DNA from: a candidate division FCPU426 bacterium
GTDB lineage: Bacteria > Oederibacteriota > PGYV01 > Palsa-1178
Assembly (NCBI GenBank): GCA_963840035.1
Contig: CAWIXE010000001.1
Coordinates: forward strand, 46,675-110,674
DNA: 64,000 bases
Direction of reading: 5' to 3'
Shown here: positions 1 through 64,000 of the stretch, piece after piece
Layout of the letters: the number at the start of each line of letters is the position of its first letter
Position numbering within the stretch: the first letter of the stretch is position 1
Made by a program: the position numbers and the translations under genes
Notes under the pieces: model-generated
What the model saw: only the letters and a program-made list of their open reading frames with translations
Databases searched by the model: none
What the model was told of the DNA's origin: nothing

Positions 1-1338
1 TTCTGCCGCGGCTTTTACCTGTTCCCTGTTCGCGGATAATTCCAGTATAACCTGCGGCGCGCCTTTTGAAGTCTTAAACAGCCTGCCGTCCGGCGCCTTT
101 ACTTCGGCTTCCGTGCGTTTATGCACCGGGTCAAATGGAATGAAGCGCATGACCTGATAACCTTTTATCGCTTCAGCGTCTTTCAGGCCGCCCAGGACCG
201 CCAGGTCTATGGTGTCGTTATTTTCCGCGCGCGAAGCCAGCGCGGCGCTGAGTATTATTGACGCCTCATCTGCTTTATCAGGGCAGAACGGCTCCCCAAG
301 CGTCAGCTTATTCTGCGTCATGGTGCCGGTCTTATCCGTGCACAGCACATCCACCCCCGCCAGTTCCTCTATGGCAACGAGCCTGCTGACTATGGCATTT
401 TTCTTCGCGAGCAATTTCGCGCCGACGGCCATTGTCACGGAAAGCACCGTCGGCATGGCCACGGGTATGGCCGCAATGGTAAGCACAAGCGCAAATTGCA
501 GCGTGGACAGGATTTTATCGCCGCGTAAGACAGCGACAATTATGATGGCAGCCACAAGTATGCCGGCCACTATAATAAGGTAGTTGCCTATCCTTAAGAC
601 CGCGCGCTGGAAGTGGCTTACGGTGCGCGCTTCCTGCACAAGCTGGGCTGTCTTCCCGAAGTAAGTATTTGCGCCTGTGGCGTAAACCATGGCTTCAGTT
701 TCTCCCTGCCGGATTATGGACCCTGAAAAAACAGCCTCTCCCTGTTTTTTTTCCACAGGAAGCGATTCCCCCGTGAGCGCTGACTGGTCCGCTTCCATCG
801 GGTCGGCGCCCAATAGCCTGGCGTCAGCCGGAACTATATCGCCTATCCGGAGCCGTATGACGTCGCCCGGAACAAGTTCGCGCGCGTCAGGATTGATCCA
901 TGCGCCGCCGCGCTTCACCCTTGCCTTTACCGCAAGCTGCGCTTTTAATGCGGCGATCGCGTTCCCGGCCTGGTTTTCCTCCCAGAACCCCACAAACGCG
1001 TTCGCAAGCAGTAGGACAAAAATAATATAAAAATCCGGCCAGTGCCCGACCGCGGCCGACAGGATCACGGCTATCTCTATCATCCACGGGATTGGCCCCC
1101 AAAAATATGTGAGGAACTTTAAAAAAGCATTGACCTTCTTTTCCTCCAATTCATTGGGCCCGTACTGTTCCAGCCTTTTTTTAGCCTCTTCAGCGCTCAG
1201 CCCTCCCGGCGTCGATCCCAGCTTTGCCTGCAGTTCGGGCATGGGCATGGATTTTAAGACATCCTTTGCGCCCGTGTTGGTTTGCTGCTCAGGTCCGGGT
1301 TTTGCTCCGGGTTTATCTTCTTTTTCGTTCTTTTTCAT
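1..1338 (-). CDS. Plasma-membrane-type H+-efflux P-type ATPase (type IIIA), 3' part outside window
   Basis: Not in the ORF track; manual minus-strand translation gives GESLPV, AAIPVAMPTVLSVTMAVGA, DVLCTDKTGTMTQN, FIPFDPVHKRTEA and KGAPQVI; ATG at 1338 after GGAGGGG. Confidence 0.92.
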   Translation of the reverse strand, partial: MKKNEKEDKPGAKPGPEQQTNTGAKDVLKSMPMPELQAKLGSTPGGLSAEEAKKRLEQYGPNELEEKKVNAFLKFLTYFWGPIPWMIEIAVILSAAVGHWPDFYIIFVLLLANAFVGFWEENQAGNAIAALKAQLAVKARVKRGGAWINPDARELVPGDVIRLRIGDIVPADARLLGADPMEADQSALTGESLPVEKKQGEAVFSGSIIRQGETEAMVYATGANTYFGKTAQLVQEARTVSHFQRAVLRIGNYLIIVAGILVAAIIIVAVLRGDKILSTLQFALVLTIAAIPVAMPTVLSVTMAVGAKLLAKKNAIVSRLVAIEELAGVDVLCTDKTGTMTQNKLTLGEPFCPDKADEASIILSAALASRAENNDTIDLAVLGGLKDAEAIKGYQVMRFIPFDPVHKRTEAEVKAPDGRLFKTSKGAPQVILELSANREQVKAAAE

Positions 1339-1556
1339 GGTAAAACCCCTCCAATTTAGCTCATTATACCCCTGTCGCGTTATTTTTTCTTTTTAGACTT
1401 TATTATTACGATTAGGGCCGCTCCGAAGATGGTCATATACATATTCCACTGCACACCCATCCGTCGATCCACAAAGCCGGATTACCCAAACGGGTTTCAG
1501 TGTCATTCCCTCAAGCACCGCCCTTTGCAGATTGTATCAGTTTTTGAAACAATGAA

Positions 1557-2801
1557 TTATTTCACGCCTCTTTTTAGTGCTTCAACAATGTTTGTTTTAG
1601 CAGCCCTGTTTGACGGGAATATGGCTCCTATGGCCCCGGTAATCAGGCAGATCAACACGACCAGAATCCAGTCGGTATAAGTGTTCTTTCCCCGGAGAAC
1701 CGATTCCATGGGTATATTCATTTTTTCCGTTGTGGACGAGTCAAAATGTATCCCGTGTGTATTTAGAAAGAATGCAAGCGGTACGGCCGCGATGCCGCCG
1801 ATGACAGCTCCGGCAAAGGCAAGGATCAGCCCTTCGGAAAAAAACATCCACTTTATCTGTCCGGATTCCATTCCTATCGCGCGCAGGGTGCCGATCTCAG
1901 CCATACGTTCAAAAACAGTTATTGTCAGGGTGTTCATGATTATAAACACGGCGAGGAACAGCAGTATCCCGAAAATGACAGCGTAAGACGTGTAATCAGC
2001 CTGGGCTCCGGCGATCAAACCTGCCGCCTCCTGGGTCCAGTCCCTTACAACAAGGTCCGGATATTTTGCCGAAAGCACGGCCTCGATGCTTTTTTTCACT
2101 TCCGGTACAAACTGCCTGTCTTTTATACGCACAATTATTTCCGTAGCCGAGTCCCCCATGTCCAGAAAATCCTGGGCAAATTTAACGGGGATAAAGACAA
2201 CGCTTTTTTCCATGGAATCAAAGCCTATGTAATATATTCCCGTAAGTGAAACGTCAACTAGGTTATTTGCCTTGTATTTGGTCTGCGAGTATAGCAACAA
2301 GTCTGCGCCGGTTTTAAGTTCCATCATGGATGCCAATTTTTTTCCCATAAGCAGCTGGCCGCCGGAATTTTCCATTTTTTTTCCTTCTATCCTGTTAAAA
2401 TCCGTGGTTATTTTAAGCTCCCTTTCCATGTCAATCCCCATCATGATCACATCGATTTTATTTTTTCTATCGCTTAAAACCGCGTTTTTAACCAGCCGGG
2501 GCGAAGCTTCTATAAAATAGGGGATACTTTTCAAGTCATCTATTACCCTGTACGGGCTGTCTATGGACAAATTCAGCGGGAATTTGGATTTTTCCTTTAT
2601 ATAGTCCCTATGGTATATTTTAAAATGGCCGGTTTGAAGGTCTATTGTTTTTTCATACATGTTGTTGTACATGCCTTTTAGCAATCCGAGGAGCATTATC
2701 AAAGCTATGGCATTTATGGAAAACGTCATGGCGTTAAACAATGAACGCCTCTTGTGTTTTAAAATGCTGTTCAGGGCTATTTTAAATATCATATAATTCA
2801 T
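1557..2801 (-). CDS. ABC transporter permease, LolE/FtsX/MacB family
   Basis: N-terminal TM, large periplasmic domain, VFERMAEIGTLRAIGM motif, C-terminal TMs. Confidence 0.88.
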   Translation of the reverse strand: MNYMIFKIALNSILKHKRRSLFNAMTFSINAIALIMLLGLLKGMYNNMYEKTIDLQTGHFKIYHRDYIKEKSKFPLNLSIDSPYRVIDDLKSIPYFIEASPRLVKNAVLSDRKNKIDVIMMGIDMERELKITTDFNRIEGKKMENSGGQLLMGKKLASMMELKTGADLLLYSQTKYKANNLVDVSLTGIYYIGFDSMEKSVVFIPVKFAQDFLDMGDSATEIIVRIKDRQFVPEVKKSIEAVLSAKYPDLVVRDWTQEAAGLIAGAQADYTSYAVIFGILLFLAVFIIMNTLTITVFERMAEIGTLRAIGMESGQIKWMFFSEGLILAFAGAVIGGIAAVPLAFFLNTHGIHFDSSTTEKMNIPMESVLRGKNTYTDWILVVLICLITGAIGAIFPSNRAAKTNIVEALKRGVK

Positions 2802-4030
2802 TGTACTGACCTCAGAATGTCCACGGGCCGTTTGGTTACAGCGATTGACGCAGGGTAAAAGGAAGCCAGGATTGAGATCAATACTCCGGCAATGGCTGTG
2901 ATCGCCGTGCTTTCCGGAAGTATCGCCGTGCCTATCATGACATCCATCCCCTCAAAGCCCTTAAAAACATCCCCCATACTTTCATAACTGATGGGATGCA
3001 GCATAAAATACCAATTCAGCAAAAGTCCGGGTATCATCCCCAGGGCCGTGCCTATGATTCCAAGCAGGGCGGATTCAGCGACAATCATCATGAATAACTG
3101 CCGGCCGCTCACTCCCATGGCCCTTAAAACCCCAAACTCCGGGTACCTGCCCATTATGTTCATCAAAAATGAATTTATAATGCCAATGGCCGCAACCGTC
3201 ATTATGATAAGCGCAATAAAAAGAAGCGCAACATTCATCAGTCCCAGCATGCCTTCAAGGTATGCCTGCCCTTTCTGCCACGGTATAACGGCATAACCGG
3301 AAGTGTAAATTTTTTTTATCTCAGTCAAAACCGTTTCAATTTTAAATGGGTCCGCAGTATTTACCGCAATATCTGTTACGGCGTTGCCGAGTTCCAGCGC
3401 TTTTTGCGCTAAGGCAAGTGAACAGATGACAAGATTTTCATCTTCCTCGGGGTTTTTTGTGTGCATAAGCCCGACTATTCTGCCCTCTGCGGCATTGACG
3501 CCGCCGTACTTGTCCACGGTAAGGATTATTATTTTATCGCCGGTACCCGCGCCAAGAAGCTGCGCGGCCTTGTATCCGATCACTATTTCATCGTCTTTTT
3601 CAATAAATCTGCCGTTCTTGACGGATTTTATCCTCTTTTCATAGTTTACGCTTTTTTCGGTCAGGTCAATTCCCTTTACCAGAGCCTCATGATTGTCATA
3701 AATGCTGTTGGCGATCGCCCCGAAGTTTATTTCCGGCCTTACGCTCGTGACCCCTTCAATATTCTCAAGAGTCCTGAGTTTGTCCTGATCATATGGGATG
3801 GTATAATCCACCGGCGCAAAATCAAGGCTCTTGTAATATTTCTGGTTGTATATCTTTATATGCCCGGATTGTTGCAGCGCGTCTTTTATAAGCTTTACCT
3901 TAAATCCATCCATATACCCAGCCCCAAATTCCATAAAAAATACGCACACAATGACTACGGTCAATATTGTAATCGTGTTTTGCCTGTTCTTTATCAAATT
4001 GCCCCACGCAAGCTTTAAAAAGAAAAACAT
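2798..4030 (-). CDS. ABC transporter permease, LolE/FtsX/MacB family
   Basis: RYPEFGVLRAMG motif; same topology as and 4-nt overlap with neighbour. Confidence 0.88.
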   Translation of the reverse strand: MFFFLKLAWGNLIKNRQNTITILTVVIVCVFFMEFGAGYMDGFKVKLIKDALQQSGHIKIYNQKYYKSLDFAPVDYTIPYDQDKLRTLENIEGVTSVRPEINFGAIANSIYDNHEALVKGIDLTEKSVNYEKRIKSVKNGRFIEKDDEIVIGYKAAQLLGAGTGDKIIILTVDKYGGVNAAEGRIVGLMHTKNPEEDENLVICSLALAQKALELGNAVTDIAVNTADPFKIETVLTEIKKIYTSGYAVIPWQKGQAYLEGMLGLMNVALLFIALIIMTVAAIGIINSFLMNIMGRYPEFGVLRAMGVSGRQLFMMIVAESALLGIIGTALGMIPGLLLNWYFMLHPISYESMGDVFKGFEGMDVMIGTAILPESTAITAIAGVLISILASFYPASIAVTKRPVDILRSVQ

Positions 4031-4064
4031 TTGCCCTCCCTGACGGATTTAAATTTCTGATGTT

Positions 4065-6422
4065 TTACCATTTCCAATTCCGCACCTCGGGCATGTCCTG
4101 GCCGTGTTTGTCGACGTATTGTTTGTGTTCGGCCAGCTTGTCCTCCATCAGCCGCCTTAAACGGACCCCTTCTTCGCCCAGCTGTGGCAGCCATTTGACC
4201 GCGTCCAGTACCAGGTGGAACCGGTCCAGGCCGTTTAAAACCGTCATGTCAAAGTATGTGGTGATGGTGCCTTCTTCCTTATATCCGTGAACATGCATGT
4301 TGTTATGGTTGTTACGGCGGTAAGTCAGTCTATGTACCAGCGAAGGATATCCGTGGAACGCAAAGATAACAGGCTTGTCTTTGGTAAATAACGCGTCAAA
4401 CTCCTGCTCATTTAACCCGTGCGGATGCTGCGTGTTTGATTCGAGTTTCATCAGGTCAACAATATTCACTACGCGGATCTTTAATTCCGGCAGATTTTTG
4501 CGCAGTATGGAAACAGCTGCCAGATTTTCCAGCGTGGGCACGTCGCCGCAGCTGGCCATAACCACATCAGGCTCCCCGCCATGATCGTTGCTTGCCCATG
4601 GCCATACGCCGATCCCCTTGGTGCAGTGTTCTATCGCGGTATCCATGTCCAGCCATTGCGGCGCCTGGTATTTACCCGCTATCACGACATTGACGTAATT
4701 CCTGCTGCGCAGGCAATGATCCCCTACCGAAAGCAGGCAGTTGGCGTCCGGCGGAAGGTACACGCGCACTACTGACGCCTTTTTGTTTACAACATGGTCG
4801 ATAAAACCAGGGTCCTGGTGGGTAAAGCCATTATGCGCCTGCTGCCATACGTGTGATGCGAGCAGATAATTTAATGACGCTATCTTTTTCCGCCACGGCA
4901 GTTCCGAAGTAACCTTCAGCCACTTGGCATGCTGGTTAAACATTGAATCAATAATATGTATAAATGCCTCATAGCAATTGAACAGCCCGTGCCGGCCGGT
5001 TAGCAGATAACCTTCCAGCCAGCCCTCACACTGATGCTCGCTGAGCATTTCCATGACACGCCCCTCCGGCGCCTGGAACTCATCATCCGCCTGTATACGG
5101 CCTTCCCACTGCCTGTTGGTGACTTCAAAAACAGCGTTGAGCCGGTTTGATAGCGTCTCGTCAGGGCCAAAAACCCTGAAACTGCGCTCTTCCTGATTTT
5201 GCGAAGCCACATCACGCAGGAATTCCCCCAGCACATGCGCGTCCGAGGCCTCAACAGCTCCCGGCGAAGGCGCATCCACCGCGTATTTCCTGAAGTCAGG
5301 CATGTTCAAATCCTTCAGCAATAAACCGCCGTTGGCATGTGGATTGGCCCCCATGCGCCGGTTGCCGGCGGGCGCCAGTTCGGCCAGTTCGGGTTTAAGC
5401 CGCCCCTCATTATCAAACAGCTCCCACGGTTTATAACTTTTCATCCAGTCTTCAAGCAGTTTGAGATGTCCCGGGTGCTCTTCATCCACCAGCAAAGGTA
5501 TCTGATGCGCCCTGAAAGTGCCTTCTATCTGGAGGCCGTCAACTATTTTCGGCCCGGTCCAGCCTTTGGGCGATTTCAGGACAATCATGGGCCAGCGCGG
5601 CCGGGCGGCGTTTTTATTATTCCGCGCGTCCGCCTGGATTTTTCTTATATCTTCTATGGCCTTATCAAGCGTAGCAGCCATTAGCTGATGCATTTCTTCA
5701 GGTTTATCGCCTTCGACGAAGTAGGGCGTCCAGCCATATCCTCTGAGAAGCTGGTCCAATTCCTCAGGCTCGATGCGCGCGAGCACAGTCGGGTTGGCAA
5801 TCTTATAACCGTTCAGATGCAGGATAGGCAGCACCGCCCCGTCGGTAATCGGGTCAAGGAACTTATTGGAATGCCAGGCTGTCGCCAGAGGGCCGGTTTC
5901 GGCCTCTCCGTCGCCGACCACACAGGCAACTATAAGCCCGGGATTGTCAAAAGCCGCGCCAAAGGCGTGGCTGAGCGAATACCCCAGCTCGCCGCCTTCA
6001 TGTATCGACCCCGGCGTCGTCGGCGCGACATGGCTGGAAATACCGCCCGGAAAGGAAAACTGCTTGAACAGCTTTCTAAGGCCTTCTTCGTCCCGGGTTA
6101 CATCGGGATAAACTTCGCTCCAGGTCCCTTCGAGGTAAACATTGCCGACTATAGCCGGGCCGCCGTGCCCCGGGCCCGATATATAGAACATATCCAGGCC
6201 ATACTTTTTTATGACCCTGTTTAAATGCGCGTAAATAAAGTTCTGCCCCGGCGTGGTCCCCCAGTGGCCGAGCAGCATTGATTTTACATGCGAAAGTTTC
6301 AGGGGTTCCTTTAAAAGCGGATTGTCCCGGAGATAAAGCTGTCCCACTGAAATATAATTCGCGGCCCGCCAGTAGGCGTTTATTTTTTGAAGCAGACCGG
6401 GCTCCAGAGTTTTTGCATCCAT
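4065..6422 (-). CDS. xfp: Phosphoketolase (xylulose-5-P/fructose-6-P)
   Basis: [51 protein letters not shown] motifs; 785 aa. Confidence 0.97.
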
Positions 6423-6447
6423 GTTTAACTTCTCCTTTAACGTTTTT

Positions 6448-6775
6448 CTATCTGCAATTGTTTAATCCCAGTGAAACCAGTTTATCAAGCGTGGATCTGT
6501 AATCAGCATGAAGAATGCTGCGGATTCCCAGCCCTTCCGCGATTTTGACGAACATCGGCGTATTTTCAATATATAAAACCTCGTGAGCCGGCGTATGAAC
6601 AACATCCAGCGCAAGGCGGAATATATCCGCGTCAGGTTTGCGGATATGGACATAGCAGGATGAAATAAAACAATCCACAAATATGTCCAGCTTGAACTTT
6701 TTTATCCTGAACTCATTAATCTCGCGCGCTTCGTTGCTGACAACGACAATTTTCAGATTGAAGCGGCTTTTAACC
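6448..6775 (-). pseudogene. C-terminal half of a HAD-family phosphatase, N-terminus lost
   Basis: VVSNE, RKPDADIF and IENTPMFV match HAD motifs II-IV; no DxD motif I. Confidence 0.7.
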
Positions 6776-6955
6776 TGACCAGTAACCTTCCTTGTCTTTG
6801 ACAAGCAAAGCCGGGGTTTTGCCCCATTCATTGAAAGTCCCGGTAACATAAACTTTACCCGCGTGAGGCGCCCATACGCGAAAACATAGGCCTTCCGGCC
6901 CGAGCCTTGCTCCCATTTCCGGGCGCCTTATTTCCCCTTTGATTGACATAGTCAT
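6770..6955 (-). pseudogene. N-terminal CBM48 fragment of a glycogen branching/alpha-amylase-family enzyme
   Basis: MGARLGPEGLCFRVWAPHAGKVYVTGTFNEW...GYWSG, then a stop at 61 aa. Confidence 0.75.
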
Positions 6956-6975
6956 TTCTTGATTTTCCCTGCGCT

Positions 6976-7491
6976 TTAACTTTTTTCCTTCATCCTCTTC
7001 AGGATATCGCGGGCCGCGGCCTGCGCCAGGCCCGGGGCCGTACCTATATCAAGTACCTTTACAAGATTTGCAAGCAGGTCATTGTACCCTGCCTCTTTTT
7101 GTTTCAGGAAAACATGATGGGCCCCCTGCCGCAGAATTGCCGAGTCAGCGCCGTCTTTTACCAGCCTGCGCAGGATCGGAAGCCACGCGTCTTTTTTGAA
7201 TTTTGCCAGCCCTTCTGCCGCCATCCACGCTACTTCCTCGTTTCTGTCTGCAAGTACCTTTACCAGAGGTATTATCGCGCCTTTGTCAATTATTACAGAA
7301 AGCGCCTTTGCCGCTTCCCAGCGTACCTGCTCATCACGTGAATTGCGCAAAGCAAGCGCGAGATAAGGCACCGCGGCCCCTCCCATGCCGGCCAGGGTTT
7401 TCCTGGCCTTCTGGCGCTCCATGCCATCCTTGCTTTTAAGAACGTCAATCAGAGCTTCCATTTTTACCCTGTCCTTCTTTTGTTCTTTCAT
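6976..7491 (-). CDS. HEAT repeat protein
   Basis: DEQVRWEAAKAL and NEEVAWMAAEGL repeats. Confidence 0.85.
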   Translation of the reverse strand: MKEQKKDRVKMEALIDVLKSKDGMERQKARKTLAGMGGAAVPYLALALRNSRDEQVRWEAAKALSVIIDKGAIIPLVKVLADRNEEVAWMAAEGLAKFKKDAWLPILRRLVKDGADSAILRQGAHHVFLKQKEAGYNDLLANLVKVLDIGTAPGLAQAAARDILKRMKEKS

Positions 7492-9182
7492 GATTTTCCA
7501 CCTCTGTTTATTATTTTTCGTGAATTTGACCTTCCATGGCCTTCCGATATGGCCCTGTTGATTATTGCCTGGGCTTCATCCAGTATGGTTTTCAGATGTT
7601 CCCTGCCTTTGAAACTTTCCGCGTATATCTTATATATGTCCTCCGTGCCTGACGGACGTGCCGCGAACCATCCGCTTTCGGCTTCAACTTTTAATCCGCC
7701 GATTGCGGCGCCGTTCCCGGGCGCGCTTGTGATTATCTTTTTTATCTTTTCCCCGGCAAGGTCCGGAATATTTACCTGCTCCGGCCTGAGGCCTGCCAGC
7801 AGTTTTTTTTGTTCCGGCCCGGCCTTCGCCTCTACACGGTCATACCATGCCCCGCCAAACTCGCTGATTATCCCGCGGTATATTTCACCGGGGTCCCTGC
7901 CCGCGCGCGCCGTGATCTCCGCCGAGAGCAGCGCCGCTATTATGCCGTCCTTATCCGTGGTCCAAACTTTTCCGTCCATCCTGGCAAAAGACGCGCCCGC
8001 GCTTTCTTCCCCGCCGAACGCAAGTGACCCGTCATGCAGCCCGTCAACAAACCACTTAAACCCGACAGGCACCTCATACAGCCTTCTCCCCAGTTTTTTG
8101 GCAACGCGGTCTATCATGCCCGTGCTCACCACGGTTTTTCCGATCGCGGCTCCGCCTTCCCACCGGGGCCGGTTCCTGAAGAGATAATAAATGGCGGCTG
8201 TCAAATAATGGTTCGGAGACATCAGCCCGGCGCTGCGAGTGACTATGCCGTGGCGGTCATGGTCGGTATCGCAGGCAAAAGTTATTTTAAAACGGTTTTT
8301 CATTTTAATAAGCCCGTGCATGGCATATTCCGATGACGGGTCCATCCGTATCTGTCCGTCCCAGTCCAGCGGCATGAAACGGAAAGTCGGGTCCACCGCG
8401 TCATTTACCACCGTGAGGTTCAGCCCGTAGCGCTTTGCAATGGGCCCCCAATAATGAACACCTGCGCCTCCGAGCGGGTCGGCGCCGATGCTGATTTTTG
8501 CCCCTCTTATGGCTTCCATGTCAATTACATTTGTAAGATCGCCGATGTATGCGTCCAGATAGTCATGGCTGTGCGTTGTTCCCGCCTTCACGGCCCTTTC
8601 GAACGCCGTCCTTTTCAGCCCCAAAAACTTTTTTTCCATAATATAATTTGCCTTTGCCCCTATCCAGTCCGTTACGGCGGATTCCGCCGGCCCGCCGTTT
8701 GGTGTATTGTATTTGAACCCGCCGTCATGAGGCGGATTGTGTGACGGTGTTATTACGATTCCGTCGGCGAACCCTTTTTTTCGGCCGCGGTTATACGCAA
8801 GGATGGCGTGCGAAACGGCCGGGGTTGGTGTATATTCACCGCCCCGTGATGTCATAACCTCGATTTTATTCGCCGCCAAGACCTCAAGCGCGGAAGCAAA
8901 AGCAGGTACTGAAAGTGCGTGAGTATCCATTCCGATAAACAAAGGCCCGTCTATTTTATTTTTCTTCCTGTAAAGGCATATGCTCTGGGTAATGGCAAGG
9001 ATGTGATTTTCATTGAATGATTTTTTCAGGGATGACCCCCGGTGCCCGGACGTTCCGAAAAACACCCTTTGCCCCGTATCTGAAGGATCAGGCACTCCGG
9101 TATAATATGCCGCAACAAGCTCCGGCACATTGACAAGCATGGATGGTTCCGCGGGTTTTCCCGCAAGCGGGCTTATTTTCAT
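7488..9182 (-). CDS. pgm: Phosphoglucomutase (alpha-D-glucose-1,6-bisphosphate dependent)
   Basis: FGTSGHRGSS, ITPSHNPP, DTDHDRHG, GGEESAG, RPSGTE. Confidence 0.97.
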   Translation of the reverse strand: MKISPLAGKPAEPSMLVNVPELVAAYYTGVPDPSDTGQRVFFGTSGHRGSSLKKSFNENHILAITQSICLYRKKNKIDGPLFIGMDTHALSVPAFASALEVLAANKIEVMTSRGGEYTPTPAVSHAILAYNRGRKKGFADGIVITPSHNPPHDGGFKYNTPNGGPAESAVTDWIGAKANYIMEKKFLGLKRTAFERAVKAGTTHSHDYLDAYIGDLTNVIDMEAIRGAKISIGADPLGGAGVHYWGPIAKRYGLNLTVVNDAVDPTFRFMPLDWDGQIRMDPSSEYAMHGLIKMKNRFKITFACDTDHDRHGIVTRSAGLMSPNHYLTAAIYYLFRNRPRWEGGAAIGKTVVSTGMIDRVAKKLGRRLYEVPVGFKWFVDGLHDGSLAFGGEESAGASFARMDGKVWTTDKDGIIAALLSAEITARAGRDPGEIYRGIISEFGGAWYDRVEAKAGPEQKKLLAGLRPEQVNIPDLAGEKIKKIITSAPGNGAAIGGLKVEAESGWFAARPSGTEDIYKIYAESFKGREHLKTILDEAQAIINRAISEGHGRSNSRKIINRGGKS

Positions 9183-10315
9183 GGCCTGTCCTTTACATGC
9201 CCCGTTTTTCTTTGTTCAAGTATTTCCATTATCTTGTCATAAGGTTTGTTGAACTTTTCCACTCCTTCGTCCTCAAGCTGCTGCGTCAAGCTGTCAATGT
9301 TTATGCCCAACCCTGCCAGGCTTTCCAAAACCCGGCCGGCGTTTACTGTTCCCTGTTCAAGGCGCGGTTCAGGCCTGCCGTGGCTGCGGTATGCATTCAA
9401 AGTATTGACAGGAATTGTATTGATGGTTTCCGGCGCGATTAATGCTTCAACATACTTAATGTCGCTGTATTCAGGATTTTTTGTGCCGGTGCTTGCCCAG
9501 AGCACCCGCTGCGGCCTTGCCCCCTGCGCGGAAAGTTTTCCGAAATTTTCGCTCCCGAATATTTTCTTATAGTCCTGATATGCCATGACAGCGCTTGCTA
9601 TGGCGACCTTTCCGCGCGCCGCGGCCGCGGTCTCTGCCCGGTTTCCCTGAAGCGCCATTATCTTTTCCAGCATCGGGTCCACAAGGTTATCAATGCGGCT
9701 TAAAAAGAAACTCGCCACTGAAGCAATCCTGTTTACATTTTTTCCGCGCGCGAGGCGGTCTTCAATTCCCGCAATATATTCCCCGGCAACCTTCCTGTAT
9801 CTTGGAAGCCCGAAGAGCAGTGTCACATTAATATTGATGCCTTCGCCTGTCAGCTGCCTTATGGCCGGCAGGCCTTCTTCCGTGGCAGGCACCTTTATCA
9901 TGACATTTGGCCTGTCAAGCGCCGCCCAAAGCCTTCGCGCTTCCGCGATAGTCCCCTGCGTATCATGCGCCAGGTGGGGATTTACCTCGAGGCTAACATA
10001 TCCGTCATTTCCTCCAAGGCTGTCATATACCGGCCTGAATACGTCGGAGGCCATTTGTACGTCGCGCAGGCTGAAAGCGTCGTATATTTCCTTCGAGGCC
10101 ATGCCTTCCCGAGCCATTTTCTGTATGTCCTCGTCGTAGTCATTGCTGTCAGAGACAGCCTTTTCAAAAATCGCGGGGTTTGACGTCATTCCCTTAAGGC
10201 CGTCTTTTTCAATAAGCCGTTTGAGCTCGCCGCTCAAAATCAGGTCACGCCTGATATAATCCAGCCAGACCGACTGTCCGAGTGCGCCGATCATTTGTAG
10301 CGGGTTGTTTTCCAT
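9179..10315 (-). CDS. tal: Transaldolase (long type)
   Basis: GMTSNPAIF, GYVSLEV, NVMIKVPAT, RVLWASTGTKNP. Confidence 0.96.
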   Translation of the reverse strand: MENNPLQMIGALGQSVWLDYIRRDLILSGELKRLIEKDGLKGMTSNPAIFEKAVSDSNDYDEDIQKMAREGMASKEIYDAFSLRDVQMASDVFRPVYDSLGGNDGYVSLEVNPHLAHDTQGTIAEARRLWAALDRPNVMIKVPATEEGLPAIRQLTGEGININVTLLFGLPRYRKVAGEYIAGIEDRLARGKNVNRIASVASFFLSRIDNLVDPMLEKIMALQGNRAETAAAARGKVAIASAVMAYQDYKKIFGSENFGKLSAQGARPQRVLWASTGTKNPEYSDIKYVEALIAPETINTIPVNTLNAYRSHGRPEPRLEQGTVNAGRVLESLAGLGINIDSLTQQLEDEGVEKFNKPYDKIMEILEQRKTGHVKDRP

Positions 10316-10453
10316 TTTTCACTTTTCCTGCAGCCATTTTGGTTTTCCGGCCTTTTTTATCTTTGTACCCGTTGGGCAAAAGACATACTTGCAATCTTCT
10401 CATGCCGCCTGTTATTGTTCCCTGGAAAAACAATATACTTTTTCCGTTTTCTT

Positions 10454-10753
10454 CTAATTTTCCAGGGATTTTATCTCCGCTTCAAGGGAGTCGATCTTAG
10501 ATAAAAAAGCCAGCGCCGTCACGTCGGTTATTGTCCTCTGCTTTTCTTTTTCCATCTGATAAACCCTGGCGCCGAGCTCAGCCATGTTCTCATGGACGCT
10601 TTTCTTTAATTCGTGGATTTTTAGCTTTTTCTTGACGTCATCCGTCATCTCACCGGCCTTATCAGTTGCGGCCTTCGACCCCTGCTTTATTGCCTCTATC
10701 CCGCTTTTGATCCCATTTCCGACATCCTCTTTGAGTTTTCTCCAATCTATCAT
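10454..10753 (-). CDS. Hypothetical coiled-coil protein
   Basis: 99 aa Lys/Glu-rich ORF with GGAGG RBS. Confidence 0.7.
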   Translation of the reverse strand: MIDWRKLKEDVGNGIKSGIEAIKQGSKAATDKAGEMTDDVKKKLKIHELKKSVHENMAELGARVYQMEKEKQRTITDVTALAFLSKIDSLEAEIKSLEN

Positions 10754-10877
10754 AATTACACCTCCATTTTTTCCTGCATATTCAAAATCCTGTCTCCCTG
10801 GAACATGCAGTTGTTATCTTTAATCACTGTAAATGGCTGACATCCAAATCCGCCGCACAGCACAAATTAAATTCGCG

Positions 10878-11621
10878 CTACTTCTTCCGCCCGTAATGAC
10901 CGTAAAGCATCTCTTCGTATTCGATGCTTATGGCCTTGTAAGGGTCGTATGCCGGGCTGTTTTTTATCTTTTCCCTGGAAAGGTCCACGGTCACTTCAGA
11001 ACCGGCCCAGTCGATCTCCTTGAGCCATTTTACCGCCACCAGCACACTGCCGCCCGGCAGCCAGTTTTTGGTGTCTGCCACCATATACACGATGTGCCAG
11101 TTCTCATCGTCAAAAATAAGGTCTTCAACATGCCCGATATGCCCGTCAACCGCGTTTATCCTGTACCGGGATACCTCGTTAAAGCTGCGCAGGTGCGTAT
11201 CGCCCTGCTTGACTTTCCTGTCATGCGGGAGTGTTTCTTTAAACGGGTCCGGCCCCGGCACGGGAACAGGAACCCCCGGGAACCCGGGCAGCTGTTGCCA
11301 GTATATGGGCCAGTTGAAATAGGAATTTATTTCCGTTTCCTTCTGCCTTGAAACAGGCTTATGTATGTCAACATCCGGGGAATTTTTTACCTTATCCCTG
11401 CTCATATTCACCGGGAATTCATTGCTCCCCCAGTCAGGTTTTCCTGAAAACGCTGACGGCGATATCAGCACGCTTTTGCCCTGCAGCCAGCTGCCAATGT
11501 CCGTAACCATGTACCTGACAGCCCATCTTTCATCGTCAAAATAGAAATCCCCCACCTTTCCTATATCCCCGTCTTTTGCCTTTACCGAGTACCCGATAAT
11601 TTCCTTTATGCTTCTTAACAT
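10878..11621 (-). CDS. PRC-barrel domain protein (two barrels)
   Basis: DGDIGKVGDFYFDDERWAVRYMV and a second copy DGHIGHVEDLIFDDENWHIVYMV; likely start MLRSIKE. Confidence 0.9.
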   Translation of the reverse strand: MLRSIKEIIGYSVKAKDGDIGKVGDFYFDDERWAVRYMVTDIGSWLQGKSVLISPSAFSGKPDWGSNEFPVNMSRDKVKNSPDVDIHKPVSRQKETEINSYFNWPIYWQQLPGFPGVPVPVPGPDPFKETLPHDRKVKQGDTHLRSFNEVSRYRINAVDGHIGHVEDLIFDDENWHIVYMVADTKNWLPGGSVLVAVKWLKEIDWAGSEVTVDLSREKIKNSPAYDPYKAISIEYEEMLYGHYGRKK

Positions 11622-11763
11622 GGTGGCCCCCTCATAATATTTAAAGTGTAAAAATACAGACAGTAATGGCACGCATAAAATTCGCAGGATTTTTAGGTAA
11701 TATATGTTAACTCAAAGGTGGTATATATATAACTTGGAAACATCCGTATTTGCATCCATATAT

Positions 11764-11792
11764 AGTATAGACTCGTGAAACTCGTTTGTCAA
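11764..11792 (-). promoter_or_regulatory. sigma70-type promoter upstream of the PRC-barrel gene
   Basis: TTGACA-N17-TATACT on the minus strand. Confidence 0.6.
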
Positions 11793-11809
11793 GGATTGCC
11801 TGTTTTTTG

Positions 11810-12814
11810 TTATATCTGCCCTGTCAGTTTCTGCACAATAATGCTCGTGACAGCCACGGCGATCCATGTAATAAGCCCCAGGAGCATGGGCTTAAAACCG
11901 GTCTGTGCCATTTTTTTGAAGTCGGAATGGAGCCCTATGGCGGAAAGCGCGAGCACTATCATGAACTTCCCTGATTCAACAAAAAATTTTGAAACTTCCG
12001 GGTTTATTATCCCGAACGTATTGAGCATTGACGCCGCAAGGAACCACAGTATGAACCAGGGGAATATTTTTACAAAGCTGTAATGGACGTGTTTTTCGCC
12101 GGCATCTTTTTCTTTTTTTATCACGGCATATGCCGCAAAAATCAGGGATATCGGAATTATCATCGTGGTGCGCGTTAGTTTCACTATGGTGGCGTAAGCG
12201 CCCGCCTCATTTCCGTAGCTGTAGGCCGCAGCGACAACCGATGAGGTGTCGTTAATGGCGGTCCCCGCCCACAAACCGAAACCGTGCTGGGTCATGGACA
12301 TAAGGTGCCCTAACGCCGGAAAAACAATCACGGCAATCACATTGAACATGAATACCGTCGAAATCGCGTAGGCTATGTCCTTGTCTTCAGCTTCTATTAT
12401 GGGTGATATGGCCGCGATGGCCGACCCTCCACAGATGGCAGTGCCCATGCCTATCAGGCTTGTCAGTTTGAACGGGACTTTCAGGAGTTTCCCGAAAAGG
12501 TATGCTGTTATGAATGCGGCTGACAGGGTGAAAATCATAAGATAAAAAGAGGAAATGCCGGTGACATAAACCTGCTTTAAACTCAATCCTGCGCCCAGGG
12601 ATATAATAGCCCACTGAAGTATCTTTTTTGAAGTAAATTGTATTCCGCGCGCCGTGCCGTCCGGCCTTCCTATGGTATTGCCAAAAAGGATCCCGAGCAA
12701 AATCCCGAATACCGGACCGCCGACTATAGGGACAAGATTCCCGAGCAAAACCGCGGCCAGCGCGATGACAAGCGAAAGGAGTATACCTTTTGAATTTTCC
12801 CTGATCCAGGCCAT
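11810..12814 (-). CDS. YeiH family putative sulfate exporter
   Basis: GTAICGGSAIAA, GLWAGTAINDTSSV, IVKLTRT. Confidence 0.92.
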   Translation of the reverse strand: MAWIRENSKGILLSLVIALAAVLLGNLVPIVGGPVFGILLGILFGNTIGRPDGTARGIQFTSKKILQWAIISLGAGLSLKQVYVTGISSFYLMIFTLSAAFITAYLFGKLLKVPFKLTSLIGMGTAICGGSAIAAISPIIEAEDKDIAYAISTVFMFNVIAVIVFPALGHLMSMTQHGFGLWAGTAINDTSSVVAAAYSYGNEAGAYATIVKLTRTTMIIPISLIFAAYAVIKKEKDAGEKHVHYSFVKIFPWFILWFLAASMLNTFGIINPEVSKFFVESGKFMIVLALSAIGLHSDFKKMAQTGFKPMLLGLITWIAVAVTSIIVQKLTGQI

Positions 12815-13425
12815 TATTTTCCTCTTTCAGCCAGCATTAAGAATATTGGATACTCTTTATTGTCCCTTTTAACCTTATAGGCTGTTGAAAACCTTATTTT
12901 ATCAAATCCGGCATTTTTAAAAATTACCGCGAGTTTATCCCTGTCAAATCCGCTGTGTTTTACGCCCATTGAGTTGGATTTTGCGTGGAATGTGCCGTCC
13001 TCTTTTTCCAGGTCTGCAATGGCGGCCTGTCCGCCCGGCTTTAGCATTCTATAAATAACGCCTGCAAATTTTTCCGTATCCTCCACATGGTGCATGGACA
13101 TGGAACTTACAATAACATCCACGGGACTGACCGCGTTTTTGTCATTTTCTATATCATAAAACACCGCGTCTGCATTTTTAATTTCCCCGTGGGATATTTT
13201 TTCCTTAAGTTCATCTATCATGCCCTGTGAACTGTCCAGCCCTGTTATGCTCTTTACTTTTTTCGCTATCTCAAGCGTTATAAGCCCGGTGCCCGCCCCG
13301 ATATCTATGGCCGTCATTTTTTTATCAAGTTTTAAACCTGCAAGCATGCAAAGCAGGATGTTATTAGCCAGCTTTACCCTGTCAGGTTTATCCCATTCTT
13401 TTGCCCTATTGTCAAACGTGCTCAT
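12814..13425 (-). CDS. Class I SAM-dependent methyltransferase
   Basis: FDNRAKEWD, IDIGAGTG, SMSMHHVED, DLEKEDGTFH. Confidence 0.9.
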   Translation of the reverse strand: MSTFDNRAKEWDKPDRVKLANNILLCMLAGLKLDKKMTAIDIGAGTGLITLEIAKKVKSITGLDSSQGMIDELKEKISHGEIKNADAVFYDIENDKNAVSPVDVIVSSMSMHHVEDTEKFAGVIYRMLKPGGQAAIADLEKEDGTFHAKSNSMGVKHSGFDRDKLAVIFKNAGFDKIRFSTAYKVKRDNKEYPIFLMLAERGK

Positions 13426-13753
13426 GACTCCCCCTTTTTTTCAGCGAAAGCCCGTTTCTTCCGAATACCACAGGGCCGTCGCATGTTATCACTATCGCCT
13501 TGCCGTGGATCAGGCAGTCAGCCACCTTTTTCCTGCCCTGTTCCAGTATCCTTCCGAATGTCTGCCTGGAAACACCCATTTTTTTTGCTGCGTGTTCATG
13601 GTAGTCCCCGCCGTAATCAGCCAGCCTAATGGCTTCAAATTCGTCGGCTTTCAGTTTTATTTTTTCAATATCACAGGACGGTATGCCGGCAGGCTTAAAA
13701 TAATATTCATTGGCTTTCCTGCATACGCACCTTTTTTTTAACGGCCTTGCCAT
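13412..13753 (-). CDS. DUF134 family DNA-binding protein
   Basis: MARPLKKR, YFKPAGIP, EFEAIRLAD, AAKKMGVSRQTF. Confidence 0.92.
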   Translation of the reverse strand: MARPLKKRCVCRKANEYYFKPAGIPSCDIEKIKLKADEFEAIRLADYGGDYHEHAAKKMGVSRQTFGRILEQGRKKVADCLIHGKAIVITCDGPVVFGRNGLSLKKRGSHEHV

Positions 13754-13765
13754 AAACCACCCCTT

Positions 13766-14161
13766 TTATTTATTCTTACCGCATTTGCACTCATGGCCTT
13801 CGCCGTGTGTGTGCCCTTCTTCATGCCCTCCGTGCCCGCCGCAGCATTCTCCTGCGGATTCAAGTTTTCCGGAAATAAAAAGCTTTAACGCCTCATTAAC
13901 CCCGCACTTGATCCCGCTGATGATCTTTATTCCTGCCGCTTCGAGTGCGCTTACGGCTCCCTGTCCGATGCCGCCTGTTATCAGCACGTCAGCGCCTGCC
14001 GAAAGCAAAAATCCGGCCAGCGCGTCGTGGCCCTGTGCTGACCTCTCAATATCCTGCTTACTGATTACCTTACTGCCGTCTATTTCCGCCACACAAAACA
14101 CAGGCGTCCTTCCAAAATGCTGCGATACGTTTGTTCCTTCAACTGCGATAACAACCTTCAT
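13766..14161 (-). CDS. NifB/NifX family Fe-Mo cluster-binding protein with His/Cys tail
   Basis: VSQHFGRT, LITGGIGQGA, tail CCGGHGGHEEGHTHGEGHECKC. Confidence 0.9.
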   Translation of the reverse strand: MKVVIAVEGTNVSQHFGRTPVFCVAEIDGSKVISKQDIERSAQGHDALAGFLLSAGADVLITGGIGQGAVSALEAAGIKIISGIKCGVNEALKLFISGKLESAGECCGGHGGHEEGHTHGEGHECKCGKNK

Positions 14162-14177
14162 TTGAGCCTCCGAATTT

Positions 14178-14537
14178 TTATTTTGCGAATAAATATTTTA
14201 ACGAAATAAGAAGCAACACAACCCCGAAAACCTTCTGCAGCAAAACCGCATTCATGGGTATTGCAAATTTTGTCCCTATCAGCGAGCCTATTATAAAAGC
14301 GGCCGCTATAATGACAGCGGCTTTTATATCAACAAATCCGGCTTTATAATAAGCGTATGCCGCAAAAAAACCTATGGGCGGCACGAGCAGCGCCAGGGTT
14401 GTCCCCTGTGCCGAATGCTGGCTGAAACCGAACAGATAAACAAGGGCGGGAATTATTATAATACCTCCCCCGATGCCCATAAAACCGCTTAAAACACCTG
14501 CCGCTATCCCGAGAAATGCCAATCCCATTACCTGCAT
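14178..14537 (-). CDS. Sulfite exporter TauE/SafE family (half-size)
   Basis: SGFMGIGGGIIIIPAL, QHSAQGTTL; 119 aa. Confidence 0.88.
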   Translation of the reverse strand: MQVMGLAFLGIAAGVLSGFMGIGGGIIIIPALVYLFGFSQHSAQGTTLALLVPPIGFFAAYAYYKAGFVDIKAAVIIAAAFIIGSLIGTKFAIPMNAVLLQKVFGVVLLLISLKYLFAK

Positions 14538-14604
14538 ATTCCCTCCTTTTTGCCTGAGCGTATTAAAAAAGCATAAAACCGGCGATATTTTTTAATAAAG
14601 CCCA

Positions 14605-14646
14605 TAAAAGGCTATAGCCGCGCAATCACGCGGCTATAGCCTTTTA
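14605..14646 (-). terminator. Intergenic hairpin, probable terminator/attenuator
   Basis: ATAAAAGGCTATAGCCGCG-CAAT..-CGCGGCTATAGCCTTTTAT. Confidence 0.55.
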
Positions 14647-14649
14647 TGT

Positions 14650-14850
14650 TTATTTTTTCCCTTTATTTGTTGATATTCCGAACGGCATGTACAACAGGCA
14701 AAAGCCTGTCGCTCCCGTAAAAAGAGCGATGCCTCCCAGCACCCATAGCACTATGGCTACTGTGCCCTGCGTAAAAAATCCTCCGGCCACGAGCCCTGCG
14801 CCGATTATGAGCCTTATAATCCTGTCAATTTTTCCTTCATTTGCTTTCAT
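14650..14850 (-). CDS. DUF2892 (YgaP-like) small membrane protein
   Basis: NEGKIDRIIR...TGATGFCLLYMPFGIST; likely start MKANEG. Confidence 0.9.
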   Translation of the reverse strand: MKANEGKIDRIIRLIIGAGLVAGGFFTQGTVAIVLWVLGGIALFTGATGFCLLYMPFGISTNKGKK

Positions 14851-14896
14851 GTATAACACCTCCTCCCCGATAATGCTTATATTCCGCACCGTATAG

Positions 14897-14941
14897 TTAT
14901 GAGCATATGCCAATAATACCCCCGGAATTCCGTTTTGTCAA
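14897..14941 (-). promoter_or_regulatory. Promoter with a palindromic operator upstream of the DUF2892-TauE-NifX-DUF134 genes
   Basis: TTGACA-N17-TATTAT overlapped by the imperfect palindrome TTATTGGCATATGCTCATAA. Confidence 0.6.
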
Positions 14942-15109
14942 CTACTTTTCATTTATTATTTCAAGCATCCTGAGCTCGCGCGGCGCGCGAAAGAAGCCGG
15001 GATACCGGATGCATTCATGACCGGCCTCGCGAAGCGCTATCAGCGCCTTGTATGCGTACCTTTCAGGTTTATGGCTTGCCCCGAGTATGGCTACTTTTTC
15101 TTTTTTCAT
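14942..15109 (-). pseudogene. Truncated CoA-binding (YccU-like) protein
   Basis: Manual translation MKKEKVAILGASHKPERYAYKALIALREAGHE, then unrelated sequence; 55 aa; AGGAG RBS. Confidence 0.65.
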
Positions 15110-15118
15110 CCAATCTCC

Positions 15119-15274
15119 TTATATGCCGGCGCCGGATGTCTTTGACCCGCACTGCAGGCATTCTTCAAAATCTCCCTTTACAAAACCCGCCATGGCGTTT
15201 TCAACAGTCGCATGCCGCGTAAAATAGGTTCTTATCCCGTAACTATCGAGCATTTTAGCTATCCTCGGGATCAT
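15119..15274 (-). pseudogene. Probable C-terminal remnant of a NifB/NifX-family protein
   Basis: Manual translation (G)MIPRIAKMLDSYGIRTYFTRHATVENAMAGFVKGDFEECLQC. Confidence 0.45.
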
Positions 15275-15286
15275 ACCTAATATTGT

Positions 15287-15634
15287 TTATGCAATATGAG
15301 GCTTAATTAATTTTTCAATGTACTGTTTCGGCACTCCGCCGACAAGCCTGTCCACTTCTTTTCCGTTCTTAAATAACGCCAGGGTCGGGATGGACTGGAC
15401 CATGTTTTTCATGGCTGTTTCCTGCGCCGCGTCCACATTCACCTTGCAGACCTTTATCTTACCCGCGTATTCTTCGGCGATTTGTTTTACTGTCGGTCCG
15501 ATTGCCAGACACGGGCCGCACCAGGCTGCCCAGAAATCCACCAGCACCGGCAGTTCGGAATCAACCACTTCTTTCTTAAAATTTGAATCATTAACTTCCA
15601 CTTCCGCGCATGTTTCCTTGTCATTTGTTTTCAT
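15287..15634 (-). CDS. trxA: Thioredoxin
   Basis: VLVDFWAAWCGPC, SIPTL; likely start MKTNDKE. Confidence 0.95.
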   Translation of the reverse strand: MKTNDKETCAEVEVNDSNFKKEVVDSELPVLVDFWAAWCGPCLAIGPTVKQIAEEYAGKIKVCKVNVDAAQETAMKNMVQSIPTLALFKNGKEVDRLVGGVPKQYIEKLIKPHIA

Positions 15635-16085
15635 TGTAATCCTCCTGAAAAGTCTCCGCCGGCCTGTAGCCGGTGTAGTATTTTGCAATCCTGCCTTTTT
15701 TATCTATTACAAAGGTCGTCGGTATTCCCCTGACTCCGCCGTAAGCGTATACCATTTCTTCCGTGGCGATGCCTACCGGATAAGTAACCTTATTTTCCTT
15801 TACAAACTTCGCCACCTTTTTCGGCTCGTCAACAGCCGCGCCTATGATTACCAGGCCTTCTTCTTTATGTTTGTTATACAGGGCGACAAAATCCGGTATC
15901 TCAGCCTTGCACGGCGGGCACCAGGTGGCCCAGAAATCAAGGATAACAACCTTTCCTTTATAATCTGAAAGGGAGATAACGCTTCCGTCGAGCGCCTTCA
16001 TCTTAAAATCAGGCGCTGCCTGGCTGCCTGAACCTGAAACAAATATCCCGGCCGCGATGGCCAGCATTACAAGTATTTTTTTCAT
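15621..16085 (-). CDS. TlpA/ResA family exported thiol-disulfide oxidoreductase
   Basis: Signal peptide, DFWATWCPPCKAEIP, GIPTTFVID. Confidence 0.93.
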   Translation of the reverse strand: MKKILVMLAIAAGIFVSGSGSQAAPDFKMKALDGSVISLSDYKGKVVILDFWATWCPPCKAEIPDFVALYNKHKEEGLVIIGAAVDEPKKVAKFVKENKVTYPVGIATEEMVYAYGGVRGIPTTFVIDKKGRIAKYYTGYRPAETFQEDYNENK

Positions 16086-16095
16086 AAACCCTCCT

Positions 16096-16320
16096 TTAAA
16101 ACCCGAACATTTTCGCGAATGAAGGTGTCTGCCTGTTGACCTTTATGGCGCCAACCTTGCATACCCTCATGCATCCCGCGAGCCGGTCACAGGCTTTATC
16201 ATTTGAAACCTTTGCTGTCTTTGTAGTTTTATCAATGTACAATATCTGAGCCGGGCACATTTTAACGCACGCACCGCATCCGGTGCACAACTGCTGGTCT
16301 ATTTCCACTAATTTTTCCAT
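16096..16320 (-). CDS. 2x[4Fe-4S] ferredoxin
   Basis: CTGCGACVKMCP and CDRLAGCMRVC. Confidence 0.9.
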   Translation of the reverse strand: MEKLVEIDQQLCTGCGACVKMCPAQILYIDKTTKTAKVSNDKACDRLAGCMRVCKVGAIKVNRQTPSFAKMFGF

Positions 16321-16529
16321 TACTTTACATCCTCCTTTTTTACAGGGGCTTTAACCGCGCACGCGTTGAATGGGCATGAATTTGATAACGCGGTAAAAAG
16401 CAGTCCCCCGCCGAATCCAAACAGCACCATTGAAAATCCGCCTTTAATCATAAAACCCGCTGCAAACAAAGACGCCCCGAGTACTGCCCTTATATACCTG
16501 TCAAATCTCCAGCCCTTAAAATAATCCAT
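16320..16529 (-). CDS. DUF2892-like small membrane protein
   Basis: DRYIRAVLG...TALSNSCP..AC; likely start MDYFKG. Confidence 0.75.
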   Translation of the reverse strand: MDYFKGWRFDRYIRAVLGASLFAAGFMIKGGFSMVLFGFGGGLLFTALSNSCPFNACAVKAPVKKEDVK

Positions 16530-16542
16530 GTTTTTTCTCCCT

Positions 16543-16827
16543 TTATGCCATGCAATGGCAGTTAACATTTTCACTTCTGACTATGAAGCCACCCAAATCA
16601 AAATCCACCTCAGCCGCTGAAATATCCGGGAATGAAAAAGGTTCCGTGAAGATCTTTACTTTACCTTCATAAACCAGCATGTCGCCCTTCTTTTTACCGG
16701 ATGGTTCAAAAGACACGGTGTCGCTGCAGCAGCTTCTGTATACGGTAATCCTTACAGAATCCTTTGTTTTATTTCCTTTTTTTGATAGCTTTAAAAGTTC
16801 AGCAATTGCCTTATCAGTTACTTTCAT
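16543..16827 (-). CDS. HesB/IscA-like Fe-S carrier protein
   Basis: MKVTDKA, RITVYRSCC, VDF..GF, C-terminal CHC. Confidence 0.7.
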   Translation of the reverse strand: MKVTDKAIAELLKLSKKGNKTKDSVRITVYRSCCSDTVSFEPSGKKKGDMLVYEGKVKIFTEPFSFPDISAAEVDFDLGGFIVRSENVNCHCMA

Positions 16828-16828
16828 C

Positions 16829-17170
16829 CTATTTCCCCTTTCTTTTTACTATCATTTCCAGGTTTTTTCTGTCCTTTGTTATCAGTTCCTCATCGTGAAG
16901 CCATTTTTTTATCACTTTGAGCACATCCCCGCAGCACTGCTCGGCTGTCTGCCCGTTTATGGAGTAATATATCCATTTTTTATCCCGCCTGTCCGTTACC
17001 AGGCCGCACTCCTTAAGAATGTTAAGGTTGCGCGAAGCGCGCGTCTGGGATATTCCCATGGCTTTCATCAGGTCGCAAACGCACACTTCCCCGCCGGTTT
17101 CCAGGAGCTTAATCATCCTGATGCGCGTTTCGTCGCTTAGGGCGCTGAAGACTTTTACTGCTTTTTTCAT
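16829..17170 (-). CDS. ArsR/SmtB family repressor
   Basis: FSALSDETRIRMI, EVCVCDL, SQTRASRNL, WIYYSI. Confidence 0.95.
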   Translation of the reverse strand: MKKAVKVFSALSDETRIRMIKLLETGGEVCVCDLMKAMGISQTRASRNLNILKECGLVTDRRDKKWIYYSINGQTAEQCCGDVLKVIKKWLHDEELITKDRKNLEMIVKRKGK

Positions 17171-17189
17171 GTGAACCTCCGGTTCGTTT

Positions 17190-17272
17190 GAGTTTCAGAG
17201 ACAAGAGACTGGAGACTGGAGTAAACCTTTATGTTCTCCTGCTTTACTCTTGTCTCCAATCTCCTGTCTGCC
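17190..17272. repeat. Heptamer-periodic hairpin (GAGACAG/CTGTCTC family)
   Basis: GAGACAAGAGACTGGAGACTGGAG...CTCTTGTCTCCAATCTCCTGTCT; related copies near 33840, 35035, 45030. Confidence 0.75.
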
Positions 17273-17289
17273 TTCAACTCTTTCTTTTC

Positions 17290-17341
17290 ATATGCACATA
17301 TCCGCATATATAAATATATCAGAACCCGGTCTTATTGTCAA
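17290..17341 (-). promoter_or_regulatory. Promoter with an inverted-repeat operator upstream of the ArsR gene
   Basis: TTGACA-N17-TATATT followed by ATATGC-N8-GCATAT. Confidence 0.55.
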
Positions 17342-17508
17342 GGTGATTTGATAGAAATTTACAGGAAGCTTTGCCTAAAAGTTCTATTACATGATATGGG
17401 TACCCATGCAAAAAACACGTAATTAGTTCCAATAATTATCTGACTAATTATTTGAACTTTTGAATAAATCTGGGCCTGACGCTTTTGTCATTTCTCCCAC
17501 TTGTTGAA

Positions 17509-18411
17509 TTATCTTTTTGATTTTTCAAGACTCGTAATATAAATACACCTATATTCCGAACCTGGTTTATTATTGTTTTGTTGACCGTTTTTCTTATAAA
17601 AATAGCATATGATTTTTTGATAATTATCATCCTCTCTGGCAACTTTCAATATAACTGATAAATCATTTTTATTTTTCCATTTTCCTTCATACTCCATATC
17701 TCCTCCCTGTATGTTTACTAAATATTTACCATCTGTTATAAATGTGTCTATACTAGTGTAAGCTTGGTTGATATAATATGCGTTGAAAACATCAAACTTC
17801 CACTCTTTTTTAATTTTATTATACCCTTCCAATTCTAATATTTTCCCGACATATGCGTCTCTGTTTTCATATAATTCTTTTAATGTAACATTAAATGTTT
17901 TTACACTGCATTCATCTCCTTTATAATCCCGCTTGTCCTTACCCGTCACTTTTATGTTAATTCCGCATTCATTCTCTTTTCCTGTGAATAATTCCTTTAA
18001 TAATTCTTCATTTGTTTTTTTATACAAATATTTTATATTGATATAGTATTCCTTGCCGCTTTTTAAACCTGTAATAGACAAACAATTATTTTGTGTAAAA
18101 ATTGTCTTTATGATTTTTTCACTTATTAAATCATTAACTACACCTGTTGCTTTATCGCCGATGTTTTTTTCATAAATATTCACCATATATCCTAATTCTT
18201 TTATTGAATCTACGGTAACATTGATATTTGATAAATCTTCTGCGGACATGTCAGCTAATTTGTCCCACGATAAAAGTACAACATTCTTAAATAAATTTGC
18301 CGTGATATGTTTTTTTATACTGCCTTTTTCCGTTTGTTCCGAAATACCACAATACAAAATTTGAGAAAATAGGATAAGCAAAAAAATAATTGTAAATGTT
18401 GTTTTTTTCAT
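17509..18411 (-). CDS. Hypothetical exported protein, AT-rich
   Basis: 300 aa ORF with signal peptide; visibly lower GC than flanks. Confidence 0.75.
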   Translation of the reverse strand: MKKTTFTIIFLLILFSQILYCGISEQTEKGSIKKHITANLFKNVVLLSWDKLADMSAEDLSNINVTVDSIKELGYMVNIYEKNIGDKATGVVNDLISEKIIKTIFTQNNCLSITGLKSGKEYYINIKYLYKKTNEELLKELFTGKENECGINIKVTGKDKRDYKGDECSVKTFNVTLKELYENRDAYVGKILELEGYNKIKKEWKFDVFNAYYINQAYTSIDTFITDGKYLVNIQGGDMEYEGKWKNKNDLSVILKVAREDDNYQKIICYFYKKNGQQNNNKPGSEYRCIYITSLEKSKR

Positions 18412-18565
18412 TTGAGCTCCATATAAGAAAAAGGTGTCAGACTTGGCTTTTAAATTTTATAATTTTTCTTAGTTTTCTTAAGTATCAGACTGATTTCCTT
18501 CTGCATCTTTTAATCTTATTTTTCCTGTCTCCAGTCTCCTGTCTGCTCTTACCTCATACTTATTA

Positions 18566-20371
18566 TTATACGGTGAATTTGTCCGTGGCGTTCTTTAAGG
18601 TTTCCGCCGTGCCTGAGAGCGTCTCTGCCGCGGCGTGGAGTTCTTCCATGGCTGAGGACTGTTCCTGTGACGATGCGGCTGCTTCCTGGGAAGAGGCCGC
18701 TATCTGCTGCGATGACGCGGCGATCGATTCCACCTGTGAGGCCACGTCATTGACGCTTACCACTATTTCCGCGAAAAGCCCGTGCGCCTCTTTTGAAATT
18801 TCCGCGCTTTCCGTAATGGCAGCCGAGCTTTCCTGTGATATTTCCACGGCAGATATGATGTCATTCCTGACTTCTTTTATCCTGACCCTGATCTTCTTAG
18901 CCTGTTCTGTGGATAAATCCGAGAGTTTCCTTATCTCTTCTGCCACCACTACAAACCCGCGGCCGGACTCGCCGGCGCGCGCCGCTTCAATGGCCGCGTT
19001 AAATGAGAGCAGTTTTGTTTCATCAGCCACAGATTCTATGACCGCGACCATGTTCTGTATCTCCTGTGAATGGCCGCCGAGCACATCCATTTGTTTGCTC
19101 GACCTGGCGTAAGAATCGGTAAGATTATTCATTTTTTCCATAAGCTGGTCCATCCTGTCAGCGCCGTTCTGGGCGGCTTTCTCCGCCCTAACGCTCGCGG
19201 CCGATGCCGCCTGTGAATTTTTCGCGGCCTCTGAAGTAGCCTGTGATATGGACCCGACTGTTTCCGCCAGCTGGGATATGGTATTCTGGCTCTGCTCCGA
19301 TATGGCCGCAAGCTCCTTTGAAGAGGACGCGATATACCCGGCTTCCATCTGTATCCTTTTTATTAGTTCGCGCAGATTCACCAGCATTGACTCGCTTGCC
19401 TTTCCAAGCACGTCGTTATCCGACTTTGCAGTGAACTGGGCGGAAAGGTCCCCTGAAGCTATTTTCTCGGATATGCCGGCTATCGCGTTAAGGTATTCTA
19501 TCATACCGGAAAAAGCCCTTCCTATGGCGTCCCGGCCGGACCTTATTTCTATCTTTTCCCCGATAACGCCCCCGGAAATTTTTTCCGATATAACGGCTAT
19601 CTTATCCATATAAGCGGCCAAATGGCTGAAATTCCTGGATAGTTTCTCAACCTCATCCCCCGATTCCACAATGGCTACTTTGCTCCATGTCTCGCCGCTG
19701 CTTAATTTTTCGGATATATCCGCTATCTTATTGACCGGCCTTATCATGCTTAAATAAAGGAACCCGAATATCATCAGCGCGATGGCCGCGGTTCCGGCTA
19801 TTCCCAAAAAGACTGAATTCCTGGCGGTTTTTCCCATGTCCAGGTTCAGGGTTGTCTTGTCAAAAGCCACCGCAATTGATCCGGCATTTTTGTTTTTATA
19901 GGCAATCGGCAGCGAAATCTCATAAGAATCCCTGCCATATCCTTTTACCTGTGAAATGTTGTAACCAAGCATTTCATTTTTCATCTTCACGGTATCCGGC
20001 ATCGCAAAATCAGTCCTCCCTTCGGAGTTGTACTTCGCGATTACTTTCCCTTTCAGGTATACAGCCGCGTAAAGCATGTCTTCCCTGGTAACCGCGGCCT
20101 CCAGTATGAATGTCAGCTGCCTTATGTCGGCTTCTTTTAAACCGCCATTGTTTTTTTCAAAATTTGCCCTCACGACAGGCCCGGCCATATACACGCAGAA
20201 TTCGCCAAGCGACACGACTTTTTCGGCAAACTTCTGCCCCACTATCCTGCTGTAGTTTGACATGTTGTAATAAGTTATGCCCCACGCCAGTAAAACAGCG
20301 CCAATAAAAACGATAAGCGCCGCTTTAAGCCCGAAAGCCATTTTTAACCGCATTCTCCGCTCTCCCGTCAC
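18566..20371 (-). CDS. Methyl-accepting chemotaxis protein
   Basis: 2 TM, periplasmic sensor, multiple HAMPs, [30 protein letters not shown]. Confidence 0.96.
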   Translation of the reverse strand: MTGERRMRLKMAFGLKAALIVFIGAVLLAWGITYYNMSNYSRIVGQKFAEKVVSLGEFCVYMAGPVVRANFEKNNGGLKEADIRQLTFILEAAVTREDMLYAAVYLKGKVIAKYNSEGRTDFAMPDTVKMKNEMLGYNISQVKGYGRDSYEISLPIAYKNKNAGSIAVAFDKTTLNLDMGKTARNSVFLGIAGTAAIALMIFGFLYLSMIRPVNKIADISEKLSSGETWSKVAIVESGDEVEKLSRNFSHLAAYMDKIAVISEKISGGVIGEKIEIRSGRDAIGRAFSGMIEYLNAIAGISEKIASGDLSAQFTAKSDNDVLGKASESMLVNLRELIKRIQMEAGYIASSSKELAAISEQSQNTISQLAETVGSISQATSEAAKNSQAASAASVRAEKAAQNGADRMDQLMEKMNNLTDSYARSSKQMDVLGGHSQEIQNMVAVIESVADETKLLSFNAAIEAARAGESGRGFVVVAEEIRKLSDLSTEQAKKIRVRIKEVRNDIISAVEISQESSAAITESAEISKEAHGLFAEIVVSVNDVASQVESIAASSQQIAASSQEAAASSQEQSSAMEELHAAAETLSGTAETLKNATDKFTV

Positions 20372-20376
20372 ATTTA

Positions 20377-21537
20377 CTATTTATTTTTAGTTCCCGAATA
20401 TAAACCGGTAACCACCCATGAAGCGGCATTTATAATGCCGGATTTTTTCTTCCTTACGCCGCGCGCCGCTTCCTTCGCCAGATTTGAGGACCTCTCAAAA
20501 AATTCAGGCAGGTTTATCCACGCCATGGCTGTTATTTCGGATATCCTTCCGGCCCCTATAAACTTCAGGGGTTTTAACAACCTTCTTAAACCCTCTGCCA
20601 TCGCCTCACGCGGCAGCAGAGCCGCCAGCATGGATGAGATGCCGGTCAGGATCAGCACGCGTGACGCGAAAAAACCGCCTTCAGCCATCCCAAAATCTGT
20701 TATTGTAACAGGCCCGGCCTGAAAGACCGGGTTGCCTCCGCCGTTAAAAACAGCGGGTATAAACACTGAAAACAGCGCCAGATACTTCGCCCTCCATACA
20801 GAGATAACAACTTTCTCAAGTTTCCCTGACGCGGCCGCAATCCCGGCGATGAAAGCCGCGGATACCGCGAGGAACACAAACCTTCCGGCCAGAAGGACCG
20901 CGGCTGAGAACACTGCCGCGAATAATATCATGAACACGGCTCTTGCGGCAAGCCTGCCGGGCACCCGCACATGATGCCCGGTTTTAAATCCGGTTGTCCC
21001 GGCGCCGCCCCGGGCGGCTATGGCCGCGCACGCGTCAGAGGCTATAACCCCGTTTAAAAACCCTGACAGCGCGCCCGTTATGGCGAGCAGCGGCATAATC
21101 CACAAAACCGCATCGTTCCTTATTAAAATAAAATATACTATGGCTACCTGCGCCGCGTTATGAGCCACCCCGCCTGCTATTGATATCCCGGCGAGCGAAA
21201 TAGGCGGCTTTTTCATCGTCTTAAGCGGAAAATAAAAAGCCGCCATGACAAGCGTGCTGGTAATTGAGGCGCCAAGGCTAAGAATAAAACCGGGCGACAT
21301 TAATGTGCCGAGCATAAGCGACGCCAGCAGGCATCTCAGCACAGCCACTTCCATCGCACCCTTAAATCCCAGCTCCACCATGGCTATCATCGTAAAAATA
21401 TTCGCCAGTCCCAGCTTGATTCCCGGTACCGGAAGCCTGGGAAGGAAAGATTCAGCAGCCTGGAGTACTGTGGCGCATGTCACAAGCAGGGCTGTTTTTT
21501 CCGTTTCCCGTCCGGCCTGGGGCTGCATCAGGTTCAA
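20377..21537 (-). CDS. Gx transporter (EetB-like ECF S component) fused to an ECF-T/CbiQ-like domain
   Basis: ESFLP..VPGIKLGLAN, AGGVAHNAAQ; C-half PVTITDFGMAEG..RVL...EGLRRLLKPL. Confidence 0.82.
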   Translation of the reverse strand: MNLMQPQAGRETEKTALLVTCATVLQAAESFLPRLPVPGIKLGLANIFTMIAMVELGFKGAMEVAVLRCLLASLMLGTLMSPGFILSLGASITSTLVMAAFYFPLKTMKKPPISLAGISIAGGVAHNAAQVAIVYFILIRNDAVLWIMPLLAITGALSGFLNGVIASDACAAIAARGGAGTTGFKTGHHVRVPGRLAARAVFMILFAAVFSAAVLLAGRFVFLAVSAAFIAGIAAASGKLEKVVISVWRAKYLALFSVFIPAVFNGGGNPVFQAGPVTITDFGMAEGGFFASRVLILTGISSMLAALLPREAMAEGLRRLLKPLKFIGAGRISEITAMAWINLPEFFERSSNLAKEAARGVRKKKSGIINAASWVVTGLYSGTKNK

Positions 21538-21908
21538 TATGAAAGAGCGTCAAATCCCGGTTTCTCCCCCGGGGATTCTATTTCTATGAGCACTTTATTG
21601 GGCACGCAGACTATTGATTCCCCCGGGCGGCATATGGCCGCCGCATGCGAGCATATCTGCCTGGGACAATCCGATTTTTTCACGCTTATCCGGCCGTTCT
21701 TTGATTCTATGACCATTTTTCCGGTATCAACAACAGAATCCTTTTTCATGTCAAGTTCGCCGGTTTTTACGCCCCCTGTATATATGACGGCTTTCCCGGA
21801 AGAACCGGAACTTTTTACCATGACAAAACCCGCGGATATGATAACTACGCTGATTAGCAGGATTATATCCGCGGTTTTTATGATGTACATAGCATCCCTG
21901 TTTATCAT
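21534..21908 (-). CDS. NusG domain II-containing protein (DUF1312, EetA-like)
   Basis: N-terminal TM, SDCPRQICSH, SIVCVPNKVLIEI. Confidence 0.9.
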   Translation of the reverse strand: MINRDAMYIIKTADIILLISVVIISAGFVMVKSSGSSGKAVIYTGGVKTGELDMKKDSVVDTGKMVIESKNGRISVKKSDCPRQICSHAAAICRPGESIVCVPNKVLIEIESPGEKPGFDALSY

Positions 21909-22010
21909 AACACCCCCGCTGATATACTAAGTATACGCACAGCCAAAGCTTATGTCAATTTTTAACTGGATTTAAAGCGGTTTTTTTGTTAAAACAGCAT
22001 GGCTTATAAC

Positions 22011-23858
22011 CTAAAGTATAAATTTATCAGTGGCTGATTTTAGCGTATTTGCGGTATCGGCAAACTCTGAAACTACGGCGTTTAATTCCTCCATGGATGA
22101 CGACTGTTCCTGTGACGAGGCTGAAGCTTCCTGTGAGGACGCCGCGATCTGCTGTGAGGACGCGGCTATTGATTCCATCTGCGCCGCGGTCTCATCTACG
22201 GATTTTACTATATCGATGAAAAGCATATTTGTCTCTTTGGCAAGCTCTTCGCCCGCCCTTATTCCTTCATATTCCCTGTTTACAATCTCTATGGCTTCAG
22301 CTATATCTTTCAATACCGCCTTTATCCTCTCGGCTATTTTCACCGCCTGCTCATTGCTCATGTCTGAAAGTTTCCTTATCTCTTCGGCTACGACCACAAA
22401 ACCCCTTCCCGCCTCACCGGCGCGCGCGGCTTCAATAGCGGCGTTAAACGAAAGCAGCCTGGTCTCGTCAGCCACGGATTTTATAACCGCGGTCATGTTC
22501 TTTATCTCCTCGGAATGCTTCCCGAGCTTATTCATAGACTGCGTGGACAGCCCTATTTCAGAACTTAACTCCGTCATTTTTTCCAGCAGCATATTCATGC
22601 GCTCCGTGCCTTTTTTTGCGGAATTTTCAGCCTTAATACTGGCATGCGATGCTGTCTGCGAGTTCTTAGCCGCTTCGGATGTGGCGTTGGATATGTTTGA
22701 AATGGTCTCTGCCAGCTGCCCTATGGTAGCCTTGGACTGCTCGGAAATGTTCATCATCTGTTTTGAGGAATCGGCAAGAAAGTTGGACTGGTCCTGTATG
22801 CTTGAAACAAGGGTTTTAAGAGAAGCTGTCATGTCGGCGCAGGCATTGCCAAGCATGTCTTTGTCGGATTTTGCCATGAAACTTGTCGTAAGGTCTCCTT
22901 TTGCCACTTTGCCGAGGAACGAAGAAATTTCATTGATGTACTTTAACATCTTTATGAAGGAAATTCCGAGCGTGTCCTTGTCGGATTTCGGCTCAAAGGC
23001 GTCCACAACCTCGCCGGAGGATACATTTTCCGATACCCATGCAATAAAGTTTATATACTCCGACATCTCATGAAAACTCTTCGTTAAAACGCCTATCTCG
23101 TCATTGCTTTTTATTACCTCTATATTTTCGCTGATATCGCCGGTGGCTATCCTGGCTGATATTCTTGACAACTTTTTAATGGGCCTTATCATGTTAAAAA
23201 ATATAAATAACACGATCAATACGCCGATTACTGTCGCGTTCAGCGAGGTAAAAATAAAGGCGGACTGCGTGCCGCTGTTTATCTGTTTTGTAATGCTTTT
23301 CATATCAAAGCCAAGGATAAGCTGCCCGACTTCGTTGCCCATAAGCAGGAGTTCGTCCCCGCCCTTTAATTCTATGGGAATGGTTATTTCATAGCTGCTT
23401 TCACCCTTGCCTAATACGGAATACAGCGGGTATGATGTGAACTTTTTGTCCGTCTTCGTTTTTTCGGGAAGTTTCGCGTTCCCGGAAACAAATGCCGAAC
23501 TTATTACCGCGTTGTTCTGCTTTATAGCAGCGTATATGATGTCTTTCCTGGATACGGCCGCCTGGAGGACCTCGTTTATCCTCTGCTTTATCCTGCGTTC
23601 CGGGTTTATTTTAAGCTTTGCTTTCTGGGACGCTGACATATTCTGCAGGTTCTGCAGCTCCAGCATGGATTGGCTTACGAGCGAAGCCGTATTCTCGCCC
23701 AGGGTTATAATCCTCTCCTGGAATTCCTTCATCACGATTTTTTTATAGATATAAGCGTCATATGTAGACCCGGCCAGGCTTATGAGGACCATGGTGGCAA
23801 GGACCATAAAGGAAATTTTAAAGCCCAGTGACATCGCTGCATTTTTTCCTTTTGCCAA
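22011..23858 (-). CDS. Methyl-accepting chemotaxis protein (paralog of 18566-20371)
   Basis: [30 protein letters not shown]; identical [17 protein letters not shown] stretch. Confidence 0.96.
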
Positions 23859-23941
23859 ACCGCACCTCGTTTTTAAGATGAAATGTACCTTTTATTATTA
23901 TATACCATGACACTTATAATTACAATACTCTATGGCGGTGT

Positions 23942-24199
23942 GATACTGTACGTAATAGTGTGTAAACTCGGAACCGGGCACCTCCCCTCTCCCTCCATGG
24001 CTACTTATAGTCCCCCCTTGCGGGGGAGAGAGGGCTAGGGAGAGGGTGCCGTAGAGGCAATCCGGCTTTTGGGAGAGATATGCATTGCCGATACCTCACC
24101 CCCATCCCGTCCTTCCCCCTTCGAGGGGGAAGGGGGTGCTTATAAATGCCAACATATTTGCCTACTATTATTAATTTACACACTATTAAAGACAATATC
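23942..24199. mobile_element. MITE-like element, copy 1
   Basis: TIR GATACTGTA..TAATAGTGTGTAAA / TTTACACACTATTA..GACAATATC enclosing CCCTCTCCC/GGGAGAGGG hairpins. Confidence 0.7.
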
Positions 24200-24207
24200 C
24201 GGCGGTG

Positions 24208-25200
24208 TTATTGCGCCTTTGCCTTGTTTTTTCCCTGCTTAACCACGCTTACAACCCCGGCAAGGCCGTCGGTATAATAGACTTCCTGTCCTTCAGTTAC
24301 AACCACGGCTTCGGCATTTCCAAGTTTTTTAAGCATTTCAAAGCCTTTTTCCCTGCCCATGATAAATATTGAGGAGGATAAACCGTCAGCTTCCACCGGA
24401 TCCTGGCACATGACCGTGACGCTTATTAAACCCCTGGCGGGTTTTCCGGTTGCCGGGTCCATAAGGTGATGGTAACGCACGCCGCCCTCCTCAAAAAACC
24501 TTTCATAATCCCCTGAAGATATTACAAGCATGTCTGACACTTCCAGCACGCCTATGACCCCGTTTCCCCTCGGGTCTTTTATTCCGACCTTCCAGTCCCT
24601 GCCATAGTTTTTACCGATGGCATAAATGTCTCCGCCCGCGTCAATCAGCGCGTTTTTAACCCCCTCTTTTTTCAGGGTATTGGCGCATTCCTCCACCGAG
24701 TATAATTTCGCTATGCCGCCGATGTCCACTGCAGTGCCTTTCCTTAATTTCGTGAGACGGCCGTTTTTTATCACAAGGTTTTTGTACCCGACATCTGCCA
24801 GAGCCTTTTTTATGGCCGCGTCCGCGGGCACCTTCATCGTGTCATAAAACCCCCACAGCTTCATGATGGGATAAATGGTTATGTCAAATTTTCCGCCTGA
24901 GAGGACGCTCACATTTATGCCGCGCTGTATTATTTTAATTATTTCAGGGTCTGTTACCGGTATGTTCTCATTGTTGAATTTATAAAGGATTGCGTCTTTG
25001 TCAAGGATGCTGAATTTTTTCCCGATCTCTTCCATCCTGTCCAGGGCTTTATCGATAGCCGGCAGGATTTCCCTGCCTCCGGGCACCTGTATCGTGACTA
25101 TTGTATCCATCATAAAACGCGTCCTCTTCTGCATCTGCCCCGTACATCCTGAAAGCGCGAATACCAGCATCGCTGCGGCAACACATAAAAGTTTTTTCAT
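24208..25200 (-). CDS. apbE: FAD:protein FMN transferase lipoprotein
   Basis: Lipobox LSGC, MMDTIV, FDITI, DIGGIAK, DAGGDI, SSGDYERFF, RYHHLMDP, ADGLSS. Confidence 0.96.
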   Translation of the reverse strand: MKKLLCVAAAMLVFALSGCTGQMQKRTRFMMDTIVTIQVPGGREILPAIDKALDRMEEIGKKFSILDKDAILYKFNNENIPVTDPEIIKIIQRGINVSVLSGGKFDITIYPIMKLWGFYDTMKVPADAAIKKALADVGYKNLVIKNGRLTKLRKGTAVDIGGIAKLYSVEECANTLKKEGVKNALIDAGGDIYAIGKNYGRDWKVGIKDPRGNGVIGVLEVSDMLVISSGDYERFFEEGGVRYHHLMDPATGKPARGLISVTVMCQDPVEADGLSSSIFIMGREKGFEMLKKLGNAEAVVVTEGQEVYYTDGLAGVVSVVKQGKNKAKAQ

Positions 25201-25314
25201 TTTTCCTCCAAAGCCGGCCTTAAAAACCGGTAAATGTTTTATTTTTTAACTTGCAGGCCACATTATAAATGAAAAAGCGGCTTTTTCAAGCCGCCCTTTT
25301 TGGATCTCTATTTT

Positions 25315-25764
25315 TTATACAAGTTCGTATGAGTTCTTACCCGTCTTTTTCATCATGTATTTCTGCCTTAAAAGGAGTTTCGCGAGCGTGTATGAGTCCA
25401 GATAATCCATCATAGCAGCCCTTAATCCTTCCCACATTTCCCTTGTGGCGCAGGTGTTTGCGTTCGGGCATTCGGAATTTTCAGGAACGCAGCACAACGG
25501 CAGGACATCGCCCTCAGCCGTCTGTATGACGTCTCCCATCTTGATCTTTTTCGGGTCCATGGCCAGGACAAACCCGCCGCTTTTGCCTTTTGTGCTCTGC
25601 ACAAAACCGGAATTAATGAAAAGCCTCATTATGTTTTCCAGGTATTTCACGGATATTTTCTGCGTTATTGAAATCCTTTTCAGGGACACAGGGCCTTTTC
25701 CATATTGCGTGGCAAGGCAAAGCAGCGCTCTGATAGCATATCTTCCTCTTGTTGATATTTTCAT
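25315..25764 (-). CDS. Rrf2 family regulator (IscR-like, Cys-containing)
   Basis: MKISTRGRYA, KYLENI, KG..GG, CC..C..C. Confidence 0.93.
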   Translation of the reverse strand: MKISTRGRYAIRALLCLATQYGKGPVSLKRISITQKISVKYLENIMRLFINSGFVQSTKGKSGGFVLAMDPKKIKMGDVIQTAEGDVLPLCCVPENSECPNANTCATREMWEGLRAAMMDYLDSYTLAKLLLRQKYMMKKTGKNSYELV

Positions 25765-25858
25765 AATTTTCCTCCATGAAGCATGATATTTTGATGTGAA
25801 TATTATCACAATGTATTATAAACAAATTGACATTAAAAAGATAGGATTTTTATTTTAA

Positions 25859-26290
25859 TTACCGACTTTTGGTCGACACAATGCCGATTTCTCCGCTTAT
25901 TAACTGCTGAAGATTTACTGAAGAAAGGTAATTTTGAACCGCGTCATGATAGCCCTTCCACGCGCTTAAAGCCTGACAGGTTTGATATTTTGGGCAGTCT
26001 CCCTGGTTATCGAGGCATGGCACAGGGGATATGGTGCCTTCCGTTATTTTCAATATTTCTTCCATGGTTATCTTTGATGGTTCCCTGGATAGTATGAATC
26101 CGCCTTTGTTTCCTTTGGAACTTATTACAAGCCCTATCGCCGAAAACATCCTCATGATGTTTTCCAGGTACTTCTCTGATATGCCTTCGTTTTTAGCTAT
26201 AGTTCCTATGGTAAGAGGCCCATGCCCAAAATGCAGGGCAAGTTCTATCATTGCCCTTAATGCGTACCTGCCTCTTGTTGATACCTTCAT
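25859..26290 (-). CDS. Rrf2 family regulator (IscR-like, 3 Cys)
   Basis: MKVSTRGRYALRAM, KYLENI, PCLDNQGDCPKYQTC. Confidence 0.93.
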   Translation of the reverse strand: MKVSTRGRYALRAMIELALHFGHGPLTIGTIAKNEGISEKYLENIMRMFSAIGLVISSKGNKGGFILSREPSKITMEEILKITEGTISPVPCLDNQGDCPKYQTCQALSAWKGYHDAVQNYLSSVNLQQLISGEIGIVSTKSR

Positions 26291-26327
26291 TTGATCCTCC
26301 AATATAATCATAAAACCCGGGGCTTAT

Positions 26328-26352
26328 GGGGCGGCTTTTCAGGGCCGCCCCT
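26328..26352 (-). terminator. GC-rich hairpin after the FMN-binding gene
   Basis: GGGGCGGC-N8-GCCGCCCC. Confidence 0.4.
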
Positions 26353-26396
26353 ATATGCCGTTAATACCCCCGTACTTCATTGCCTTTTAGGCCCGC

Positions 26397-26930
26397 TTAC
26401 TTTTTAGCTTTTACAGCCGTGAACGCGTCATATATTATGAGCGCCCTTTTAGCCGCTATAACCACTGCTTTTGAGGAAATTGTAGCGCCTGTTATCGCCC
26501 TGACATCTTTGCCTATCTCTATCGTGTCTGCCGATGACTTGCCCGCGAACTGCTTTACAAAATTAGCCTGTTTGATGCCTGCCCCGCGTTTTTCCGACAT
26601 TGATATATATCCTATGGAAAGGATCTTCTTTGTCGCAGCGTCAATGAGTATGCCCATCTTAATCGGGCCCCATTTTCCCATCTGCTCCTCAATTACAACC
26701 GCGCCTGTCTTTGATGTATAAATCTCATACTCCGTCCTTACCGGCATCTTATTCGCCAGCCCCGCCTGCACCGCCGCTGTCAGGTCGGCGCTTACAGCGA
26801 AAACCTGCGCCTTAAGGTCTGAATCCGGAAGTAGTTCTTTTACCACATTAGTCTTCATGTCTTCCGCCATGACTGAAACCGCCAGCAGCATCACCGCCGC
26901 CATTACCGCTACCGCAAATAACTTTTTCAT
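26397..26930 (-). CDS. Exported FMN-binding (flavinylated) protein B
   Basis: Signal peptide; GKWGPI, EKRG, QFAGK, flavinylation motif AITGATISS. Confidence 0.92.
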   Translation of the reverse strand: MKKLFAVAVMAAVMLLAVSVMAEDMKTNVVKELLPDSDLKAQVFAVSADLTAAVQAGLANKMPVRTEYEIYTSKTGAVVIEEQMGKWGPIKMGILIDAATKKILSIGYISMSEKRGAGIKQANFVKQFAGKSSADTIEIGKDVRAITGATISSKAVVIAAKRALIIYDAFTAVKAKK

Positions 26931-27038
26931 GATGTCTCCTCCTTTAAAATATTTTATATTTCCTTATCATTTGACGTATGAGTCCGTTTTTGGAGGGGTG
27001 GTTTTGCGCACCCCTCCAAATATCACACTGTTAATTTA

Positions 27039-28145
27039 TTAGAATGTTACCCTCACGCCAAGCGACGGCCTCGTGTAGACGAGCGTCGATGTGCCTGAGT
27101 TGTTCCTGATATCCACTACGTCGGTTGCGAACTGCAGGTATGTCGCGTCAGCAAGCGATATTACAGCGCCCGCCGTTGTCTGAACGCCCATGACAGGCAT
27201 TGCCGTTGTTTTCGTGAAGTTGTCATATTTCCAGTCATGCGCGGCAAAAAGCTTGAGCCACGGCAGCACTTTATACATTGCCTTCACATAATATGTGTCT
27301 GAAATTCCGTCCTGTGATGCCGAGATAAGCTGTTCCTGTTTTCCCGCGGCGTACTCCGACCTGATGGAAAAATCGCCGATTGAATACATGAACCCGGCTG
27401 ACCACTTGGTGTTTGCAAGCTTTTCCTTGGCGCCAGTCCTTGCCGAGTATATCGAGCCAAGAACCGTAAGGCCGTTCCATACCGGCTCAACGTGCAGCAT
27501 GACTCCCGGCTCGTTGTTTATGTCAAAAGCTCCGTCCTCTGTTCCGCCGTTAACGACGTACGCGTATACAGGAAGAGTCACATCGCCGATGGAAAATGCC
27601 TTGCTTACTTCGATACCGCTGTCATGCACCGCTCCAATGCCGAGGGCAAATAGGCCTCCGTTAAACTGCTCTTCCCAGAAAAGTTCGTGTCCGTACTCTG
27701 CCGTAAACTTAGGGTGTACCTGTCCGACTTCCATTGTAACGTCATAAGGAAGGTCGAATATTACCACTGCTTTGCCGTGTCCGAAATCTTTGAACACATA
27801 AGCGGAACCTGCTGTAGCTGTCTGCGTAACCCCGAACTTCGGCGTCGCGCCTGTGCTGCAGGAAAATTTCGGGTCTACTTCAAAGCTTATCCAGTTATTG
27901 ATTTTTCCCGAGATGAAAAGGTCCAGTTCCTTAAAGCCAAAACCGTAAGATTTTTCTATAGCTGTCTGAGTGCCGTTATTCCTTACGATTGATGACGGGC
28001 GGTCAAACAGCGTCATCTTTATGTGCCCGCCTACCGATACCGACGGCCCTTCCCCTGTTGCTGCCGCTTCTTCGGCAAATGAAAACACCGCGAAGCCAAG
28101 CGCAAGAACCGTTACAACTGCCACCGCAAAAAATTTCCTGAACAT
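27039..28145 (-). CDS. Outer-membrane beta-barrel / porin B
   Basis: Signal peptide, alternating beta strands, C-terminal GVRVTF. Confidence 0.8.
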   Translation of the reverse strand: MFRKFFAVAVVTVLALGFAVFSFAEEAAATGEGPSVSVGGHIKMTLFDRPSSIVRNNGTQTAIEKSYGFGFKELDLFISGKINNWISFEVDPKFSCSTGATPKFGVTQTATAGSAYVFKDFGHGKAVVIFDLPYDVTMEVGQVHPKFTAEYGHELFWEEQFNGGLFALGIGAVHDSGIEVSKAFSIGDVTLPVYAYVVNGGTEDGAFDINNEPGVMLHVEPVWNGLTVLGSIYSARTGAKEKLANTKWSAGFMYSIGDFSIRSEYAAGKQEQLISASQDGISDTYYVKAMYKVLPWLKLFAAHDWKYDNFTKTTAMPVMGVQTTAGAVISLADATYLQFATDVVDIRNNSGTSTLVYTRPSLGVRVTF

Positions 28146-28197
28146 GCTGTCCTCCTTGAGTTTTTTCAGGCCGGGTTTAAAGCCCGCCTTTTTTTTG

Positions 28198-28713
28198 TTA
28201 TGCCTGTACTGTTTTTTCCTTATACAGCCACATTTCGTATAACGGCACTACGAGCATAATTAGCAGCGAAATACCCAGCAGCATACCCGAGAGCACCATG
28301 AATATTGACATCCACGCCGCCACATACCTGATTAGCCAGAAAGACGCGTTCGCGATTAAAACCGCGATAAAGCCGTCAACAAGCGCGAATTTTTTTAGCC
28401 ACTTCGGCACTGACCTTGCGAACATGAAGATTAAGCCTATTGTGAATGTCATAAGCGTCATCCCGAAGAAATGCGTATGGGTGTGCTGCATGAGGTACGC
28501 GGCGTCCGGTGGCTCAATCATTTTAGCCTCGTTGCCCCTGTAGTGGTCCGCGATTGAATCCGGGTTAAACCCTTCCGTTAAAGCCACCGTGCCTACCGCC
28601 GTCAAATAAGCCATACCCATACAGATAATAAACAGGGTCAAAAACAGCTTGATGGTCAGCGATAATTTGCTTAAGTTCACCATCTTTTCAATTTCCTGCA
28701 CTTCGTTTTCCAT
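28198..28713 (-). CDS. Four-TM membrane protein with QHTHTH motif, copy B
   Basis: IADHYRG, YLMQHTHTHFFGM, C-terminal LYEMW. Confidence 0.85.
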   Translation of the reverse strand: MENEVQEIEKMVNLSKLSLTIKLFLTLFIICMGMAYLTAVGTVALTEGFNPDSIADHYRGNEAKMIEPPDAAYLMQHTHTHFFGMTLMTFTIGLIFMFARSVPKWLKKFALVDGFIAVLIANASFWLIRYVAAWMSIFMVLSGMLLGISLLIMLVVPLYEMWLYKEKTVQA

Positions 28714-28740
28714 AAACCCGCCTCCTTTGTAATGTATATT

Positions 28741-29937
28741 TTATATTGAGACTTCCGCGCTGGTGTAAAGCGCCGCAATTACCGCCGTAAAGTAGGCGAT
28801 CGCGCTTTTTAAATCCCGCTTTTTCTCGTTTTTAAAACTTTTTACAAGACCCGCGGCCCTGTCCCAAAAAAGCGGCACAGCGGCCCATGACCTGACTATG
28901 ATATGCGAGGTCCTGCTGCCGTTTATCCCGGCGAACTTAAATGGCCTTAAAAATCCTTCTATTGATTTAAGCAGCCCTTCGGGCGCCGTTGTCTTTATCA
29001 TCAGGTCGGCCGTAATCATGAGAAGGACCATTCTGAATACAAACATCGCTCCCATACTAAGGCCTGTTTCGGTTATACTAACGGGCCCTGCAGCGTATAA
29101 CACCGCTCCTCCGTGGTTAAAAAACAGCGGCATAAAGAATGAAAACATCAGAAACCATTTCATCCTTGCAACCCCTGTGAAAATCGCCTTAAAACTTATT
29201 CCGGCTGCCATTGCCGTGATCAGTATTGCGGCGAGCATGGCCAGGAATAATTCCCTGCTGGAAAAAAATATTATTGCCGCAGCTGCCGCCGCGGTTATAA
29301 TTATTTTCATTGACGGGTCTGCCGCGTGAAGAAAAGACTTTCCATTTATATATCCGCGCCACGGCGCGGATGCAGCCTGTTTTTCGCCCGTGAATCCCAT
29401 GGCCTTCTCATTAGCGCTGCCGGGCAGAGCGATCTTCGCGCATACTCCGGACGCCACAAGGCCTGTTATCCATCCCGTAACCACCGAACTTATACCCAGC
29501 CAGGGCGCGAGCATTAAAACACCCGGGCTTCTTATAAAGAACGCGTAAATCACCGCCAGCTGGGTCATGTTATGCGCCACAGCGCCAAGCAGGCTGATTC
29601 CTATGAGGCTTAAGGCGGGTTTTTTAAAGTTTTTAAGTATGGAATACACGGCGCCCATGACAACGCTGCTGGCTAATGCCGATGTGAAGCTTAATATAAA
29701 GGAAGTGGAAAGGAAAGTTCCGAGTAAAAGCGAGCTTATTAGCGACCTTAACACGGCTATTTCCACAGCCGCTCCAAACCCCAGGTCCACAAGAGCGACT
29801 AAAGTAATCATGTTTGCAAGGCCGAGTTTTATGCCGGGTATGGGCTGCGGTAAAAAGGATTCCGCCATCTGGAGGATGGAGGCTATCGTGACAAGGAGCG
29901 CTGTTTTCTCTGTTTTTACGTCGGGTTTAAAATTCAT
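28741..29937 (-). CDS. Gx transporter (EetB-like) fused to an ECF-T/CbiQ-like domain
   Basis: PIPGIKLGLAN, GAVAHNMTQL; YINGKSFLHAADPSMK (ECF-T start), TTAPEGLLKSIEGFLRPF. Confidence 0.85.
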   Translation of the reverse strand: MNFKPDVKTEKTALLVTIASILQMAESFLPQPIPGIKLGLANMITLVALVDLGFGAAVEIAVLRSLISSLLLGTFLSTSFILSFTSALASSVVMGAVYSILKNFKKPALSLIGISLLGAVAHNMTQLAVIYAFFIRSPGVLMLAPWLGISSVVTGWITGLVASGVCAKIALPGSANEKAMGFTGEKQAASAPWRGYINGKSFLHAADPSMKIIITAAAAAAIIFFSSRELFLAMLAAILITAMAAGISFKAIFTGVARMKWFLMFSFFMPLFFNHGGAVLYAAGPVSITETGLSMGAMFVFRMVLLMITADLMIKTTAPEGLLKSIEGFLRPFKFAGINGSRTSHIIVRSWAAVPLFWDRAAGLVKSFKNEKKRDLKSAIAYFTAVIAALYTSAEVSI

Positions 29938-29945
29938 ATGCCGCC

Positions 29946-30320
29946 TCAGTAACTGACAGTATCAAACTGTGTGGAATTATTTCTTGGTATTTCTATTATT
30001 ACCCTGTTTGGCAGGCATACCAGCGACTGCCCCGGCTGGGAAATCCATCCGCCATGGCTGCAGATCTTCCTCGGACAGTCCGACTTTAACACCCTTACAC
30101 TGCCATCTTTGACCTCAATTTCCATGCCGTTTATAACGGTGATTGAATCTTTTTGAAGGCTGATCTCATGTTTATCGTCATTATTTTTTGTTATTTCGGC
30201 CACCTCTGAGCGCTGGCCTGGCAGAAGCGTTGAAAACAGGGGCGCTGAAAATAACACAAGTATAAGCATGGCCGCGGCGTAATCCATCGGCCTGGCGGAA
30301 TAAAACCTTGTTTTATCCAT
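29946..30320 (-). CDS. NusG domain II-containing protein (EetA-like)
   Basis: SDCPRKICSHGGWI, SLVCLPNRVIIEI. Confidence 0.9.
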   Translation of the reverse strand: MDKTRFYSARPMDYAAAMLILVLFSAPLFSTLLPGQRSEVAEITKNNDDKHEISLQKDSITVINGMEIEVKDGSVRVLKSDCPRKICSHGGWISQPGQSLVCLPNRVIIEIPRNNSTQFDTVSY

Positions 30321-30353
30321 TTCAATCGCCTCCCTGCATTCTAATTGCTACTA

Positions 30354-30400
30354 ATACTATCTCTTTAGTAGTATTATAGCAGGCGGTTAATAAATGTCAA
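30354..30400 (-). promoter_or_regulatory. Promoter with a 7-7-7 palindrome, putative Rrf2 operator
   Basis: TTGACA-N16-TATAAT with ATACTAT-CTCTTTA-GTAGTAT overlapping the -10. Confidence 0.5.
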
Positions 30401-30515
30401 GTATGATTTTTCACAAGCGGGGGTCTTCCGGACGGATATTTTCGCCTCAACATTCATGTGCGCGCTTTTATTCACATGACGCGGGCGGCGGTTGCCGCAT
30501 TATATGATTACAAAT

Positions 30516-30544
30516 AAAAAACCGGCGGCTTTTCAGCCGCCGGC
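30516..30544 (-). terminator. Rho-independent terminator
   Basis: CCGGCGGCT-TTTC-AGCCGCCGG followed by a T-tract on the minus strand. Confidence 0.75.
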
Positions 30545-30566
30545 ATTATGTCTTTACATGCAGGCG

Positions 30567-31082
30567 CTATTTTTTTTCAGCAAACGCGCCGTATATGACC
30601 AGCGCCCTTTTTGCGGCTATTGCCACAGCTTTTGACGAAATGGTGGCGCCTGTTATCGCCCTGATGTCCTTGCCTGTCTCGATGCTGTCAGCCGCTGATT
30701 TTCCGGCAAACTGCTTGATAAAATTAGGCTGCTTGATGCCCGCGCCGCGCTTTTCCGACATTGAGATAAACCCTATGTCCCTGATCTTTTTTGTCGCGGG
30801 GTCGATGGATATTGCCATCTTGATGGGACCCCATTTTCCCTTCTGCTCCTCTATGACCACGGCGCCGGTCTTTGAGGAGTATATTTCATACTTCTTACTT
30901 ACGGGCATTTTGTTATTCAGCGCGGCCTGCACCCTTGCGGTTACCGCGTCTGTGACTTCAAAGGCCACGGCTTTCAGGTCTGTATCAGGCAGCAGACCCT
31001 TGACCACGGTCTCTTTCATGTCCGCGGCAATGACACCCGCTGCAACCGATAACATAAGCATCAAAAACAATATTTTCTTCAT
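30567..31082 (-). CDS. Exported FMN-binding (flavinylated) protein A
   Basis: Close paralog of 26397-26930; AITGATISS. Confidence 0.92.
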   Translation of the reverse strand: MKKILFLMLMLSVAAGVIAADMKETVVKGLLPDTDLKAVAFEVTDAVTARVQAALNNKMPVSKKYEIYSSKTGAVVIEEQKGKWGPIKMAISIDPATKKIRDIGFISMSEKRGAGIKQPNFIKQFAGKSAADSIETGKDIRAITGATISSKAVAIAAKRALVIYGAFAEKK

Positions 31083-31115
31083 TCACTTCCTCCTTAACAT
31101 ATTGGTCTTTTCTTA

Positions 31116-32213
31116 TTAAAAAGTCATCCTTACGGCGAGGGTGGGCCTTACGAATTGAAGGCCGTCCGCCCCGTTATTCTGCATCCAGTCGGCGCAGTCC
31201 ACCTGAAGCATTACATATGTGCTGTCCGAAAGGTTCATGTCCAGGACCGCGGTATTTGTTATGTACTTTTCCCCTCCCAGGTTTGCGGTATAGAAAAACC
31301 CGTTAAAATTATGCGCGGCCACGTTATAATTGTAAACAAGCTTCAGCCACGGCATGAATTTATACGCGGCCTTAATATAGTAGCCGTATGTTGCCGCGTC
31401 CTTTCCGGCGCCCATTTTGTTTTCCCACCTGCCGTTTGCAATCTCCGCGCGCAGCTGCAGGGCTTCCCAGTTGAACTGGATTCCTCCTGAAGCCCTCTGA
31501 TACGCATTGTGCCTGCCCGTGTCGTACGTCCCCACAGTATAAGACCCCATGACTTTGAACATCCCCATGGCCGGTTCGGTATGTATCATCACCGCGGGCT
31601 GCCTGTTGTTGTCATAAGTGTCCTCCGCGCCGTATCCGTTCATGGCATATAGCCAGACAGGGATGGCCGCATCACCTACAGCAAAGGATTTATATATTTC
31701 TATGCCTGTATCCGCCATTTCCCCCAGCCAGGGATTGGCGGCAAATTTTGATCCGTTGAATTCCTCATCCCAGAATAGCTCCTGCCCGTATTCCACTGTA
31801 AAGAGCGGCTTTAAAAGCCCTGCCGATATCTCCACCTCCATCGGGGCGGTATATTTTATCAGCGCCTTGTTAAATCCTCCAAACGCCGCCGATTCCGATG
31901 AAAGATTATCGCCGATGTTGCTTCCAAACTTCGGGGTGGCTCCCGTGCTTGCCCTGAATGACGGCTCCACCTCGACAGACAGTACGTCGGATAATGTCTG
32001 TGAAATATACAGTATTACCTCGCCAAAGCTGAATCCGGTAAATTCAGTCGAGCCGTATTTCACGCCGCCCGCCGCCGTCCTTACCCCGTCTGCCGCGTCA
32101 AATAAAGTCATTTTTATGTGTCCGCCTACAGTGGTTCCTGTGTCGGCGCAAAACGACGCGGGCGCAAATGCCATTACAAAAACAGCTGCAAATAACAACA
32201 TTTTCTTTTTCAT
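31116..32213 (-). CDS. Outer-membrane beta-barrel / porin A
   Basis: Paralog of 27039-28145 (VGGHIKMTLFD, STGATPKFG, EYG.ELFW.E.FNG); C-terminal AVRMTF. Confidence 0.8.
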   Translation of the reverse strand: MKKKMLLFAAVFVMAFAPASFCADTGTTVGGHIKMTLFDAADGVRTAAGGVKYGSTEFTGFSFGEVILYISQTLSDVLSVEVEPSFRASTGATPKFGSNIGDNLSSESAAFGGFNKALIKYTAPMEVEISAGLLKPLFTVEYGQELFWDEEFNGSKFAANPWLGEMADTGIEIYKSFAVGDAAIPVWLYAMNGYGAEDTYDNNRQPAVMIHTEPAMGMFKVMGSYTVGTYDTGRHNAYQRASGGIQFNWEALQLRAEIANGRWENKMGAGKDAATYGYYIKAAYKFMPWLKLVYNYNVAAHNFNGFFYTANLGGEKYITNTAVLDMNLSDSTYVMLQVDCADWMQNNGADGLQFVRPTLAVRMTF

Positions 32214-32297
32214 GTTTTCCTCCCCTGATTTTAATTCCCCTTATACTGCGCTTTCATTAAAAAGCCTCAATCACCCCCGTAACTGATTATGCTTTTA

Positions 32298-32810
32298 TTA
32301 CTTAACGGCTTTTTCTTTATAAAGCCACATTTCATATAAAGGCACTAGAAGCATGACAGCCAATGAAATACCAAGTAAAATCCCGGACAGGACCATGAGC
32401 ACCGCCATCCACGAAGCCACATACCTTATCAGCCAGAACGAGGACGTCGCGATTAACACAGCCACAAAACCGTCGACAAGCGCGAACTTTTTCAGCCATG
32501 CGGGTATGGACCTGGCAAACATGAAGATAAGCCCTATGGAAAAGACCATAAGGGACATGCCGAACATATGCGTGTGGGTATGCTGCATCAGATACGCGTT
32601 ATCAGGCGGTTCAATCATTTTTGCCTCGTTACCCCTGTAATGGTCGGCTATGCTTTCGATGGAAAAACCTTCTGACAACGCCACAGTCCCGACAGCTGAC
32701 AAATACGCGAACCCCATGCAGATAAGGAACATGGTAAAAAAATACTTCAGTACTGGCGGAAGCTTGCTTAAGTTTAAAAGTGACAAAAACCCTTCTCTTT
32801 CATTTTCCAT
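32298..32810 (-). CDS. Four-TM membrane protein with QHTHTH motif, copy A
   Basis: Close paralog of 28198-28713. Confidence 0.85.
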   Translation of the reverse strand: MENEREGFLSLLNLSKLPPVLKYFFTMFLICMGFAYLSAVGTVALSEGFSIESIADHYRGNEAKMIEPPDNAYLMQHTHTHMFGMSLMVFSIGLIFMFARSIPAWLKKFALVDGFVAVLIATSSFWLIRYVASWMAVLMVLSGILLGISLAVMLLVPLYEMWLYKEKAVK

Positions 32811-33010
32811 TTATAACCCCCCGGCGGTTTTTTAGCGTATTTTAAGCATACCCATGCAAATGCCATAATTTTAGCCATAAAGGCCTTTTAGACAAGATTT
32901 TAGTTATTAACCCCAATAAAATAAAGGAACAACTGCGTTTTTTAAACGGAATTTTTAGATATATATGATATACCATATAATAACGTGAATTTCAACCTGG
33001 CGCGGATTTT

Positions 33011-33212
33011 GATATTGTAAATAATAGTGTGTAAACTCACTTTGGCCTTTAAATATCTTTGTTTTCATTAGAAACGGCTTTCACCCCTCTCCTCTTAGGA
33101 GAGGGGCAGGGGTGAGGTGAAACCAATTGTCTTATTCCCCTCACCCTACCCTCTCCCAAATGGGAGAGGGATAAAAGAACAAATCAATTTACACACAATT
33201 AATGACAGTATC
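33011..33212. mobile_element. MITE-like element, copy 2
   Basis: Same TIRs as 23942-24199; interior nearly identical to 60630-60746. Confidence 0.7.
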
Positions 33213-33239
33213 CGGATTTTTTTGGCGTTATGCCCTGAA

Positions 33240-33457
33240 AGATACTGTCGAAAAACCCGGATTTTTATAGGTTTCGACTCAGTCATGCGATGTCTTTGCG
33301 AGGAGCGAGTTTCTCAGCTACGAAGCAATCTCTGTACTTTTGTGGAACCGCGCGTACTTAAATTGCTTATCAATGAAACTGGGATTGCTTCGTCGCCATG
33401 GACCAAAAACGGCTCCTCACAATGACAATCTAATCAAGGACTTTTTCGACAGTATCT
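33240..33457. mobile_element. Second MITE-like element with 16-bp TIRs
   Basis: AGATACTGTCGAAAAA...TTTTTCGACAGTATCT enclosing GTC.TTGCGAGGAG..CGAAGCAATC / GATTGCTTCG..CTCCTC.CAATGAC. Confidence 0.65.
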
Positions 33458-33458
33458 G

Positions 33459-33499
33459 CATAACAAAACCCCTCCTGTTAAGGAGGGGTTTTGTTATGC
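33459..33499 (-). terminator. Rho-independent terminator
   Basis: CATAACAAAACCCCTCCT-GTTA-AGGAGGGGTTTTGTTATG. Confidence 0.75.
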
Positions 33500-33506
33500 A
33501 GCTTTT

Positions 33507-33815
33507 TTATTCTTTTACCATGGTTAAAAGCATTTTAAATTTTTCCACAGCGGTCACCGCGTGCGGAACATTTGCCGGCATAATTATAAGCTCCCCTTGC
33601 GTCAGCTCTTGGGGCGTCCCGCCAACAGTGATTCTTCCCGTCCCGTCCAAAACCTGCACTAGCGCCTCAAAAGGCGCGGTGTGCTCCGAAAGCGCCTGTC
33701 CCTTATCAAAGGCAAAAAGCGTAACAGTCCCTGATTTCTTGTTTAACAGCTGTTTTGAGACTATGGAATCCTTCGCATACTCAACCCCGTCTTTAAGAAC
33801 AATTTTCTCAGCCAT
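33507..33815 (-). CDS. Cupin domain protein
   Basis: TLFAFDKGQALSEHTAP, IMPANVPHAV. Confidence 0.92.
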   Translation of the reverse strand: MAEKIVLKDGVEYAKDSIVSKQLLNKKSGTVTLFAFDKGQALSEHTAPFEALVQVLDGTGRITVGGTPQELTQGELIIMPANVPHAVTAVEKFKMLLTMVKE

Positions 33816-33839
33816 GATGTAACCTCCGTTTTTTTCGTT

Positions 33840-33918
33840 GAGTCTCAGAGACAGGAGACTGCAGACAAAAGTAAACCGAAGACTTACTTCTTACTCCTGT
33901 CTCCTATCTCTTGTCTCG
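33840..33918. repeat. Heptamer-periodic hairpin (GAGACAG family)
   Basis: GAGACAGGAGACTGCAGACAAAAGTAA...TTACTCCTGTCTCCTATCTCTTGTCTC. Confidence 0.75.
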
Positions 33919-33947
33919 CTATCCTTAGACTATTCTCATATCCCCGC

Positions 33948-34997
33948 TTAAAAACACCTTCCCTTTTTATCCCGCCTGCAAGTCTTTTCCCCGCACTGGT
34001 AGCATATCTCGTTTTTCAGGGCCCGGCCCCTGAAATAGTCGTCAATATTCTGAAGCGTGGTCTCGGCGATATTTGTGATGGCCTCTTTTGTGAAAAATCC
34101 CTGGTGCGATGTAATAAGGACATTGTTAAATGTCAGCAGCCTGGCCAGGGTATCGTCGTTCACAATCTTTCCGGAAAAGTCCTCAAAAAAATACTTGTCT
34201 TCCTCCTCATAAACATCAAGCCCGGCATAGCCTATCTTATCCGTTTTTAGCCCCGCGATCAGTGCCTTTGTGTCTATGAGCCTGCCTCTGCCGGTATTTA
34301 TTATCATCACGCCTTTTTTCATCATGCTTATGGCTTTCCTGTCTATCAGGTGGTCGGTTTCTTTCGTCAACGGGCAATGTAACGTGATTATGTCGGATTC
34401 CCTGAATAGCTTTTTTAGTTCGACATACTTAATCCCGTTTTTCACGGCGTATTTCCTGTCAGGGTAACTGTCATGGGCAAGTATTTTTACGCCGAATCCT
34501 TTCAATATATTTATCAGGATCCGGCCTATCCTGCCTGTGCCAATGACACCCACTGTTTTTCCGGCCATATCAAAACCCAGAAAACCGTTTATCGAAAAAT
34601 TATTGTCCCTGGTCCTGTAATATGCCTTGTGTATTTTCCTGTTTAAGGAGAGCATCAGCGCCAGGGTATGTTCGGCCACGGCATTCGGGGAATATGCGGG
34701 GACCCTTGTCACATGAAGCTTTAAGTAAGCGGACCTCAGGTCGACATTATTATATCCGGCGGACCTTAAGGCGGCCATTCCTATGCCGTATTCATGGAAT
34801 TTATCAATAACGGCTTTATCCAGTTTGTCGTTTACAAACGCGCATGCCGTATCAAAACCTTTCGCAAGATATGCCGTATCCTCATTTAAATGCTGCGGAA
34901 AATATTTTATTATATAGCCGAACTTTTTATTTACTTCATTGAAAACTTCAATGTCATAGGGCTTTGCGTCAAAAAAAGCTATTTTTTTGTTTTCCAT
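33948..34997 (-). CDS. ldhA: D-lactate / 2-hydroxyacid dehydrogenase
   Basis: LRSAGYNNVDL, RVPAYSPNAVAEH, GVIGTGRIG, INTGRG, GLDVYEEE, TSHQGF. Confidence 0.92.
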   Translation of the reverse strand: MENKKIAFFDAKPYDIEVFNEVNKKFGYIIKYFPQHLNEDTAYLAKGFDTACAFVNDKLDKAVIDKFHEYGIGMAALRSAGYNNVDLRSAYLKLHVTRVPAYSPNAVAEHTLALMLSLNRKIHKAYYRTRDNNFSINGFLGFDMAGKTVGVIGTGRIGRILINILKGFGVKILAHDSYPDRKYAVKNGIKYVELKKLFRESDIITLHCPLTKETDHLIDRKAISMMKKGVMIINTGRGRLIDTKALIAGLKTDKIGYAGLDVYEEEDKYFFEDFSGKIVNDDTLARLLTFNNVLITSHQGFFTKEAITNIAETTLQNIDDYFRGRALKNEICYQCGEKTCRRDKKGRCF

Positions 34998-35034
34998 GGC
35001 AGCACCTCCGGAATTTTATATAAAACGTCTTTAT

Positions 35035-35111
35035 GAGTTTCAGAGACAGGAGATAGGAGACAAAAGTGAACCGCGGACCACTTCTTACTCCTGTCTCCAG
35101 TCTCTTGTCTC
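35035..35111. repeat. Heptamer-periodic hairpin (GAGACAG family)
   Basis: GAGACAGGAGATAGGAGACAAAAGT...ACTCCTGTCTCCAGTCTCTTGTCTC. Confidence 0.75.
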
Positions 35112-35137
35112 GCTCTTCCTCCACCAACCACCCACTT

Positions 35138-35995
35138 CTATGCCCACTCCTCACTTAATATTTCTCCCTTAAGGCCGACAACAATTGCCTTAATGGGGAC
35201 TTTTCTCTTTGCCTCGGCAACAGCCTGTTTTGCCATTCCAAGCAGCCCTCCGCAGCACGGCACCTGCATTATCATTACCGTCATTGTGTTTATTTTAGCC
35301 TCATCAACCATGGCAGTAAGTTTTTCCACATACACTTCCATGTCGCTGTCAAGTTTTGGGCATGCAATCGCAAGGGACTTTCCTTTTAAATAATCCCTGT
35401 GGAAATTTCCCATGGAAAAAGCCACGCAGTCAGCGGCTAAGACAAGGTCTTTACCCTGAAAATATGGCGCGGTAGGCGATACAAGATGAAGCTGGACAGG
35501 CCATTGCCTCAGTTCTGACGGTTGATTCCCTGTATTATCCCCGCTATAAGTATGCACTGCATCTTCATTAAAATCAAGCATCCTGGAGCCGGGGCAGCCC
35601 CCTCCTCCATGTTCGTGTCCATGCATTTTTTTCGCCTCCTTATAATTTGGGACTTCCATCCCTTTTTCCTTCAGGTATTCAAACGCTTCGCCCAGGTACT
35701 TTTTTTCGCCGTGATCGTCAAGGTGCTTTAAATGGGCTTTAAGGGTGTTGACTCCGGCCTTTACTATGTTTTCCATTACTTTTTTTTCGTCGTAAGGTTT
35801 AGCCTCTTTTTTTGTAACCTTAAGCGCGTCAACCGGGCATTCCTTTATGCAAGCTCCGAGGCCGTCGCATAAAAGGTCCGAGACAAGCCGCACCTTGCCG
35901 TCTATAACCTGGAGCGCGCCCTCAGGGCAGCCTGGCACGCAAACCCCGCACCCGTTGCATTTATCAAGGTCAATCTCTATCATGTCCCGCAGCAT
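35138..35995 (-). CDS. 4Fe-4S binding protein (type often linked to hcp)
   Basis: CNGCGVCVPGCPEGA, CDGLGACIKECP, GCPGS, QWPVQL, AADCV, ACPKLD, VPCCGG. Confidence 0.88.
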   Translation of the reverse strand: MLRDMIEIDLDKCNGCGVCVPGCPEGALQVIDGKVRLVSDLLCDGLGACIKECPVDALKVTKKEAKPYDEKKVMENIVKAGVNTLKAHLKHLDDHGEKKYLGEAFEYLKEKGMEVPNYKEAKKMHGHEHGGGGCPGSRMLDFNEDAVHTYSGDNTGNQPSELRQWPVQLHLVSPTAPYFQGKDLVLAADCVAFSMGNFHRDYLKGKSLAIACPKLDSDMEVYVEKLTAMVDEAKINTMTVMIMQVPCCGGLLGMAKQAVAEAKRKVPIKAIVVGLKGEILSEEWA

Positions 35996-36048
35996 AACCC
36001 ACCGCCTTTTTATTATTCATTACTCATTGTTAATTATTCATTGCTTGT

Positions 36049-36096
36049 ATATCACCTTCTTAGTGATATATTACCAAATTAGTAGGAAACTGTCAA
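36049..36096 (-). promoter_or_regulatory. Promoter with a putative Rrf2/IscR operator
   Basis: ATATCAC-CTTCTTA-GTGATAT overlapping the -10 of TTGACA-N17-TAATAT; 20/21 identical to 44961-44981. Confidence 0.7.
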
Positions 36097-36231
36097 CTGA
36101 TTATTTCAAATTATATATATAAGGAAGGTTAATAAGAAATGGTGTTTATGTGGCGTAAAATCCCTCTGTGCGGGCCGCCACATGCGGCGGCCCCTACAGG
36201 GTTTATAAAAAAATATTTAAAGCCTGCGTTA

Positions 36232-36467
36232 CTCACCTCGTTATATTAAAAAAGGCCCGCTAAAATCAGCGGGCCTTTTTTAATCCGAATAGCTCACCTC
36301 ATTATATTAAAAAAGGCCCGCTAAAATCAGCGGGCCTTTTTTAATCCGAATAGCTTACCTCGTTATATTAAAAAAGGCCCGCTAAAATCAGCGGGCCTTT
36401 TTTAATCCGAATAGCTCACCTCGTTATATTAAAAAAGGCCCGCTAAAATCAGCGGGCCTTTTTTAAT
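36232..36467. repeat. About 3.9 tandem copies of a 61-bp unit, each a bidirectional terminator hairpin
   Basis: Unit CTCACCTCGTTATATTAAAAAAGGCCCGCTAAAATCAGCGGGCCTTTTTTAATCCGAATAG at 36232, 36293, 36354, 36415. Confidence 0.95.
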
Positions 36468-36692
36468 ATGGGTGCAGGACGATATAAGGGGTTTTGGGAG
36501 GGGGTTAGTTAGGGGGAACCTGCACCCATATTTTATTAGTTCATCTCTGTGTGTTTTTTAAGAACTTTATAGCATGTCTACTAATAATTGATGTAAAAGT
36601 GAGGTTTTTGCGTCATAGCTAGGAAGTGTTTGTTTCCGGGTTTCCATCTTCCTGGTCTGCTCACTTTTTGTCTTAAAACCCGACTGTTTCAA
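36428..36692 (-). ncRNA. Candidate small RNA (GGA-bearing hairpin plus C-rich loop hairpin)
   Basis: Promoter TTGACA(36726)-N17-TATATA, two long hairpins, terminator, no substantial ORF. Confidence 0.45.
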
Positions 36693-36766
36693 TAGCATAT
36701 ATACCAAATATAAAAGCCCGTGTCAAGAAATATAAAATAATTTTAATTTTGATGTTGGCTTACAGG

Positions 36767-37135
36767 TTATACAGAAGTTTTTTTGCCTTTTTTGTAAATT
36801 TCAACTTTTTCGGCCGAGCCGTCCTTGGCGTAACAAATCCACTGGCCTTCTTTTAATCCGGAAACAAAGTTTCCCTTCCTTTTAATCAGCCCTGAATCAA
36901 TATCATAAAACTCCGTATACTCCCCGTGCAGCACTCCCATATCATAATTGGCTTCAACATAAAGGCTTGTTTCAGGGTCATAGCTGACGTACATGCCGTG
37001 ATAAACAACTGACGGCCCTTTACAGCCTCCTGAACAGCCGCATCCGGATGAACATTTTTCAGCGGATTTTTTTACCGCCTTCTTCTTTTTTGCCGGCTTT
37101 GCTTTTGCCTTTACTTTTGTCTTTTTAACAGCCAT
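36767..37135 (-). CDS. MORN-variant/YwqK-like repeat protein with Lys-rich, Cys-cluster N-terminus
   Basis: GVLHGEYTEFY, GNFVSGLKEGQW, YKKGK; CSSGCGCSGGC. Confidence 0.75.
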   Translation of the reverse strand: MAVKKTKVKAKAKPAKKKKAVKKSAEKCSSGCGCSGGCKGPSVVYHGMYVSYDPETSLYVEANYDMGVLHGEYTEFYDIDSGLIKRKGNFVSGLKEGQWICYAKDGSAEKVEIYKKGKKTSV

Positions 37136-37136
37136 T

Positions 37137-37445
37137 TTATTTTGTTTCATCCTCGTCATCGTACATGGTGCGCTCCAAAAGCTCGCCCCTGTTCCATATT
37201 TTTACCGACTCGACGCGCCCTTTTTTATCAAACTCTGTCCAGACGCCCTGCTTTGTGCCGTTTTCATAATGGCCCTCAGTCTTTATTGCCTTTTTTTCCT
37301 CGTCAAAAAACTCCTTGTACACGCCGTGCATGATGCCGTTCTCGAATTTAGCGAGTTTGCTTGTCTTAGTGTAGGGGTCATAAGCGTCATAGGTGCCGTT
37401 CAAAGTGCTTACAATAAAATCGCTGCCGTGCTTTTTTTCAGCCAT
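37137..37445 (-). CDS. MORN-variant/YwqK-like repeat protein
   Basis: FENGIMHGVYKEFF, EGHYENGTKQGVWTEFD. Confidence 0.8.
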   Translation of the reverse strand: MAEKKHGSDFIVSTLNGTYDAYDPYTKTSKLAKFENGIMHGVYKEFFDEEKKAIKTEGHYENGTKQGVWTEFDKKGRVESVKIWNRGELLERTMYDDEDETK

Positions 37446-37537
37446 TTTTTGCGCCTCCAGAGGAATTGTAATTACAGAAAAATTATAACAAAATTACAGG
37501 CGGTGTTCAATGATTTTTATAGGGACGGCCTTTTGGC

Positions 37538-37876
37538 CTAAAAAGCCTTTACCGCGTTTTCCACATCCTGGTGGTACTGGAAGATGTTCACAAAATCAAG
37601 AAGTTCGAATATTTCAAGCACTTCCCTTTTCATGCTGGCTATTTTTATGTCTCCCTTTGACTTCCTGACCTCGTGCAGGTAGCCCACAAAAAGCCCCCAT
37701 CCGGCGCTGCTTACATAATCAGTCTTCTCAAGGTCTATGACTATCTTATACTCCCCGGCTTTAATGGTGTCTTCTATGGCTGTTTTTAGTATTCCGGAAT
37801 TATCCGAATCAATGAACCCTATGCACTTCAGCACAACTACATCCCCGCGCTTATCCTTGTTAAGTGTTAGAGCCAT
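37538..37876 (-). CDS. STAS domain anti-sigma factor antagonist
   Basis: GFID, IDLEKTDYVSSAGWG. Confidence 0.92.
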   Translation of the reverse strand: MALTLNKDKRGDVVVLKCIGFIDSDNSGILKTAIEDTIKAGEYKIVIDLEKTDYVSSAGWGLFVGYLHEVRKSKGDIKIASMKREVLEIFELLDFVNIFQYHQDVENAVKAF

Positions 37877-37888
37877 AATCCCCCCTTA

Positions 37889-38230
37889 TTAAAATGCCCT
37901 GACAGCCTTTTCCACGTCCCCAAAATATTCAAGTATGTGCGTAAAATCCAGCACCTCATACACCTCAAGCACTTCAGGCTTCATATTCGCGAGCTTAATG
38001 TCGCCTTTATTTTTCATCAGGTTCTTTTTATATCCCACAAATATTCCCCAGCCGGCGCTGCTTATGTAATCAGTCCCCGCAAGGTCTAATATTATCCTGT
38101 ATTTTTTCGCTTTCAGCGCCTCTTCCATGGCAGCCTCGAGGATGGACGAAGTCAGGGTATCTATAAAGCCTTCTGTCTTCATAATACGGACGTTCTGCTT
38201 ATCCTCTATTTTTATCTTCAAATTTTCCAT
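37889..38230 (-). CDS. STAS domain anti-sigma factor antagonist
   Basis: GFID, LDLAGTDYISSAGWG. Confidence 0.92.
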   Translation of the reverse strand: MENLKIKIEDKQNVRIMKTEGFIDTLTSSILEAAMEEALKAKKYRIILDLAGTDYISSAGWGIFVGYKKNLMKNKGDIKLANMKPEVLEVYEVLDFTHILEYFGDVEKAVRAF

Positions 38231-38294
38231 GCAATCTCCCCATATTCTTTTTATCGCCGGCCCGGCAGTATACGCTGCCGTTTATAAAATCGCG

Positions 38295-38738
38295 CTAACG
38301 CCCCAGAATCTTCAGCATATTCACGCCGGTTTCAGCGTCCATTTCCTTCATCGCTTTCATCCCTTTTAGCTCTATAAGCATGGCTTCAATTGTAATGAAT
38401 ATTTTTGTGTCTTTCCTGACACAGCCCGTCATGGTTTTTCCGCCTTTTCCCATGGACGTATGTATGTGAACCTGGGGGCCCTGGGCCCCTGAAAAAACAG
38501 AACCCGTTCCGAATACCTCCCACGCGTCCTTAAAAGAGAGCCATTTCGGGTCCGGAGGAATCACGGGCTTTACCGGACCTGCAACAATTTTTCCTTCCTT
38601 AAGCGCCCCGAGAAAAACAAAAAACGCCGTACTTATCTTTTCTTTTTTCACAAAGTTCAGTATCTCGATGTTAAAATCATCATTATTGTCAAACTTCAGG
38701 GTAAATACCCTTCCTATTTTCCCGGCTGTATATTTCAT
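38295..38738 (-). CDS. PPC/DUF296 domain protein
   Basis: GRVFTLKF, LGAL, E..G.G, HIH motif. Confidence 0.85.
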   Translation of the reverse strand: MKYTAGKIGRVFTLKFDNNDDFNIEILNFVKKEKISTAFFVFLGALKEGKIVAGPVKPVIPPDPKWLSFKDAWEVFGTGSVFSGAQGPQVHIHTSMGKGGKTMTGCVRKDTKIFITIEAMLIELKGMKAMKEMDAETGVNMLKILGR

Positions 38739-38932
38739 TTTTCCTCCGGAGCTGCCTGTACTTTTTTGGGCTGCGTCCTGTTAAGTGTTATTGACATGAC
38801 AAGTATGGCGGCAAGTCCGAAACCCGCGCCTGTGTAAAAAAGGTTTTCCTGCCCCGAGCCCGCGAGTATAAACCCCGCTATGGCCAGCATAAACGACAGG
38901 GCAACGCCGCATATAATTAATATTGTTTTCAT
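38735..38932 (-). CDS. Small 2-TM hypothetical protein
   Basis: Two hydrophobic helices; overlaps the next gene. Confidence 0.65.
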   Translation of the reverse strand: MKTILIICGVALSFMLAIAGFILAGSGQENLFYTGAGFGLAAILVMSITLNRTQPKKVQAAPEEK

Positions 38933-38944
38933 TAAGCGTCCCAA

Positions 38945-39268
38945 TTATCCTTCGACTTCGCCGACGTTCAATTCCCTTGTTAAAAACATGGAGCCGTCGT
39001 CCTGTGCGGACTGTTCCCTTGGATTGATTGATCCTTTAAACCTGATTATCACACCGTCCCTGGAGTTGCTTAACGCTTTTGACAGGTCAGAAAGCAGTTT
39101 TTTTGCCCTGCCGGGGCTTAAGTATATGTTTGGTGTTTCAGGCAGGACCAGAAATGAATTAGGCTTTAAAACGAACATATTGACATCAAGATCTATCACC
39201 TGTCTGTCAATCACCTTATCTTTTGAACCCGCTTTTTTTTCTGCGGTTTTCTTTTTCTTCAGGGCCAT
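38945..39268 (-). CDS. Hypothetical protein
   Basis: AGGAGGG RBS before MALKKK. Confidence 0.7.
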   Translation of the reverse strand: MALKKKKTAEKKAGSKDKVIDRQVIDLDVNMFVLKPNSFLVLPETPNIYLSPGRAKKLLSDLSKALSNSRDGVIIRFKGSINPREQSAQDDGSMFLTRELNVGEVEG

Positions 39269-39354
39269 GACCAACCCTCCTTTACTTTGCTGTTTATTCA
39301 CATCTACATTATACATTAAATCCGGCCATTATAAAAGAAAAACCAATAATATTT

Positions 39355-40626
39355 TCAGGCTTTAGCCTCAATATGACTGTTTTCGTCTTCCTTATAGCGC
39401 TCCCTGATGGCCTTTATTATTTCATAGATCTGAAAGAATGAATCCACAACTTCAGGGTCAAAGTGTTTTCCGGCATTTTCCCTTATATACCCGAGGGTCT
39501 TTTCCTCTTCCCAGGCGTCCTTATAAACCCTTTTCGACATCAACGCGTCATATACATCGGCTAACGCGACTATGCGGCCGGTAATGGGAATCTCTTCCTC
39601 TTTTTTCCCGCCGCCTAAGGTAACCTCTTCGGAGAGCTGAAGGTCCGTCAATTTCCCTGGATATCCGGTGCCGTCCCACTTTTCATGGTGGGAGAGCGCT
39701 ATCTCCGCGGCCATCGCGTCAAGCTCGGACTCCTTGGCTGAAAACAGCCTGTACCCGAGTATGGTATGCATCTTCATTTTATTGAATTCAGCCTCATCAA
39801 GCTTTCCCGGTTTTTTCAGTATCTGGTCAGATATGGCCACCTTGCCCGCGTCATGGAGCATGGCCGCTATCCTTAACTTATCCTTATACCTCCTGATAAA
39901 TTCCGGAGGAAACCCCCTGTTTTCCGCCCATCTGTGGTATATCTCCACGGCGTAAGCTCCCATCCTGTTAACATGCATCCCGGTTTCTTTAGGGTCGCGG
40001 AACTCGACCATCCTTAACATGCGCAGCACCATCTGTCTTGTTGACTTCGCCCTTTCTATGGCCATGGCCGCGTCATTGGCAAAGTATGATATGAAAATTT
40101 TATCCTGCTCGCTGAAGGATGTTACCTTCCCGGAAGCGTTTTTCGCGTTAATAACCTGCATGACGCCTATTACCTTGTTTCTTATTGTTTTTAGCGGAAT
40201 GGAAATTATTGATTTTGTCCTGTATTTGTTAACCGTGTCAAAATCCTTATTAAATGTACAATCGCATTTCGCGTTATTTTTCGGCATCTTATAGACGTCT
40301 TTAAACTCCAGTATCTTTCCCATTTTTACTGTGGCACCGGCTATAGACCCGTCATCTATCGGAATTTCCTTGTTTAAATAATTATAACGCATGGAAGGAT
40401 TTTTGGAAAAAAGGACCTCGTTCTGGGTGTAGTTCATCACGAGTTTGTCTTCATCTACGAGGAAAATGGTGCCGCTTTCAGCCTTTGTAAAACGCCGCAC
40501 TTCAAAAAGCACCTTATCCAGAAGGACATCAATGTCAGCTATGTTATTTATCTCCTCGGATATTTTGAGGATTTCCTTTAGTATTTCCCTGTCGGATTTT
40601 ATTTTTTCCTTCTTTTTTCCGCGCAT
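39355..40626 (-). CDS. GAF + HD-GYP cyclic-dinucleotide phosphodiesterase
   Basis: GAF (IGVMQVINA..FSEQD), RDPKETGMH, LHDAGK, HHEKWDGTGYP, ADVYDAL..R.YK. Confidence 0.93.
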   Translation of the reverse strand: MRGKKKEKIKSDREILKEILKISEEINNIADIDVLLDKVLFEVRRFTKAESGTIFLVDEDKLVMNYTQNEVLFSKNPSMRYNYLNKEIPIDDGSIAGATVKMGKILEFKDVYKMPKNNAKCDCTFNKDFDTVNKYRTKSIISIPLKTIRNKVIGVMQVINAKNASGKVTSFSEQDKIFISYFANDAAMAIERAKSTRQMVLRMLRMVEFRDPKETGMHVNRMGAYAVEIYHRWAENRGFPPEFIRRYKDKLRIAAMLHDAGKVAISDQILKKPGKLDEAEFNKMKMHTILGYRLFSAKESELDAMAAEIALSHHEKWDGTGYPGKLTDLQLSEEVTLGGGKKEEEIPITGRIVALADVYDALMSKRVYKDAWEEEKTLGYIRENAGKHFDPEVVDSFFQIYEIIKAIRERYKEDENSHIEAKA

Positions 40627-40709
40627 GTAGCACCTATAGGATATATTTTTGTACCGATAATAATTATACCATATCTTTTGACCGTTGTCAGGTTTTTTGT
40701 TAGTTTTTG

Positions 40710-41759
40710 TTACAGGCTGATAAATCCGCTTCCAATTACGGCGTTTCCTCTGTAAAACACCGCAAGCTGGCCGGGCGTTACGGCTTCCTGGGCTGTTCCA
40801 AATACCGCAATACCTTTTTTCCCTTCAAGGCGTATTTTAGCGGGCCATCTTTTCTGCATATACCTTATCCTGACATAGGCTGTAAATGACGCCGCTTTAA
40901 CAGGAATAAACATTTTAACATCCTCAAGCTTTATTTCTTTGCTTGCCGCTTCAGACCTGTCGCCTAATATTACCCTCTTTTTTTCGGCGTCTATGGCGAC
41001 GACATAAACAGGTTTGCCCGCTGAAACACCCAGCCCCTTGCGCTGCCCTACAGTGTATTTAAAATACGCTCCGTCCTCAATGTCGCGTATTTTATCCCCT
41101 CCGGAATAATACAGGCTGCCCTTTTCCATGGAACTTATATCAGCGCTGCGGGCTATGAATTCATAAGGGGTTTCCTTATCCCTTAAAAAACATATTTCCT
41201 GGCTCTCGCGTTTTTCCACATAAATTGACTTCTTAATTGCCAGCGCCTTTACCTCTTCTTTGGTCCTGTTTCCCAGCGGGAATTTAACGCGCGGCAGCCA
41301 TTTTTTATCAAGCCTCGCCAGAAAATACTCCTGCGACTTTTTTTTATCCCTGCCCGCGCCGATAAGCAGCGCCCCGTTTTTTTTCACTATCCGCGCGTAA
41401 TGGCCCGTGGCTATATAGTCAAACTTAAGTTCCTTCATTTTTTTTATAAGCGCGGCGAATTTTATGGTGTCGTTGCAGACGACGCACGGGTTAGGGGTTA
41501 AGCCATTAATGTAACCGGAGATGAAAGGGTCCACGACTTTCTTTTTGAATTCTTTCTTGAGGTTCAGCACATAGTGCCTGATGCCGAGCTTAAAGCATGC
41601 CCGCTTCGCGTCCATGATATCGTCATAATTGCAGCAGCGTGAGGCGTCGTCCCAGAGCTTCAATGTAAGGCCGACTACTTCATGGCCCTCATCCTTCAGG
41701 ATGGAGGCGGCAACTGTCGAATCAACGCCGCCTGACATGCCTACGAATATGCGGGACAT
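40710..41759 (-). CDS. mnmA: tRNA-specific 2-thiouridylase
   Basis: GMSGGVDS, TPNPCVVCN, ATGHYA, ESQEICF, YTVGQRKG, TPGQ. Confidence 0.96.
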   Translation of the reverse strand: MSRIFVGMSGGVDSTVAASILKDEGHEVVGLTLKLWDDASRCCNYDDIMDAKRACFKLGIRHYVLNLKKEFKKKVVDPFISGYINGLTPNPCVVCNDTIKFAALIKKMKELKFDYIATGHYARIVKKNGALLIGAGRDKKKSQEYFLARLDKKWLPRVKFPLGNRTKEEVKALAIKKSIYVEKRESQEICFLRDKETPYEFIARSADISSMEKGSLYYSGGDKIRDIEDGAYFKYTVGQRKGLGVSAGKPVYVVAIDAEKKRVILGDRSEAASKEIKLEDVKMFIPVKAASFTAYVRIRYMQKRWPAKIRLEGKKGIAVFGTAQEAVTPGQLAVFYRGNAVIGSGFISL

Positions 41760-41807
41760 AAGCTAAGCACATGGCCCAAAGTAAATAGCCCAAGTAAAAC
41801 AGTTCAC

Positions 41808-42212
41808 TTATCCCTCTTGGGCTTTGGGCCCTGGGATTTGGGCTTTCTTTGCCCTGTAATCCTCTATCGCCTTCTTAATCCCGTCTTCCGCCAGGACAGA
41901 GCAGTGGTGCTTTTCCTTCGGAAGTCCTCCCAAAAGGTCGACTATCCTTTTATTGGAGACTTCAAGCGCCTCTTCCACTGTCTTGCCGATTACCAGTTCC
42001 GTGGCAAGAGAGGATGTGGCAATCGCGGCCACGCACCCGAACGTTTCAAACTTGCAGTCTGTTATGATGTTGTTCTCCACTTTTATATATATCCACATGA
42101 CATCCCCGCATACCGGGTTGCCTACTTTTCCTATTCCGGAGGCATTTTCTATCCTGCCGTTATTTGTCATGTCTTTGAACTGCTTTATCACTTTTTCGCT
42201 ATACTGTTGCAT
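41808..42212 (-). CDS. iscU: Fe-S cluster scaffold IscU/NifU
   Basis: GNPVCGD, FETFGCVAAIA, KHHCSVLA; likely start MQQYSEK. Confidence 0.94.
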   Translation of the reverse strand: MQQYSEKVIKQFKDMTNNGRIENASGIGKVGNPVCGDVMWIYIKVENNIITDCKFETFGCVAAIATSSLATELVIGKTVEEALEVSNKRIVDLLGGLPKEKHHCSVLAEDGIKKAIEDYRAKKAQIPGPKAQEG

Positions 42213-42313
42213 GGGAGAACCTCCAGTATGTTGTGCTATGTGATGTGTGCTAAGTGGTATGTGGAAGGGCAGATCCTTCACTTAGCACATATCACGCGCC
42301 ACTTATCACGCCT

Positions 42314-43222
42314 TTACAGGCTTAGCATCTTCTCTATAGGCTTAATCGCCTTTTTCATTATCTCATCGGAAAGTTTTATCTCGTACTGTTCCTTTGTTAT
42401 GGAGTCGTAAACGTCCTGGATCCTTGTTTTTTTCATGTTCGGGCATATTTTAGCGTTGCCCAGGGAGAAAAATTCCGCGTCCGGCCTTTCCTTTTTCAGC
42501 CTGTGTATGTGCCCCTCTTCGGTCCCCACTATGAACTTCTTATCAGGGCTTTCCTTTACGTATTTTATCATCGCGGCCGTGGATGCCACAAAATCCGCGA
42601 GCTCCAGCACCGACATGTCAGCTTCCGGGTGCGCCATAACTTTCGCGTCCGGGTGCGCCCTTCTGGTTTTTATTACCTCTTCCTTTGTAAAGCGCTGGTG
42701 CACATTGCATCCGCCTTCATGCAGTATTATGTCCTTTTCAGGCACGTGTTTTTTTACCCACGCCCCCAGGTTTGAATCCGGAAGGAAAACCACCTGTTTT
42801 GTCGGCGCTTTCCTTACCATATCCACGGCGTTTGCCGATGTGCAGCATATGTCCAGTGTCGACTTTACTTCCGCGCTGGTGTTTACATAACCCACTATGG
42901 TGGCGTCAGGATATTTTTCCCTGTATGCCAGCGCTTCTTCCATCGTGATGCAGTCAGCCAGAGGGCATCCCGCGTCCCTCCTTGGTATCAGGACTTTTTT
43001 TCCGGGCGAAAGTATCTTCGCCGTCTCGGCCATAAAAAGCACTCCGCAAAAAATTATTATTTTTTCCTTTGCCGCGGCCGCTTTCCTGGAAAGTTCAAGC
43101 GAGTCCCCTGTAAAATCCGCCAGGTCCTGGACCTGCGGTATCTGGTAATTGTGGGCGATTATGAGGGCGTCTTTTTCCACTTTCAGTTTCTTTATTTCTT
43201 CGATCATCTGCGTTTCATTCAT
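42314..43222 (-). CDS. nadA: Quinolinate synthase
   Basis: AHNYQ, GDSLEL, FCGV.FMAETAKIL, AGCPLA, YVNTSA, CTSANA, HPE, CPNMK. Confidence 0.97.
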   Translation of the reverse strand: MNETQMIEEIKKLKVEKDALIIAHNYQIPQVQDLADFTGDSLELSRKAAAAKEKIIIFCGVLFMAETAKILSPGKKVLIPRRDAGCPLADCITMEEALAYREKYPDATIVGYVNTSAEVKSTLDICCTSANAVDMVRKAPTKQVVFLPDSNLGAWVKKHVPEKDIILHEGGCNVHQRFTKEEVIKTRRAHPDAKVMAHPEADMSVLELADFVASTAAMIKYVKESPDKKFIVGTEEGHIHRLKKERPDAEFFSLGNAKICPNMKKTRIQDVYDSITKEQYEIKLSDEIMKKAIKPIEKMLSL

Positions 43223-43319
43223 GTGAACTCCTTTTATTTATTACGTGCTATGTGATATGTGGTAAGCGATATGTGCATTGCCTTACCTTGCCACTTATCA
43301 CATAACACATATCACTTTT

Positions 43320-44498
43320 CTATTTTTTCCGTTCATTCCACATCGGCGACATTTTGCGCAGTTTTTCCACGGCTGGAGGCAGCACTTCAAATACTTTATC
43401 CACATCTTCGTCGGTGGAATACTTTGAAAATGAGAACCTGATGGACCCGTGCGCTGTTTCATGGGGCAGCCCGAGGGCTAAAAGCACATGCGACGGGTCA
43501 AGAGAGCCTGACGCGCATGCCGAGCCTGACGATACGCAGATGCCTTCGAAGTCCATGTGTATGAGCATTGCCTCGCCCTCTATATACTTTACACAAATAT
43601 TGAGGGTGTTGTCCACCCTTTTTTCAGGATGTCCGTTCATTATTATCTCGGGAATCCTCTCAAAGAGCCCTTTTTCAAGCCTGTCGCGGAGCCCCTTAAT
43701 GCGCGCCATGTCATTTTTATCATTTAAATGTTCCCCGGCGATGGTACATGCCTTTGCCATGCCTATTATGCCGGCAACATTCTCAGTACCGGAGCGCTTT
43801 GAGCTTTCCTGGTGTCCGCCCTGGGTGATGGAGTGTATGCGCACGCCTTTTTTCAGGTAAAATATCCCCACGCCTTTGGGGCCGTGGAATTTATGCGCCG
43901 AAAGAGAAAGCATGTCTATGTTCATTTTTTTGACGTCAATTGCCACCTTGCCCGGGACCTGAACCGCGTCAGTGTGGAAGTAAACCTTTGCTTCCCTTGC
44001 GATTGCTCCTATCTCCGCCACCGGCTCTATGGTGCCTATTTCATTATTGGCGAACATTATGGAAATAAGGACCGTGTCCTTCCTTATCGCGTTTTTCAGC
44101 TCCTGTAAATCTATCAGGCCGTATTTATCCACGCCCAGATAAGTGACTTCCCAGCCGTGTTTCTCCATGTATTTGCAGGTCTCAAGTATGGCCGGATGCT
44201 CTATCTTTGAGGTAATGATGTGCTTTCCTTTATCAGTGTTGGCATATGCTATGCCTTTAATGGCCATGTTATCGGATTCCGTTCCGCCGGATGTGAATAT
44301 GATCTCCTTCGGGTCGGCATTCAGAAATTTCGCCGCTTCCTCGCGCGCGGCCTCCACGTCTTTCCTTATCTCCTGCGCGGCTGAATATACGCCGGAGGCG
44401 TTAAAATACTTTTCCGTAAAATAAGGCTCCATGGCCTTTAACACTTCAGGGTCTGTTTTTGTGGTCGCGTTGTTGTCCAGGTAATATAATTTTGCCAT
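43320..44498 (-). CDS. iscS: Cysteine desulfurase IscS/NifS
   Basis: YLDNNATT, FTSGGTESDN, HTDAVQ, SAHKFHGPKG, SSGSACAS; likely start MAKLYY. Confidence 0.96.
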   Translation of the reverse strand: MAKLYYLDNNATTKTDPEVLKAMEPYFTEKYFNASGVYSAAQEIRKDVEAAREEAAKFLNADPKEIIFTSGGTESDNMAIKGIAYANTDKGKHIITSKIEHPAILETCKYMEKHGWEVTYLGVDKYGLIDLQELKNAIRKDTVLISIMFANNEIGTIEPVAEIGAIAREAKVYFHTDAVQVPGKVAIDVKKMNIDMLSLSAHKFHGPKGVGIFYLKKGVRIHSITQGGHQESSKRSGTENVAGIIGMAKACTIAGEHLNDKNDMARIKGLRDRLEKGLFERIPEIIMNGHPEKRVDNTLNICVKYIEGEAMLIHMDFEGICVSSGSACASGSLDPSHVLLALGLPHETAHGSIRFSFSKYSTDEDVDKVFEVLPPAVEKLRKMSPMWNERKK

Positions 44499-44508
44499 GT
44501 CCGTCTCC

Positions 44509-44940
44509 TCACTTTTTTCCCATTGCCATGTGGGTGTCAGATACCTCAAGCAGGGTTGTTTTCTGTAAAAATCCGTTCACGAGCTTATCAAGCCTTACCC
44601 ATACGTTCCTGATGCCGCATTTTTTCGCGTTCCCGCAGTTGTCTATGTCAGCGGCGCATTTCGTGGATGAAGTGCCTTTTTCTACGGCATCAAGTATGTC
44701 AAAAACCGTTATTTCCTCAGGCTTTTTTTCCAGCTTAAAACCGCCTTTTTCGCCCTTTATTGACGCCACTAACCCGGCTTTCCTTAAATTAACGAATATG
44801 TTCTCAAGGTAGCGGTTGGATATATTCTCCTTAACCGATATTTCCTTGATTGATACCGGGGCGTTTCCCCTGGAGTTATATGATACTGCCAGGTGCGTTA
44901 AAGCCCTGAGTGCGTACCTTCCTTTTGTTGATATGTTCAT
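44509..44940 (-). CDS. iscR: Rrf2 family regulator, IscR-like
   Basis: ISTKGRYA, YLENIF, three Cys; heads the iscS operon. Confidence 0.8.
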   Translation of the reverse strand: MNISTKGRYALRALTHLAVSYNSRGNAPVSIKEISVKENISNRYLENIFVNLRKAGLVASIKGEKGGFKLEKKPEEITVFDILDAVEKGTSSTKCAADIDNCGNAKKCGIRNVWVRLDKLVNGFLQKTTLLEVSDTHMAMGKK

Positions 44941-44960
44941 TTATACCTCGCTTTGGTGAT

Positions 44961-45008
44961 ATATCACCTTGTTAGTGATATTGTAGCAAAAATGGTGGGG
45001 TTTGTCAA
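44961..45008 (-). promoter_or_regulatory. isc operon promoter with a palindromic operator
   Basis: TTGACA-N17-TACAAT with ATATCAC-CTTGTTA-GTGATAT. Confidence 0.72.
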
Positions 45009-45171
45009 GTGGGACAAGTATTCATGAGATAAGAGACAGGAGACTGGAGACAAAAGTAAAACGAAAAGCATACCATTTCGCCGAGTTCTTTTCTCCTGTC
45101 TCCTGAACTTATATCTTGACTGTCATCTTATATATGAGATATTACTATTATTAAATTTCAGGAGGTTTGTT

Positions 45172-45462
45172 ATGAAAAAAATTTTCCCGTTATTATCCGT
45201 GTTGCTTTTTATTTCCTGCGTATCCACAGGCCCTTTTAAGCAGGATGTTTCCGGCGGGAGCGCCCTTGTTATCGCATCAGGTGGCGTATCTGAAACCATA
45301 GTCAGCAGACAGGTTGATTTAAATGAGAACTCCATCGTCGCCTCCATCAAAGCCGGTGACATGGTGAAAGTAATCAAAAAAACCGCGGCTGCCGCGCTTG
45401 TGCAGCTTCCTGACGGCAAAACAGGCTGGATGGACATAAAATTCCTGAAGGAAGGAAAATAA
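45172..45462 (+). CDS. Small lipoprotein with SH3-like domain
   Basis: Lipobox FISC; IKAGDMVKV...VQLPDGKTGW; GGAGG RBS. Confidence 0.8.
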   Translation: MKKIFPLLSVLLFISCVSTGPFKQDVSGGSALVIASGGVSETIVSRQVDLNENSIVASIKAGDMVKVIKKTAAAALVQLPDGKTGWMDIKFLKEGK

Positions 45463-45467
45463 AATAT

Positions 45468-45495
45468 AAAGGGGCGGGATTTCTCCCGCCCCTTT
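45468..45495. terminator. Bidirectional terminator between convergent genes
   Basis: AAAGGGGCGGGA-TTTC-TCCCGCCCCTTT. Confidence 0.75.
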
Positions 45496-45524
45496 CCCGG
45501 ACTTTTACCTTTCAGTTTTTGCCT

Positions 45525-48500
45525 TTAATGAACCACCGCTATCTTCTGCGTCGATTTATAATAATCCGTCTCCACCGACACTATATACGTTCCGCTCACG
45601 ACCTTCTGCCCTTTATCGTTTGTGCCGTCCCATATAACCTCGTGCTGCGTTCTGGCTGACACCGGCCCGTCAAAAAGCGTCTTTATGAGGGCCCCTGTCC
45701 TGCTATAAATTTTTACCGTCGCGTTGTCATTTTCATACGCGTTAAAGACTATCCTGCTGCGCTCGCCTTTTTCAGGGTTTATTACGCTCTTATATAGTGT
45801 CACATCTTTTTCAGATATGGTTTCCTTTGTGTAGGCGCCGCTGCTTGTTCCCGCGTTTCCGCAGGCGTCAGCCCCGGTTACGGCCACCCTGTCTATGTCG
45901 CCCCAGCCTGTCTGTTTTGAGTAAAGATAGCGGAAAAACATTCCTGTAGTATCTCCAGGCACAGCAAAGGCAGTGCCGCTTAATACGGGTTTGTTGTCGG
46001 TATTGCCATGCGCGTATATTGTCAGCGATGGCGGTGTGACAAGCGGGTGAGTGCTGGTTATTTCCATTACCACATAATCCAGGTGTTCCGGGTTATAAAC
46101 AAGGTGCACCGAGAACCCGGGGGTGGCAGATGTACATGGCTGCGTGGAAGTGGCTGTCGCGGTAGGCGTGGCCGGCTTTGTGGACGTCCTGGTGGGCGTC
46201 GCGGTAAACGTGGGAGTTGCCGATACCGTATGTGTCAACGTGGCTGTAATTGTCTTCGTAGGCGTAAATGTAAAAGAAACCGCGCACGCGCATGTAAGCG
46301 ACAGCGTCGGCGTTGGAGTCGATGTGCGGGTCTGTGTGGCTGAATTTGTCTGCGTCAGGGTCACAGTGGATGTGACAGACGGCGTGGCCGTATTTGTCGC
46401 TGTCATGGTCCGCGTCTGCGTTGCCGTCATTGTTGCGGTCGGCGATACCGTCTTAGATGGAGTGTATGTGAAAGTTGCCGTGGTTGTGGCGGTCACTGTG
46501 TGAGGCGGGCACAAATCCTCTATGTTCCAGAGTATCATGTCGTATTGTTTTGAAGGCACGTAGGAACGGCCTGAAGCTATGGCCCTGCATACAGTCAGGT
46601 TCAGTATTGATGTCCCCTCCTCGTCATTGCCTGAATCGTAATACCTGCAGCCGCCAATGCCGAAAGTGGTATCAGCCGTCCCGTCAGGCAGGTATTTCCA
46701 AACGCATATGTCTTTATTTGCTCCGTTATGCCTTGTTCCACAGACCCATATGTTGCCCGAAGCGTCGCAAAACGCGTCTTTACCGCACGCGCCGCTCCCG
46801 CCTCCCGTGCTTGTGACAACGCCCGTCCCGTTGAAGGTGGTATCATAGGAGCCGTCGGCATTCATGACTATGACAATCATCTGCTGGCAGGTTAAATCAC
46901 AGCCTGAACCGTCATCAACAGAGCCTGTTATGACAATCTTGCCGCCCACGGTTATCGCTATTTTCACGGGTATGCAGTTCTTGTGGTTTATTACGGTGCT
47001 GATATACTTTCTGCAGCATGTTCCGTCGCCTCCAAAAGTATTCACCGGGGTCCCGTCCTCGAGGTAGCACCAGGTGACTATGGCGCGGCATGTGCCGGAA
47101 CAGCCCGGGTCATTAGAGGCGCTGTAGCCTGTCACGTATATTTTCCCTCCGCTGCACACTATGGAAGTGCCGCAGTCATCGCCGTTGCCGCCCGCCGCGT
47201 TATTCGATTTCACGCACCCGCCCGTGCCAAAGGAGGTATCCAGCGAACCGTCGTCATTGCATTTGATTATTATACTGTCATAATCCGTTCCGTTCCACGC
47301 CTTGCCCGTGCACACAATCTTCCCGCTTGAGTCAAAAGATATGCCGCAGCCGTATGATGGCCCGGTCCATGCCGCGTTCGCGTAAACTTTCCAGCCGCAG
47401 CCGTTAAATGTGGTGTCACATGAGCCGTCGGCATTGAACCTGTAAATGCACAGGTCAGAGCCTGCGCAGCCCGCCACAACTAATTTTCCGGAAGGGTCGC
47501 ACTCCATTGTGATGTCATTGTTCCACACGTAATTAGTCATCGGCCCCGGGCACTTTATTTTTCCGTTTTCCCCGAATGTCAGGTCTATGGACCCGTCAGG
47601 CAGGTATTTGTAAATGTATATGACATAGCATGTGCAGGTATCGTCCCAGATGATGTTCAGGGTGTAAATATTGCCTGAAGCGTCCTTGCATACTTTTTTT
47701 GAGGTATCGTCCCCGGGCCCACCTGTTATGACCGTGTCGTCAGGGAAAAATGACGACTGCGTCTGTGTTATGGTCGGGGTCAGGGTCATTGTCGCGGTTA
47801 TTGTAGGCGAAAAAGTCGGGGACAGCGGCGCAGGTGTATTGACCGGCGGGCATGGGTCCAGCCCGTATATTTCAATATCATCCACCATGAAATCAGACAC
47901 ATATGTCTGTCCAAGATTTGGGTCCGGATTTCTTGACTGAAACGCTATCGCGTACAACTGGCTCAGGCACTGGGCTTTATTCCGCAGCGACCCATAAGTG
48001 AGATTCATCATGGAAAAGGGTATGCTAATCTTCACCCATGTGCCGGCGGGAGTCTGTGCCGGGCCTATAAGATAGCTAAAATAATCCATTGTCGTCGGGT
48101 CAGGATTCAAAGAATCCATTAACATGACCTTGTATGTGCCGACCGTGTCTGTAATTCCCCTTTTTACCCGGAAACTTATACCGGACGCGCCGGATAAATC
48201 CCTTGAAGTTCCTGTAACATTTGTGAGCATGCATTCCATTCCGATCAATGGATATTTAAAATCCGCCGGCTGTGTTCCGCGTGTTACCGTGCCTGTGATG
48301 CCCGCGGCGTATCCCGTCCCGCCGTAACCCGGAGCGCTCATTATGAATCCCGATGTCGGGGGCCATACATATGATATTCCATAATTCACCGGCGCGCTGT
48401 CGTCGTAAGAACGCCATGCGCCTCCAAGGTAATTTACGTCATCACCGTCATTGCAGTCGTCAATTAGGCACGTGGCTGCAATGGTCGGCGTCATGGTGGC

Positions 48501-50587
48501 GGTATATGTGCGCGTTACCGTGTTGGTGGCTGTGTTCACCGCGGTCGGCATGACCGGAGTCAGTGTCGGCGTCGGCACGATTGTCCCGCACCCCGTGAGC
48601 ATAACAACACCATTTGAATCAGCTGTGATCCCGCCCGGAGTATTCGCTTTTATGGAAGCCACATTTGTAATGTTCACGCATGCGTTGACAATTCCCCACC
48701 ACGTGAGCGAGCCTTCAACCGCTTCAGAGCTGTCCCCGAGGCTCCACTTTAAAACCGGCCCGGTTGATGACGGCGGCGTCATTGCTCCGGCATAAGTAAT
48801 GCCTGCAGGCACAGTGTCATATACTTCAATCCCGGTAAAGGGCCTTGAGGTTGTCAGGATGAAATTATCAAATGAATTAGTCGCTGATATGTTCCTTTTG
48901 AAGAAAATTCCCGGCCGCCAGTCGCTGTAATTTCCGCCGTACATAAAATCAGGGTCAGCTGCGGCGCCTGTATCCGTCCATGTCATCCAATTATTCGGCT
49001 CAGGGTCCCCGCGCTTCCATACTTTTACGTTAAATATGTAGTTGCCGGCCGAAGGCGCAATGACGGTCTTTGTCTTAAACCATTTGCCCCCGGTCAAACC
49101 CGCGGAATTTACCGTGTCCAGCGCGTACCACGCAGGGGTTCCGTCAGATTTTTCTATGCTTATATACCCGGCGGGCGCGTTATCAATGGATAATGTCAGC
49201 GCGTAGTACCTCTTATTTGGCGCGGCCAGCCCGTTGCTTTTTATCAGGACAGATAAATCAGAAGATATGTCGCCGTTAGGGTTTATGAGAACGTCAGCTT
49301 CTACCATGGCTGAGTTTCGTATCTGCACCAGCGAAGTATCCGCGTTATCAAGGAGCAGCGCGGGATATTTTAATGAACCCGCGATGTCCGCCGTAATAAA
49401 ACGGTCGCCCGTATTGCACGGCTCAGAAACAGTCCACGTACCATTCTCCCCGTTAAACGGGTCGAACTTCCAGCCTGCCGGAGGGGAGGCTGAGTATACT
49501 CCGGGTGTGATATCATCAAAAGGCCTGAACGCTTTCAGGACTCCGCCTTCCGCGAGGTAGTCCATGACATAAGTTACCACATCCCCTAAAGACCCGGACA
49601 ACCGGCTTTGCGCCACATTTATGGTCAGCGGAAATGCGTCAACCGAAGCAGGAAAATCCACGACAATATCGGAGAGTCCTGTCATCCTGCCGGTGGCCAG
49701 CGTGGAAAACGCCGTCCCCGCAGGGAGCGGATTTACGAGTTTACACTTTACCCACACAGTGCCTGCCGCGTCCCCGGCCATTGATGTCCTGTCCGGAAAT
49801 ATCCAGGTAATGTTCCCGCTTGTTGACCCTATTGCCGGCGCAGCCGCCACAATTGAGCCTGTCGGGCCGTATGATTCAAGGCTTAAATTCCCGCCTCCCG
49901 GTATGGAACTGATTATTGTCAGAGGGCCGTTTGCGTATCTATAATCATATGAAAAGACAATTGAATCATTTACCGTCTGTAGAATGCCCGCGGACACTCT
50001 CCCGTCGAACGAAAAACTTTTTGCCTTAACAGGAGCAGCCAGGAAGTGCCGCTGTAAGTACAGTCAGCCGGCGGCACCCATTCGGTTTCGTTTAAATTAG
50101 AGTCCTTCATCACAACGTGCAGGTAAAGCATGTTGTTTGAACATCCTGGAAAATTAAAGCCCCCCGGTATGTGTACCTGATAAACTTTCACAAAAGTTTT
50201 TCCGTCCCCGGTGCCGATGCATGTATCACAGTCAGCAATGCCGCCGCCCGGACTTGGATTTGCCATATAGCCGATTGCCCCTCCGCCGCCCGGCAGCGCT
50301 GCCGGCTGCATGGCCGCAATATCAATGCCTTTGGCGCTTACCACAAAAACCTGCCCCGTGGCTGAAACAGCCGGATTTTGCCTTGCCGGATTGGTGCTTA
50401 TGGCTATGGCAATCTGATGGCTGTTAAATAGCTGGCCGCAATATGACACAGTGATGTTAACAAGGTCCCCGAAGTCCGGGTTTGGCTGGTCCATTGTAAC
50501 GCTTAATATCCTCGGATTTGCAAAAAGAGATGCCGCTGATAATAGCATAATCAGCGCAGCAACTAACGAGCTTTTTATTGTTTTCAT
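45525..50587 (-). CDS. Large secreted multidomain protein (N-domain, DUF11-like, CIA30/CBM11-like, Cys-rich delta-60 propeller, Thr-Pro linkers, FlgD-Ig tail), split by one frameshift near 50040
   Basis: ORFs 49970-50587 (signal peptide) and 45525-49997 join with one extra base; VYDTVP; DGSLDTSFG repeats; WDGTNDKGQKVVSGTY. Confidence 0.8.
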
Positions 50588-50618
50588 TTTATTCTCCTTA
50601 TATTATTCCCTCACTGCA

Positions 50619-50647
50619 TATGACAGAAAAAACCGCGTATTAGTTCC
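50619..50647 (-). promoter_or_regulatory. ECF sigma promoter
   Basis: GGAACT-N17-GTCATA. Confidence 0.75.
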
Positions 50648-50653
50648 ATGTTT

Positions 50654-51556
50654 TTACAACTGCATATCCAGGGTTATCCTGTGCGCCGTTCCCAGGTTTC
50701 CAAAAGGCTGGTAAGCGTAGGAAAACCTTATTTTATCGAGTAAAACGCCGATTCCCGTGCTTAAACCGCTCAAATCATGCCTGAAGCCGTATCCGGCCCT
50801 TGCCACAAATATGTCATATATCTGCGCCTCTGCCCCAAAATCCAGCGTAGGAACCTCGTCCTTTCCAAAGAGCCTGTTAACATCGACAGAAAAAAGCAGG
50901 GATGCAACCCCTAATACCTTGAATTTTGTGCTCAGTCCGGCTTTAATATTTGAAGGCAGAGGGTCGCTTATTTCCACATACGCGCTCTGAAACCCTATGT
51001 TCTGTATCACGGCCCCGGCCCTGGTGTCGGGATTACTGCCGAGTTCCACAAAAACACCCGCATCCGCGGCCACGCCCGCTTTCTGGTAAATGTAAAGCCT
51101 GCTGTAAAACCCTTTTATGCTTGCGCCCAGCGCCACTTTCGGCATGATATAAAAACCATATGACCCCGCTATTACAAGGTCGCAATTATCCACCCTGCCT
51201 GTTTCAACACCAAATTCATCAATATCGTTAAAATCCATTGTGCAGACAAACTGTATCGAAGCTGCCGCGGTTCCGGCACCCACAGGCATGGCCCCGCCAA
51301 TGTACTCGCAGTTTGTATCGGCAAACGAGGAAAAATGAGTGAGGGAAATTGAGGTTTTTGTCACCTGGACTAACCCGGCCGGGTTAAATATCATGGCTGA
51401 GAGGTCGTCGGCCACGCCGCAAAAAGCGCTGCCCATTCCCGATGTCCTCGCGGAAGGTTCCATTCGCAGAAAATCCGCGTCAACCCTTCCAGCCCCGCAA
51501 ATGATTGAGGGGATAAGCAGAAGCAAAAGTATTTTAGACATTGTAAAGTAATTCAA
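50654..51556 (-). CDS. PorV/PorQ family outer-membrane beta-barrel
   Basis: ADFLR..SAR..GMG.AF.GVADD..A..FNPAGL; ARAGY; FSYAYQPFGNLG.AHRITL. Confidence 0.88.
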   Translation of the reverse strand: MNYFTMSKILLLLLIPSIICGAGRVDADFLRMEPSARTSGMGSAFCGVADDLSAMIFNPAGLVQVTKTSISLTHFSSFADTNCEYIGGAMPVGAGTAAASIQFVCTMDFNDIDEFGVETGRVDNCDLVIAGSYGFYIMPKVALGASIKGFYSRLYIYQKAGVAADAGVFVELGSNPDTRAGAVIQNIGFQSAYVEISDPLPSNIKAGLSTKFKVLGVASLLFSVDVNRLFGKDEVPTLDFGAEAQIYDIFVARAGYGFRHDLSGLSTGIGVLLDKIRFSYAYQPFGNLGTAHRITLDMQL

Positions 51557-51663
51557 CCCCGTTTCACCCGCTCCCGTGATAATCTGAACCCGGATCCCTG
51601 TTTCCTGATTTACTGTATTATATAATAGTTTATGGACATTACAAGCGGCTTATGCAAAAGTTA

Positions 51664-51699
51664 AATAAAAAAGCGGGGGTTTTACCCCCGCCTTTTATT
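51664..51699 (-). terminator. Rho-independent terminator
   Basis: AATAAAAAAGCGGGGGT-TTT-ACCCCCGCCTTTTATT. Confidence 0.75.
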
Positions 51700-51743
51700 T
51701 AACGCTGTCCGGTCCGCCGAAACCTTAATTTTTCAGGATTGCT

Positions 51744-53696
51744 TTATCTTATTACCGCCACTTTGATGGTTTTTTTCTTTCCGCAGGCGTCGATTACTAT
51801 GTTATATATCCCCGAGACCACGTCTTTTTCATCGCTGTTTTTAGCGTACCAGGTGAAGTCGTGCAATCCCGCTTCCACGTCCCTGTCATTTATAACCTTG
51901 ATTAATTTTCCGTTTTTGTTGAAGACTTTTATCTGAACCTTGCATTTTTTCTCAACCCTGTACTTCACATGGCAGCCTTCACCCGGTTTGTCCACGACAT
52001 TGTCGTCGATTTCATCTATAAAATCGTCATCGTTCATATCCGGCGTTGAAGTGGCTGTCACTGTCGGAGTGCCGAAATACGGTGTCAATGTCGGTGTGGC
52101 CGTATAGGTATTTGCCGGAATGTGCGGCGTAAGAGTCTCTGTGAATGTCTTTGTCACGGCCGGCGTGACAACGGTTACGGTTCGCGTAACGGTCTGCGTG
52201 GCAGTAACAGAAGATATGCACGCGCATGTCGGCGTAAATGTAGACAATACCGGTGTCCTTGTCAATGTCTCTGTAAATGTCATTGTAGTTCCCGGCGTCA
52301 CAGCGGTTATGGTCCGCGTAACGGTCTGCGTGGCTGTCTCCGTACATATCACCGGCGGCGCTACCGGGTTCGGGGTAAATATGACTGTATTATTTACCTC
52401 ATCAGATTCCGCCACCTGTGAATCCTTATCAACTATGACCTGCGTTGACGTAAGCGGTGTATATTGGTTATAAAATACCACTGTCGTGCTTGCGCCGGCT
52501 CCAAGCCCTGCTACAACCACTGTATTGCCTTCCAAATCCACTACAAAAGATCCGGCTGCTGATGATCCGGTATTTTGCACAAAAACCCTCGCCACTGTCG
52601 GGTCAGTCACCAGGTTGCAGGCCGCGATTGGCAGCCTTACATAGTCCATGCTGGTAGCCGCAAGCTCAGGCAGGCCGGGGTCAGGTGTGGAAGTGTATGT
52701 TACCGTCTCAGTAAATGTCGGAGTGATTATTACAGCAGTTCTGGTAGGTGTGATGGTAGAAGACCCGGAGCATAACAAATTTGCGGACACAGTATTTGAA
52801 AATGTCTTCGCGTAGTACGAATCGGCTGCCGCCGCGCTTGTAACGCTCATTCCGCAGTTAATCACTTTTGCCACCCATGTAAGCGCGCCTGATGTATTGC
52901 TGACGGTCCCCAGATACCACTGCACAATTCCGGGGCCAGCAATAGTCGCCGCGGGGCTTGATGTTACATATGTCATGTTAGCAGGCACTGTATCATATAC
53001 GGATACTTCAAATACGTTGCCCACAGCCGTATAATTAATTACATACGCGATTTCGTCGTTTACCGCAAAATCCGTCCCGTTCTGGAGTTTTGTGATGGTA
53101 AAAGTATCCAGCACGGCTGTCATTGTGGCGGTGCAGGTAAAAGTAGGTGTGGCGGCAGGCGCGGTGGATGTCTGTGTCGCTGTCACAGTAAACGTAGGGG
53201 TTCCCGTTAAAGTCGGAAAAGGCGTAAGCAATATGATATTCAAAGGTATGGATGCCTGGCTTTGTACTGATGTGCAGCTGGTTAAAAACGAGCTGCCTCC
53301 AACCACCACATAATACTGTGTGTACGGTTCAATCGGCCCGGTCGGGACATTAATCACCCATTCCACTGTCTCGCAATGCGCTGACGCCTGTGAGTCTCCC
53401 ATATCATAACCGCTGGAGAAACTTGTCTCCGGGGCTATATTTATACCCGATTCCGAAACCTTTATCAGCTGTCCTGAAGTATTGCACGGCTGAAATGTCG
53501 TAAATTTTGATATTGCGAGCGCAAGGTGGCTTGTATCAGAAGCGTCCGCACAGTAAGTGAAGTTCACGGTAATTGCCTGGCCCACGACCTGTGACGGCGA
53601 ACTTATGGAATTAATTACAACCCCTGATAATACCGCATGAGCCGCAGCTGAAAAAAGCATCAGGATTATGAGGACTGCTATTTTTTGTTTTTTCAT
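51744..53696 (-). CDS. Secreted Thr-Pro-rich protein with DUF11, CARDB and FlgD-Ig tail
   Basis: Signal peptide; VYDTVPANMTY; VQNTGSSAAGSF...VAESDEVNN; FTWYAKN...VVSGIY. Confidence 0.85.
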   Translation of the reverse strand: MKKQKIAVLIILMLFSAAAHAVLSGVVINSISSPSQVVGQAITVNFTYCADASDTSHLALAISKFTTFQPCNTSGQLIKVSESGINIAPETSFSSGYDMGDSQASAHCETVEWVINVPTGPIEPYTQYYVVVGGSSFLTSCTSVQSQASIPLNIILLTPFPTLTGTPTFTVTATQTSTAPAATPTFTCTATMTAVLDTFTITKLQNGTDFAVNDEIAYVINYTAVGNVFEVSVYDTVPANMTYVTSSPAATIAGPGIVQWYLGTVSNTSGALTWVAKVINCGMSVTSAAAADSYYAKTFSNTVSANLLCSGSSTITPTRTAVIITPTFTETVTYTSTPDPGLPELAATSMDYVRLPIAACNLVTDPTVARVFVQNTGSSAAGSFVVDLEGNTVVVAGLGAGASTTVVFYNQYTPLTSTQVIVDKDSQVAESDEVNNTVIFTPNPVAPPVICTETATQTVTRTITAVTPGTTMTFTETLTRTPVLSTFTPTCACISSVTATQTVTRTVTVVTPAVTKTFTETLTPHIPANTYTATPTLTPYFGTPTVTATSTPDMNDDDFIDEIDDNVVDKPGEGCHVKYRVEKKCKVQIKVFNKNGKLIKVINDRDVEAGLHDFTWYAKNSDEKDVVSGIYNIVIDACGKKKTIKVAVIR

Positions 53697-53729
53697 ATTA
53701 TTCTCCTTGTTTTTTATCCCTTACAAAAC

Positions 53730-53758
53730 TATGACAGAAAACGCCTTAATAAAGTTCC
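53730..53758 (-). promoter_or_regulatory. ECF sigma promoter
   Basis: GGAACT-N17-GTCATA. Confidence 0.75.
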
Positions 53759-53760
53759 AG

Positions 53761-54708
53761 TTATTTTTCTTCCTGCGGCTTTCCATCATATATCTCTATG
53801 TCCAGGCTAATCCTGTGCGCCGCTCCCAGCATCTCAAAAGGCTGGTAGGAGTAGGAAAACCTCACCTTTTCCATGTTCACTCCGATTCCCAGCGAAAGGT
53901 TGCCTGTGTCATGCCTGAAGCCATAACCTGCCCTGATTGAAATCATCTGAAAAACATCCGCTTCCGCGCCGATATCCAGGGTGGGAAGCTCGTCTTTCAT
54001 CACCAGCCTGTTCACGTCGACGCCGAGGGTAATAATGGCGGCGCTGCCCGCGTGTATCCTGGCGCCTATTCCCGCCTTTAAATTTATGGGCATGGGGTCT
54101 GCTATTGATATGTAAGCCCCCTGTACTCCCGCGTTTTGAAGGACGAATCCCGCGTAAATGTCAGGGTTGCAGCCTAACTGCATGCGTCCGCCTATATCAA
54201 AGGCAAAACCCTGCTTTGAATACTTATAAAGGACGCTCCTGAATAATTTCGCGTTTACGCCAAGGCTTATGTCCGGCGTAACAGGGTAAGCGTATGAAAA
54301 TGTCCCGACTATGTCCATATTATCCACGCTTCCGTTCTCCACGCCGTAGGAATCATATACGGGAAAATCAAATGTATAGTTGACAAGCAGCGAAGCGCCG
54401 AAGACGCCTTTAATGCCGTCAAAACCCATGGCGCCGCAGAGGTATTCGCTGTTGTTGTCGGCGAACGAGGAATAGTGCGTAAAAGAAACAACGGGTTTTT
54501 TTATTGATACAAGGCCGGCCGGATTATAAAGGATCGCATTTATATCGTCGCTTATGCCCGCGAACACATTTGACATGGCCGCTGTTTTGGCGGGCGGTTC
54601 AAGGCGTAAAAAATCCGCGCCAACCCCTCCCGCGCCAAAAGCCGGCATCACAGTTAACACGATTAAACAGGCAGACAAAAAAAATGACCTGACCGCTTTT
54701 GTTCCCAC
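53761..54708 (-). CDS. PorV/PorQ family outer-membrane beta-barrel
   Basis: GADFLRL..PAK.AAM, YNPAGL, IRAGYGFRHD, FSYSYQPF..LG.AHRISL; start uncertain (GTG 54708, up to 54774). Confidence 0.88.
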   Translation of the reverse strand: MGTKAVRSFFLSACLIVLTVMPAFGAGGVGADFLRLEPPAKTAAMSNVFAGISDDINAILYNPAGLVSIKKPVVSFTHYSSFADNNSEYLCGAMGFDGIKGVFGASLLVNYTFDFPVYDSYGVENGSVDNMDIVGTFSYAYPVTPDISLGVNAKLFRSVLYKYSKQGFAFDIGGRMQLGCNPDIYAGFVLQNAGVQGAYISIADPMPINLKAGIGARIHAGSAAIITLGVDVNRLVMKDELPTLDIGAEADVFQMISIRAGYGFRHDTGNLSLGIGVNMEKVRFSYSYQPFEMLGAAHRISLDIEIYDGKPQEEK

Positions 54709-54859
54709 AATGTGCCCCCACATTAAAATAATCACAGATTCCAAATCACATATCCCAAAGGTGGTACGAATCACAAATCTCTGATTACAAGTCCCAAATT
54801 TAAACCAAACCCTTTTATATCTTCAGTCCTCTTTGGGATTTGGGATTTGGGATCTGTGA

Positions 54860-55801
54860 TTACTTTACTATCGCCGCTTTTATCTTCTGCTCTGTCAGTC
54901 CGGTCTTAATATAAATAATGTATTTACCTGACGGAAGGTTCATGCCTGACGTGTTCCTGCCGTCCCATTTTTCCTCGTATATTCCCGTTGTTTTATCCGC
55001 GTTAACCATTTCATTAACCGGTTCGCCGCGGAAATTATATATTATGATTGTAACCTTTGCCGTTTCCAGAACTTCATATTTTATATGCATTGTCTCTCCC
55101 AGCGAAGGGTTAAAGACATTGTTGAGTATTATTACCGGTTTGTCCAGGCGCGGGGTCTGCGATTTTACAACCGCGGCGGCGATGACTTTGTTTTCCTTTT
55201 TTTCCTCCTGCGCCTGCGGTTTTACTTCAAAAACGGTAACAGGCTTTACCTCATGCGCCGGGCCTTTGCCTGGCCCGTCATACGCGGCCTGGTTCTCCTC
55301 CGGTTTTGACGCCACTTCCACAGCAGCCTGCGGCGCTTCCTGCGTGGCGTGTTTTACGGCCGCTCCGTCATTTTTTATCAGCTTAGGATAGGTGGCCTGC
55401 TTTGCCGGCGGTGCGTATGCCACAATTGATTTTTCATTTTTATTTGACGCCATTGATCCATCTGTTTTTATTGTTATCTTACCCGCCATAAGCACCAGGA
55501 ACATGAATGCGGCAAAAGCGCCTGCCGCGCTTAATACGGCGGCCGGGGTCAGCTTAAAAGAAAAAATCGTGTCCATTATTGAAGGCGGCTGTACGCCCGC
55601 TTTTTTCCATACTTTAGAGTTGAAATCAGCTGGTATCTTTATCTCAGCCGGATTTTCCACAGCTGTTTTTATTATCTTATAGGCCATGTATTCGGCCGAG
55701 CATTTTTTACATCCGCGGGCATGCTCCAGGAATTCCGCTCCCGGCGCCGCCTTGCCTTCTTCAGCCTCTTTTAATGTTTTTTTAAACTCTGCGCACTTCA
55801 T
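54860..55801 (-). CDS. Zinc-binding anti-sigma factor with TM and C-terminal FlgD-Ig domain
   Basis: MKC...HARGCKKC (HxxxCxxC), one TM, NVFNP...WDGRNTSG..LPSGKY; 4-nt overlap with the sigma gene. Confidence 0.85.
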   Translation of the reverse strand: MKCAEFKKTLKEAEEGKAAPGAEFLEHARGCKKCSAEYMAYKIIKTAVENPAEIKIPADFNSKVWKKAGVQPPSIMDTIFSFKLTPAAVLSAAGAFAAFMFLVLMAGKITIKTDGSMASNKNEKSIVAYAPPAKQATYPKLIKNDGAAVKHATQEAPQAAVEVASKPEENQAAYDGPGKGPAHEVKPVTVFEVKPQAQEEKKENKVIAAAVVKSQTPRLDKPVIILNNVFNPSLGETMHIKYEVLETAKVTIIIYNFRGEPVNEMVNADKTTGIYEEKWDGRNTSGMNLPSGKYIIYIKTGLTEQKIKAAIVK

Positions 55802-56382
55802 GATTTTTCACCCATCATTTTTATAAGTTTCTTTTTAAGGCTTTCCCTCGCGCGGGAAAGCTTTGACTTCACGCTTCCCAGAGGCATTTTAAGCACCGCG
55901 CTTATTTCCTCGTACTCGAGCCCCTGCATGTCCCGCAGTATTAATATGTTCCTTGAATCCTCGTCAAAACCTTCCATGGCCAGGTTTATCATCCTGCGGG
56001 ACTCTTCCGCTTCCAGCTGGTCGTCCACGCCGGATTTTTTATCCCTTATGTCTATTTCAATCTTTCCTGTTTCTTCGTCGCCGTGTATGGACTCGGTATC
56101 AAAGTAGTGGCGCCTGTTTAAGGCATCCAGCCTGTTTATGCACATGTTCACAGCCACCCTGTAGAGCCATGTCGAGAACTTTGATTTGTGCTCAAAACTT
56201 TTAATGTTTGAGTAAGCCGCGCAGAAGACTTCCTGCGCCATATCCAGGGCCTCCTCGGAGTTGCGCATGTACTTTAAGCACAGCCCCGCGATTACCTGCC
56301 TGTATGCGGTGATGATCCTGTCAAAAGCCCCCCTGTCGCCTGCCTGGGCTTTACGGACGAGTTCCGCGTCAATTTCCTGCAT
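55798..56382 (-). CDS. ECF RNA polymerase sigma factor
   Basis: DMAQEVF, SKFSTWLYRVAVN, LEYEEIS..L..PLGSVKSKLSRAR. Confidence 0.96.
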   Translation of the reverse strand: MQEIDAELVRKAQAGDRGAFDRIITAYRQVIAGLCLKYMRNSEEALDMAQEVFCAAYSNIKSFEHKSKFSTWLYRVAVNMCINRLDALNRRHYFDTESIHGDEETGKIEIDIRDKKSGVDDQLEAEESRRMINLAMEGFDEDSRNILILRDMQGLEYEEISAVLKMPLGSVKSKLSRARESLKKKLIKMMGEKS

Positions 56383-56399
56383 CGTTCTCCCTCATAACA

Positions 56400-56428
56400 T
56401 TAGTCAGATTATGTTGCAAAAAAGTTCC
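56400..56428 (-). promoter_or_regulatory. Putative autoregulatory ECF promoter
   Basis: GGAACT-N17-GACTAA. Confidence 0.7.
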
Positions 56429-56841
56429 AATAAAAAATTGAAGATAGTGGATTTAAGATTGCGGATTAATAAAAGACCTAAAAATGCCTTTTTATCAGGT
56501 TTTGGTATATTAATCCGCAATCCCCAATCAACAATCTTCAATGGTTTTCCCTAACCCTCAGTATTATATAAGGAAAGCCGCTTCTTTTCAAGAATAAACC
56601 GCTTTACCTTCCTTATATATACAGGATGCCCTTTAAGGGTTATTTATATCTAATATCGCATATCCAATATTCCCCGTTTCGCTTGGCGGAACAAGGCATT
56701 AAAATTATCCTTTTAACCTGAATATGTTTATGTTAAGATATTGGAACTATTAGTCATAATTTGGATATCAATAGTGCTATTAGACGCGCTTATATCTAAT
56801 ATCTAACCGCGCATATCCGAAATACTATCAGGAGGATTTTG

Positions 56842-59403
56842 ATGAAATTTAAAGAGTTTAACGTAGTACCGAACCTGCCGGAGAAGCTCAAACCGCTTTT
56901 AAGCCTGGCAAGCAACATATGGTGGGCATGGGACGCCGAAGCTTTTGGCCTTTTCAGGGACATTGACTCTGACCTGTGGTCCGAGACCTCCCATAACCCT
57001 GTAAAACTCCTTTATAACGCGTCACAGGAGAAGCTCAACCAGCTCGCTGCTGACGAGGGTTTCCTCTTCAGGATAGACAGCGTCATAAAACGCCGCGACC
57101 AGTATATTTCCAGGCCGTCGTGGTACGACAAAGTAAAAAAATCAATGCCTGACGATTTCCTTATAGCTTACTTTTCAGCGGAATACGGCCTTGCAGAGTG
57201 CCTTCCTGTGTATTCAGGCGGCCTTGGCGTATTATCAGGCGACCATTTAAAGTCAGCCTCTGACCTCGGCCTTCCTTTTATAGCGGTCGGCCTTTTATAC
57301 GGACAGGGCTATTTCCACCAGTATTTAACAAGCGAGGGCTGGCAGCAGGAACGCTATGTCAACCACGATTACCACATCGCCCCTATAGCCCTTATTAAGG
57401 ATAAAAATAACCAGCCTATAATCCTTTCCATACAAATGCCCCACGCCAATGTAAAATTCCAGCTGTGGAAAGTATCGGTTGGCCGCATATCGCTGTATCT
57501 GATGGACACGAACATACCGGAAAACACCCCGGCAGACCGCGAGATTACCGCTCTTTTATACGGCGGCGACACGGATATGAGGATCAAACAGGAATACCTT
57601 CTTGGCATAGGCGGCATGATAGCTTTAACCGCCTTGAACCTAAACCCCACGGTAACACACATGAACGAAGGACATTCGGCATTCTTAGCCCTCGAACGCA
57701 CAAAAATGTTCATGCACAATAAGGGCATGTCGTTCGCGGAAGCGCGCGAGGCAGTGGCCGGGTCTTCAATGTTTACCACACACACGCCTGTTCCTGCCGG
57801 AAACGACCGCTTTACATATGACGTCATGGAAAAATACTTCAAGGCATATGTGGAACAAAATTTAAAGATACCTTTTAACGACTTCTTCAGGATGGGCCGC
57901 GTAAACCCGGACGACGAGAACGAAACGTTCTGCGTCACCGTACTCGCCCTTAAAATGTCAGACTTTAATAACGGCGTCTCAAAACTCCACGGCCACGTAT
58001 CGCGCGACATGTGGAAAGACATATGGAAAGGCGTGCCTTTGGATGAAGTGCCCATCACGCACATCACAAACGGAATCCACATGAATTCCTGGATATCAAA
58101 GGAAATGGCTGATTTATTCATGCGCTACCTCGGCACGCGCTGGGTTGACGCTCCGGACGACCATACCATCTGGTCAAGGATCAGCGAAATACCCGACACA
58201 GAACTTTGGAGGACGCACGAGCGCAGGAAAGAACGCCTTGTGGCCTTTGTCCGCAGGACGCTGAAGAAATCCCTTAAAGGACGCGGCGCCACAAAGGAAG
58301 AGCTCGACAGGACAAACGAGATATTGAACCCGGAAATACTCACAATAGGTTTTGCCAGAAGGTTTGCCACTTACAAAAGGGGCACGCTTATATTCAGGGA
58401 CATAGAGCGCATCAAAAAGATACTTTCAAACAAGGAAATGCCGGTGCAGATCATATTTGCCGGAAAAGCCCACCCCAAGGACAATATGGGCAAGGATTTC
58501 ATCAAACAGGTATATCAGATAGCCCAGAAGGAAGAGTTCCGCAACAACATAGTTTTTGTCGAGGACTACGACCTTCACACGGCGCATTACCTGGTACAGG
58601 GCGTTGACGTATGGCTCAATAACCCGATAAGGCCGCTTGAGGCCTCGGGCACCTCCGGAATGAAAGTAAACTTCAACGGCGGATTGAACTGCTCGATTCT
58701 TGACGGCTGGTGGGACGAGAAATCAGAGGACGACAACGGCTGGAACATAGGCCGCGGCGAGGAATACGAGGACCCGGAATACCGCGACAGCGTGGAAGCC
58801 AGCCAGTTATATGACATCCTCGAAACAGACATGGTCCCGCTTTATTACAAGCGCGGCAAAGACGGCCTCCCGCATGACTGGGTCAAGAAAATGAAGACCT
58901 CCATGCAGACTCTCTGCCCTGTTTTCAACACCAACAGGATGGTCATGGAATACACGGAAAAGTTCTACATCCCGGGCGGACAGCAGTTTTTCAACCTCTC
59001 GGCCAATAACTTTGCCAAGGCAAGGGGCCTGGCAAAGTGGAAGGAAGAACTGCGCAAGAACTGGAACGGCGTAAAGGTAAACCAGATATCAGCCGAAACA
59101 ACAGGCGACATAAAAGTAGGCACTTCCATAAAAGTGCAGGCCATGATAGACGGCTCATGGTTAAAACACGAGGACCTGCTTGTGGAGATATACTACGGCT
59201 ACTCAAGGGGCAAGAAAGACCTGGAATGCACGGCAGCCGTAAAGATGGAATACAAAGGCAACAGGGACAAGGATTTCATCTTTGAAGGCTTGATAAAAAC
59301 AGAAGCCTCCGGAACGATAAACTACACAGTAAGGGTCCTCCCGAAAAACGGGGACCTAAACGTAAAGTTCCAGCCAAACATGATAAAGTGGAGTGAAGTA
59401 TAA
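56842..59403 (+). CDS. glgP: Alpha-glucan (glycogen) phosphorylase
   Basis: YSGGLGVLSGDHLKSASDLG, HMNEGH, FTTHTPVPAG, GFARRFATYKR, EASGTSGMK. Confidence 0.97.
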   Translation: MKFKEFNVVPNLPEKLKPLLSLASNIWWAWDAEAFGLFRDIDSDLWSETSHNPVKLLYNASQEKLNQLAADEGFLFRIDSVIKRRDQYISRPSWYDKVKKSMPDDFLIAYFSAEYGLAECLPVYSGGLGVLSGDHLKSASDLGLPFIAVGLLYGQGYFHQYLTSEGWQQERYVNHDYHIAPIALIKDKNNQPIILSIQMPHANVKFQLWKVSVGRISLYLMDTNIPENTPADREITALLYGGDTDMRIKQEYLLGIGGMIALTALNLNPTVTHMNEGHSAFLALERTKMFMHNKGMSFAEAREAVAGSSMFTTHTPVPAGNDRFTYDVMEKYFKAYVEQNLKIPFNDFFRMGRVNPDDENETFCVTVLALKMSDFNNGVSKLHGHVSRDMWKDIWKGVPLDEVPITHITNGIHMNSWISKEMADLFMRYLGTRWVDAPDDHTIWSRISEIPDTELWRTHERRKERLVAFVRRTLKKSLKGRGATKEELDRTNEILNPEILTIGFARRFATYKRGTLIFRDIERIKKILSNKEMPVQIIFAGKAHPKDNMGKDFIKQVYQIAQKEEFRNNIVFVEDYDLHTAHYLVQGVDVWLNNPIRPLEASGTSGMKVNFNGGLNCSILDGWWDEKSEDDNGWNIGRGEEYEDPEYRDSVEASQLYDILETDMVPLYYKRGKDGLPHDWVKKMKTSMQTLCPVFNTNRMVMEYTEKFYIPGGQQFFNLSANNFAKARGLAKWKEELRKNWNGVKVNQISAETTGDIKVGTSIKVQAMIDGSWLKHEDLLVEIYYGYSRGKKDLECTAAVKMEYKGNRDKDFIFEGLIKTEASGTINYTVRVLPKNGDLNVKFQPNMIKWSEV

Positions 59404-59418
59404 TAAAAGGTTCACCTA

Positions 59419-59463
59419 CCTCTCCCCTCCCCTTATTCCATAAGGGGAGGGTCAGGGTGGGGA
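59419..59463. repeat. Solo CCCCTCCC...GGGGAGGG hairpin related to the MITE interior
   Basis: CTCCCCTCCCCTTATTCCATAAGGGGAGGGTCAGGGTGGGG. Confidence 0.55.
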
Positions 59464-59562
59464 TCAAGGTTTAAGACTTAAGGTCTAAGTTCTAAAATCT
59501 AAGGATAAGAATAAGGGTAAGGGTTAAGGAAGGTCAGAATCTAACGTCGGAGGGGAAAACAC

Positions 59563-59946
59563 ATGGCAATGCGCTCACCTAAGGAAATGAAAATGCACGA
59601 TACCATCATCAGATCGCTGGCCGGAATTTATGAATCAAAGAACGCCCAGCAGGTCATGACAAACCTGGAAAAACAGGACGCGGTCATCAAAGGTGTCTCC
59701 GTTGACGTGATAGTAAAAAATCCCATCACCTACATCTTCAAAGTGGAAACCGACACCTCGGTCACCGAGGGAGAAGCCATAGCCTGGAAAGGCATTTCAG
59801 ACCAGCTGGGCACATTCTTCCTGCTGATCCCGGAGCCGCTGAAAGCGGAAGCAAACAGGATCCTGGCAAAAGTGGGCCTTAAAAACGTAAGGCTGTGCTA
59901 CTACAAAATAGCGGACAACAAACTGAAGTTCATAAACCTGCCGTAA
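59563..59946 (+). CDS. Hypothetical protein whose 3' end is repeated downstream
   Basis: GGAGGGG RBS, 127 aa, followed by a terminator. Confidence 0.8.
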   Translation: MAMRSPKEMKMHDTIIRSLAGIYESKNAQQVMTNLEKQDAVIKGVSVDVIVKNPITYIFKVETDTSVTEGEAIAWKGISDQLGTFFLLIPEPLKAEANRILAKVGLKNVRLCYYKIADNKLKFINLP

Positions 59947-59963
59947 TCAAAACCTAATATGCC

Positions 59964-59992
59964 AAAGGCCGCGTGATAACGCGGCCTTTTTT
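59964..59992 (+). terminator. Rho-independent terminator (copies near 61048 and 62505)
   Basis: AAAGGCCGCG-TGATAA-CGCGGCCTTTTTT. Confidence 0.8.
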
Positions 59993-60191
59993 GTTACCTG
60001 CGCCTTTTAACTTGTAGGGGTGATTCATGTATCACTCGTTTTAAAACACCGACGAAATACCACCCTAAAAAATATAACTCTTTGAAATTATTATTTTGCA
60101 GATTTGCTATTTAAAACATAAAAAGTACCTGTTAAAAAAAATAATCGCTATTGTTACTCCAAGATTCCAAGCCATTATAGTTTTGATTTCT

Positions 60192-60476
60192 TCATTCGAT
60201 GACGATAAATCCTGCATGGCTAAATATGAATTGTATTTTTAGCCCGGCTTTTCCTCTAATTATGGCGAATTCGCCATAATTAGAATCAGGGTTATTTATA
60301 CTCTCCCAAATGCCTAAAAACTCCACTGTATTCCTGTTCCTTAACCAATCGGATATAAAAAAATCACCTTCTTTGGCTCTTAACATGTCTGTAAGCGATA
60401 TATAATCCTCATTGCCGGATTTAATAATTGATATTTTAACGCCTTTAACCAATATTGTTTTCTTCATTTTCATCAT
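60192..60476 (-). pseudogene. Truncated KilA-N domain protein
   Basis: DYISLTDM, ISDWLRNRNTVEFLGIWE..NNP; recognisable similarity ends after KAGL. Confidence 0.75.
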
Positions 60477-60557
60477 CGCCCCCCTGACATAGGTGTATGC
60501 TTTTATGCAAATAATTATACATTATGTATACTTATTGTCAAGCATATGAGGATTGGG

Positions 60558-60758
60558 GTTATTGTATATAATCGTGTGTAAATTCATATTCGCTTATATT
60601 AAACGTGTTAATTTTCTTCTACCACTGCTCCCCCTCTCCTCTTAGGAGAGGGGCTGGGGTGAGGTGAAACCAATTGTCTTATTCCCCTCACCCTACCCTC
60701 TCCCAAGGGGAGAGGGAAAAAAGAACAAAACAATTTACACACAATTCTTGACAATATC
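60558..60758. mobile_element. MITE-like element, copy 3
   Basis: TAATCGTGTGTAAA...TTTACACACAATT..GACAATATC; interior matches 33084-33200. Confidence 0.7.
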
Positions 60759-60976
60759 AGGATTGGGATTGCGGTAGGTTTGCTTGTTTCAATGATATTT
60801 AAACCTAATCCAACATTAAGCCGCAGCAAGCGGCGGCTCTACAAAAATCGGTGTGTGCGGTGGGTGTTTGAACTGTCTATAGTATGCTTGCTTCAATGCC
60901 ATGAATAAGCGCAGGCCGGTGGAACGCAGGCCTGCGACTACTAAATCGTTGCCTTCGGGCCGCCACAAAGGCGGAC

Positions 60977-61076
60977 CTGTGCTACTACAAGATAGCGGAT
61001 AACAAACTGAAGTTCATAAACCTCCCGTAATCAAAACCTAATATACCAAAGGCCGCGTGAAAACGCGGCCTTTTTT
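60977..61076 (+). repeat. Copy of the last ~17 codons plus terminator of 59563-59946
   Basis: CTGTGCTACTACAAGATAGCGGATAACAAACTGAAGTTCATAAAC...TAATCAAAACCTAA...terminator. Confidence 0.92.
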
Positions 61077-61078
61077 AT

Positions 61079-62200
61079 TTATTCATACTTCATCACTGTT
61101 GCTTTTAAACCCAATGCCCCGTCTCCGAATATCACATATGGCACTGAATTATAGGTATAGAATCCGACGCTTTCAACACCCGAATGCTCAGCAAAATCCG
61201 TCCTGCCCACATCAACCCAGTTGTTGTTGACAAGCTTCATCACCATTACCCTGCGTATGGTTGTAGTCGTATACCTCTGGGATTCGCCGTAACAGTATAA
61301 TGTGCCGTTGTCATTAAATATGCCCGCGTCTGTACCGTTGTATGATATGTCGGATGATATGCCTCTGGCCCCCACATACTGCCATGAACCGCCTTCGTAT
61401 TTCATGACCGTCATCTTTTGGTCCCCTGATATCATGTCGGGAAAAGCGACATATGGCACTGTCCCGACAAATGTAAGGTCCGTCATATATGCGACATCCG
61501 GCGTAAACCCGGCTGCCCCGATATTTTGCCATGCTCCGGTAACCAATTTGACCAGTGAGCCGTGGTTGCCCTGCGCCATATCCATAAAGTTCACGTAGGG
61601 CACACCCGATTCAAAGGCGAGGGAAGGATTTCTGGCCCCTGTGATATCAGGCCCCACCTGTGTCCATGAACTCCCGTTAAATGTCATTACCCTGGCTATG
61701 TTTGTGGTGTTGTCAGCAAACGCTACATACAATATGTTATTGTCCGCACAAAAAGATACCGCACCTATATCGCCTGTGGCAAACCTCGCTGCTCCGGCTG
61801 CGCTCCAAGCTGAGCCGCTGTATTTCATAACAGTTACACCGGCCGTGGCCTGGCTCATATCACTGAACGCGACATATATCTCTCCCGAACATTTCAGCAG
61901 CTTGGGGAACCTTCCCACGGCAAAACCCGATGGACCCAACGCAGCCCATGATGTCCCGTTAAACTCCATTACTGTTACGTTATCGGGAGTCGGCCTCGGA
62001 GATGGAAACGAGGAAAAAGCAGCGTATATCTGGCCGTTATCAATAAGAAGCGCCGGCGACACATATGTATCCGTGGGTGAAAACCCGGCCGTTCCTACGA
62101 GCTTCCAGTCCACAGTGGATAACGGCGCTGTCGGAATCTTTTTTGAACAAGCGCATAATAAGACCAGCATAACAGCAAATACTAATATTATTTTTTTCAT
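61079..62200 (-). CDS. Lipoprotein with W..(V/L/I)G..G(F/I) repeats, probable beta-propeller
   Basis: Lipobox LCAC; about six repeats of YVAF.D...TVM..G.W..VG. Confidence 0.82.
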   Translation of the reverse strand: MKKIILVFAVMLVLLCACSKKIPTAPLSTVDWKLVGTAGFSPTDTYVSPALLIDNGQIYAAFSSFPSPRPTPDNVTVMEFNGTSWAALGPSGFAVGRFPKLLKCSGEIYVAFSDMSQATAGVTVMKYSGSAWSAAGAARFATGDIGAVSFCADNNILYVAFADNTTNIARVMTFNGSSWTQVGPDITGARNPSLAFESGVPYVNFMDMAQGNHGSLVKLVTGAWQNIGAAGFTPDVAYMTDLTFVGTVPYVAFPDMISGDQKMTVMKYEGGSWQYVGARGISSDISYNGTDAGIFNDNGTLYCYGESQRYTTTTIRRVMVMKLVNNNWVDVGRTDFAEHSGVESVGFYTYNSVPYVIFGDGALGLKATVMKYE

Positions 62201-62284
62201 ATGCCCTCCCTTATATCGTACAATATTTAGACGCTTTTCCCCTGAAAATCGGTTACGTAATTATACCACTAATTTGACATATTA

Positions 62285-62534
62285 AAACAGACACCTCAGT
62301 CACCGAGGGCAAAGCCATAGCCTGGAAGTAAGGCATCTCAGACCAGCTCGGCGCATTCTTCCTGCTGGTACCGGAGCCGCTGAAGGCTGAGGCAAACAGG
62401 ATCCTGACAAAAGTTGGGCTTAAGAACGTCATGCTGTGCTGCTACAAGATAGCGGATAACAAACTGAAGTTCATAAATATCCCGTAATCAAAACCTAAAA
62501 TACCAAAGGCCGCGTGATAATGCGGCCTTTTTTT
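62285..62534 (+). pseudogene. Diverged copy of the 3' half plus terminator of 59563-59946
   Basis: Aligns to 59747-59992; mostly third-position changes; a 3-nt insertion creates TAA. Confidence 0.88.
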
Positions 62535-62555
62535 ATTCCTTCTGCCTTTGAATTC

Positions 62556-62817
62556 GTAGGGGCGATTCACGAATCGCCCGCCTTTGAATTTGCTTTTGTA
62601 TAAATACGGTAGTCGCACCCTCTACGTACCATCGGGGTGCGTACACGGTTGCGTAGGCTTTCTATATTTTGCTTGCTTCAATACCTTGAATAGGCGCAGG
62701 CTGTTCGATACGTATATGGCATGAGAATATTATAGGACTCATGACATATACCGGTGGAACGCAGGCCTGCGACTACTAAATCACTGTCTTCGGGCCGACA
62801 CACAGGTCGGCCCCTAC
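62556..62817. repeat. Cluster of GTAG-type REP-like hairpins
   Basis: GTAGGGGCGATTCACGAATCGCCC; GTAGTCGCACCC..GGGTGCG; minus strand GTAGGGGCCGACCTGTGTGTCGGCCC. Confidence 0.65.
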
Positions 62818-62868
62818 AAGGTATTAATTGTAAATCTATCTTTCAATATCTGATTGCACATGCTATCT

Positions 62869-63999
62869 CTACGGCTTATTCCATCCTATCCCTACATTGT
62901 TGCCAAAAATATCGTGGTATGACACATCTATAGAGACTACGCTGCTCCATGCTATGGATTGGTTCGTAAGCGTATGCGACGTGGCTGTTTTGGCAAGCGT
63001 TGGAGAATCATACAGCTGATAATACACCGGGTTGCCCGTATTTCCCGGGTCCGCGGAAACCGTCAGGAAAACGTCACCTATGACCGCCAGCGGGTCAACT
63101 GTGGAGGACCCGTCGCTGAGCTTATATTCCCAGGTTATCTTATTTATGGTGCCGTTCCCGTTAAGGTATACGGTCGGAATGGGTATTGCCAGATATTTGA
63201 CTATATCTGCCTCGCTCGCCACATTGAATGTGAGGGTTTTTGTCTTATAAGATACCGTATAAACCCCCGCGGGCGGCAGTACGGGCGAGGGAACTGCAGG
63301 TGAATAGTATGTCTTCATATAGTCCTGGGTGCCGGCGTAAAATTCGCTTGATACCGACTCAATTCCCGAACCGGCTGCGCCGCTGAAACCTATAGAGGCG
63401 GGAAAGTTCTTGTCCGAGTCGAATATTTTAATTCCCAGTCTGTAATAGGCGGGACTTACGGGAGGTGAAAACACAGGCGTAAGACCGGAACCGAAATTTC
63501 CCGCGTTCACCGAATACAACATGGTATAGGTATAAAACCTGCCATTTACAACGTCCACAACGCCGTCCCCATCCGCGTCCGGCGCTTTAAGGGCCGCGCC
63601 CAGAGGGCCGTTGCTGAAAGCATAGGACGATATGTCGCCGGCCGTCATGGGTATTTCGTTGCCGATGGGATTATGGCCGGGTTCCACGATCGTTCCGTTG
63701 GAAGACAGTGTCTGAAGGTCTATGGAATTGGATCCGCTTTCAAGCATGTTCAAAGGCAGTGATTCAACCCCGCTGCCCAGGGTCAGGTATCCGAGATAGC
63801 TCCCGCCGTCGCCGATGAATATAAGCCCCGCTGGCCAGCCTTCCTGAGCGTTCACCTGAAAACCGCCGTTAACAACGTCAAACAAAAGAAAGGAACCGGT
63901 GGTTATAACCGCCACCTTTTTTACAAGCGTATAATCCAGCGCATAAGCGACGGACTCCCCGAGCAGTGAGGCTAAAAATCCGGAGATTGAAATGCCATT
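62869..63999 (-). CDS. Hypothetical, probably exported protein; 5' end outside window
   Basis: Frame stays open from 63915 to the window edge; PDADGDGVVD motif. Confidence 0.75.
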   Translation of the reverse strand, partial: NGISISGFLASLLGESVAYALDYTLVKKVAVITTGSFLLFDVVNGGFQVNAQEGWPAGLIFIGDGGSYLGYLTLGSGVESLPLNMLESGSNSIDLQTLSSNGTIVEPGHNPIGNEIPMTAGDISSYAFSNGPLGAALKAPDADGDGVVDVVNGRFYTYTMLYSVNAGNFGSGLTPVFSPPVSPAYYRLGIKIFDSDKNFPASIGFSGAAGSGIESVSSEFYAGTQDYMKTYYSPAVPSPVLPPAGVYTVSYKTKTLTFNVASEADIVKYLAIPIPTVYLNGNGTINKITWEYKLSDGSSTVDPLAVIGDVFLTVSADPGNTGNPVYYQLYDSPTLAKTATSHTLTNQSIAWSSVVSIDVSYHDIFGNNVGIGWNKP

Positions 64000-64000
64000 A

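Follow-up and report, generated by a model that had tools for sequence, protein, structure and literature searches.

A conserved ECF sigma, anti-sigma and PorV-type barrel locus from an uncultured bacterial phylum suggests a coupling of gene expression to type-IX-like export

Why should a membrane-bound anti-sigma factor share its type of C-terminal domain (CTD) with the large secreted proteins encoded beside it, in the company of PorV-type barrels? The question arises from six genes in the window, the 64,000-nucleotide stretch of a candidate division FCPU426 genome that was analysed as a whole. The first-pass annotation listed them, in transcription order, as sigma factor, anti-sigma factor, PorV barrel 1, cargo 1, PorV barrel 2 and cargo 2; both the genes and their order were borne out, all on the minus strand, as are the further features located below. 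We favour the reading that the locus is a switch across the envelope, whose anti-sigma factor would act as pseudo-cargo for the cognate PorV barrel, and we put at roughly 55% the probability of the claim as a whole, namely that these genes form a coupled, conserved trans-envelope regulatory and export module. This suggests gene control tied to a type-IX-like export route; that the export system would thereby monitor itself, as proposed at first pass, we likewise infer. The promoters, the recurrence in the phylum, the sigma-linked PorV clade, the complex model and the SprA-like translocon are additions of the present analysis, and no published description of a module of sigma, CTD-bearing anti-sigma, PorV and cargo was found.

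The first transcription unit, preceded by an ECF-type promoter, encodes the sigma factor, the anti-sigma factor and one barrel of the PorV subfamily. The sigma factor (194 aa, 55798-56382) is of the RpoE/SigW-like ECF type, with matches to Pfam Sigma70_r2 (59 bits) and r4_2 (45 bits) and to TIGR02937 (113.7 bits, cut-off 42.9); its likeness to RpoE was seen with TIGR02939 at 139.5 bits, a score under the cut-off of that model. Promoters of the GGAAC-N16/17-TGTC type, which resembles the RpoE type, lie ahead of the sigma gene and of both cargo genes: ttGGAAC-N17-cTGAC (56399-56431), ending 17 nt before the sigma ATG and kept in loci from the same taxonomic order; ctGGAAC-N17-cTGTC (53729-53761), beginning at the stop codon of PorV barrel 1 and ending 33 nt before the ATG of cargo 1; and atGGAAC-N17-cTGTC (50618-50650), ending 31 nt before the ATG of cargo 2 at 50587. 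The matrix was built from ten other genomes only, with the window excluded. The scan covered the 3.46 Mb genome on both strands. Rank 1 went to the site of cargo 1 (30.1 bits), rank 2 to that of the sigma gene (29.2 bits) and rank 4 to that of cargo 2 (23.9 bits); the highest scores in six Markov-simulated genomes ranged from 18.8 to 22.6 bits.

Similar promoters were present in relatives. Among 20 loci picked solely by a full-length match to the anti-sigma factor, the motif GGAAC-N16/17-(T/A)G(T/A)C, situated 35-51 nt 5' of the sigma start, occurred in its strict form with a 17-nt spacer in 13, and with a 16-nt spacer in three further loci of the same taxonomic order; L034 had the variant GAAAC. 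In 9 of 11 loci (L021-L031), leave-one-out scans placed a site 25-50 nt 5' of the big CTD genes; a promoter of the same type was recognised by pattern ahead of the big CTD gene of L024, and none was detected by the scan upstream of that of L031. The first unit would be autoregulated, and the neighbouring giant CTD surface proteins have same-type promoters of their own. Control of the cargo by the sigma factor, as initially claimed, gains support from the promoters at the cargo genes.

Cargo 1 (650 aa, 51744-53696) consists of a signal peptide, an N-domain, Thr-rich linkers, a CARDB domain and a C-terminal FlgD_ig tail, and is followed by a terminator-like hairpin (51668-51696; 13-bp stem with 7 GC, T run). 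Its N-domain is common to cargo 2, being 29% identical to the 5' part of the latter. Cargo 2 is split into a 205-aa ORF with signal peptide and N-domain (49970-50587) and a 1490-aa ORF (45525-49997), an orthologue of the single cargo of relatives, with a delta-60 repeat/DUF5122 beta-propeller, Thr-rich linkers and a FlgD_ig tail. The true start is at 50587, and the two ORFs are joined through a frameshift near 50000, within a zone (49988-50039) containing A5 and T5 runs; residues 1-181 of the orthologous cargo align to the upstream ORF in one frame. The frameshift is either an assembly error or a real lesion. A second terminator-like hairpin (45468-45495; 12-bp stem with 8 GC) lies 3' of cargo 2.

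The anti-sigma gene (313 aa, 54860-55801) has 4 nt in common with the sigma gene, the two overlapping. Its product starts with a three-helix domain carrying HxxxCxxC, continues with one transmembrane helix (residues 86-106) and a disordered linker of about 110 residues (107-215), and ends in a seven-strand beta-sandwich (223-311) of FlgD_ig/T9SS-CTD-like type. Residues H27-x3-C31-x2-C34 are invariant among 17 homologues. Pfam zf-HC2 was not significant on this family (matches in two of seven members, best E 0.039), and its earlier designation as a zinc anti-sigma factor is therefore based on the motif, on where the gene lies and on a weak match to RsiW (E 0.0035). The tails of the anti-sigma factor and of both cargo proteins exceeded the FlgD_ig cut-off of 27 (anti-sigma 33.2, cargo 1 35.7 and cargo 2 35.0 bits) and were homologous, as first thought, with pairwise identities of 28-29% over 79-89 residues (43-47 bits; cargo 1 vs cargo 2, E=1e-7).

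Barrel 1 (53761-54774) and barrel 2 (50654-51556) are 50% identical and exceeded the cut-off of the curated PorV/PorQ family model NF033709 (145 and 150.5 bits, correspondingly; cut-off 90). The AlphaFold2 model of barrel 1 is a 14-strand outer-membrane barrel with short loops, and the top PDB matches in Foldseek were the PorV chains 8gl6_F and 6h3i_F, in agreement with the PorV-type assignment made at first pass. Between the PorQ and PorV models, the barrels favoured PorQ (88.6 and 110.1 vs 44.4 and 47.5 bits), with no equivalog cut-off reached. About 40 PorV-like genes are present in this genome, 21 of 40 having a CTD-protein gene directly upstream (random mean 0.73). In the PorV tree, 22 of 24 sigma-locus PorVs formed one clade (SH-aLRT 98), and the other 36 paralogues of the genome were all placed outside. 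Barrel 1 falls within the sigma-linked clade beside orthologues of the same family; barrel 2 is closest to the sigma-linked PorV from a different family (L023).

The sigma gene was immediately upstream of the anti-sigma gene in 19 of the 20 loci, no sigma gene lying beside it in L035, and a PorV gene was present in 18, the remaining two stopping at a contig edge. The gene order is kept in relatives, as the first reading expected: the succession of sigma, CTD-bearing anti-sigma, PorV and cargo is found again throughout the taxonomic order, and in varied forms in the phylum as a whole. A second locus of this genome is built of the same parts (two PorVs, sigma, CTD-bearing anti-sigma and two CTD cargo genes). 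There and in L032 PorV is upstream of sigma, and in five distant loci a small CTD protein is encoded between anti-sigma and PorV. The proposal of one dedicated PorV per cargo found no support in its original form, as orthologous loci have a single PorV beside one cargo gene (L022), two (L021) or at least three (L025). In the window, the 86-nt gap between anti-sigma and PorV barrel 1 contains no GGAAC-type promoter and no strong terminator, and the cargo genes have their own promoters; a sigma-70-like match, TTGTAA-16-TATAAT (51617-51644), precedes PorV barrel 2 as a consensus match only. From this arrangement and from the variable number of cargo genes, it follows that the invariant pair is the anti-sigma factor and PorV.

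Binding of the anti-sigma tail to the barrel was predicted by modelling PorV1 residues 48-337 with anti-sigma residues 220-313 in three runs, alongside three controls. The interface expected at first pass was obtained with an ipSAE of 0.91 in 3/3 runs, in which the contacts agreed to at least 97% and the partner pLDDT was 89 or higher. The pass mark thus exceeded had been attained for 58 of 80 solved complexes and for 2 of 110 mismatched pairs; the result may reflect memory of solved structures, since PorV-CTD complexes are already in the PDB (8gl6, 8glk). The modelled contacts are on alternate inter-strand loops (103-107, 137-144, 182-185, 220-227, 288-291 and 313-316), which make up one face of the 14-strand barrel.

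We infer that tail-barrel binding alters sigma activity. The RpoE-like sigma factor would be held by the single-pass anti-sigma factor, whose periplasmic end would form a long disordered tether capped by a CTD of the kind that marks the surface proteins of this organism for PorV-type carriers. This tail would dock as pseudo-cargo on the cognate barrel, at or in the cavity of an SprA-like translocon. The direction of the signal is proposed tentatively, as one doubtful possibility: a working export route would engage or extract the tail, inactivating the anti-sigma factor, and the freed sigma factor would turn on its own operon together with the cargo genes. If true, the mechanism would represent an export-competence checkpoint. 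Of the translocon parts sought, an SprA-like protein was found in this genome (188.2 bits, cut-off 200) and, across the phylum, in 92 of 99 genomes; NCBIfam models gave no match for GldL/M/N (PorL/M/N), PorP or the catalytic part of PorU, and control genomes were unmatched by them too. The lineage is accordingly not a canonical T9SS organism, as had been supposed, and the energy-needing canonical step is left here without an identified motor. Two observations on the tails also weigh against the switch: several other tails in the genome are as close to that of the anti-sigma factor as its own cargo tails, and in the second locus the cargo tails are of another subtype.

An unlikely alternative is that the locus senses carrier occupancy, the anti-sigma tail on PorV1 being displaced by new cargo tails or the reverse, so that sigma activity would track cargo waiting for a carrier, as load feedback rather than as a test of export competence. 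It would use the parts and predicted interface of the favoured switch. A precedent is the sigma E envelope-stress system, with an RpoE-type factor as here, which senses the C-termini of unassembled outer-membrane proteins. In its favour, the anti-sigma and cargo tails of the window are of one subtype, ranking 3rd-8th mutually among the 54-58 tails matched per query (78 searched). Against competition speaks the second locus of this genome, where the cargo tails are of another subtype than the anti-sigma tail and absent from its BLAST hits; the variable number of cargo genes per PorV points the same way.

Less probable still is the absence of any physical coupling, with the Ig-like domain an ordinary periplasmic sensor of an envelope cue and PorV a co-regulated carrier or anchor. 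FlgD_ig is a widespread fold, through which mostly the anti-sigma profile matched 170,973 library proteins at E<=0.001; the T9SS-specific tail models stayed under cut-off (TIGR04183 18.9-20.1 vs 23; PF18962 15.9 vs 27), and the best complex control, with the barrel swapped for an unrelated protein, reached 0.66. The complex itself was nevertheless over the mark, and the anti-sigma domain is at the extreme C-terminus, ending in the basic-hydrophobic motif of the cargo tails. Moreover, its best fold match was PorZ (5m11, 93 aligned columns), followed by FlgD, with PorU (6za2) matched too, and this anti-sigma factor accompanies a separate PorV clade throughout the phylum. Outside-in cell-surface signalling like that of FecA-FecR-FecI, from an external ligand or surface contact through the barrel and the tail to sigma release, has the layout in its favour (outer-membrane barrel, membrane anti-sigma factor with a tether able to span the periplasm, ECF sigma, PorV subfamily dedicated to the locus) and is nonetheless very improbable, as the FecR, FecI and TonB-dependent transducer domains that define it were all absent in Pfam/NCBIfam scans and the short-looped barrel model has no obvious ligand-binding or signalling extension.

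The switch that we favour has several relatives among known systems. In the FlgM checkpoint of flagellar assembly and in sigma E/RseA/DegS, inactivation of an anti-sigma factor reports on the state of an export or assembly machine; FlgM is soluble and itself secreted, RseA has no secretion-signal domain, and neither works with a PorV-type barrel, whereas here the anti-sigma factor is membrane-bound, has a secretion-signal-type tail and is paired with such a barrel. FecA-FecR-FecI are encoded together as an outer-membrane barrel, a single-pass, periplasm-crossing anti-sigma factor and an ECF sigma factor, a set also seen here, but with no TonB-dependent transducer or FecR domain and with a secretion-signal fold as the contact domain. 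In Porphyromonas gingivalis, the PorQ-PorZ and PorV-PorU pairs show PorV-family barrels holding surface proteins by a retained CTD. The PorQ preference of our barrels and the match of the tails to the C-terminal ends of PorZ and PorU models, with the PorZ fold, are reminiscent of these pairs; in contrast, this genome has no PorU or PorZ body, equivalog cut-offs were not reached and dozens of paralogues stand against two. Both pairs belong to the attachment complex of that organism, a complex named in PMC12365241.

In Flavobacterium johnsoniae, genes of PorP/SprF-like cognate carriers adjoin those of type B CTD substrates (PMC12618676; PMC10994853). All type A CTDs of Bacteroidota are said to use a single PorV. 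Here too, cargo genes are linked to the gene of a barrel of their own, an outer-membrane carrier or anchor; in contrast, these carriers are of the PorV/PorQ family, the tails resemble type A (FlgD_ig) and no PorP-family gene was found. A further parallel is PorA of P. gingivalis, which is secreted to the surface as a free protein, binds PorV by a T9SS-type CTD and signals via the two-component PorY/PorX to the ECF sigma factor SigP, with no anti-sigma factor (PMC7712824). There, and in our reading here, a CTD protein of the PorV-binding type feeds an ECF sigma factor over secretion-related genes, but the CTD is here fused to the anti-sigma factor itself and a dedicated PorV paralogue follows in the sigma/anti-sigma unit.

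The module occupies 45525-56428 on the minus strand of the window, and its six genes were confirmed in the order described by the first-pass annotation: ECF sigma factor, anti-sigma factor, PorV-like barrel, secreted cargo protein, second barrel and second cargo protein. The sigma factor (55798-56382, 194 aa) possesses regions 2 and 4 only, as expected for group 4, and matched Sigma70_r2 (59.2 bits), r4_2 (45 bits) and TIGR02937 (113.7 bits vs cut-off 42.9). Its gene overlaps by 4 nt with that of the anti-sigma (54860-55801, 313 aa), which carries the motif H27-x3-C31-x2-C34 and a C-terminal FlgD_ig-type tail (CTD). Barrel 1 (PorV1, 53761-54774) is followed by cargo 1 (51744-53696, 650 aa), secreted and ending in a FlgD_ig tail, and barrel 2 (PorV2, 50654-51556) by cargo 2, represented by a 5' ORF of 205 aa (49970-50587) with a signal peptide and an N-domain and by a 3' ORF of 1490 aa (45525-49997) with a FlgD_ig tail. 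Strong terminator-like hairpins are situated after cargo 1 (51668-51696) and cargo 2 (45468-45495). The flanks are of housekeeping nature (glucan phosphorylase at one end; genes for IscR-like, NifS, NadA and MnmA proteins at the other), and the downstream neighbours are the same in relatives, which shows the locus to be chromosomal and not part of a mobile island.

Orthologues of cargo 2 are uninterrupted in relatives and align to this locus in two frames, with residues 1-181 on 50587-50039 and residues from approx. 190 onward on 50033-48471. We therefore consider cargo 2 as one gene of about 1690 codons, frameshifted in this assembly, and according to this alignment its true start is not 49997. 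The frameshift zone (49988-50039) has A5 and T5 runs at the junction, and may represent either an assembly error or a real lesion. The N-domain of the 205-aa ORF exhibits 29% identity to that of cargo 1. It should be added that, besides N-domain and tail, the cargo proteins share a mid-domain (31% identity, 127 aa), and that both have long Thr-rich interdomain linkers with TPTxT-like repeats.

Candidate promoters constitute the main new evidence of this analysis. The sigma gene is preceded by GGAAC-N17-cTGAC, ending 17 nt before the ATG, and similar elements (GGAAC-N16/17-TGTC/TGAC) were present 35-51 nt upstream of the sigma start codon in loci of the same order; the sigma factor is thus predicted to be autoregulated from an ECF-type promoter. 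A matrix derived from ten other genomes only was used to scan both strands of the whole genome under study. The highest score (30.1 bits, 53729-53761) was obtained directly upstream of cargo 1, the second (29.2 bits, 56399-56431) at the sigma site and the fourth (23.9 bits, 50618-50650) directly upstream of cargo 2, with a ribosome-binding site and ATG behind each of the three; maxima in six Markov-simulated genomes ranged from 18.8 to 22.6 bits. The third (24.0 bits, contig C1:195191, minus strand) lies outside the window, and is not followed within 200 nt by any ORF of at least 100 aa. A sigma-70-like match was detected ahead of PorV2. Taken together with the terminators, these promoters define four putative units: sigma, anti-sigma and PorV1 behind an ECF-type promoter; cargo 1 with its own ECF-type promoter and terminator; PorV2; and cargo 2, again with its own ECF-type promoter and terminator. 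We had also considered cargo 1 and PorV2 as a natural pair, following the genome-wide habit of a CTD gene being succeeded by a PorV gene, and dropped this reading due to the strong terminator and the promoter-like site between them and to the ECF-type promoter on each cargo gene.

In leave-one-out scans, 9 of the 11 loci of relatives (L021-L031) showed such a site 25-50 nt ahead of their big CTD genes; in L024 it was found by pattern, and L031 has none. More distant families possess a GGAACC-N-AGTC variant ahead of the sigma gene, which is also located ahead of the gene that follows the anti-sigma in L033 and apparently in L037; L038 has a further site ahead of a second pair of small CTD protein and PorV genes. 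In five loci of these families (L033, L036-L038 and L040), a gene of about 600-625 aa precedes the sigma gene, with the ECF-type promoter at or just past its 3' end. Weaker GGAAC/GAAAC...TGTC matches were observed on the plus strand of contig C2 of the same genome (192177, 200114, 345563, 362544 and 65137), scoring 16-18 bits, i.e. within the range of random maxima; the sites at 345563 and 362544 are upstream of CTD genes, that at 65137 is upstream of a PorV gene, and together they may be the regulon of the paralogous sigma factor.

Conservation of the module was assessed across 99 species genomes of the phylum. Each of the ten families of the order has full-length homologues of the anti-sigma, as do several further families, and 20 loci were fetched with a full-length anti-sigma match as the sole criterion. 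The sigma gene is directly upstream of the anti-sigma in 19 of these, and a PorV gene is present within 18, the remaining two stopping at a contig edge. The gene order anticipated in relatives, i.e. sigma, anti-sigma, PorV, was recovered in 12 of the 20 loci, followed in 11 (L021-L031) by large CTD genes. Variants were seen elsewhere: five distant loci have anti-sigma, a small CTD protein and a long PorV, and a PorV gene is just upstream of sigma in L032 and in a second locus of the same genome (C2:327243-341360). The latter module (L050) consists of PorV, a 331-aa ORF, PorV, sigma (E 1.3e-39 against the sigma factor of the window), an anti-sigma with CTD (321 aa) and, at its end, two CTD cargo genes (1297 and 1609 aa), whose tails are of another subtype than the anti-sigma tail.

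A tree of 60 PorV domains (quick search, LG+G4, branch support by SH-aLRT instead of bootstrap) placed 22 of the 24 sigma-locus barrels in one clade (SH-aLRT 98), and none of the 36 other paralogues of the genome fell inside it. PorV1 grouped with orthologues from the same family and PorV2 with a barrel of another family (L023). It is cargo 2, not cargo 1, that is orthologous to the single cargo of most relatives. The number of cargo genes beside one PorV varies from one (L022) to two (L021) and at least three (L025), so that one dedicated PorV per cargo is not a conserved rule of the module. The initial interpretation was therefore upheld in part: a sigma-linked PorV/CTD module stands, and its strict pairing of barrels and cargo was not borne out.

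The anti-sigma belongs to a larger and coherent family than a word-index protein search suggested (six relatives only): HMMER against 1.84 billion representatives returned, among the best 150 matches, 50 near-full-length ones in a single stretch (240-347 aa). All 17 sequences compared share H27, C31 and C34; HxxxCxxC was found in 47 of 56 short members of the family and a hydrophobic segment in all 56. The AlphaFold2 model, built from 17 homologues, comprises an N-domain of three helices (pLDDT 74-87), a transmembrane helix (residues 86-106), a stretch with pLDDT below 50 (107-215) and a seven-strand beta-sandwich (223-311, pLDDT above 90), and thus places the ZAS-type motif in a predicted N-terminal helical anti-sigma domain. 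The family profile matched the anti-sigma domain of RsiW (5wuq_C) weakly (E 0.0035, residues 1-68) and, with its tail part, FlgD; Pfam zf-HC2 was not significant for the family (two of seven members matched, best E 0.039). Binding and inhibition of the sigma factor are predicted from the gene position.

The three tails proved homologous, as had been proposed, with 28-29% identity over 79-89 residues (E=1e-7 for cargo 1 vs cargo 2), and all passed FlgD_ig (cut-off 27) with 33.2 (anti-sigma), 35.7 (cargo 1) and 35.0 bits (cargo 2). The type IX-like character of the anti-sigma tail is borne out by fold, a seven-strand Ig-like sandwich resembling solved CTDs. The T9SS-specific models stayed below cut-off: TIGR04183 gave 18.9 (anti-sigma) and 20.1 bits (cargo 2) vs 23, and PF18962 15.9 bits vs 27. 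The best structural match of the anti-sigma tail was the PorZ entry 5m11, then FlgD, with further matches to the PorU entry 6za2 and to 8glk_D, the CTD of the substrate NucA as bound within the type 9 translocon. Tail comparison was also used to assess mimicry, i.e. the anti-sigma tail being most like the tails of its own cargo, and this was not found.

Assignment of both barrels to the PorV/PorQ family, suspected from the outset, was corroborated by NF033709 (145 bits for PorV1 and 150.5 bits for PorV2 vs cut-off 90) and by a fold closest to solved PorV. The AF2 model of PorV1 has 14 strands (pLDDT 76), and its best PDB matches in Foldseek were PorV chains of the SprA translocon (8gl6_F, TMq 0.72; 6h3i_F, TMq 0.71), with TodX and FadL ranking behind. 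Neither equivalog was reached, be it PorV (NF033710, 44.4 and 47.5 bits vs 250) or PorQ (NF033711, 88.6 and 110.1 bits vs 220), the PorQ model outscoring that of PorV for both barrels.

The genome (3.46 Mb) contains 39 PorV-family matches, of which 27 exceed the cut-off, two of these only with neighbouring in-frame matches added. Our own profiles gave 40 PorV ORFs, and 78 ORFs that end in a FlgD_ig-type tail; a tail-bearing gene is directly upstream on the same strand of 21 of the 40 PorV ORFs, and downstream of 5. Random placement (1000 rounds) yielded on average 0.73 and at most 4 such upstream pairs, and the 21 PorV genes directly behind a tail-bearing gene suggest many cargo-carrier pairs. 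PorV-family matches number 9-36 per genome in all 24 genomes of the order.

An SprA/Sov-like protein of 2165 aa (C2:374859-381356; L049:7859-14356) scored 188.2 bits vs cut-off 200 (E 1.5e-55), and the SprA model was matched in 92 of the 99 phylum genomes, over the cut-off in 7 of these. The neighbours of this gene are an O-antigen-ligase-like gene, a heptosyltransferase, fn3-rich proteins and a small CTD protein. GldL, GldM and GldN were not found with the models used, to which control genomes also gave no match, nor did the model for PorP give any; GldK matched in its generic C-terminal part only (27-35 bits), control genomes being silent as well. All 37 matches to the PorU sortase model NF033707 were confined to the tail, at model positions approx. 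926-1095. Matches to PorW/SprE were of generic TPR only, and also occurred in 12 of 14 control genomes; a TPR protein near the SprA-like gene was consequently not called PorW. Since control genomes were unmatched for several T9SS models, these results are to be read as "not found with these models" and not as "absent".

One pair was modelled, combining residues 48-337 of PorV1 and residues 220-313 of the anti-sigma, with a separate alignment for either partner. The barrel-tail interface postulated earlier was predicted with ipSAE 0.91 in three of three runs (contact agreement at least 97%, partner pLDDT at least 89), compared with 0.00, 0.00 and 0.66 for the three controls. Of 80 solved complexes, 58 attain the mark, as do 2 of 110 mismatched pairs; with own alignments these counts hold only roughly. 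Predicted contacts involve alternate inter-strand loops of the PorV1 model and its N-terminal segment (49-57), and these loops would be the extracellular face assuming the usual topology. This agrees with solved translocons, where the CTD binds extracellular loops of PorV protruding into the SprA pore (PMC10994853).

We propose, with a probability of roughly three in ten, that a motor-poor export system of SprA/PorV type outside Bacteroidota has the anti-sigma as its tethered pseudo-substrate: once the secretion-signal domain is captured or pulled by its own PorV carrier, the anti-sigma would be destroyed and the sigma factor would switch on giant surface proteins. Judged by its length, the disordered linker of about 110 residues could extend as far as the outer membrane. 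In the published model, the cavity of the translocon opens onto the periplasm (PMC10994853), and the tail could then dock on its own PorV while the anti-sigma stays in the inner membrane. A tail so captured or pulled would inactivate the anti-sigma, and the released sigma would drive the cargo genes as well as its own operon. Gene content, homologies, conserved order, promoters and a separate PorV clade are established, and the interface is predicted; that docking alters sigma activity, and in which direction, we infer.

Three rivals have to be weighed against this. Load sensing would operate through competition of cargo tails with the anti-sigma tail, to which they are homologous. A second possibility is that tail and barrel are not physically coupled at all: the ipSAE of 0.91 speaks for an interface, and, as PorV-CTD complexes are already in the PDB, this pass shows likeness to them and not that the pair binds. 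As for outside-in signalling, Pfam and NCBIfam scans of seven proteins returned neither a FecR domain nor a TonB-dependent transducer with signalling extension. Should the pseudo-substrate reading be true, the module would be an FlgM-like secretion checkpoint made of type IX parts, in a phylum-wide system with dozens of PorV paralogues, many beside a CTD-protein gene.

The sensing of type IX-like secretion and its tie to gene expression are known in outline only, and the module offers a two-protein interaction and three defined promoters testable in vitro or in a surrogate host. Furthermore, PorV-family carriers with type-A-like tails have diversified across the whole order, in genomes without detected PorL/M/N or PorU, which bears on the question of which type IX parts are the ancient core. 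Apart from PorA, the literature searched yielded no ECF module linked to PorV, and no anti-sigma ending in a T9SS-type tail. FecIRA, FlgM and sigma E/RseA are functional analogies. Type B CTDs have cognate carrier genes adjoining the cargo genes, with PorP/SprF shuttles (PMC12618676). The closest system in print is PorA of P. gingivalis, a CTD protein that binds PorV and acts on PorXY-SigP via unknown intermediates (PMC7712824); in the present module, by contrast, the secretion-signal domain is fused straight to the anti-sigma, whose gene neighbour encodes the presumed receptor barrel. The module combines known kinds, ECF trans-envelope signalling and type IX-like carriers, in an arrangement conserved across an uncultured phylum.

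Follow-up and report, generated by a model that had tools for sequence, protein, structure and literature searches.

An RsiW-like anti-sigma factor with a putative cargo-type sorting domain, encoded beside a PorV/PorQ-family barrel in a candidate division FCPU426 bacterium

For type IX-like secretion systems (T9SS), it is a largely open question how bacteria keep the synthesis of surface and secreted proteins in step with the export capacity of the outer membrane. The sole worked example, the PorA-PorXY-SigP pathway, is indirect and was found recently, and no wiring more direct could be imagined than a natural fusion of a sorting tag to an anti-sigma factor. To our knowledge, no RsiW-type protein with a secretion tag is known, and we found no paper on an anti-sigma factor whose C-terminal domain is of the T9SS or FlgD_ig type (supplementary ECF-classification tables lay outside the search). 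The locus described here raises the question of whether such a fusion exists and what it would do. Positions refer to the window, that is, the whole stretch of 64,000 nucleotides that was analysed.

The gene at 54860..55801 (minus strand, ATG start) encodes a 313-aa anti-sigma factor with a C-terminal sorting-tag domain, and its start shares four nucleotides (ATGA) with the stop of the ECF sigma gene upstream. The preliminary description had divided the product into a cytoplasmic HxxxCxxC domain, one transmembrane segment, a linker of about 100 residues rich in Ala, Pro, Lys and Glu, and a FlgD-Ig domain like those of the neighbouring cargoes, and this layout was borne out in all its parts. 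Within the helical anti-sigma domain (residues 1-68, 55598..55801, minus strand), modelled as four helices with pLDDT above 90, the zinc motif can be read directly from the translation as H27-A-R-G-C31-K-K-C34, with C3 upstream, and none of these four cysteine and histidine residues varies among the seven closest homologues. Pfam zf-HC2 gave no match to the 313-aa protein at E<=0.1, so the identity of the domain was rested on the motif, on the family profile (positions 4-75), which matches the solved cytoplasmic domain of B. subtilis RsiW (5wuq_C, E 1.9e-11), and on a paralogue that passes zf-HC2 (22.9 bits against a cut-off of 22.2). The sole hydrophobic peak lies at residues 87-105 (Kyte-Doolittle mean 2.28), where a single transmembrane helix is modelled at 86-107 (55481..55546, minus strand). 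It is followed by a disordered linker of 114 aa (residues 108-221, 55139..55480, minus strand; pLDDT about 50) composed of 16.7% A, 14.9% K, 8.8% E and 8.8% P, or 49% A+P+K+E, in which the glycines G176, G178 and G180 of a GPGKGP motif do not vary among the seven closest homologues. The remaining residues, 222-313 (54863..55138, minus strand), are modelled as a seven-strand beta-sandwich (pLDDT 97-98) of the FlgD_ig or T9SS type-A-like C-terminal domain (CTD) kind, ending in KIKAAIVK. The protein has no Sec signal peptide, its N-terminus being the cytoplasmic anti-sigma domain, which is followed by the membrane anchor. Sequence and structural model support an N-in, single-pass, RsiW-like anti-sigma factor that carries a cargo-type sorting domain outside the cytoplasm.

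The upstream gene (55798..56382, minus strand) encodes an RpoE/SigW-like ECF sigma factor of 194 aa with Pfam Sigma70_r2 and r4_2 domains. It scored 113.7 bits with NCBIfam sigma70-ECF (cut-off 42.9), and its best named models were SigW (143 bits) and RpoE (139.5 bits), both below their equivalog cut-offs. A GGAACT promoter had been proposed for this sigma factor, and we indeed found two copies in the window, before the sigma and cargo 1 ORFs. P1, an ECF-type promoter of the form GGAACTT-N13-TCTG (56405..56428, minus strand), lies 23 bp 5' of the sigma ORF and suggests that the sigma factor would regulate its own expression, and P2, the second ECF-type copy (53735..53758, minus strand), lies 39 bp 5' of the 650-aa cargo ORF. 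The pattern GGAACTT-N12-16-TCTG was expected 0.05 times in the window against the two copies observed, and 0 of 100 shuffles reached two.

Downstream of the anti-sigma gene is a PorV/PorQ-family barrel with 14 strands (barrel no. 1, 53761..54774, minus strand; NCBIfam PorV_fam 145 bits, cut-off 90), with a likely GTG start at 54705 followed by a signal peptide. Then comes cargo 1 (51744..53696, minus strand), a 650-aa protein with a signal peptide, CARDB, Thr/Pro-rich spacers and a C-terminal tag. Beyond it lie a second barrel of the same family (barrel no. 2, 50654..51556, minus strand; PorV_fam 150.5 bits), which is 49% identical to the first, an exported protein of 205 aa without family match (49970..50587, minus strand), and cargo 2 (45525..49997, minus strand), with 1490 aa, DUF5122 beta-propeller repeats and a C-terminal tag. 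By eye, and unscored, the N-terminal part of the 205-aa protein resembles that of cargo 1. Among the cargo genes the strict promoter pattern marks cargo 1 alone, and a terminator-like hairpin lies 3' of it (51668-51696), both of which count against control of the whole cluster by the sigma factor. Between the anti-sigma gene and the barrel gene lies an inverted repeat of 37 nt, which we considered as a regulatory hairpin and set aside because its core recurs 49 times in the genome.

The combination of zinc motif, transmembrane helix and tag, for which an architecture search had been suggested, belongs to a family. A search covering 1.84 billion representatives yielded at least 61 diverged members with HxxxCxxC, one transmembrane helix and the tag. 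H27, C31 and C34 do not vary across 51 family members, and in 61 members the linker measures 83-148 aa (median 122), its length being kept while its sequence drifts. The tag is the best-conserved region, with a mean majority fraction of 0.48; the anti-sigma domain reaches 0.39 and the linker 0.21. The sandwich reaches the final residue in 48 of the 61 members, and 51 of the 61 have a C-terminal K in the cargo-style K-x-hydrophobic-K ending; a conserved near-terminal lysine is known from T9SS type A CTDs, as described in PMC10994853.

Is this domain truly a sorting tag? Residues 215-313 were homologous by BLASTP to the last 100 aa of cargo 1 (29% identity over 79 aa, E 1e-12) and of cargo 2 (29% over 94 aa, E 5e-12), and the tag is homologous to about 37 further C-terminal tags in the genome, most of which end in K, any residue, a hydrophobic run and K or R. 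FlgD_ig was the sole model to pass (residues 237-298, E 5.4e-8, 33.2 bits against a cut-off of 27). CHU_C (21.5 against 27 bits), Por_Secre_tail PF18962 (15.9 against 27) and TIGR04183, the T9SS type A model (18.9 against 23), stayed below their cut-offs, and the sub-cut-off T9SS type A scores count against the sorting-tag reading. So does the generic nature of the fold: a Foldseek search of the PDB placed PorZ first (5m11, E 1.2e-5, the aligned PorZ range not being given) and PorU (6za2) at rank 41, and domains of FlgD, alpha-2-macroglobulin and C5a peptidase matched the Ig-like sandwich as well. The tags of the neighbouring cargoes rank second and fourth of 37 scoring cargo tags by closeness to the anti-sigma tag, or third and fifth of 39 scoring tag ORFs with the query removed, and the tag of the paralogous anti-sigma factor is closer than both; we take this ranking as suggestive at most and do not claim co-evolution from it.

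Full-length matches to the anti-sigma factor occurred in all 24 genomes of the order (own genome G000 included), often in two or three copies; a locus search with a 7-member alignment returned eight matches, two of them full-length. According to ORF lists, a sigma-sized ORF lies directly 5' of the anti-sigma gene in 20/20 related loci, and we verified the upstream sigma by sequence in two of these 20 and in the paralogue locus. A PorV_fam barrel adjoins the anti-sigma gene in 19 of the 20, the last being cut by a contig end, and 17 of the 18 relatives' barrels scanned, plus our barrel no. 1, exceed the curated PorV_fam cut-off. Two gene orders, A and B, were distinguished, and in both the sigma, anti-sigma and barrel genes form one tight unit. 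Type B gaps measure 0-47 bp in six loci of relatives and 72 bp in the copy of our own genome, a second, diverged copy with the same layout that comes after a LacI-type regulator and lies 5' of GH8/GH9 glucanases. The promoter at our locus has the conserved form GGAAC-N16-TCTGTCA. A GGAAC-N16-(T/C)(T/A)TG(T/A)C sequence stands at the position of P1 in 13 of 14 type A loci, and P2 is kept between the barrel and cargo genes in 12 of the 13 that extend that far. No conserved GGAAC-type promoter was seen when type B loci were searched for one.

Structure prediction, another of the checks first suggested, was run with the adjacent barrel and predicted that the tag binds this barrel no. 1, with complex scores of 0.91, 0.90 and 0.89 against 0.24 for the best of three controls, values that carry no information on affinity. 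The partner pLDDT was 91, and the runs shared at least 90% of their contacts. Of the solved complexes 58 of 80 attained the score mark, as did 2 of 110 mismatched pairs, counts that are only rough here because custom alignments were supplied. PorV-CTD complexes have already been solved, so a pass may also reflect what the predictor has learnt from them. Barrel no. 1 was modelled with 14 strands, about 290 residues and loops of 3-10 residues, and all predicted contacts fall on the one face formed by the odd-to-even strand loops, which by the usual porin rule is the extracellular-loop face. There, the extracellular-side loops of the barrel would meet the last strand of the tag, near-terminal lysines included. 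In the solved PorV-CTD structure described in PMC10994853, the CTD likewise sits in the SprA pore on the extracellular loops of PorV, while the passenger trails behind at the rim on the periplasmic side, and the predicted one-face contact agrees with this mode. The earlier idea of a barrel contact is thus supported by prediction, but not as a mere periplasmic touch. With a contact on the extracellular-loop face, the tag would have to get into the pore of the translocon or pass the outer membrane, and such threading by a protein anchored in the inner membrane needs its linker of 83-148 residues to be well extended, which counts against the mechanism considered below.

The cell probably matches surface-protein production to export or anchoring capacity. 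The explanation as a whole, that of a tethered pseudo-cargo anti-sigma factor tying cargo synthesis to free export or anchoring capacity, seems to us about evenly balanced between right and wrong. The sigma factor would be held at the inner membrane by the RsiW-like domain, and the linker of about 115 residues, which would span the periplasm, would present a copy of the surface-protein sorting domain beyond that membrane. The barrel from the same operon would recognise this tag like those of the cargoes, on its extracellular-loop face, inside or beyond the SprA-like translocon. What becomes of the anti-sigma factor would then depend on engagement: in the likeliest course, a free barrel or translocon would capture the tag and so expose or strain the linker, a site-1 protease and then an RseP-type site-2 protease would cut, and the released sigma would transcribe its own operon from P1 and the tag-bearing cargo 1 gene from P2. 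Fresh cargo would fill the barrel and close the loop, so that cargo synthesis would follow free export or anchoring capacity. Both the proteolytic release and the direction of the feedback are what we infer from the arrangement as a whole.

One could go further and see the tethered tag as a dipstick for free export or anchoring capacity, with cargo genes (surface cellulases in the second copy) switched on only while empty carriers exist. The tag would thread into the SprA-like translocon, where a vacant PorV-like barrel would catch it; as the protein is bound to stay in the inner membrane, its capture would end in cleavage and set the sigma factor free. We consider this possible though doubtful. 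If true, it would be a fused-protein, secretion-coupled transcription checkpoint for an outer-membrane pathway outside the Bacteroidota, in a lineage with a pared-down T9SS-like system and roughly one private barrel per cargo.

What does the genome hold of the machinery that such a mechanism calls for? A SprA-like protein of 2165 aa matched TIGR04189 at 188.2 bits (cut-off 200, E 1.5e-55), and a SprA-like gene is present in 23 of the 24 genomes of the order; Pfam SprA_N had no match in the genome, and the control was silent as well. PorV_fam gave 39 matches, of which 27 lie above the cut-off, and the genome counts 38 PorV-like barrels and 39 tagged ORFs. GldL, GldM and GldN had no match in the 98%-complete genome, an absence that is not proven since the control genomes were silent too. 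GldK gave weak partial matches alone (34.9 bits against 350), and the PorU catalytic domain was not detected, the PorU matches spanning its C-terminal tag region only. The missing motor and sortase matches count against the proposed export-linked mechanism. In the RsiW class, the sigma factor is released by stepwise proteolysis with the last cut made by an RseP/RasP-type protease. The genome encodes an RseP-like protease (209.7 bits); PrsW is absent from it and a site-1 protease was not found, which counts against proteolytic release.

The arrangement could instead serve cell-surface signalling, in which case the barrel would be a sensor reserved for this task in the outer membrane, with the tag permanently plugged in as its connector. 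An external cue, and not export capacity, would be sensed: it would alter the barrel, and the alteration would be relayed by way of tag and linker to the anti-sigma factor, much as in FecA-FecR-FecI. In both gene orders the barrel sits in the sigma/anti-sigma operon and not in a cargo operon. In a tree with 36 barrels from the genome, the anti-sigma-linked barrels of types A and B tend toward a clade of their own (support 0.73), apart from 33 of the 36, a pattern that agrees no less well with a barrel devoted to signalling than with an ordinary carrier of cargo. No sigma/anti-sigma pair lies near a third relative of these barrels (contig 3, 274947-275912). The surface of the anti-sigma tag is unusually conserved for a sorting tag, the translocon-contacting surface of type A CTDs being poorly conserved according to PMC10994853, and a precedent exists in the Bacteroides Dma anti-sigma factors, described as spanning both membranes (PMC10927553). 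The placement of the type B copy, 3' of the LacI-type regulator and 5' of the glucanases, also speaks for it, the cue there being perhaps a glucan. However, such small barrels with short loops would offer little surface for a ligand. In two loci examined with 6-kb flanks, moreover, the cassette contains a single barrel to be shared by the anti-sigma factor and a tagged cargo, which probably means that the cargo uses it as well, and barrel no. 2, in the cargo part of our cluster, is a close paralogue that nests within the type A barrel clade (support 0.91). On balance we hold surface signalling to be unlikely.

The sandwich might also be a generic sensor that binds an envelope or periplasmic ligand or shields a protease site, its likeness to the tags being due to shared fold and descent. 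Parallels exist in RseA/RseB, in RsiV with lysozyme and in the carbohydrate-binding modules of clostridial RsgI anti-sigma factors. That FlgD_ig alone passes its cut-off, and that the fold search returned many unrelated Ig-like domains with similar E-values, would suit such a sensor, but the barrel beside 19/20 loci, the K-x-hydrophobic-K ending, the pairwise homology with the neighbouring cargo tags and the gap between complex prediction and controls would all be left unexplained, which makes it improbable. It is hardly probable either that the tag acts in localisation or tethering only, anchoring the sigma/anti-sigma pair under export sites or stapling the membranes, with sigma freed by another stress route: the constrained linker length, as for a spacer, and the lack of a detected site-1 protease would fit, but the conserved sigma-dependent promoter before a tagged cargo argues for a functional link between tag and regulon, and ZAS-type anti-sigma factors, those of the RsiW class included, are normally under signal control.

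To return to the tethered pseudo-cargo explanation, the closest published system is PorA/PorXY-SigP. [quoted passage not shown] In both systems a T9SS-type CTD doubles, or in ours would double, as a regulatory signal ending at an ECF sigma for secretion-related genes. PorA, however, is a free exported cargo and a histidine-kinase ligand, whereas here the tag is fused to the anti-sigma factor without a two-component step. Its regulon consists of machine parts, that of our locus, judged by promoter, of cargo and barrel, and the PorA system belongs to the Bacteroidota, unlike our host, whose locus has no detectable PorXY-type context. With SigW-RsiW (5wuq) the locus shares a homologous N-terminal domain, HxxxCxxC, the single-pass topology and the sigma-paired gene, but the extracytoplasmic part of RsiW bears no relation to the one here and is cleaved by PrsW, a protease missing from this genome.

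As in the T9SS, where PorV-PorU and PorQ-PorZ are anchoring pairs, a 14-strand PorV/PorQ-family barrel is encoded here beside a matching C-terminal sandwich. T9SS cargo, in contrast, has a Sec signal peptide and is exported whole, whereas the tag bearer at our locus stays anchored in the inner membrane; moreover, PorU, GldL, GldM and GldN went undetected and SprA fell just under its cut-off. Type B CTDs are described as pairing with cognate, genetically linked PorP/SprF shuttles (PMC12618676). The FecA-FecR-FecI and Dma systems likewise place an ECF sigma under an anti-sigma factor that contacts an outer-membrane barrel, the contact here being predicted. FecR systems have a FecR domain and a TonB-dependent transducer, both missing here: neither FecR nor TonB-receptor families appeared among the Pfam and NCBIfam matches of the cluster's six genes. 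The Dma polypeptide itself ends in an outer-membrane barrel, whereas ours ends in a soluble 92-residue sandwich and the barrel is a separate gene.

A conceptual likeness exists to the flagellar type III checkpoint, where FlgM, a soluble sigma inhibitor, is wholly exported. In both cases the sigma inhibitor is an export substrate, or would look like one, and expression tracks, or would track, export competence, but the proteins and the machine are unrelated. Unlike FlgM, only the sensor end could be engaged here, so a cleavage step would be needed.

With four genes and one promoter, the module is small enough for reconstitution, and if the explanation is true it could offer a compact means of reporting export load. 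A reduced T9SS-like system outside the Bacteroidota also bears on the evolution of the T9SS and on its minimal working set, and the second copy before the GH8/GH9 glucanases suggests that the switch may govern the display of surface cellulases in uncultured plant-fibre degraders. Finally, a protein atlas search (values up to 0.85) gave leads at most, consisting mostly of Bacteroidota CHU_C clusters together with one zf-HC2 cluster.

The anti-sigma factor is encoded on the minus strand at 54860-55801 by an ORF of 313 amino acids, whose ATG start sits within the stop of the sigma gene (ATGA, an overlap of 4 nt). The upstream gene (55798-56382) encodes an ECF sigma factor with the Pfam domains Sigma70_r2 and r4_2; it scored 113.7 bits on the NCBIfam sigma70-ECF model (cut-off 42.9), and its top named models were SigW (143 bits) and RpoE (139.5 bits), each under its equivalog cut-off. 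The preliminary description had read from the sequence an HxxxCxxC domain, a single transmembrane segment and a linker of about 100 residues rich in Ala, Pro, Lys and Glu, and all three were found again: C3 and H27xxxC31xxC34 lie at the N-terminus, one hydrophobic segment is modelled as a helix (residues 86-107), and the linker has 114 residues, 49% of which are Ala, Lys, Pro or Glu, with a model pLDDT of about 50. Pfam zf-HC2 gave no match to this protein at E<=0.1; the profile of 51 family members matched the cytoplasmic domain of Bacillus subtilis RsiW (5wuq_C, E 1.9e-11). Residues 222-313 were modelled as a seven-strand beta-sandwich (pLDDT 97-98), and Pfam FlgD_ig passes its cut-off of 27 over residues 237-298 with 33.2 bits, a stretch also matched by the T9SS tag models CHU_C, Por_Secre_tail and TIGR04183, all under cut-off. 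Since the N-terminal domain must meet the cytoplasmic sigma, and the protein has no signal peptide and one transmembrane helix, this architecture would place the sandwich outside the cytoplasm.

The sandwich had been likened to the FlgD-Ig domains of the neighbouring cargoes, and residues 215-313 do align with both cargo C-termini: identity is 29% over 79 aa with the last 100 aa of the 650-aa cargo (E 1e-12) and 29% over 94 aa with those of the 1490-aa cargo (E 5e-12). We therefore call this domain and its cargo homologues the tag. With an HMM made from the anti-sigma tags we counted 39 tagged ORFs in the genome, 31 of which carry the tag within 8 residues of the C-terminus, typically ending in K-I-A-V-I-K or K-V-A-V-I-R; the anti-sigma factor ends in K-I-K-A-A-I-V-K. 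The top Foldseek PDB match of the tag model was PorZ of P. gingivalis (5m11, E 1.2e-5, 93 columns), with PorU (6za2) at rank 41, but comparable scores were obtained for FlgD and for several unrelated Ig-like domains, so that the fold by itself proves little.

On the minus strand, the cluster runs from a promoter copy P1 (56405-56428) through sigma, anti-sigma, barrel no. 1 (53761-54774), a second promoter copy P2 (53735-53758), the 650-aa cargo (51744-53696; CARDB plus tag), a hairpin, barrel no. 2 (50654-51556) and a 205-aa exported protein (49970-50587) to the 1490-aa cargo (45525-49997; DUF5122 repeats plus tag). Both barrels belong to the PorV/PorQ family (145 and 150.5 bits, respectively, against a PorV_fam cut-off of 90) and are 49% identical. 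The motif GGAACTT-N12-16-TCTG occurs twice in the window, where 0.05 would be expected and none of 100 shuffles reached two, and these copies lie 23 bp upstream of the sigma ORF and 39 bp upstream of the cargo ORF. The whole 3.46-Mb genome has five; for two of the three outside the locus, the 250 bp downstream contain no start of an ORF of 90 aa or more, and the third lies 219 bp upstream of a 108-aa ORF. Because a terminator-like hairpin (51668-51696, minus strand; 13 pairs, 7 of them G-C, then a T run) directly follows the 650-aa cargo gene and a sigma-70-like promoter match (10/12; 51617-51644) precedes barrel no. 2, the cluster probably comprises at least three transcription units. Two further hairpins were rejected as locus-specific signals, namely an inverted repeat with 37-nt arms, 89% complementary (54724-54760 and 54831-54867), that spans the gap from the anti-sigma stop to the barrel start, and a palindrome, GATTGCGGATTAAT, upstream of P1; the core of the former, TTTGGGATNTGTGAT, has 49 copies in the genome and the latter 19, and both are dispersed REP-like hairpin repeats.

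A word-indexed search returned only six full-length relatives of similar length, all of them with FlgD_ig and 33-39% identical. When 1.84 billion representatives were searched exhaustively with a profile, 108 matches fell at E<=1e-30. Among the best 150 profile matches, the short ones with a single matching stretch were full-length relatives and the long ones multi-repeat FlgD_ig proteins. The proposed architecture recurs: 61 proteins combine the HxxxCxxC motif, one transmembrane peak and the tag, with linkers of 83-148 residues (median 122) and, in 51 of them, a C-terminal K. Ten members examined are named 'hypothetical protein' in the databases, once 'anti-sigma factor RsiW'. Over 51 members, conservation is highest in the tag (0.48), followed by the anti-sigma domain (0.39) and the linker (0.21). 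When 99 genomes of the phylum were searched, full-length matches were found in all 24 of the order, this one included, often in 2-3 copies, and, among the best 150 of more than 1000 matches, in at least about ten genomes of other families.

We compared 20 loci with 1.5-kb flanks and found two gene orders: type A, with sigma, anti-sigma, barrel and exported protein (13 complete loci, including this one), and type B, with barrel, sigma, anti-sigma and a large exported protein (6 loci); the remaining locus ends at a contig end within the anti-sigma gene. PorV_fam matched all 19 adjacent barrels scanned (18 from relatives and the type B barrel of this genome), 18 of them over the cut-off, the exception being truncated at the locus end; barrel no. 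1 exceeded the cut-off in a separate scan. A promoter consensus taken by eye from the printed matches, GGAAC-N16-(T/C)(T/A)TG(T/A)C, stands upstream of sigma in 13 of 14 type A loci and recurs after the barrel, ahead of the gene that follows, in 12 of 13 loci that extend there. The barrel is thus part of the regulator's transcription unit, and a separate copy of the sigma promoter precedes the cargo gene.

The type B module of this genome lies on contig C2 (329762-345177, equal to 3762-19177 of locus L005) and consists of a PorV-like barrel, an ECF sigma and a tagged anti-sigma factor (331455-332420; 321 aa, 24% identity with the first), on which zf-HC2 passes with 22.9 bits. Downstream are two GH8 plus CBM11-like proteins (1297 and 1609 aa) and a GH9 protein (1157 aa); the printed sequences of all three have C-termini of the K-x-hydrophobic-K style, and the tag HMM gave no score on these three ORFs. 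A LacI-type regulator and a PorV-TPR fusion are found immediately upstream of the module. The type B paralogue lacks a GPGKGP motif seen mid-linker in the first copy (window 55261-55278, residues 175-180), where the remaining linker is unconserved; its glycines G176, G178 and G180 are invariant among the seven closest homologues, and the motif may serve for protease cleavage or for docking.

When mature barrel no. 1 (14-row alignment) and tag residues 215-313 (51-row alignment) were submitted to complex prediction, as the preliminary description had proposed for both PorVs, the outcome favoured a complex, with scores of 0.91, 0.90 and 0.89 against 0.24 for the best of three controls, a partner pLDDT of 91 and contacts agreeing by at least 90% among runs. 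Of 80 solved complexes, 58 attain the score mark used, as do 2 of 110 mismatched pairs; these counts are only rough here because custom alignments were used, and the pass may also reflect memory of solved PorV-CTD complexes. On the tag, the predicted contacts involve the NVFNP start (224-233), residues 255-261 and 287-299 and the last strand (304-313), and on the barrel only loops b1/b2, b3/b4, b5/b6, b7/b8, b11/b12 and b13/b14 or the N-terminal segment, a face that should be extracellular by the porin rule with both termini periplasmic. In the stalled F. johnsoniae translocon, the CTD is reported to lie in the SprA pore with the PorV extracellular loops around it, the passenger at the periplasmic rim and a near-terminal lysine in contact with PorV (PMC10994853). 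The mode predicted here is that of the stalled PorV-CTD complex, and an inner-membrane-tethered tag could fit exactly the stalled-substrate position, provided that its linker reaches across the periplasm.

The genome has 38 PorV-like ORFs, and a tagged gene lies within 3 kb of 18 of them, mostly on the same strand and directly upstream, in cargo-then-barrel tandems (e.g. C2:1234864-1244913, C3:281511-284365 and C1:1135283-1139428 on its contigs). A 2165-aa protein matched SprA/Sov with 188 bits (cut-off 200, E 1.5e-55), and 23 of the 24 genomes of the order have an SprA-like gene. It has fn3 domains near its N-terminus and belongs to a putative core cluster (C2:365328-384589, loci L026/L027) that also encodes a PorV-like barrel fused to an OmpA C-terminal domain (771 aa), TPR proteins, one weakly matching PorW/SprE, a Wzy_C O-antigen-ligase-like protein, a heptosyltransferase and fn3-rich tagged proteins. 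GldL, GldM and GldN had no match in this 98%-complete genome, which does not prove their absence, the control genomes being equally silent; GldK gave weak partial matches only, and the PorU catalytic domain was not detected in the genome, the PorU model matching through its own tag region only. The system looks like a pared-down T9SS-like one, in which single cargoes have private barrels. The genome encodes an RseP-type site-2 protease (209.7 bits); PrsW had no match in it, and the positive control for PrsW matched in B. subtilis.

The best reading, which we would give about an even chance, is that expression and export are coupled through a tethered pseudo-cargo; we grade the specific direction lower. 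The anti-sigma factor would be that pseudo-cargo, a vacant barrel or translocon engaging its tag would control its stepwise proteolysis, sigma would transcribe the operon that encodes it as well as the tagged cargo, which in turn would compete with the anti-sigma tag for the same barrel. The main rival, a surface-signalling pair of the FecA/FecR or Dma kind with the barrel as dedicated sensor, would account for the co-transcription of barrel and regulator. It would also suit a quick FastTree of 51 barrels (about 290 columns), where the type A (support 0.96) and type B (1.0) barrels linked to anti-sigma genes cluster together, though with a support of only 0.73. However, these are small, short-looped barrels, and barrel no. 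2, encoded in the cargo part of the cluster, is nested within clade A (0.91). Two orthologous loci with 6-kb flanks are moreover four-gene cassettes, coding for sigma, anti-sigma, a barrel and a tagged cargo (1189 or 1314 aa), whose single barrel must serve both tagged proteins; we consider surface signalling unlikely. That the sandwich is a generic ligand-binding Ig domain, or a pure tether, explains less than the main readings, and either seems to us quite improbable.

The closest precedent for a tagged anti-sigma factor is PorA of P. gingivalis, whose CTD is described as a signal for export that also acts in the periplasm as a ligand of PorY, the kinase ahead of the ECF sigma SigP, with signalling retained when an engineered PorA was tethered to the inner membrane (PMC7712824; PMC12152298). 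Genetically linked cargo-shuttle pairs are reported for the CTDs designated type B in the literature (PMC12618676), and the anti-sigma factors known as Dma are reported to reach the outer membrane (PMC10927553). The kinds of component are thus known; the new element is an ECF/anti-sigma switch whose proposed sensor is a T9SS-type tag-barrel pair, since a literature search (supplementary tables being outside it) found no description of an anti-sigma factor itself bearing a tag.

Judged by eye, the 205-aa ORF and the 650-aa cargo begin alike at the N-terminus (…SVTMDQPNP… / …INSISSPSQ…, then …Y-C…AIAIS), and the post-barrel gene of related loci opens similarly, also by eye (…SVTMNP…); this common start is a conserved, unnamed cargo domain. 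Divergent from the sigma operon is a DUF3417 plus glycogen/glucan phosphorylase gene (56839-59403, plus strand), which adjoins sigma in at least eight type A loci (L006-L008, L011, L016, L017, L019 and this locus, by N-terminal sequence). Farther along the window, 26397-32810 (minus strand) holds an apparent tandem duplication of a four-gene module coding for an FMN_bind protein, a 365-368-aa protein (one copy with a weak porin O/P match), a 170-171-aa familyless protein and an Hpre_diP_synt_I plus CbiQ fusion, adjoined by two Rrf2 regulators and an ApbE gene.
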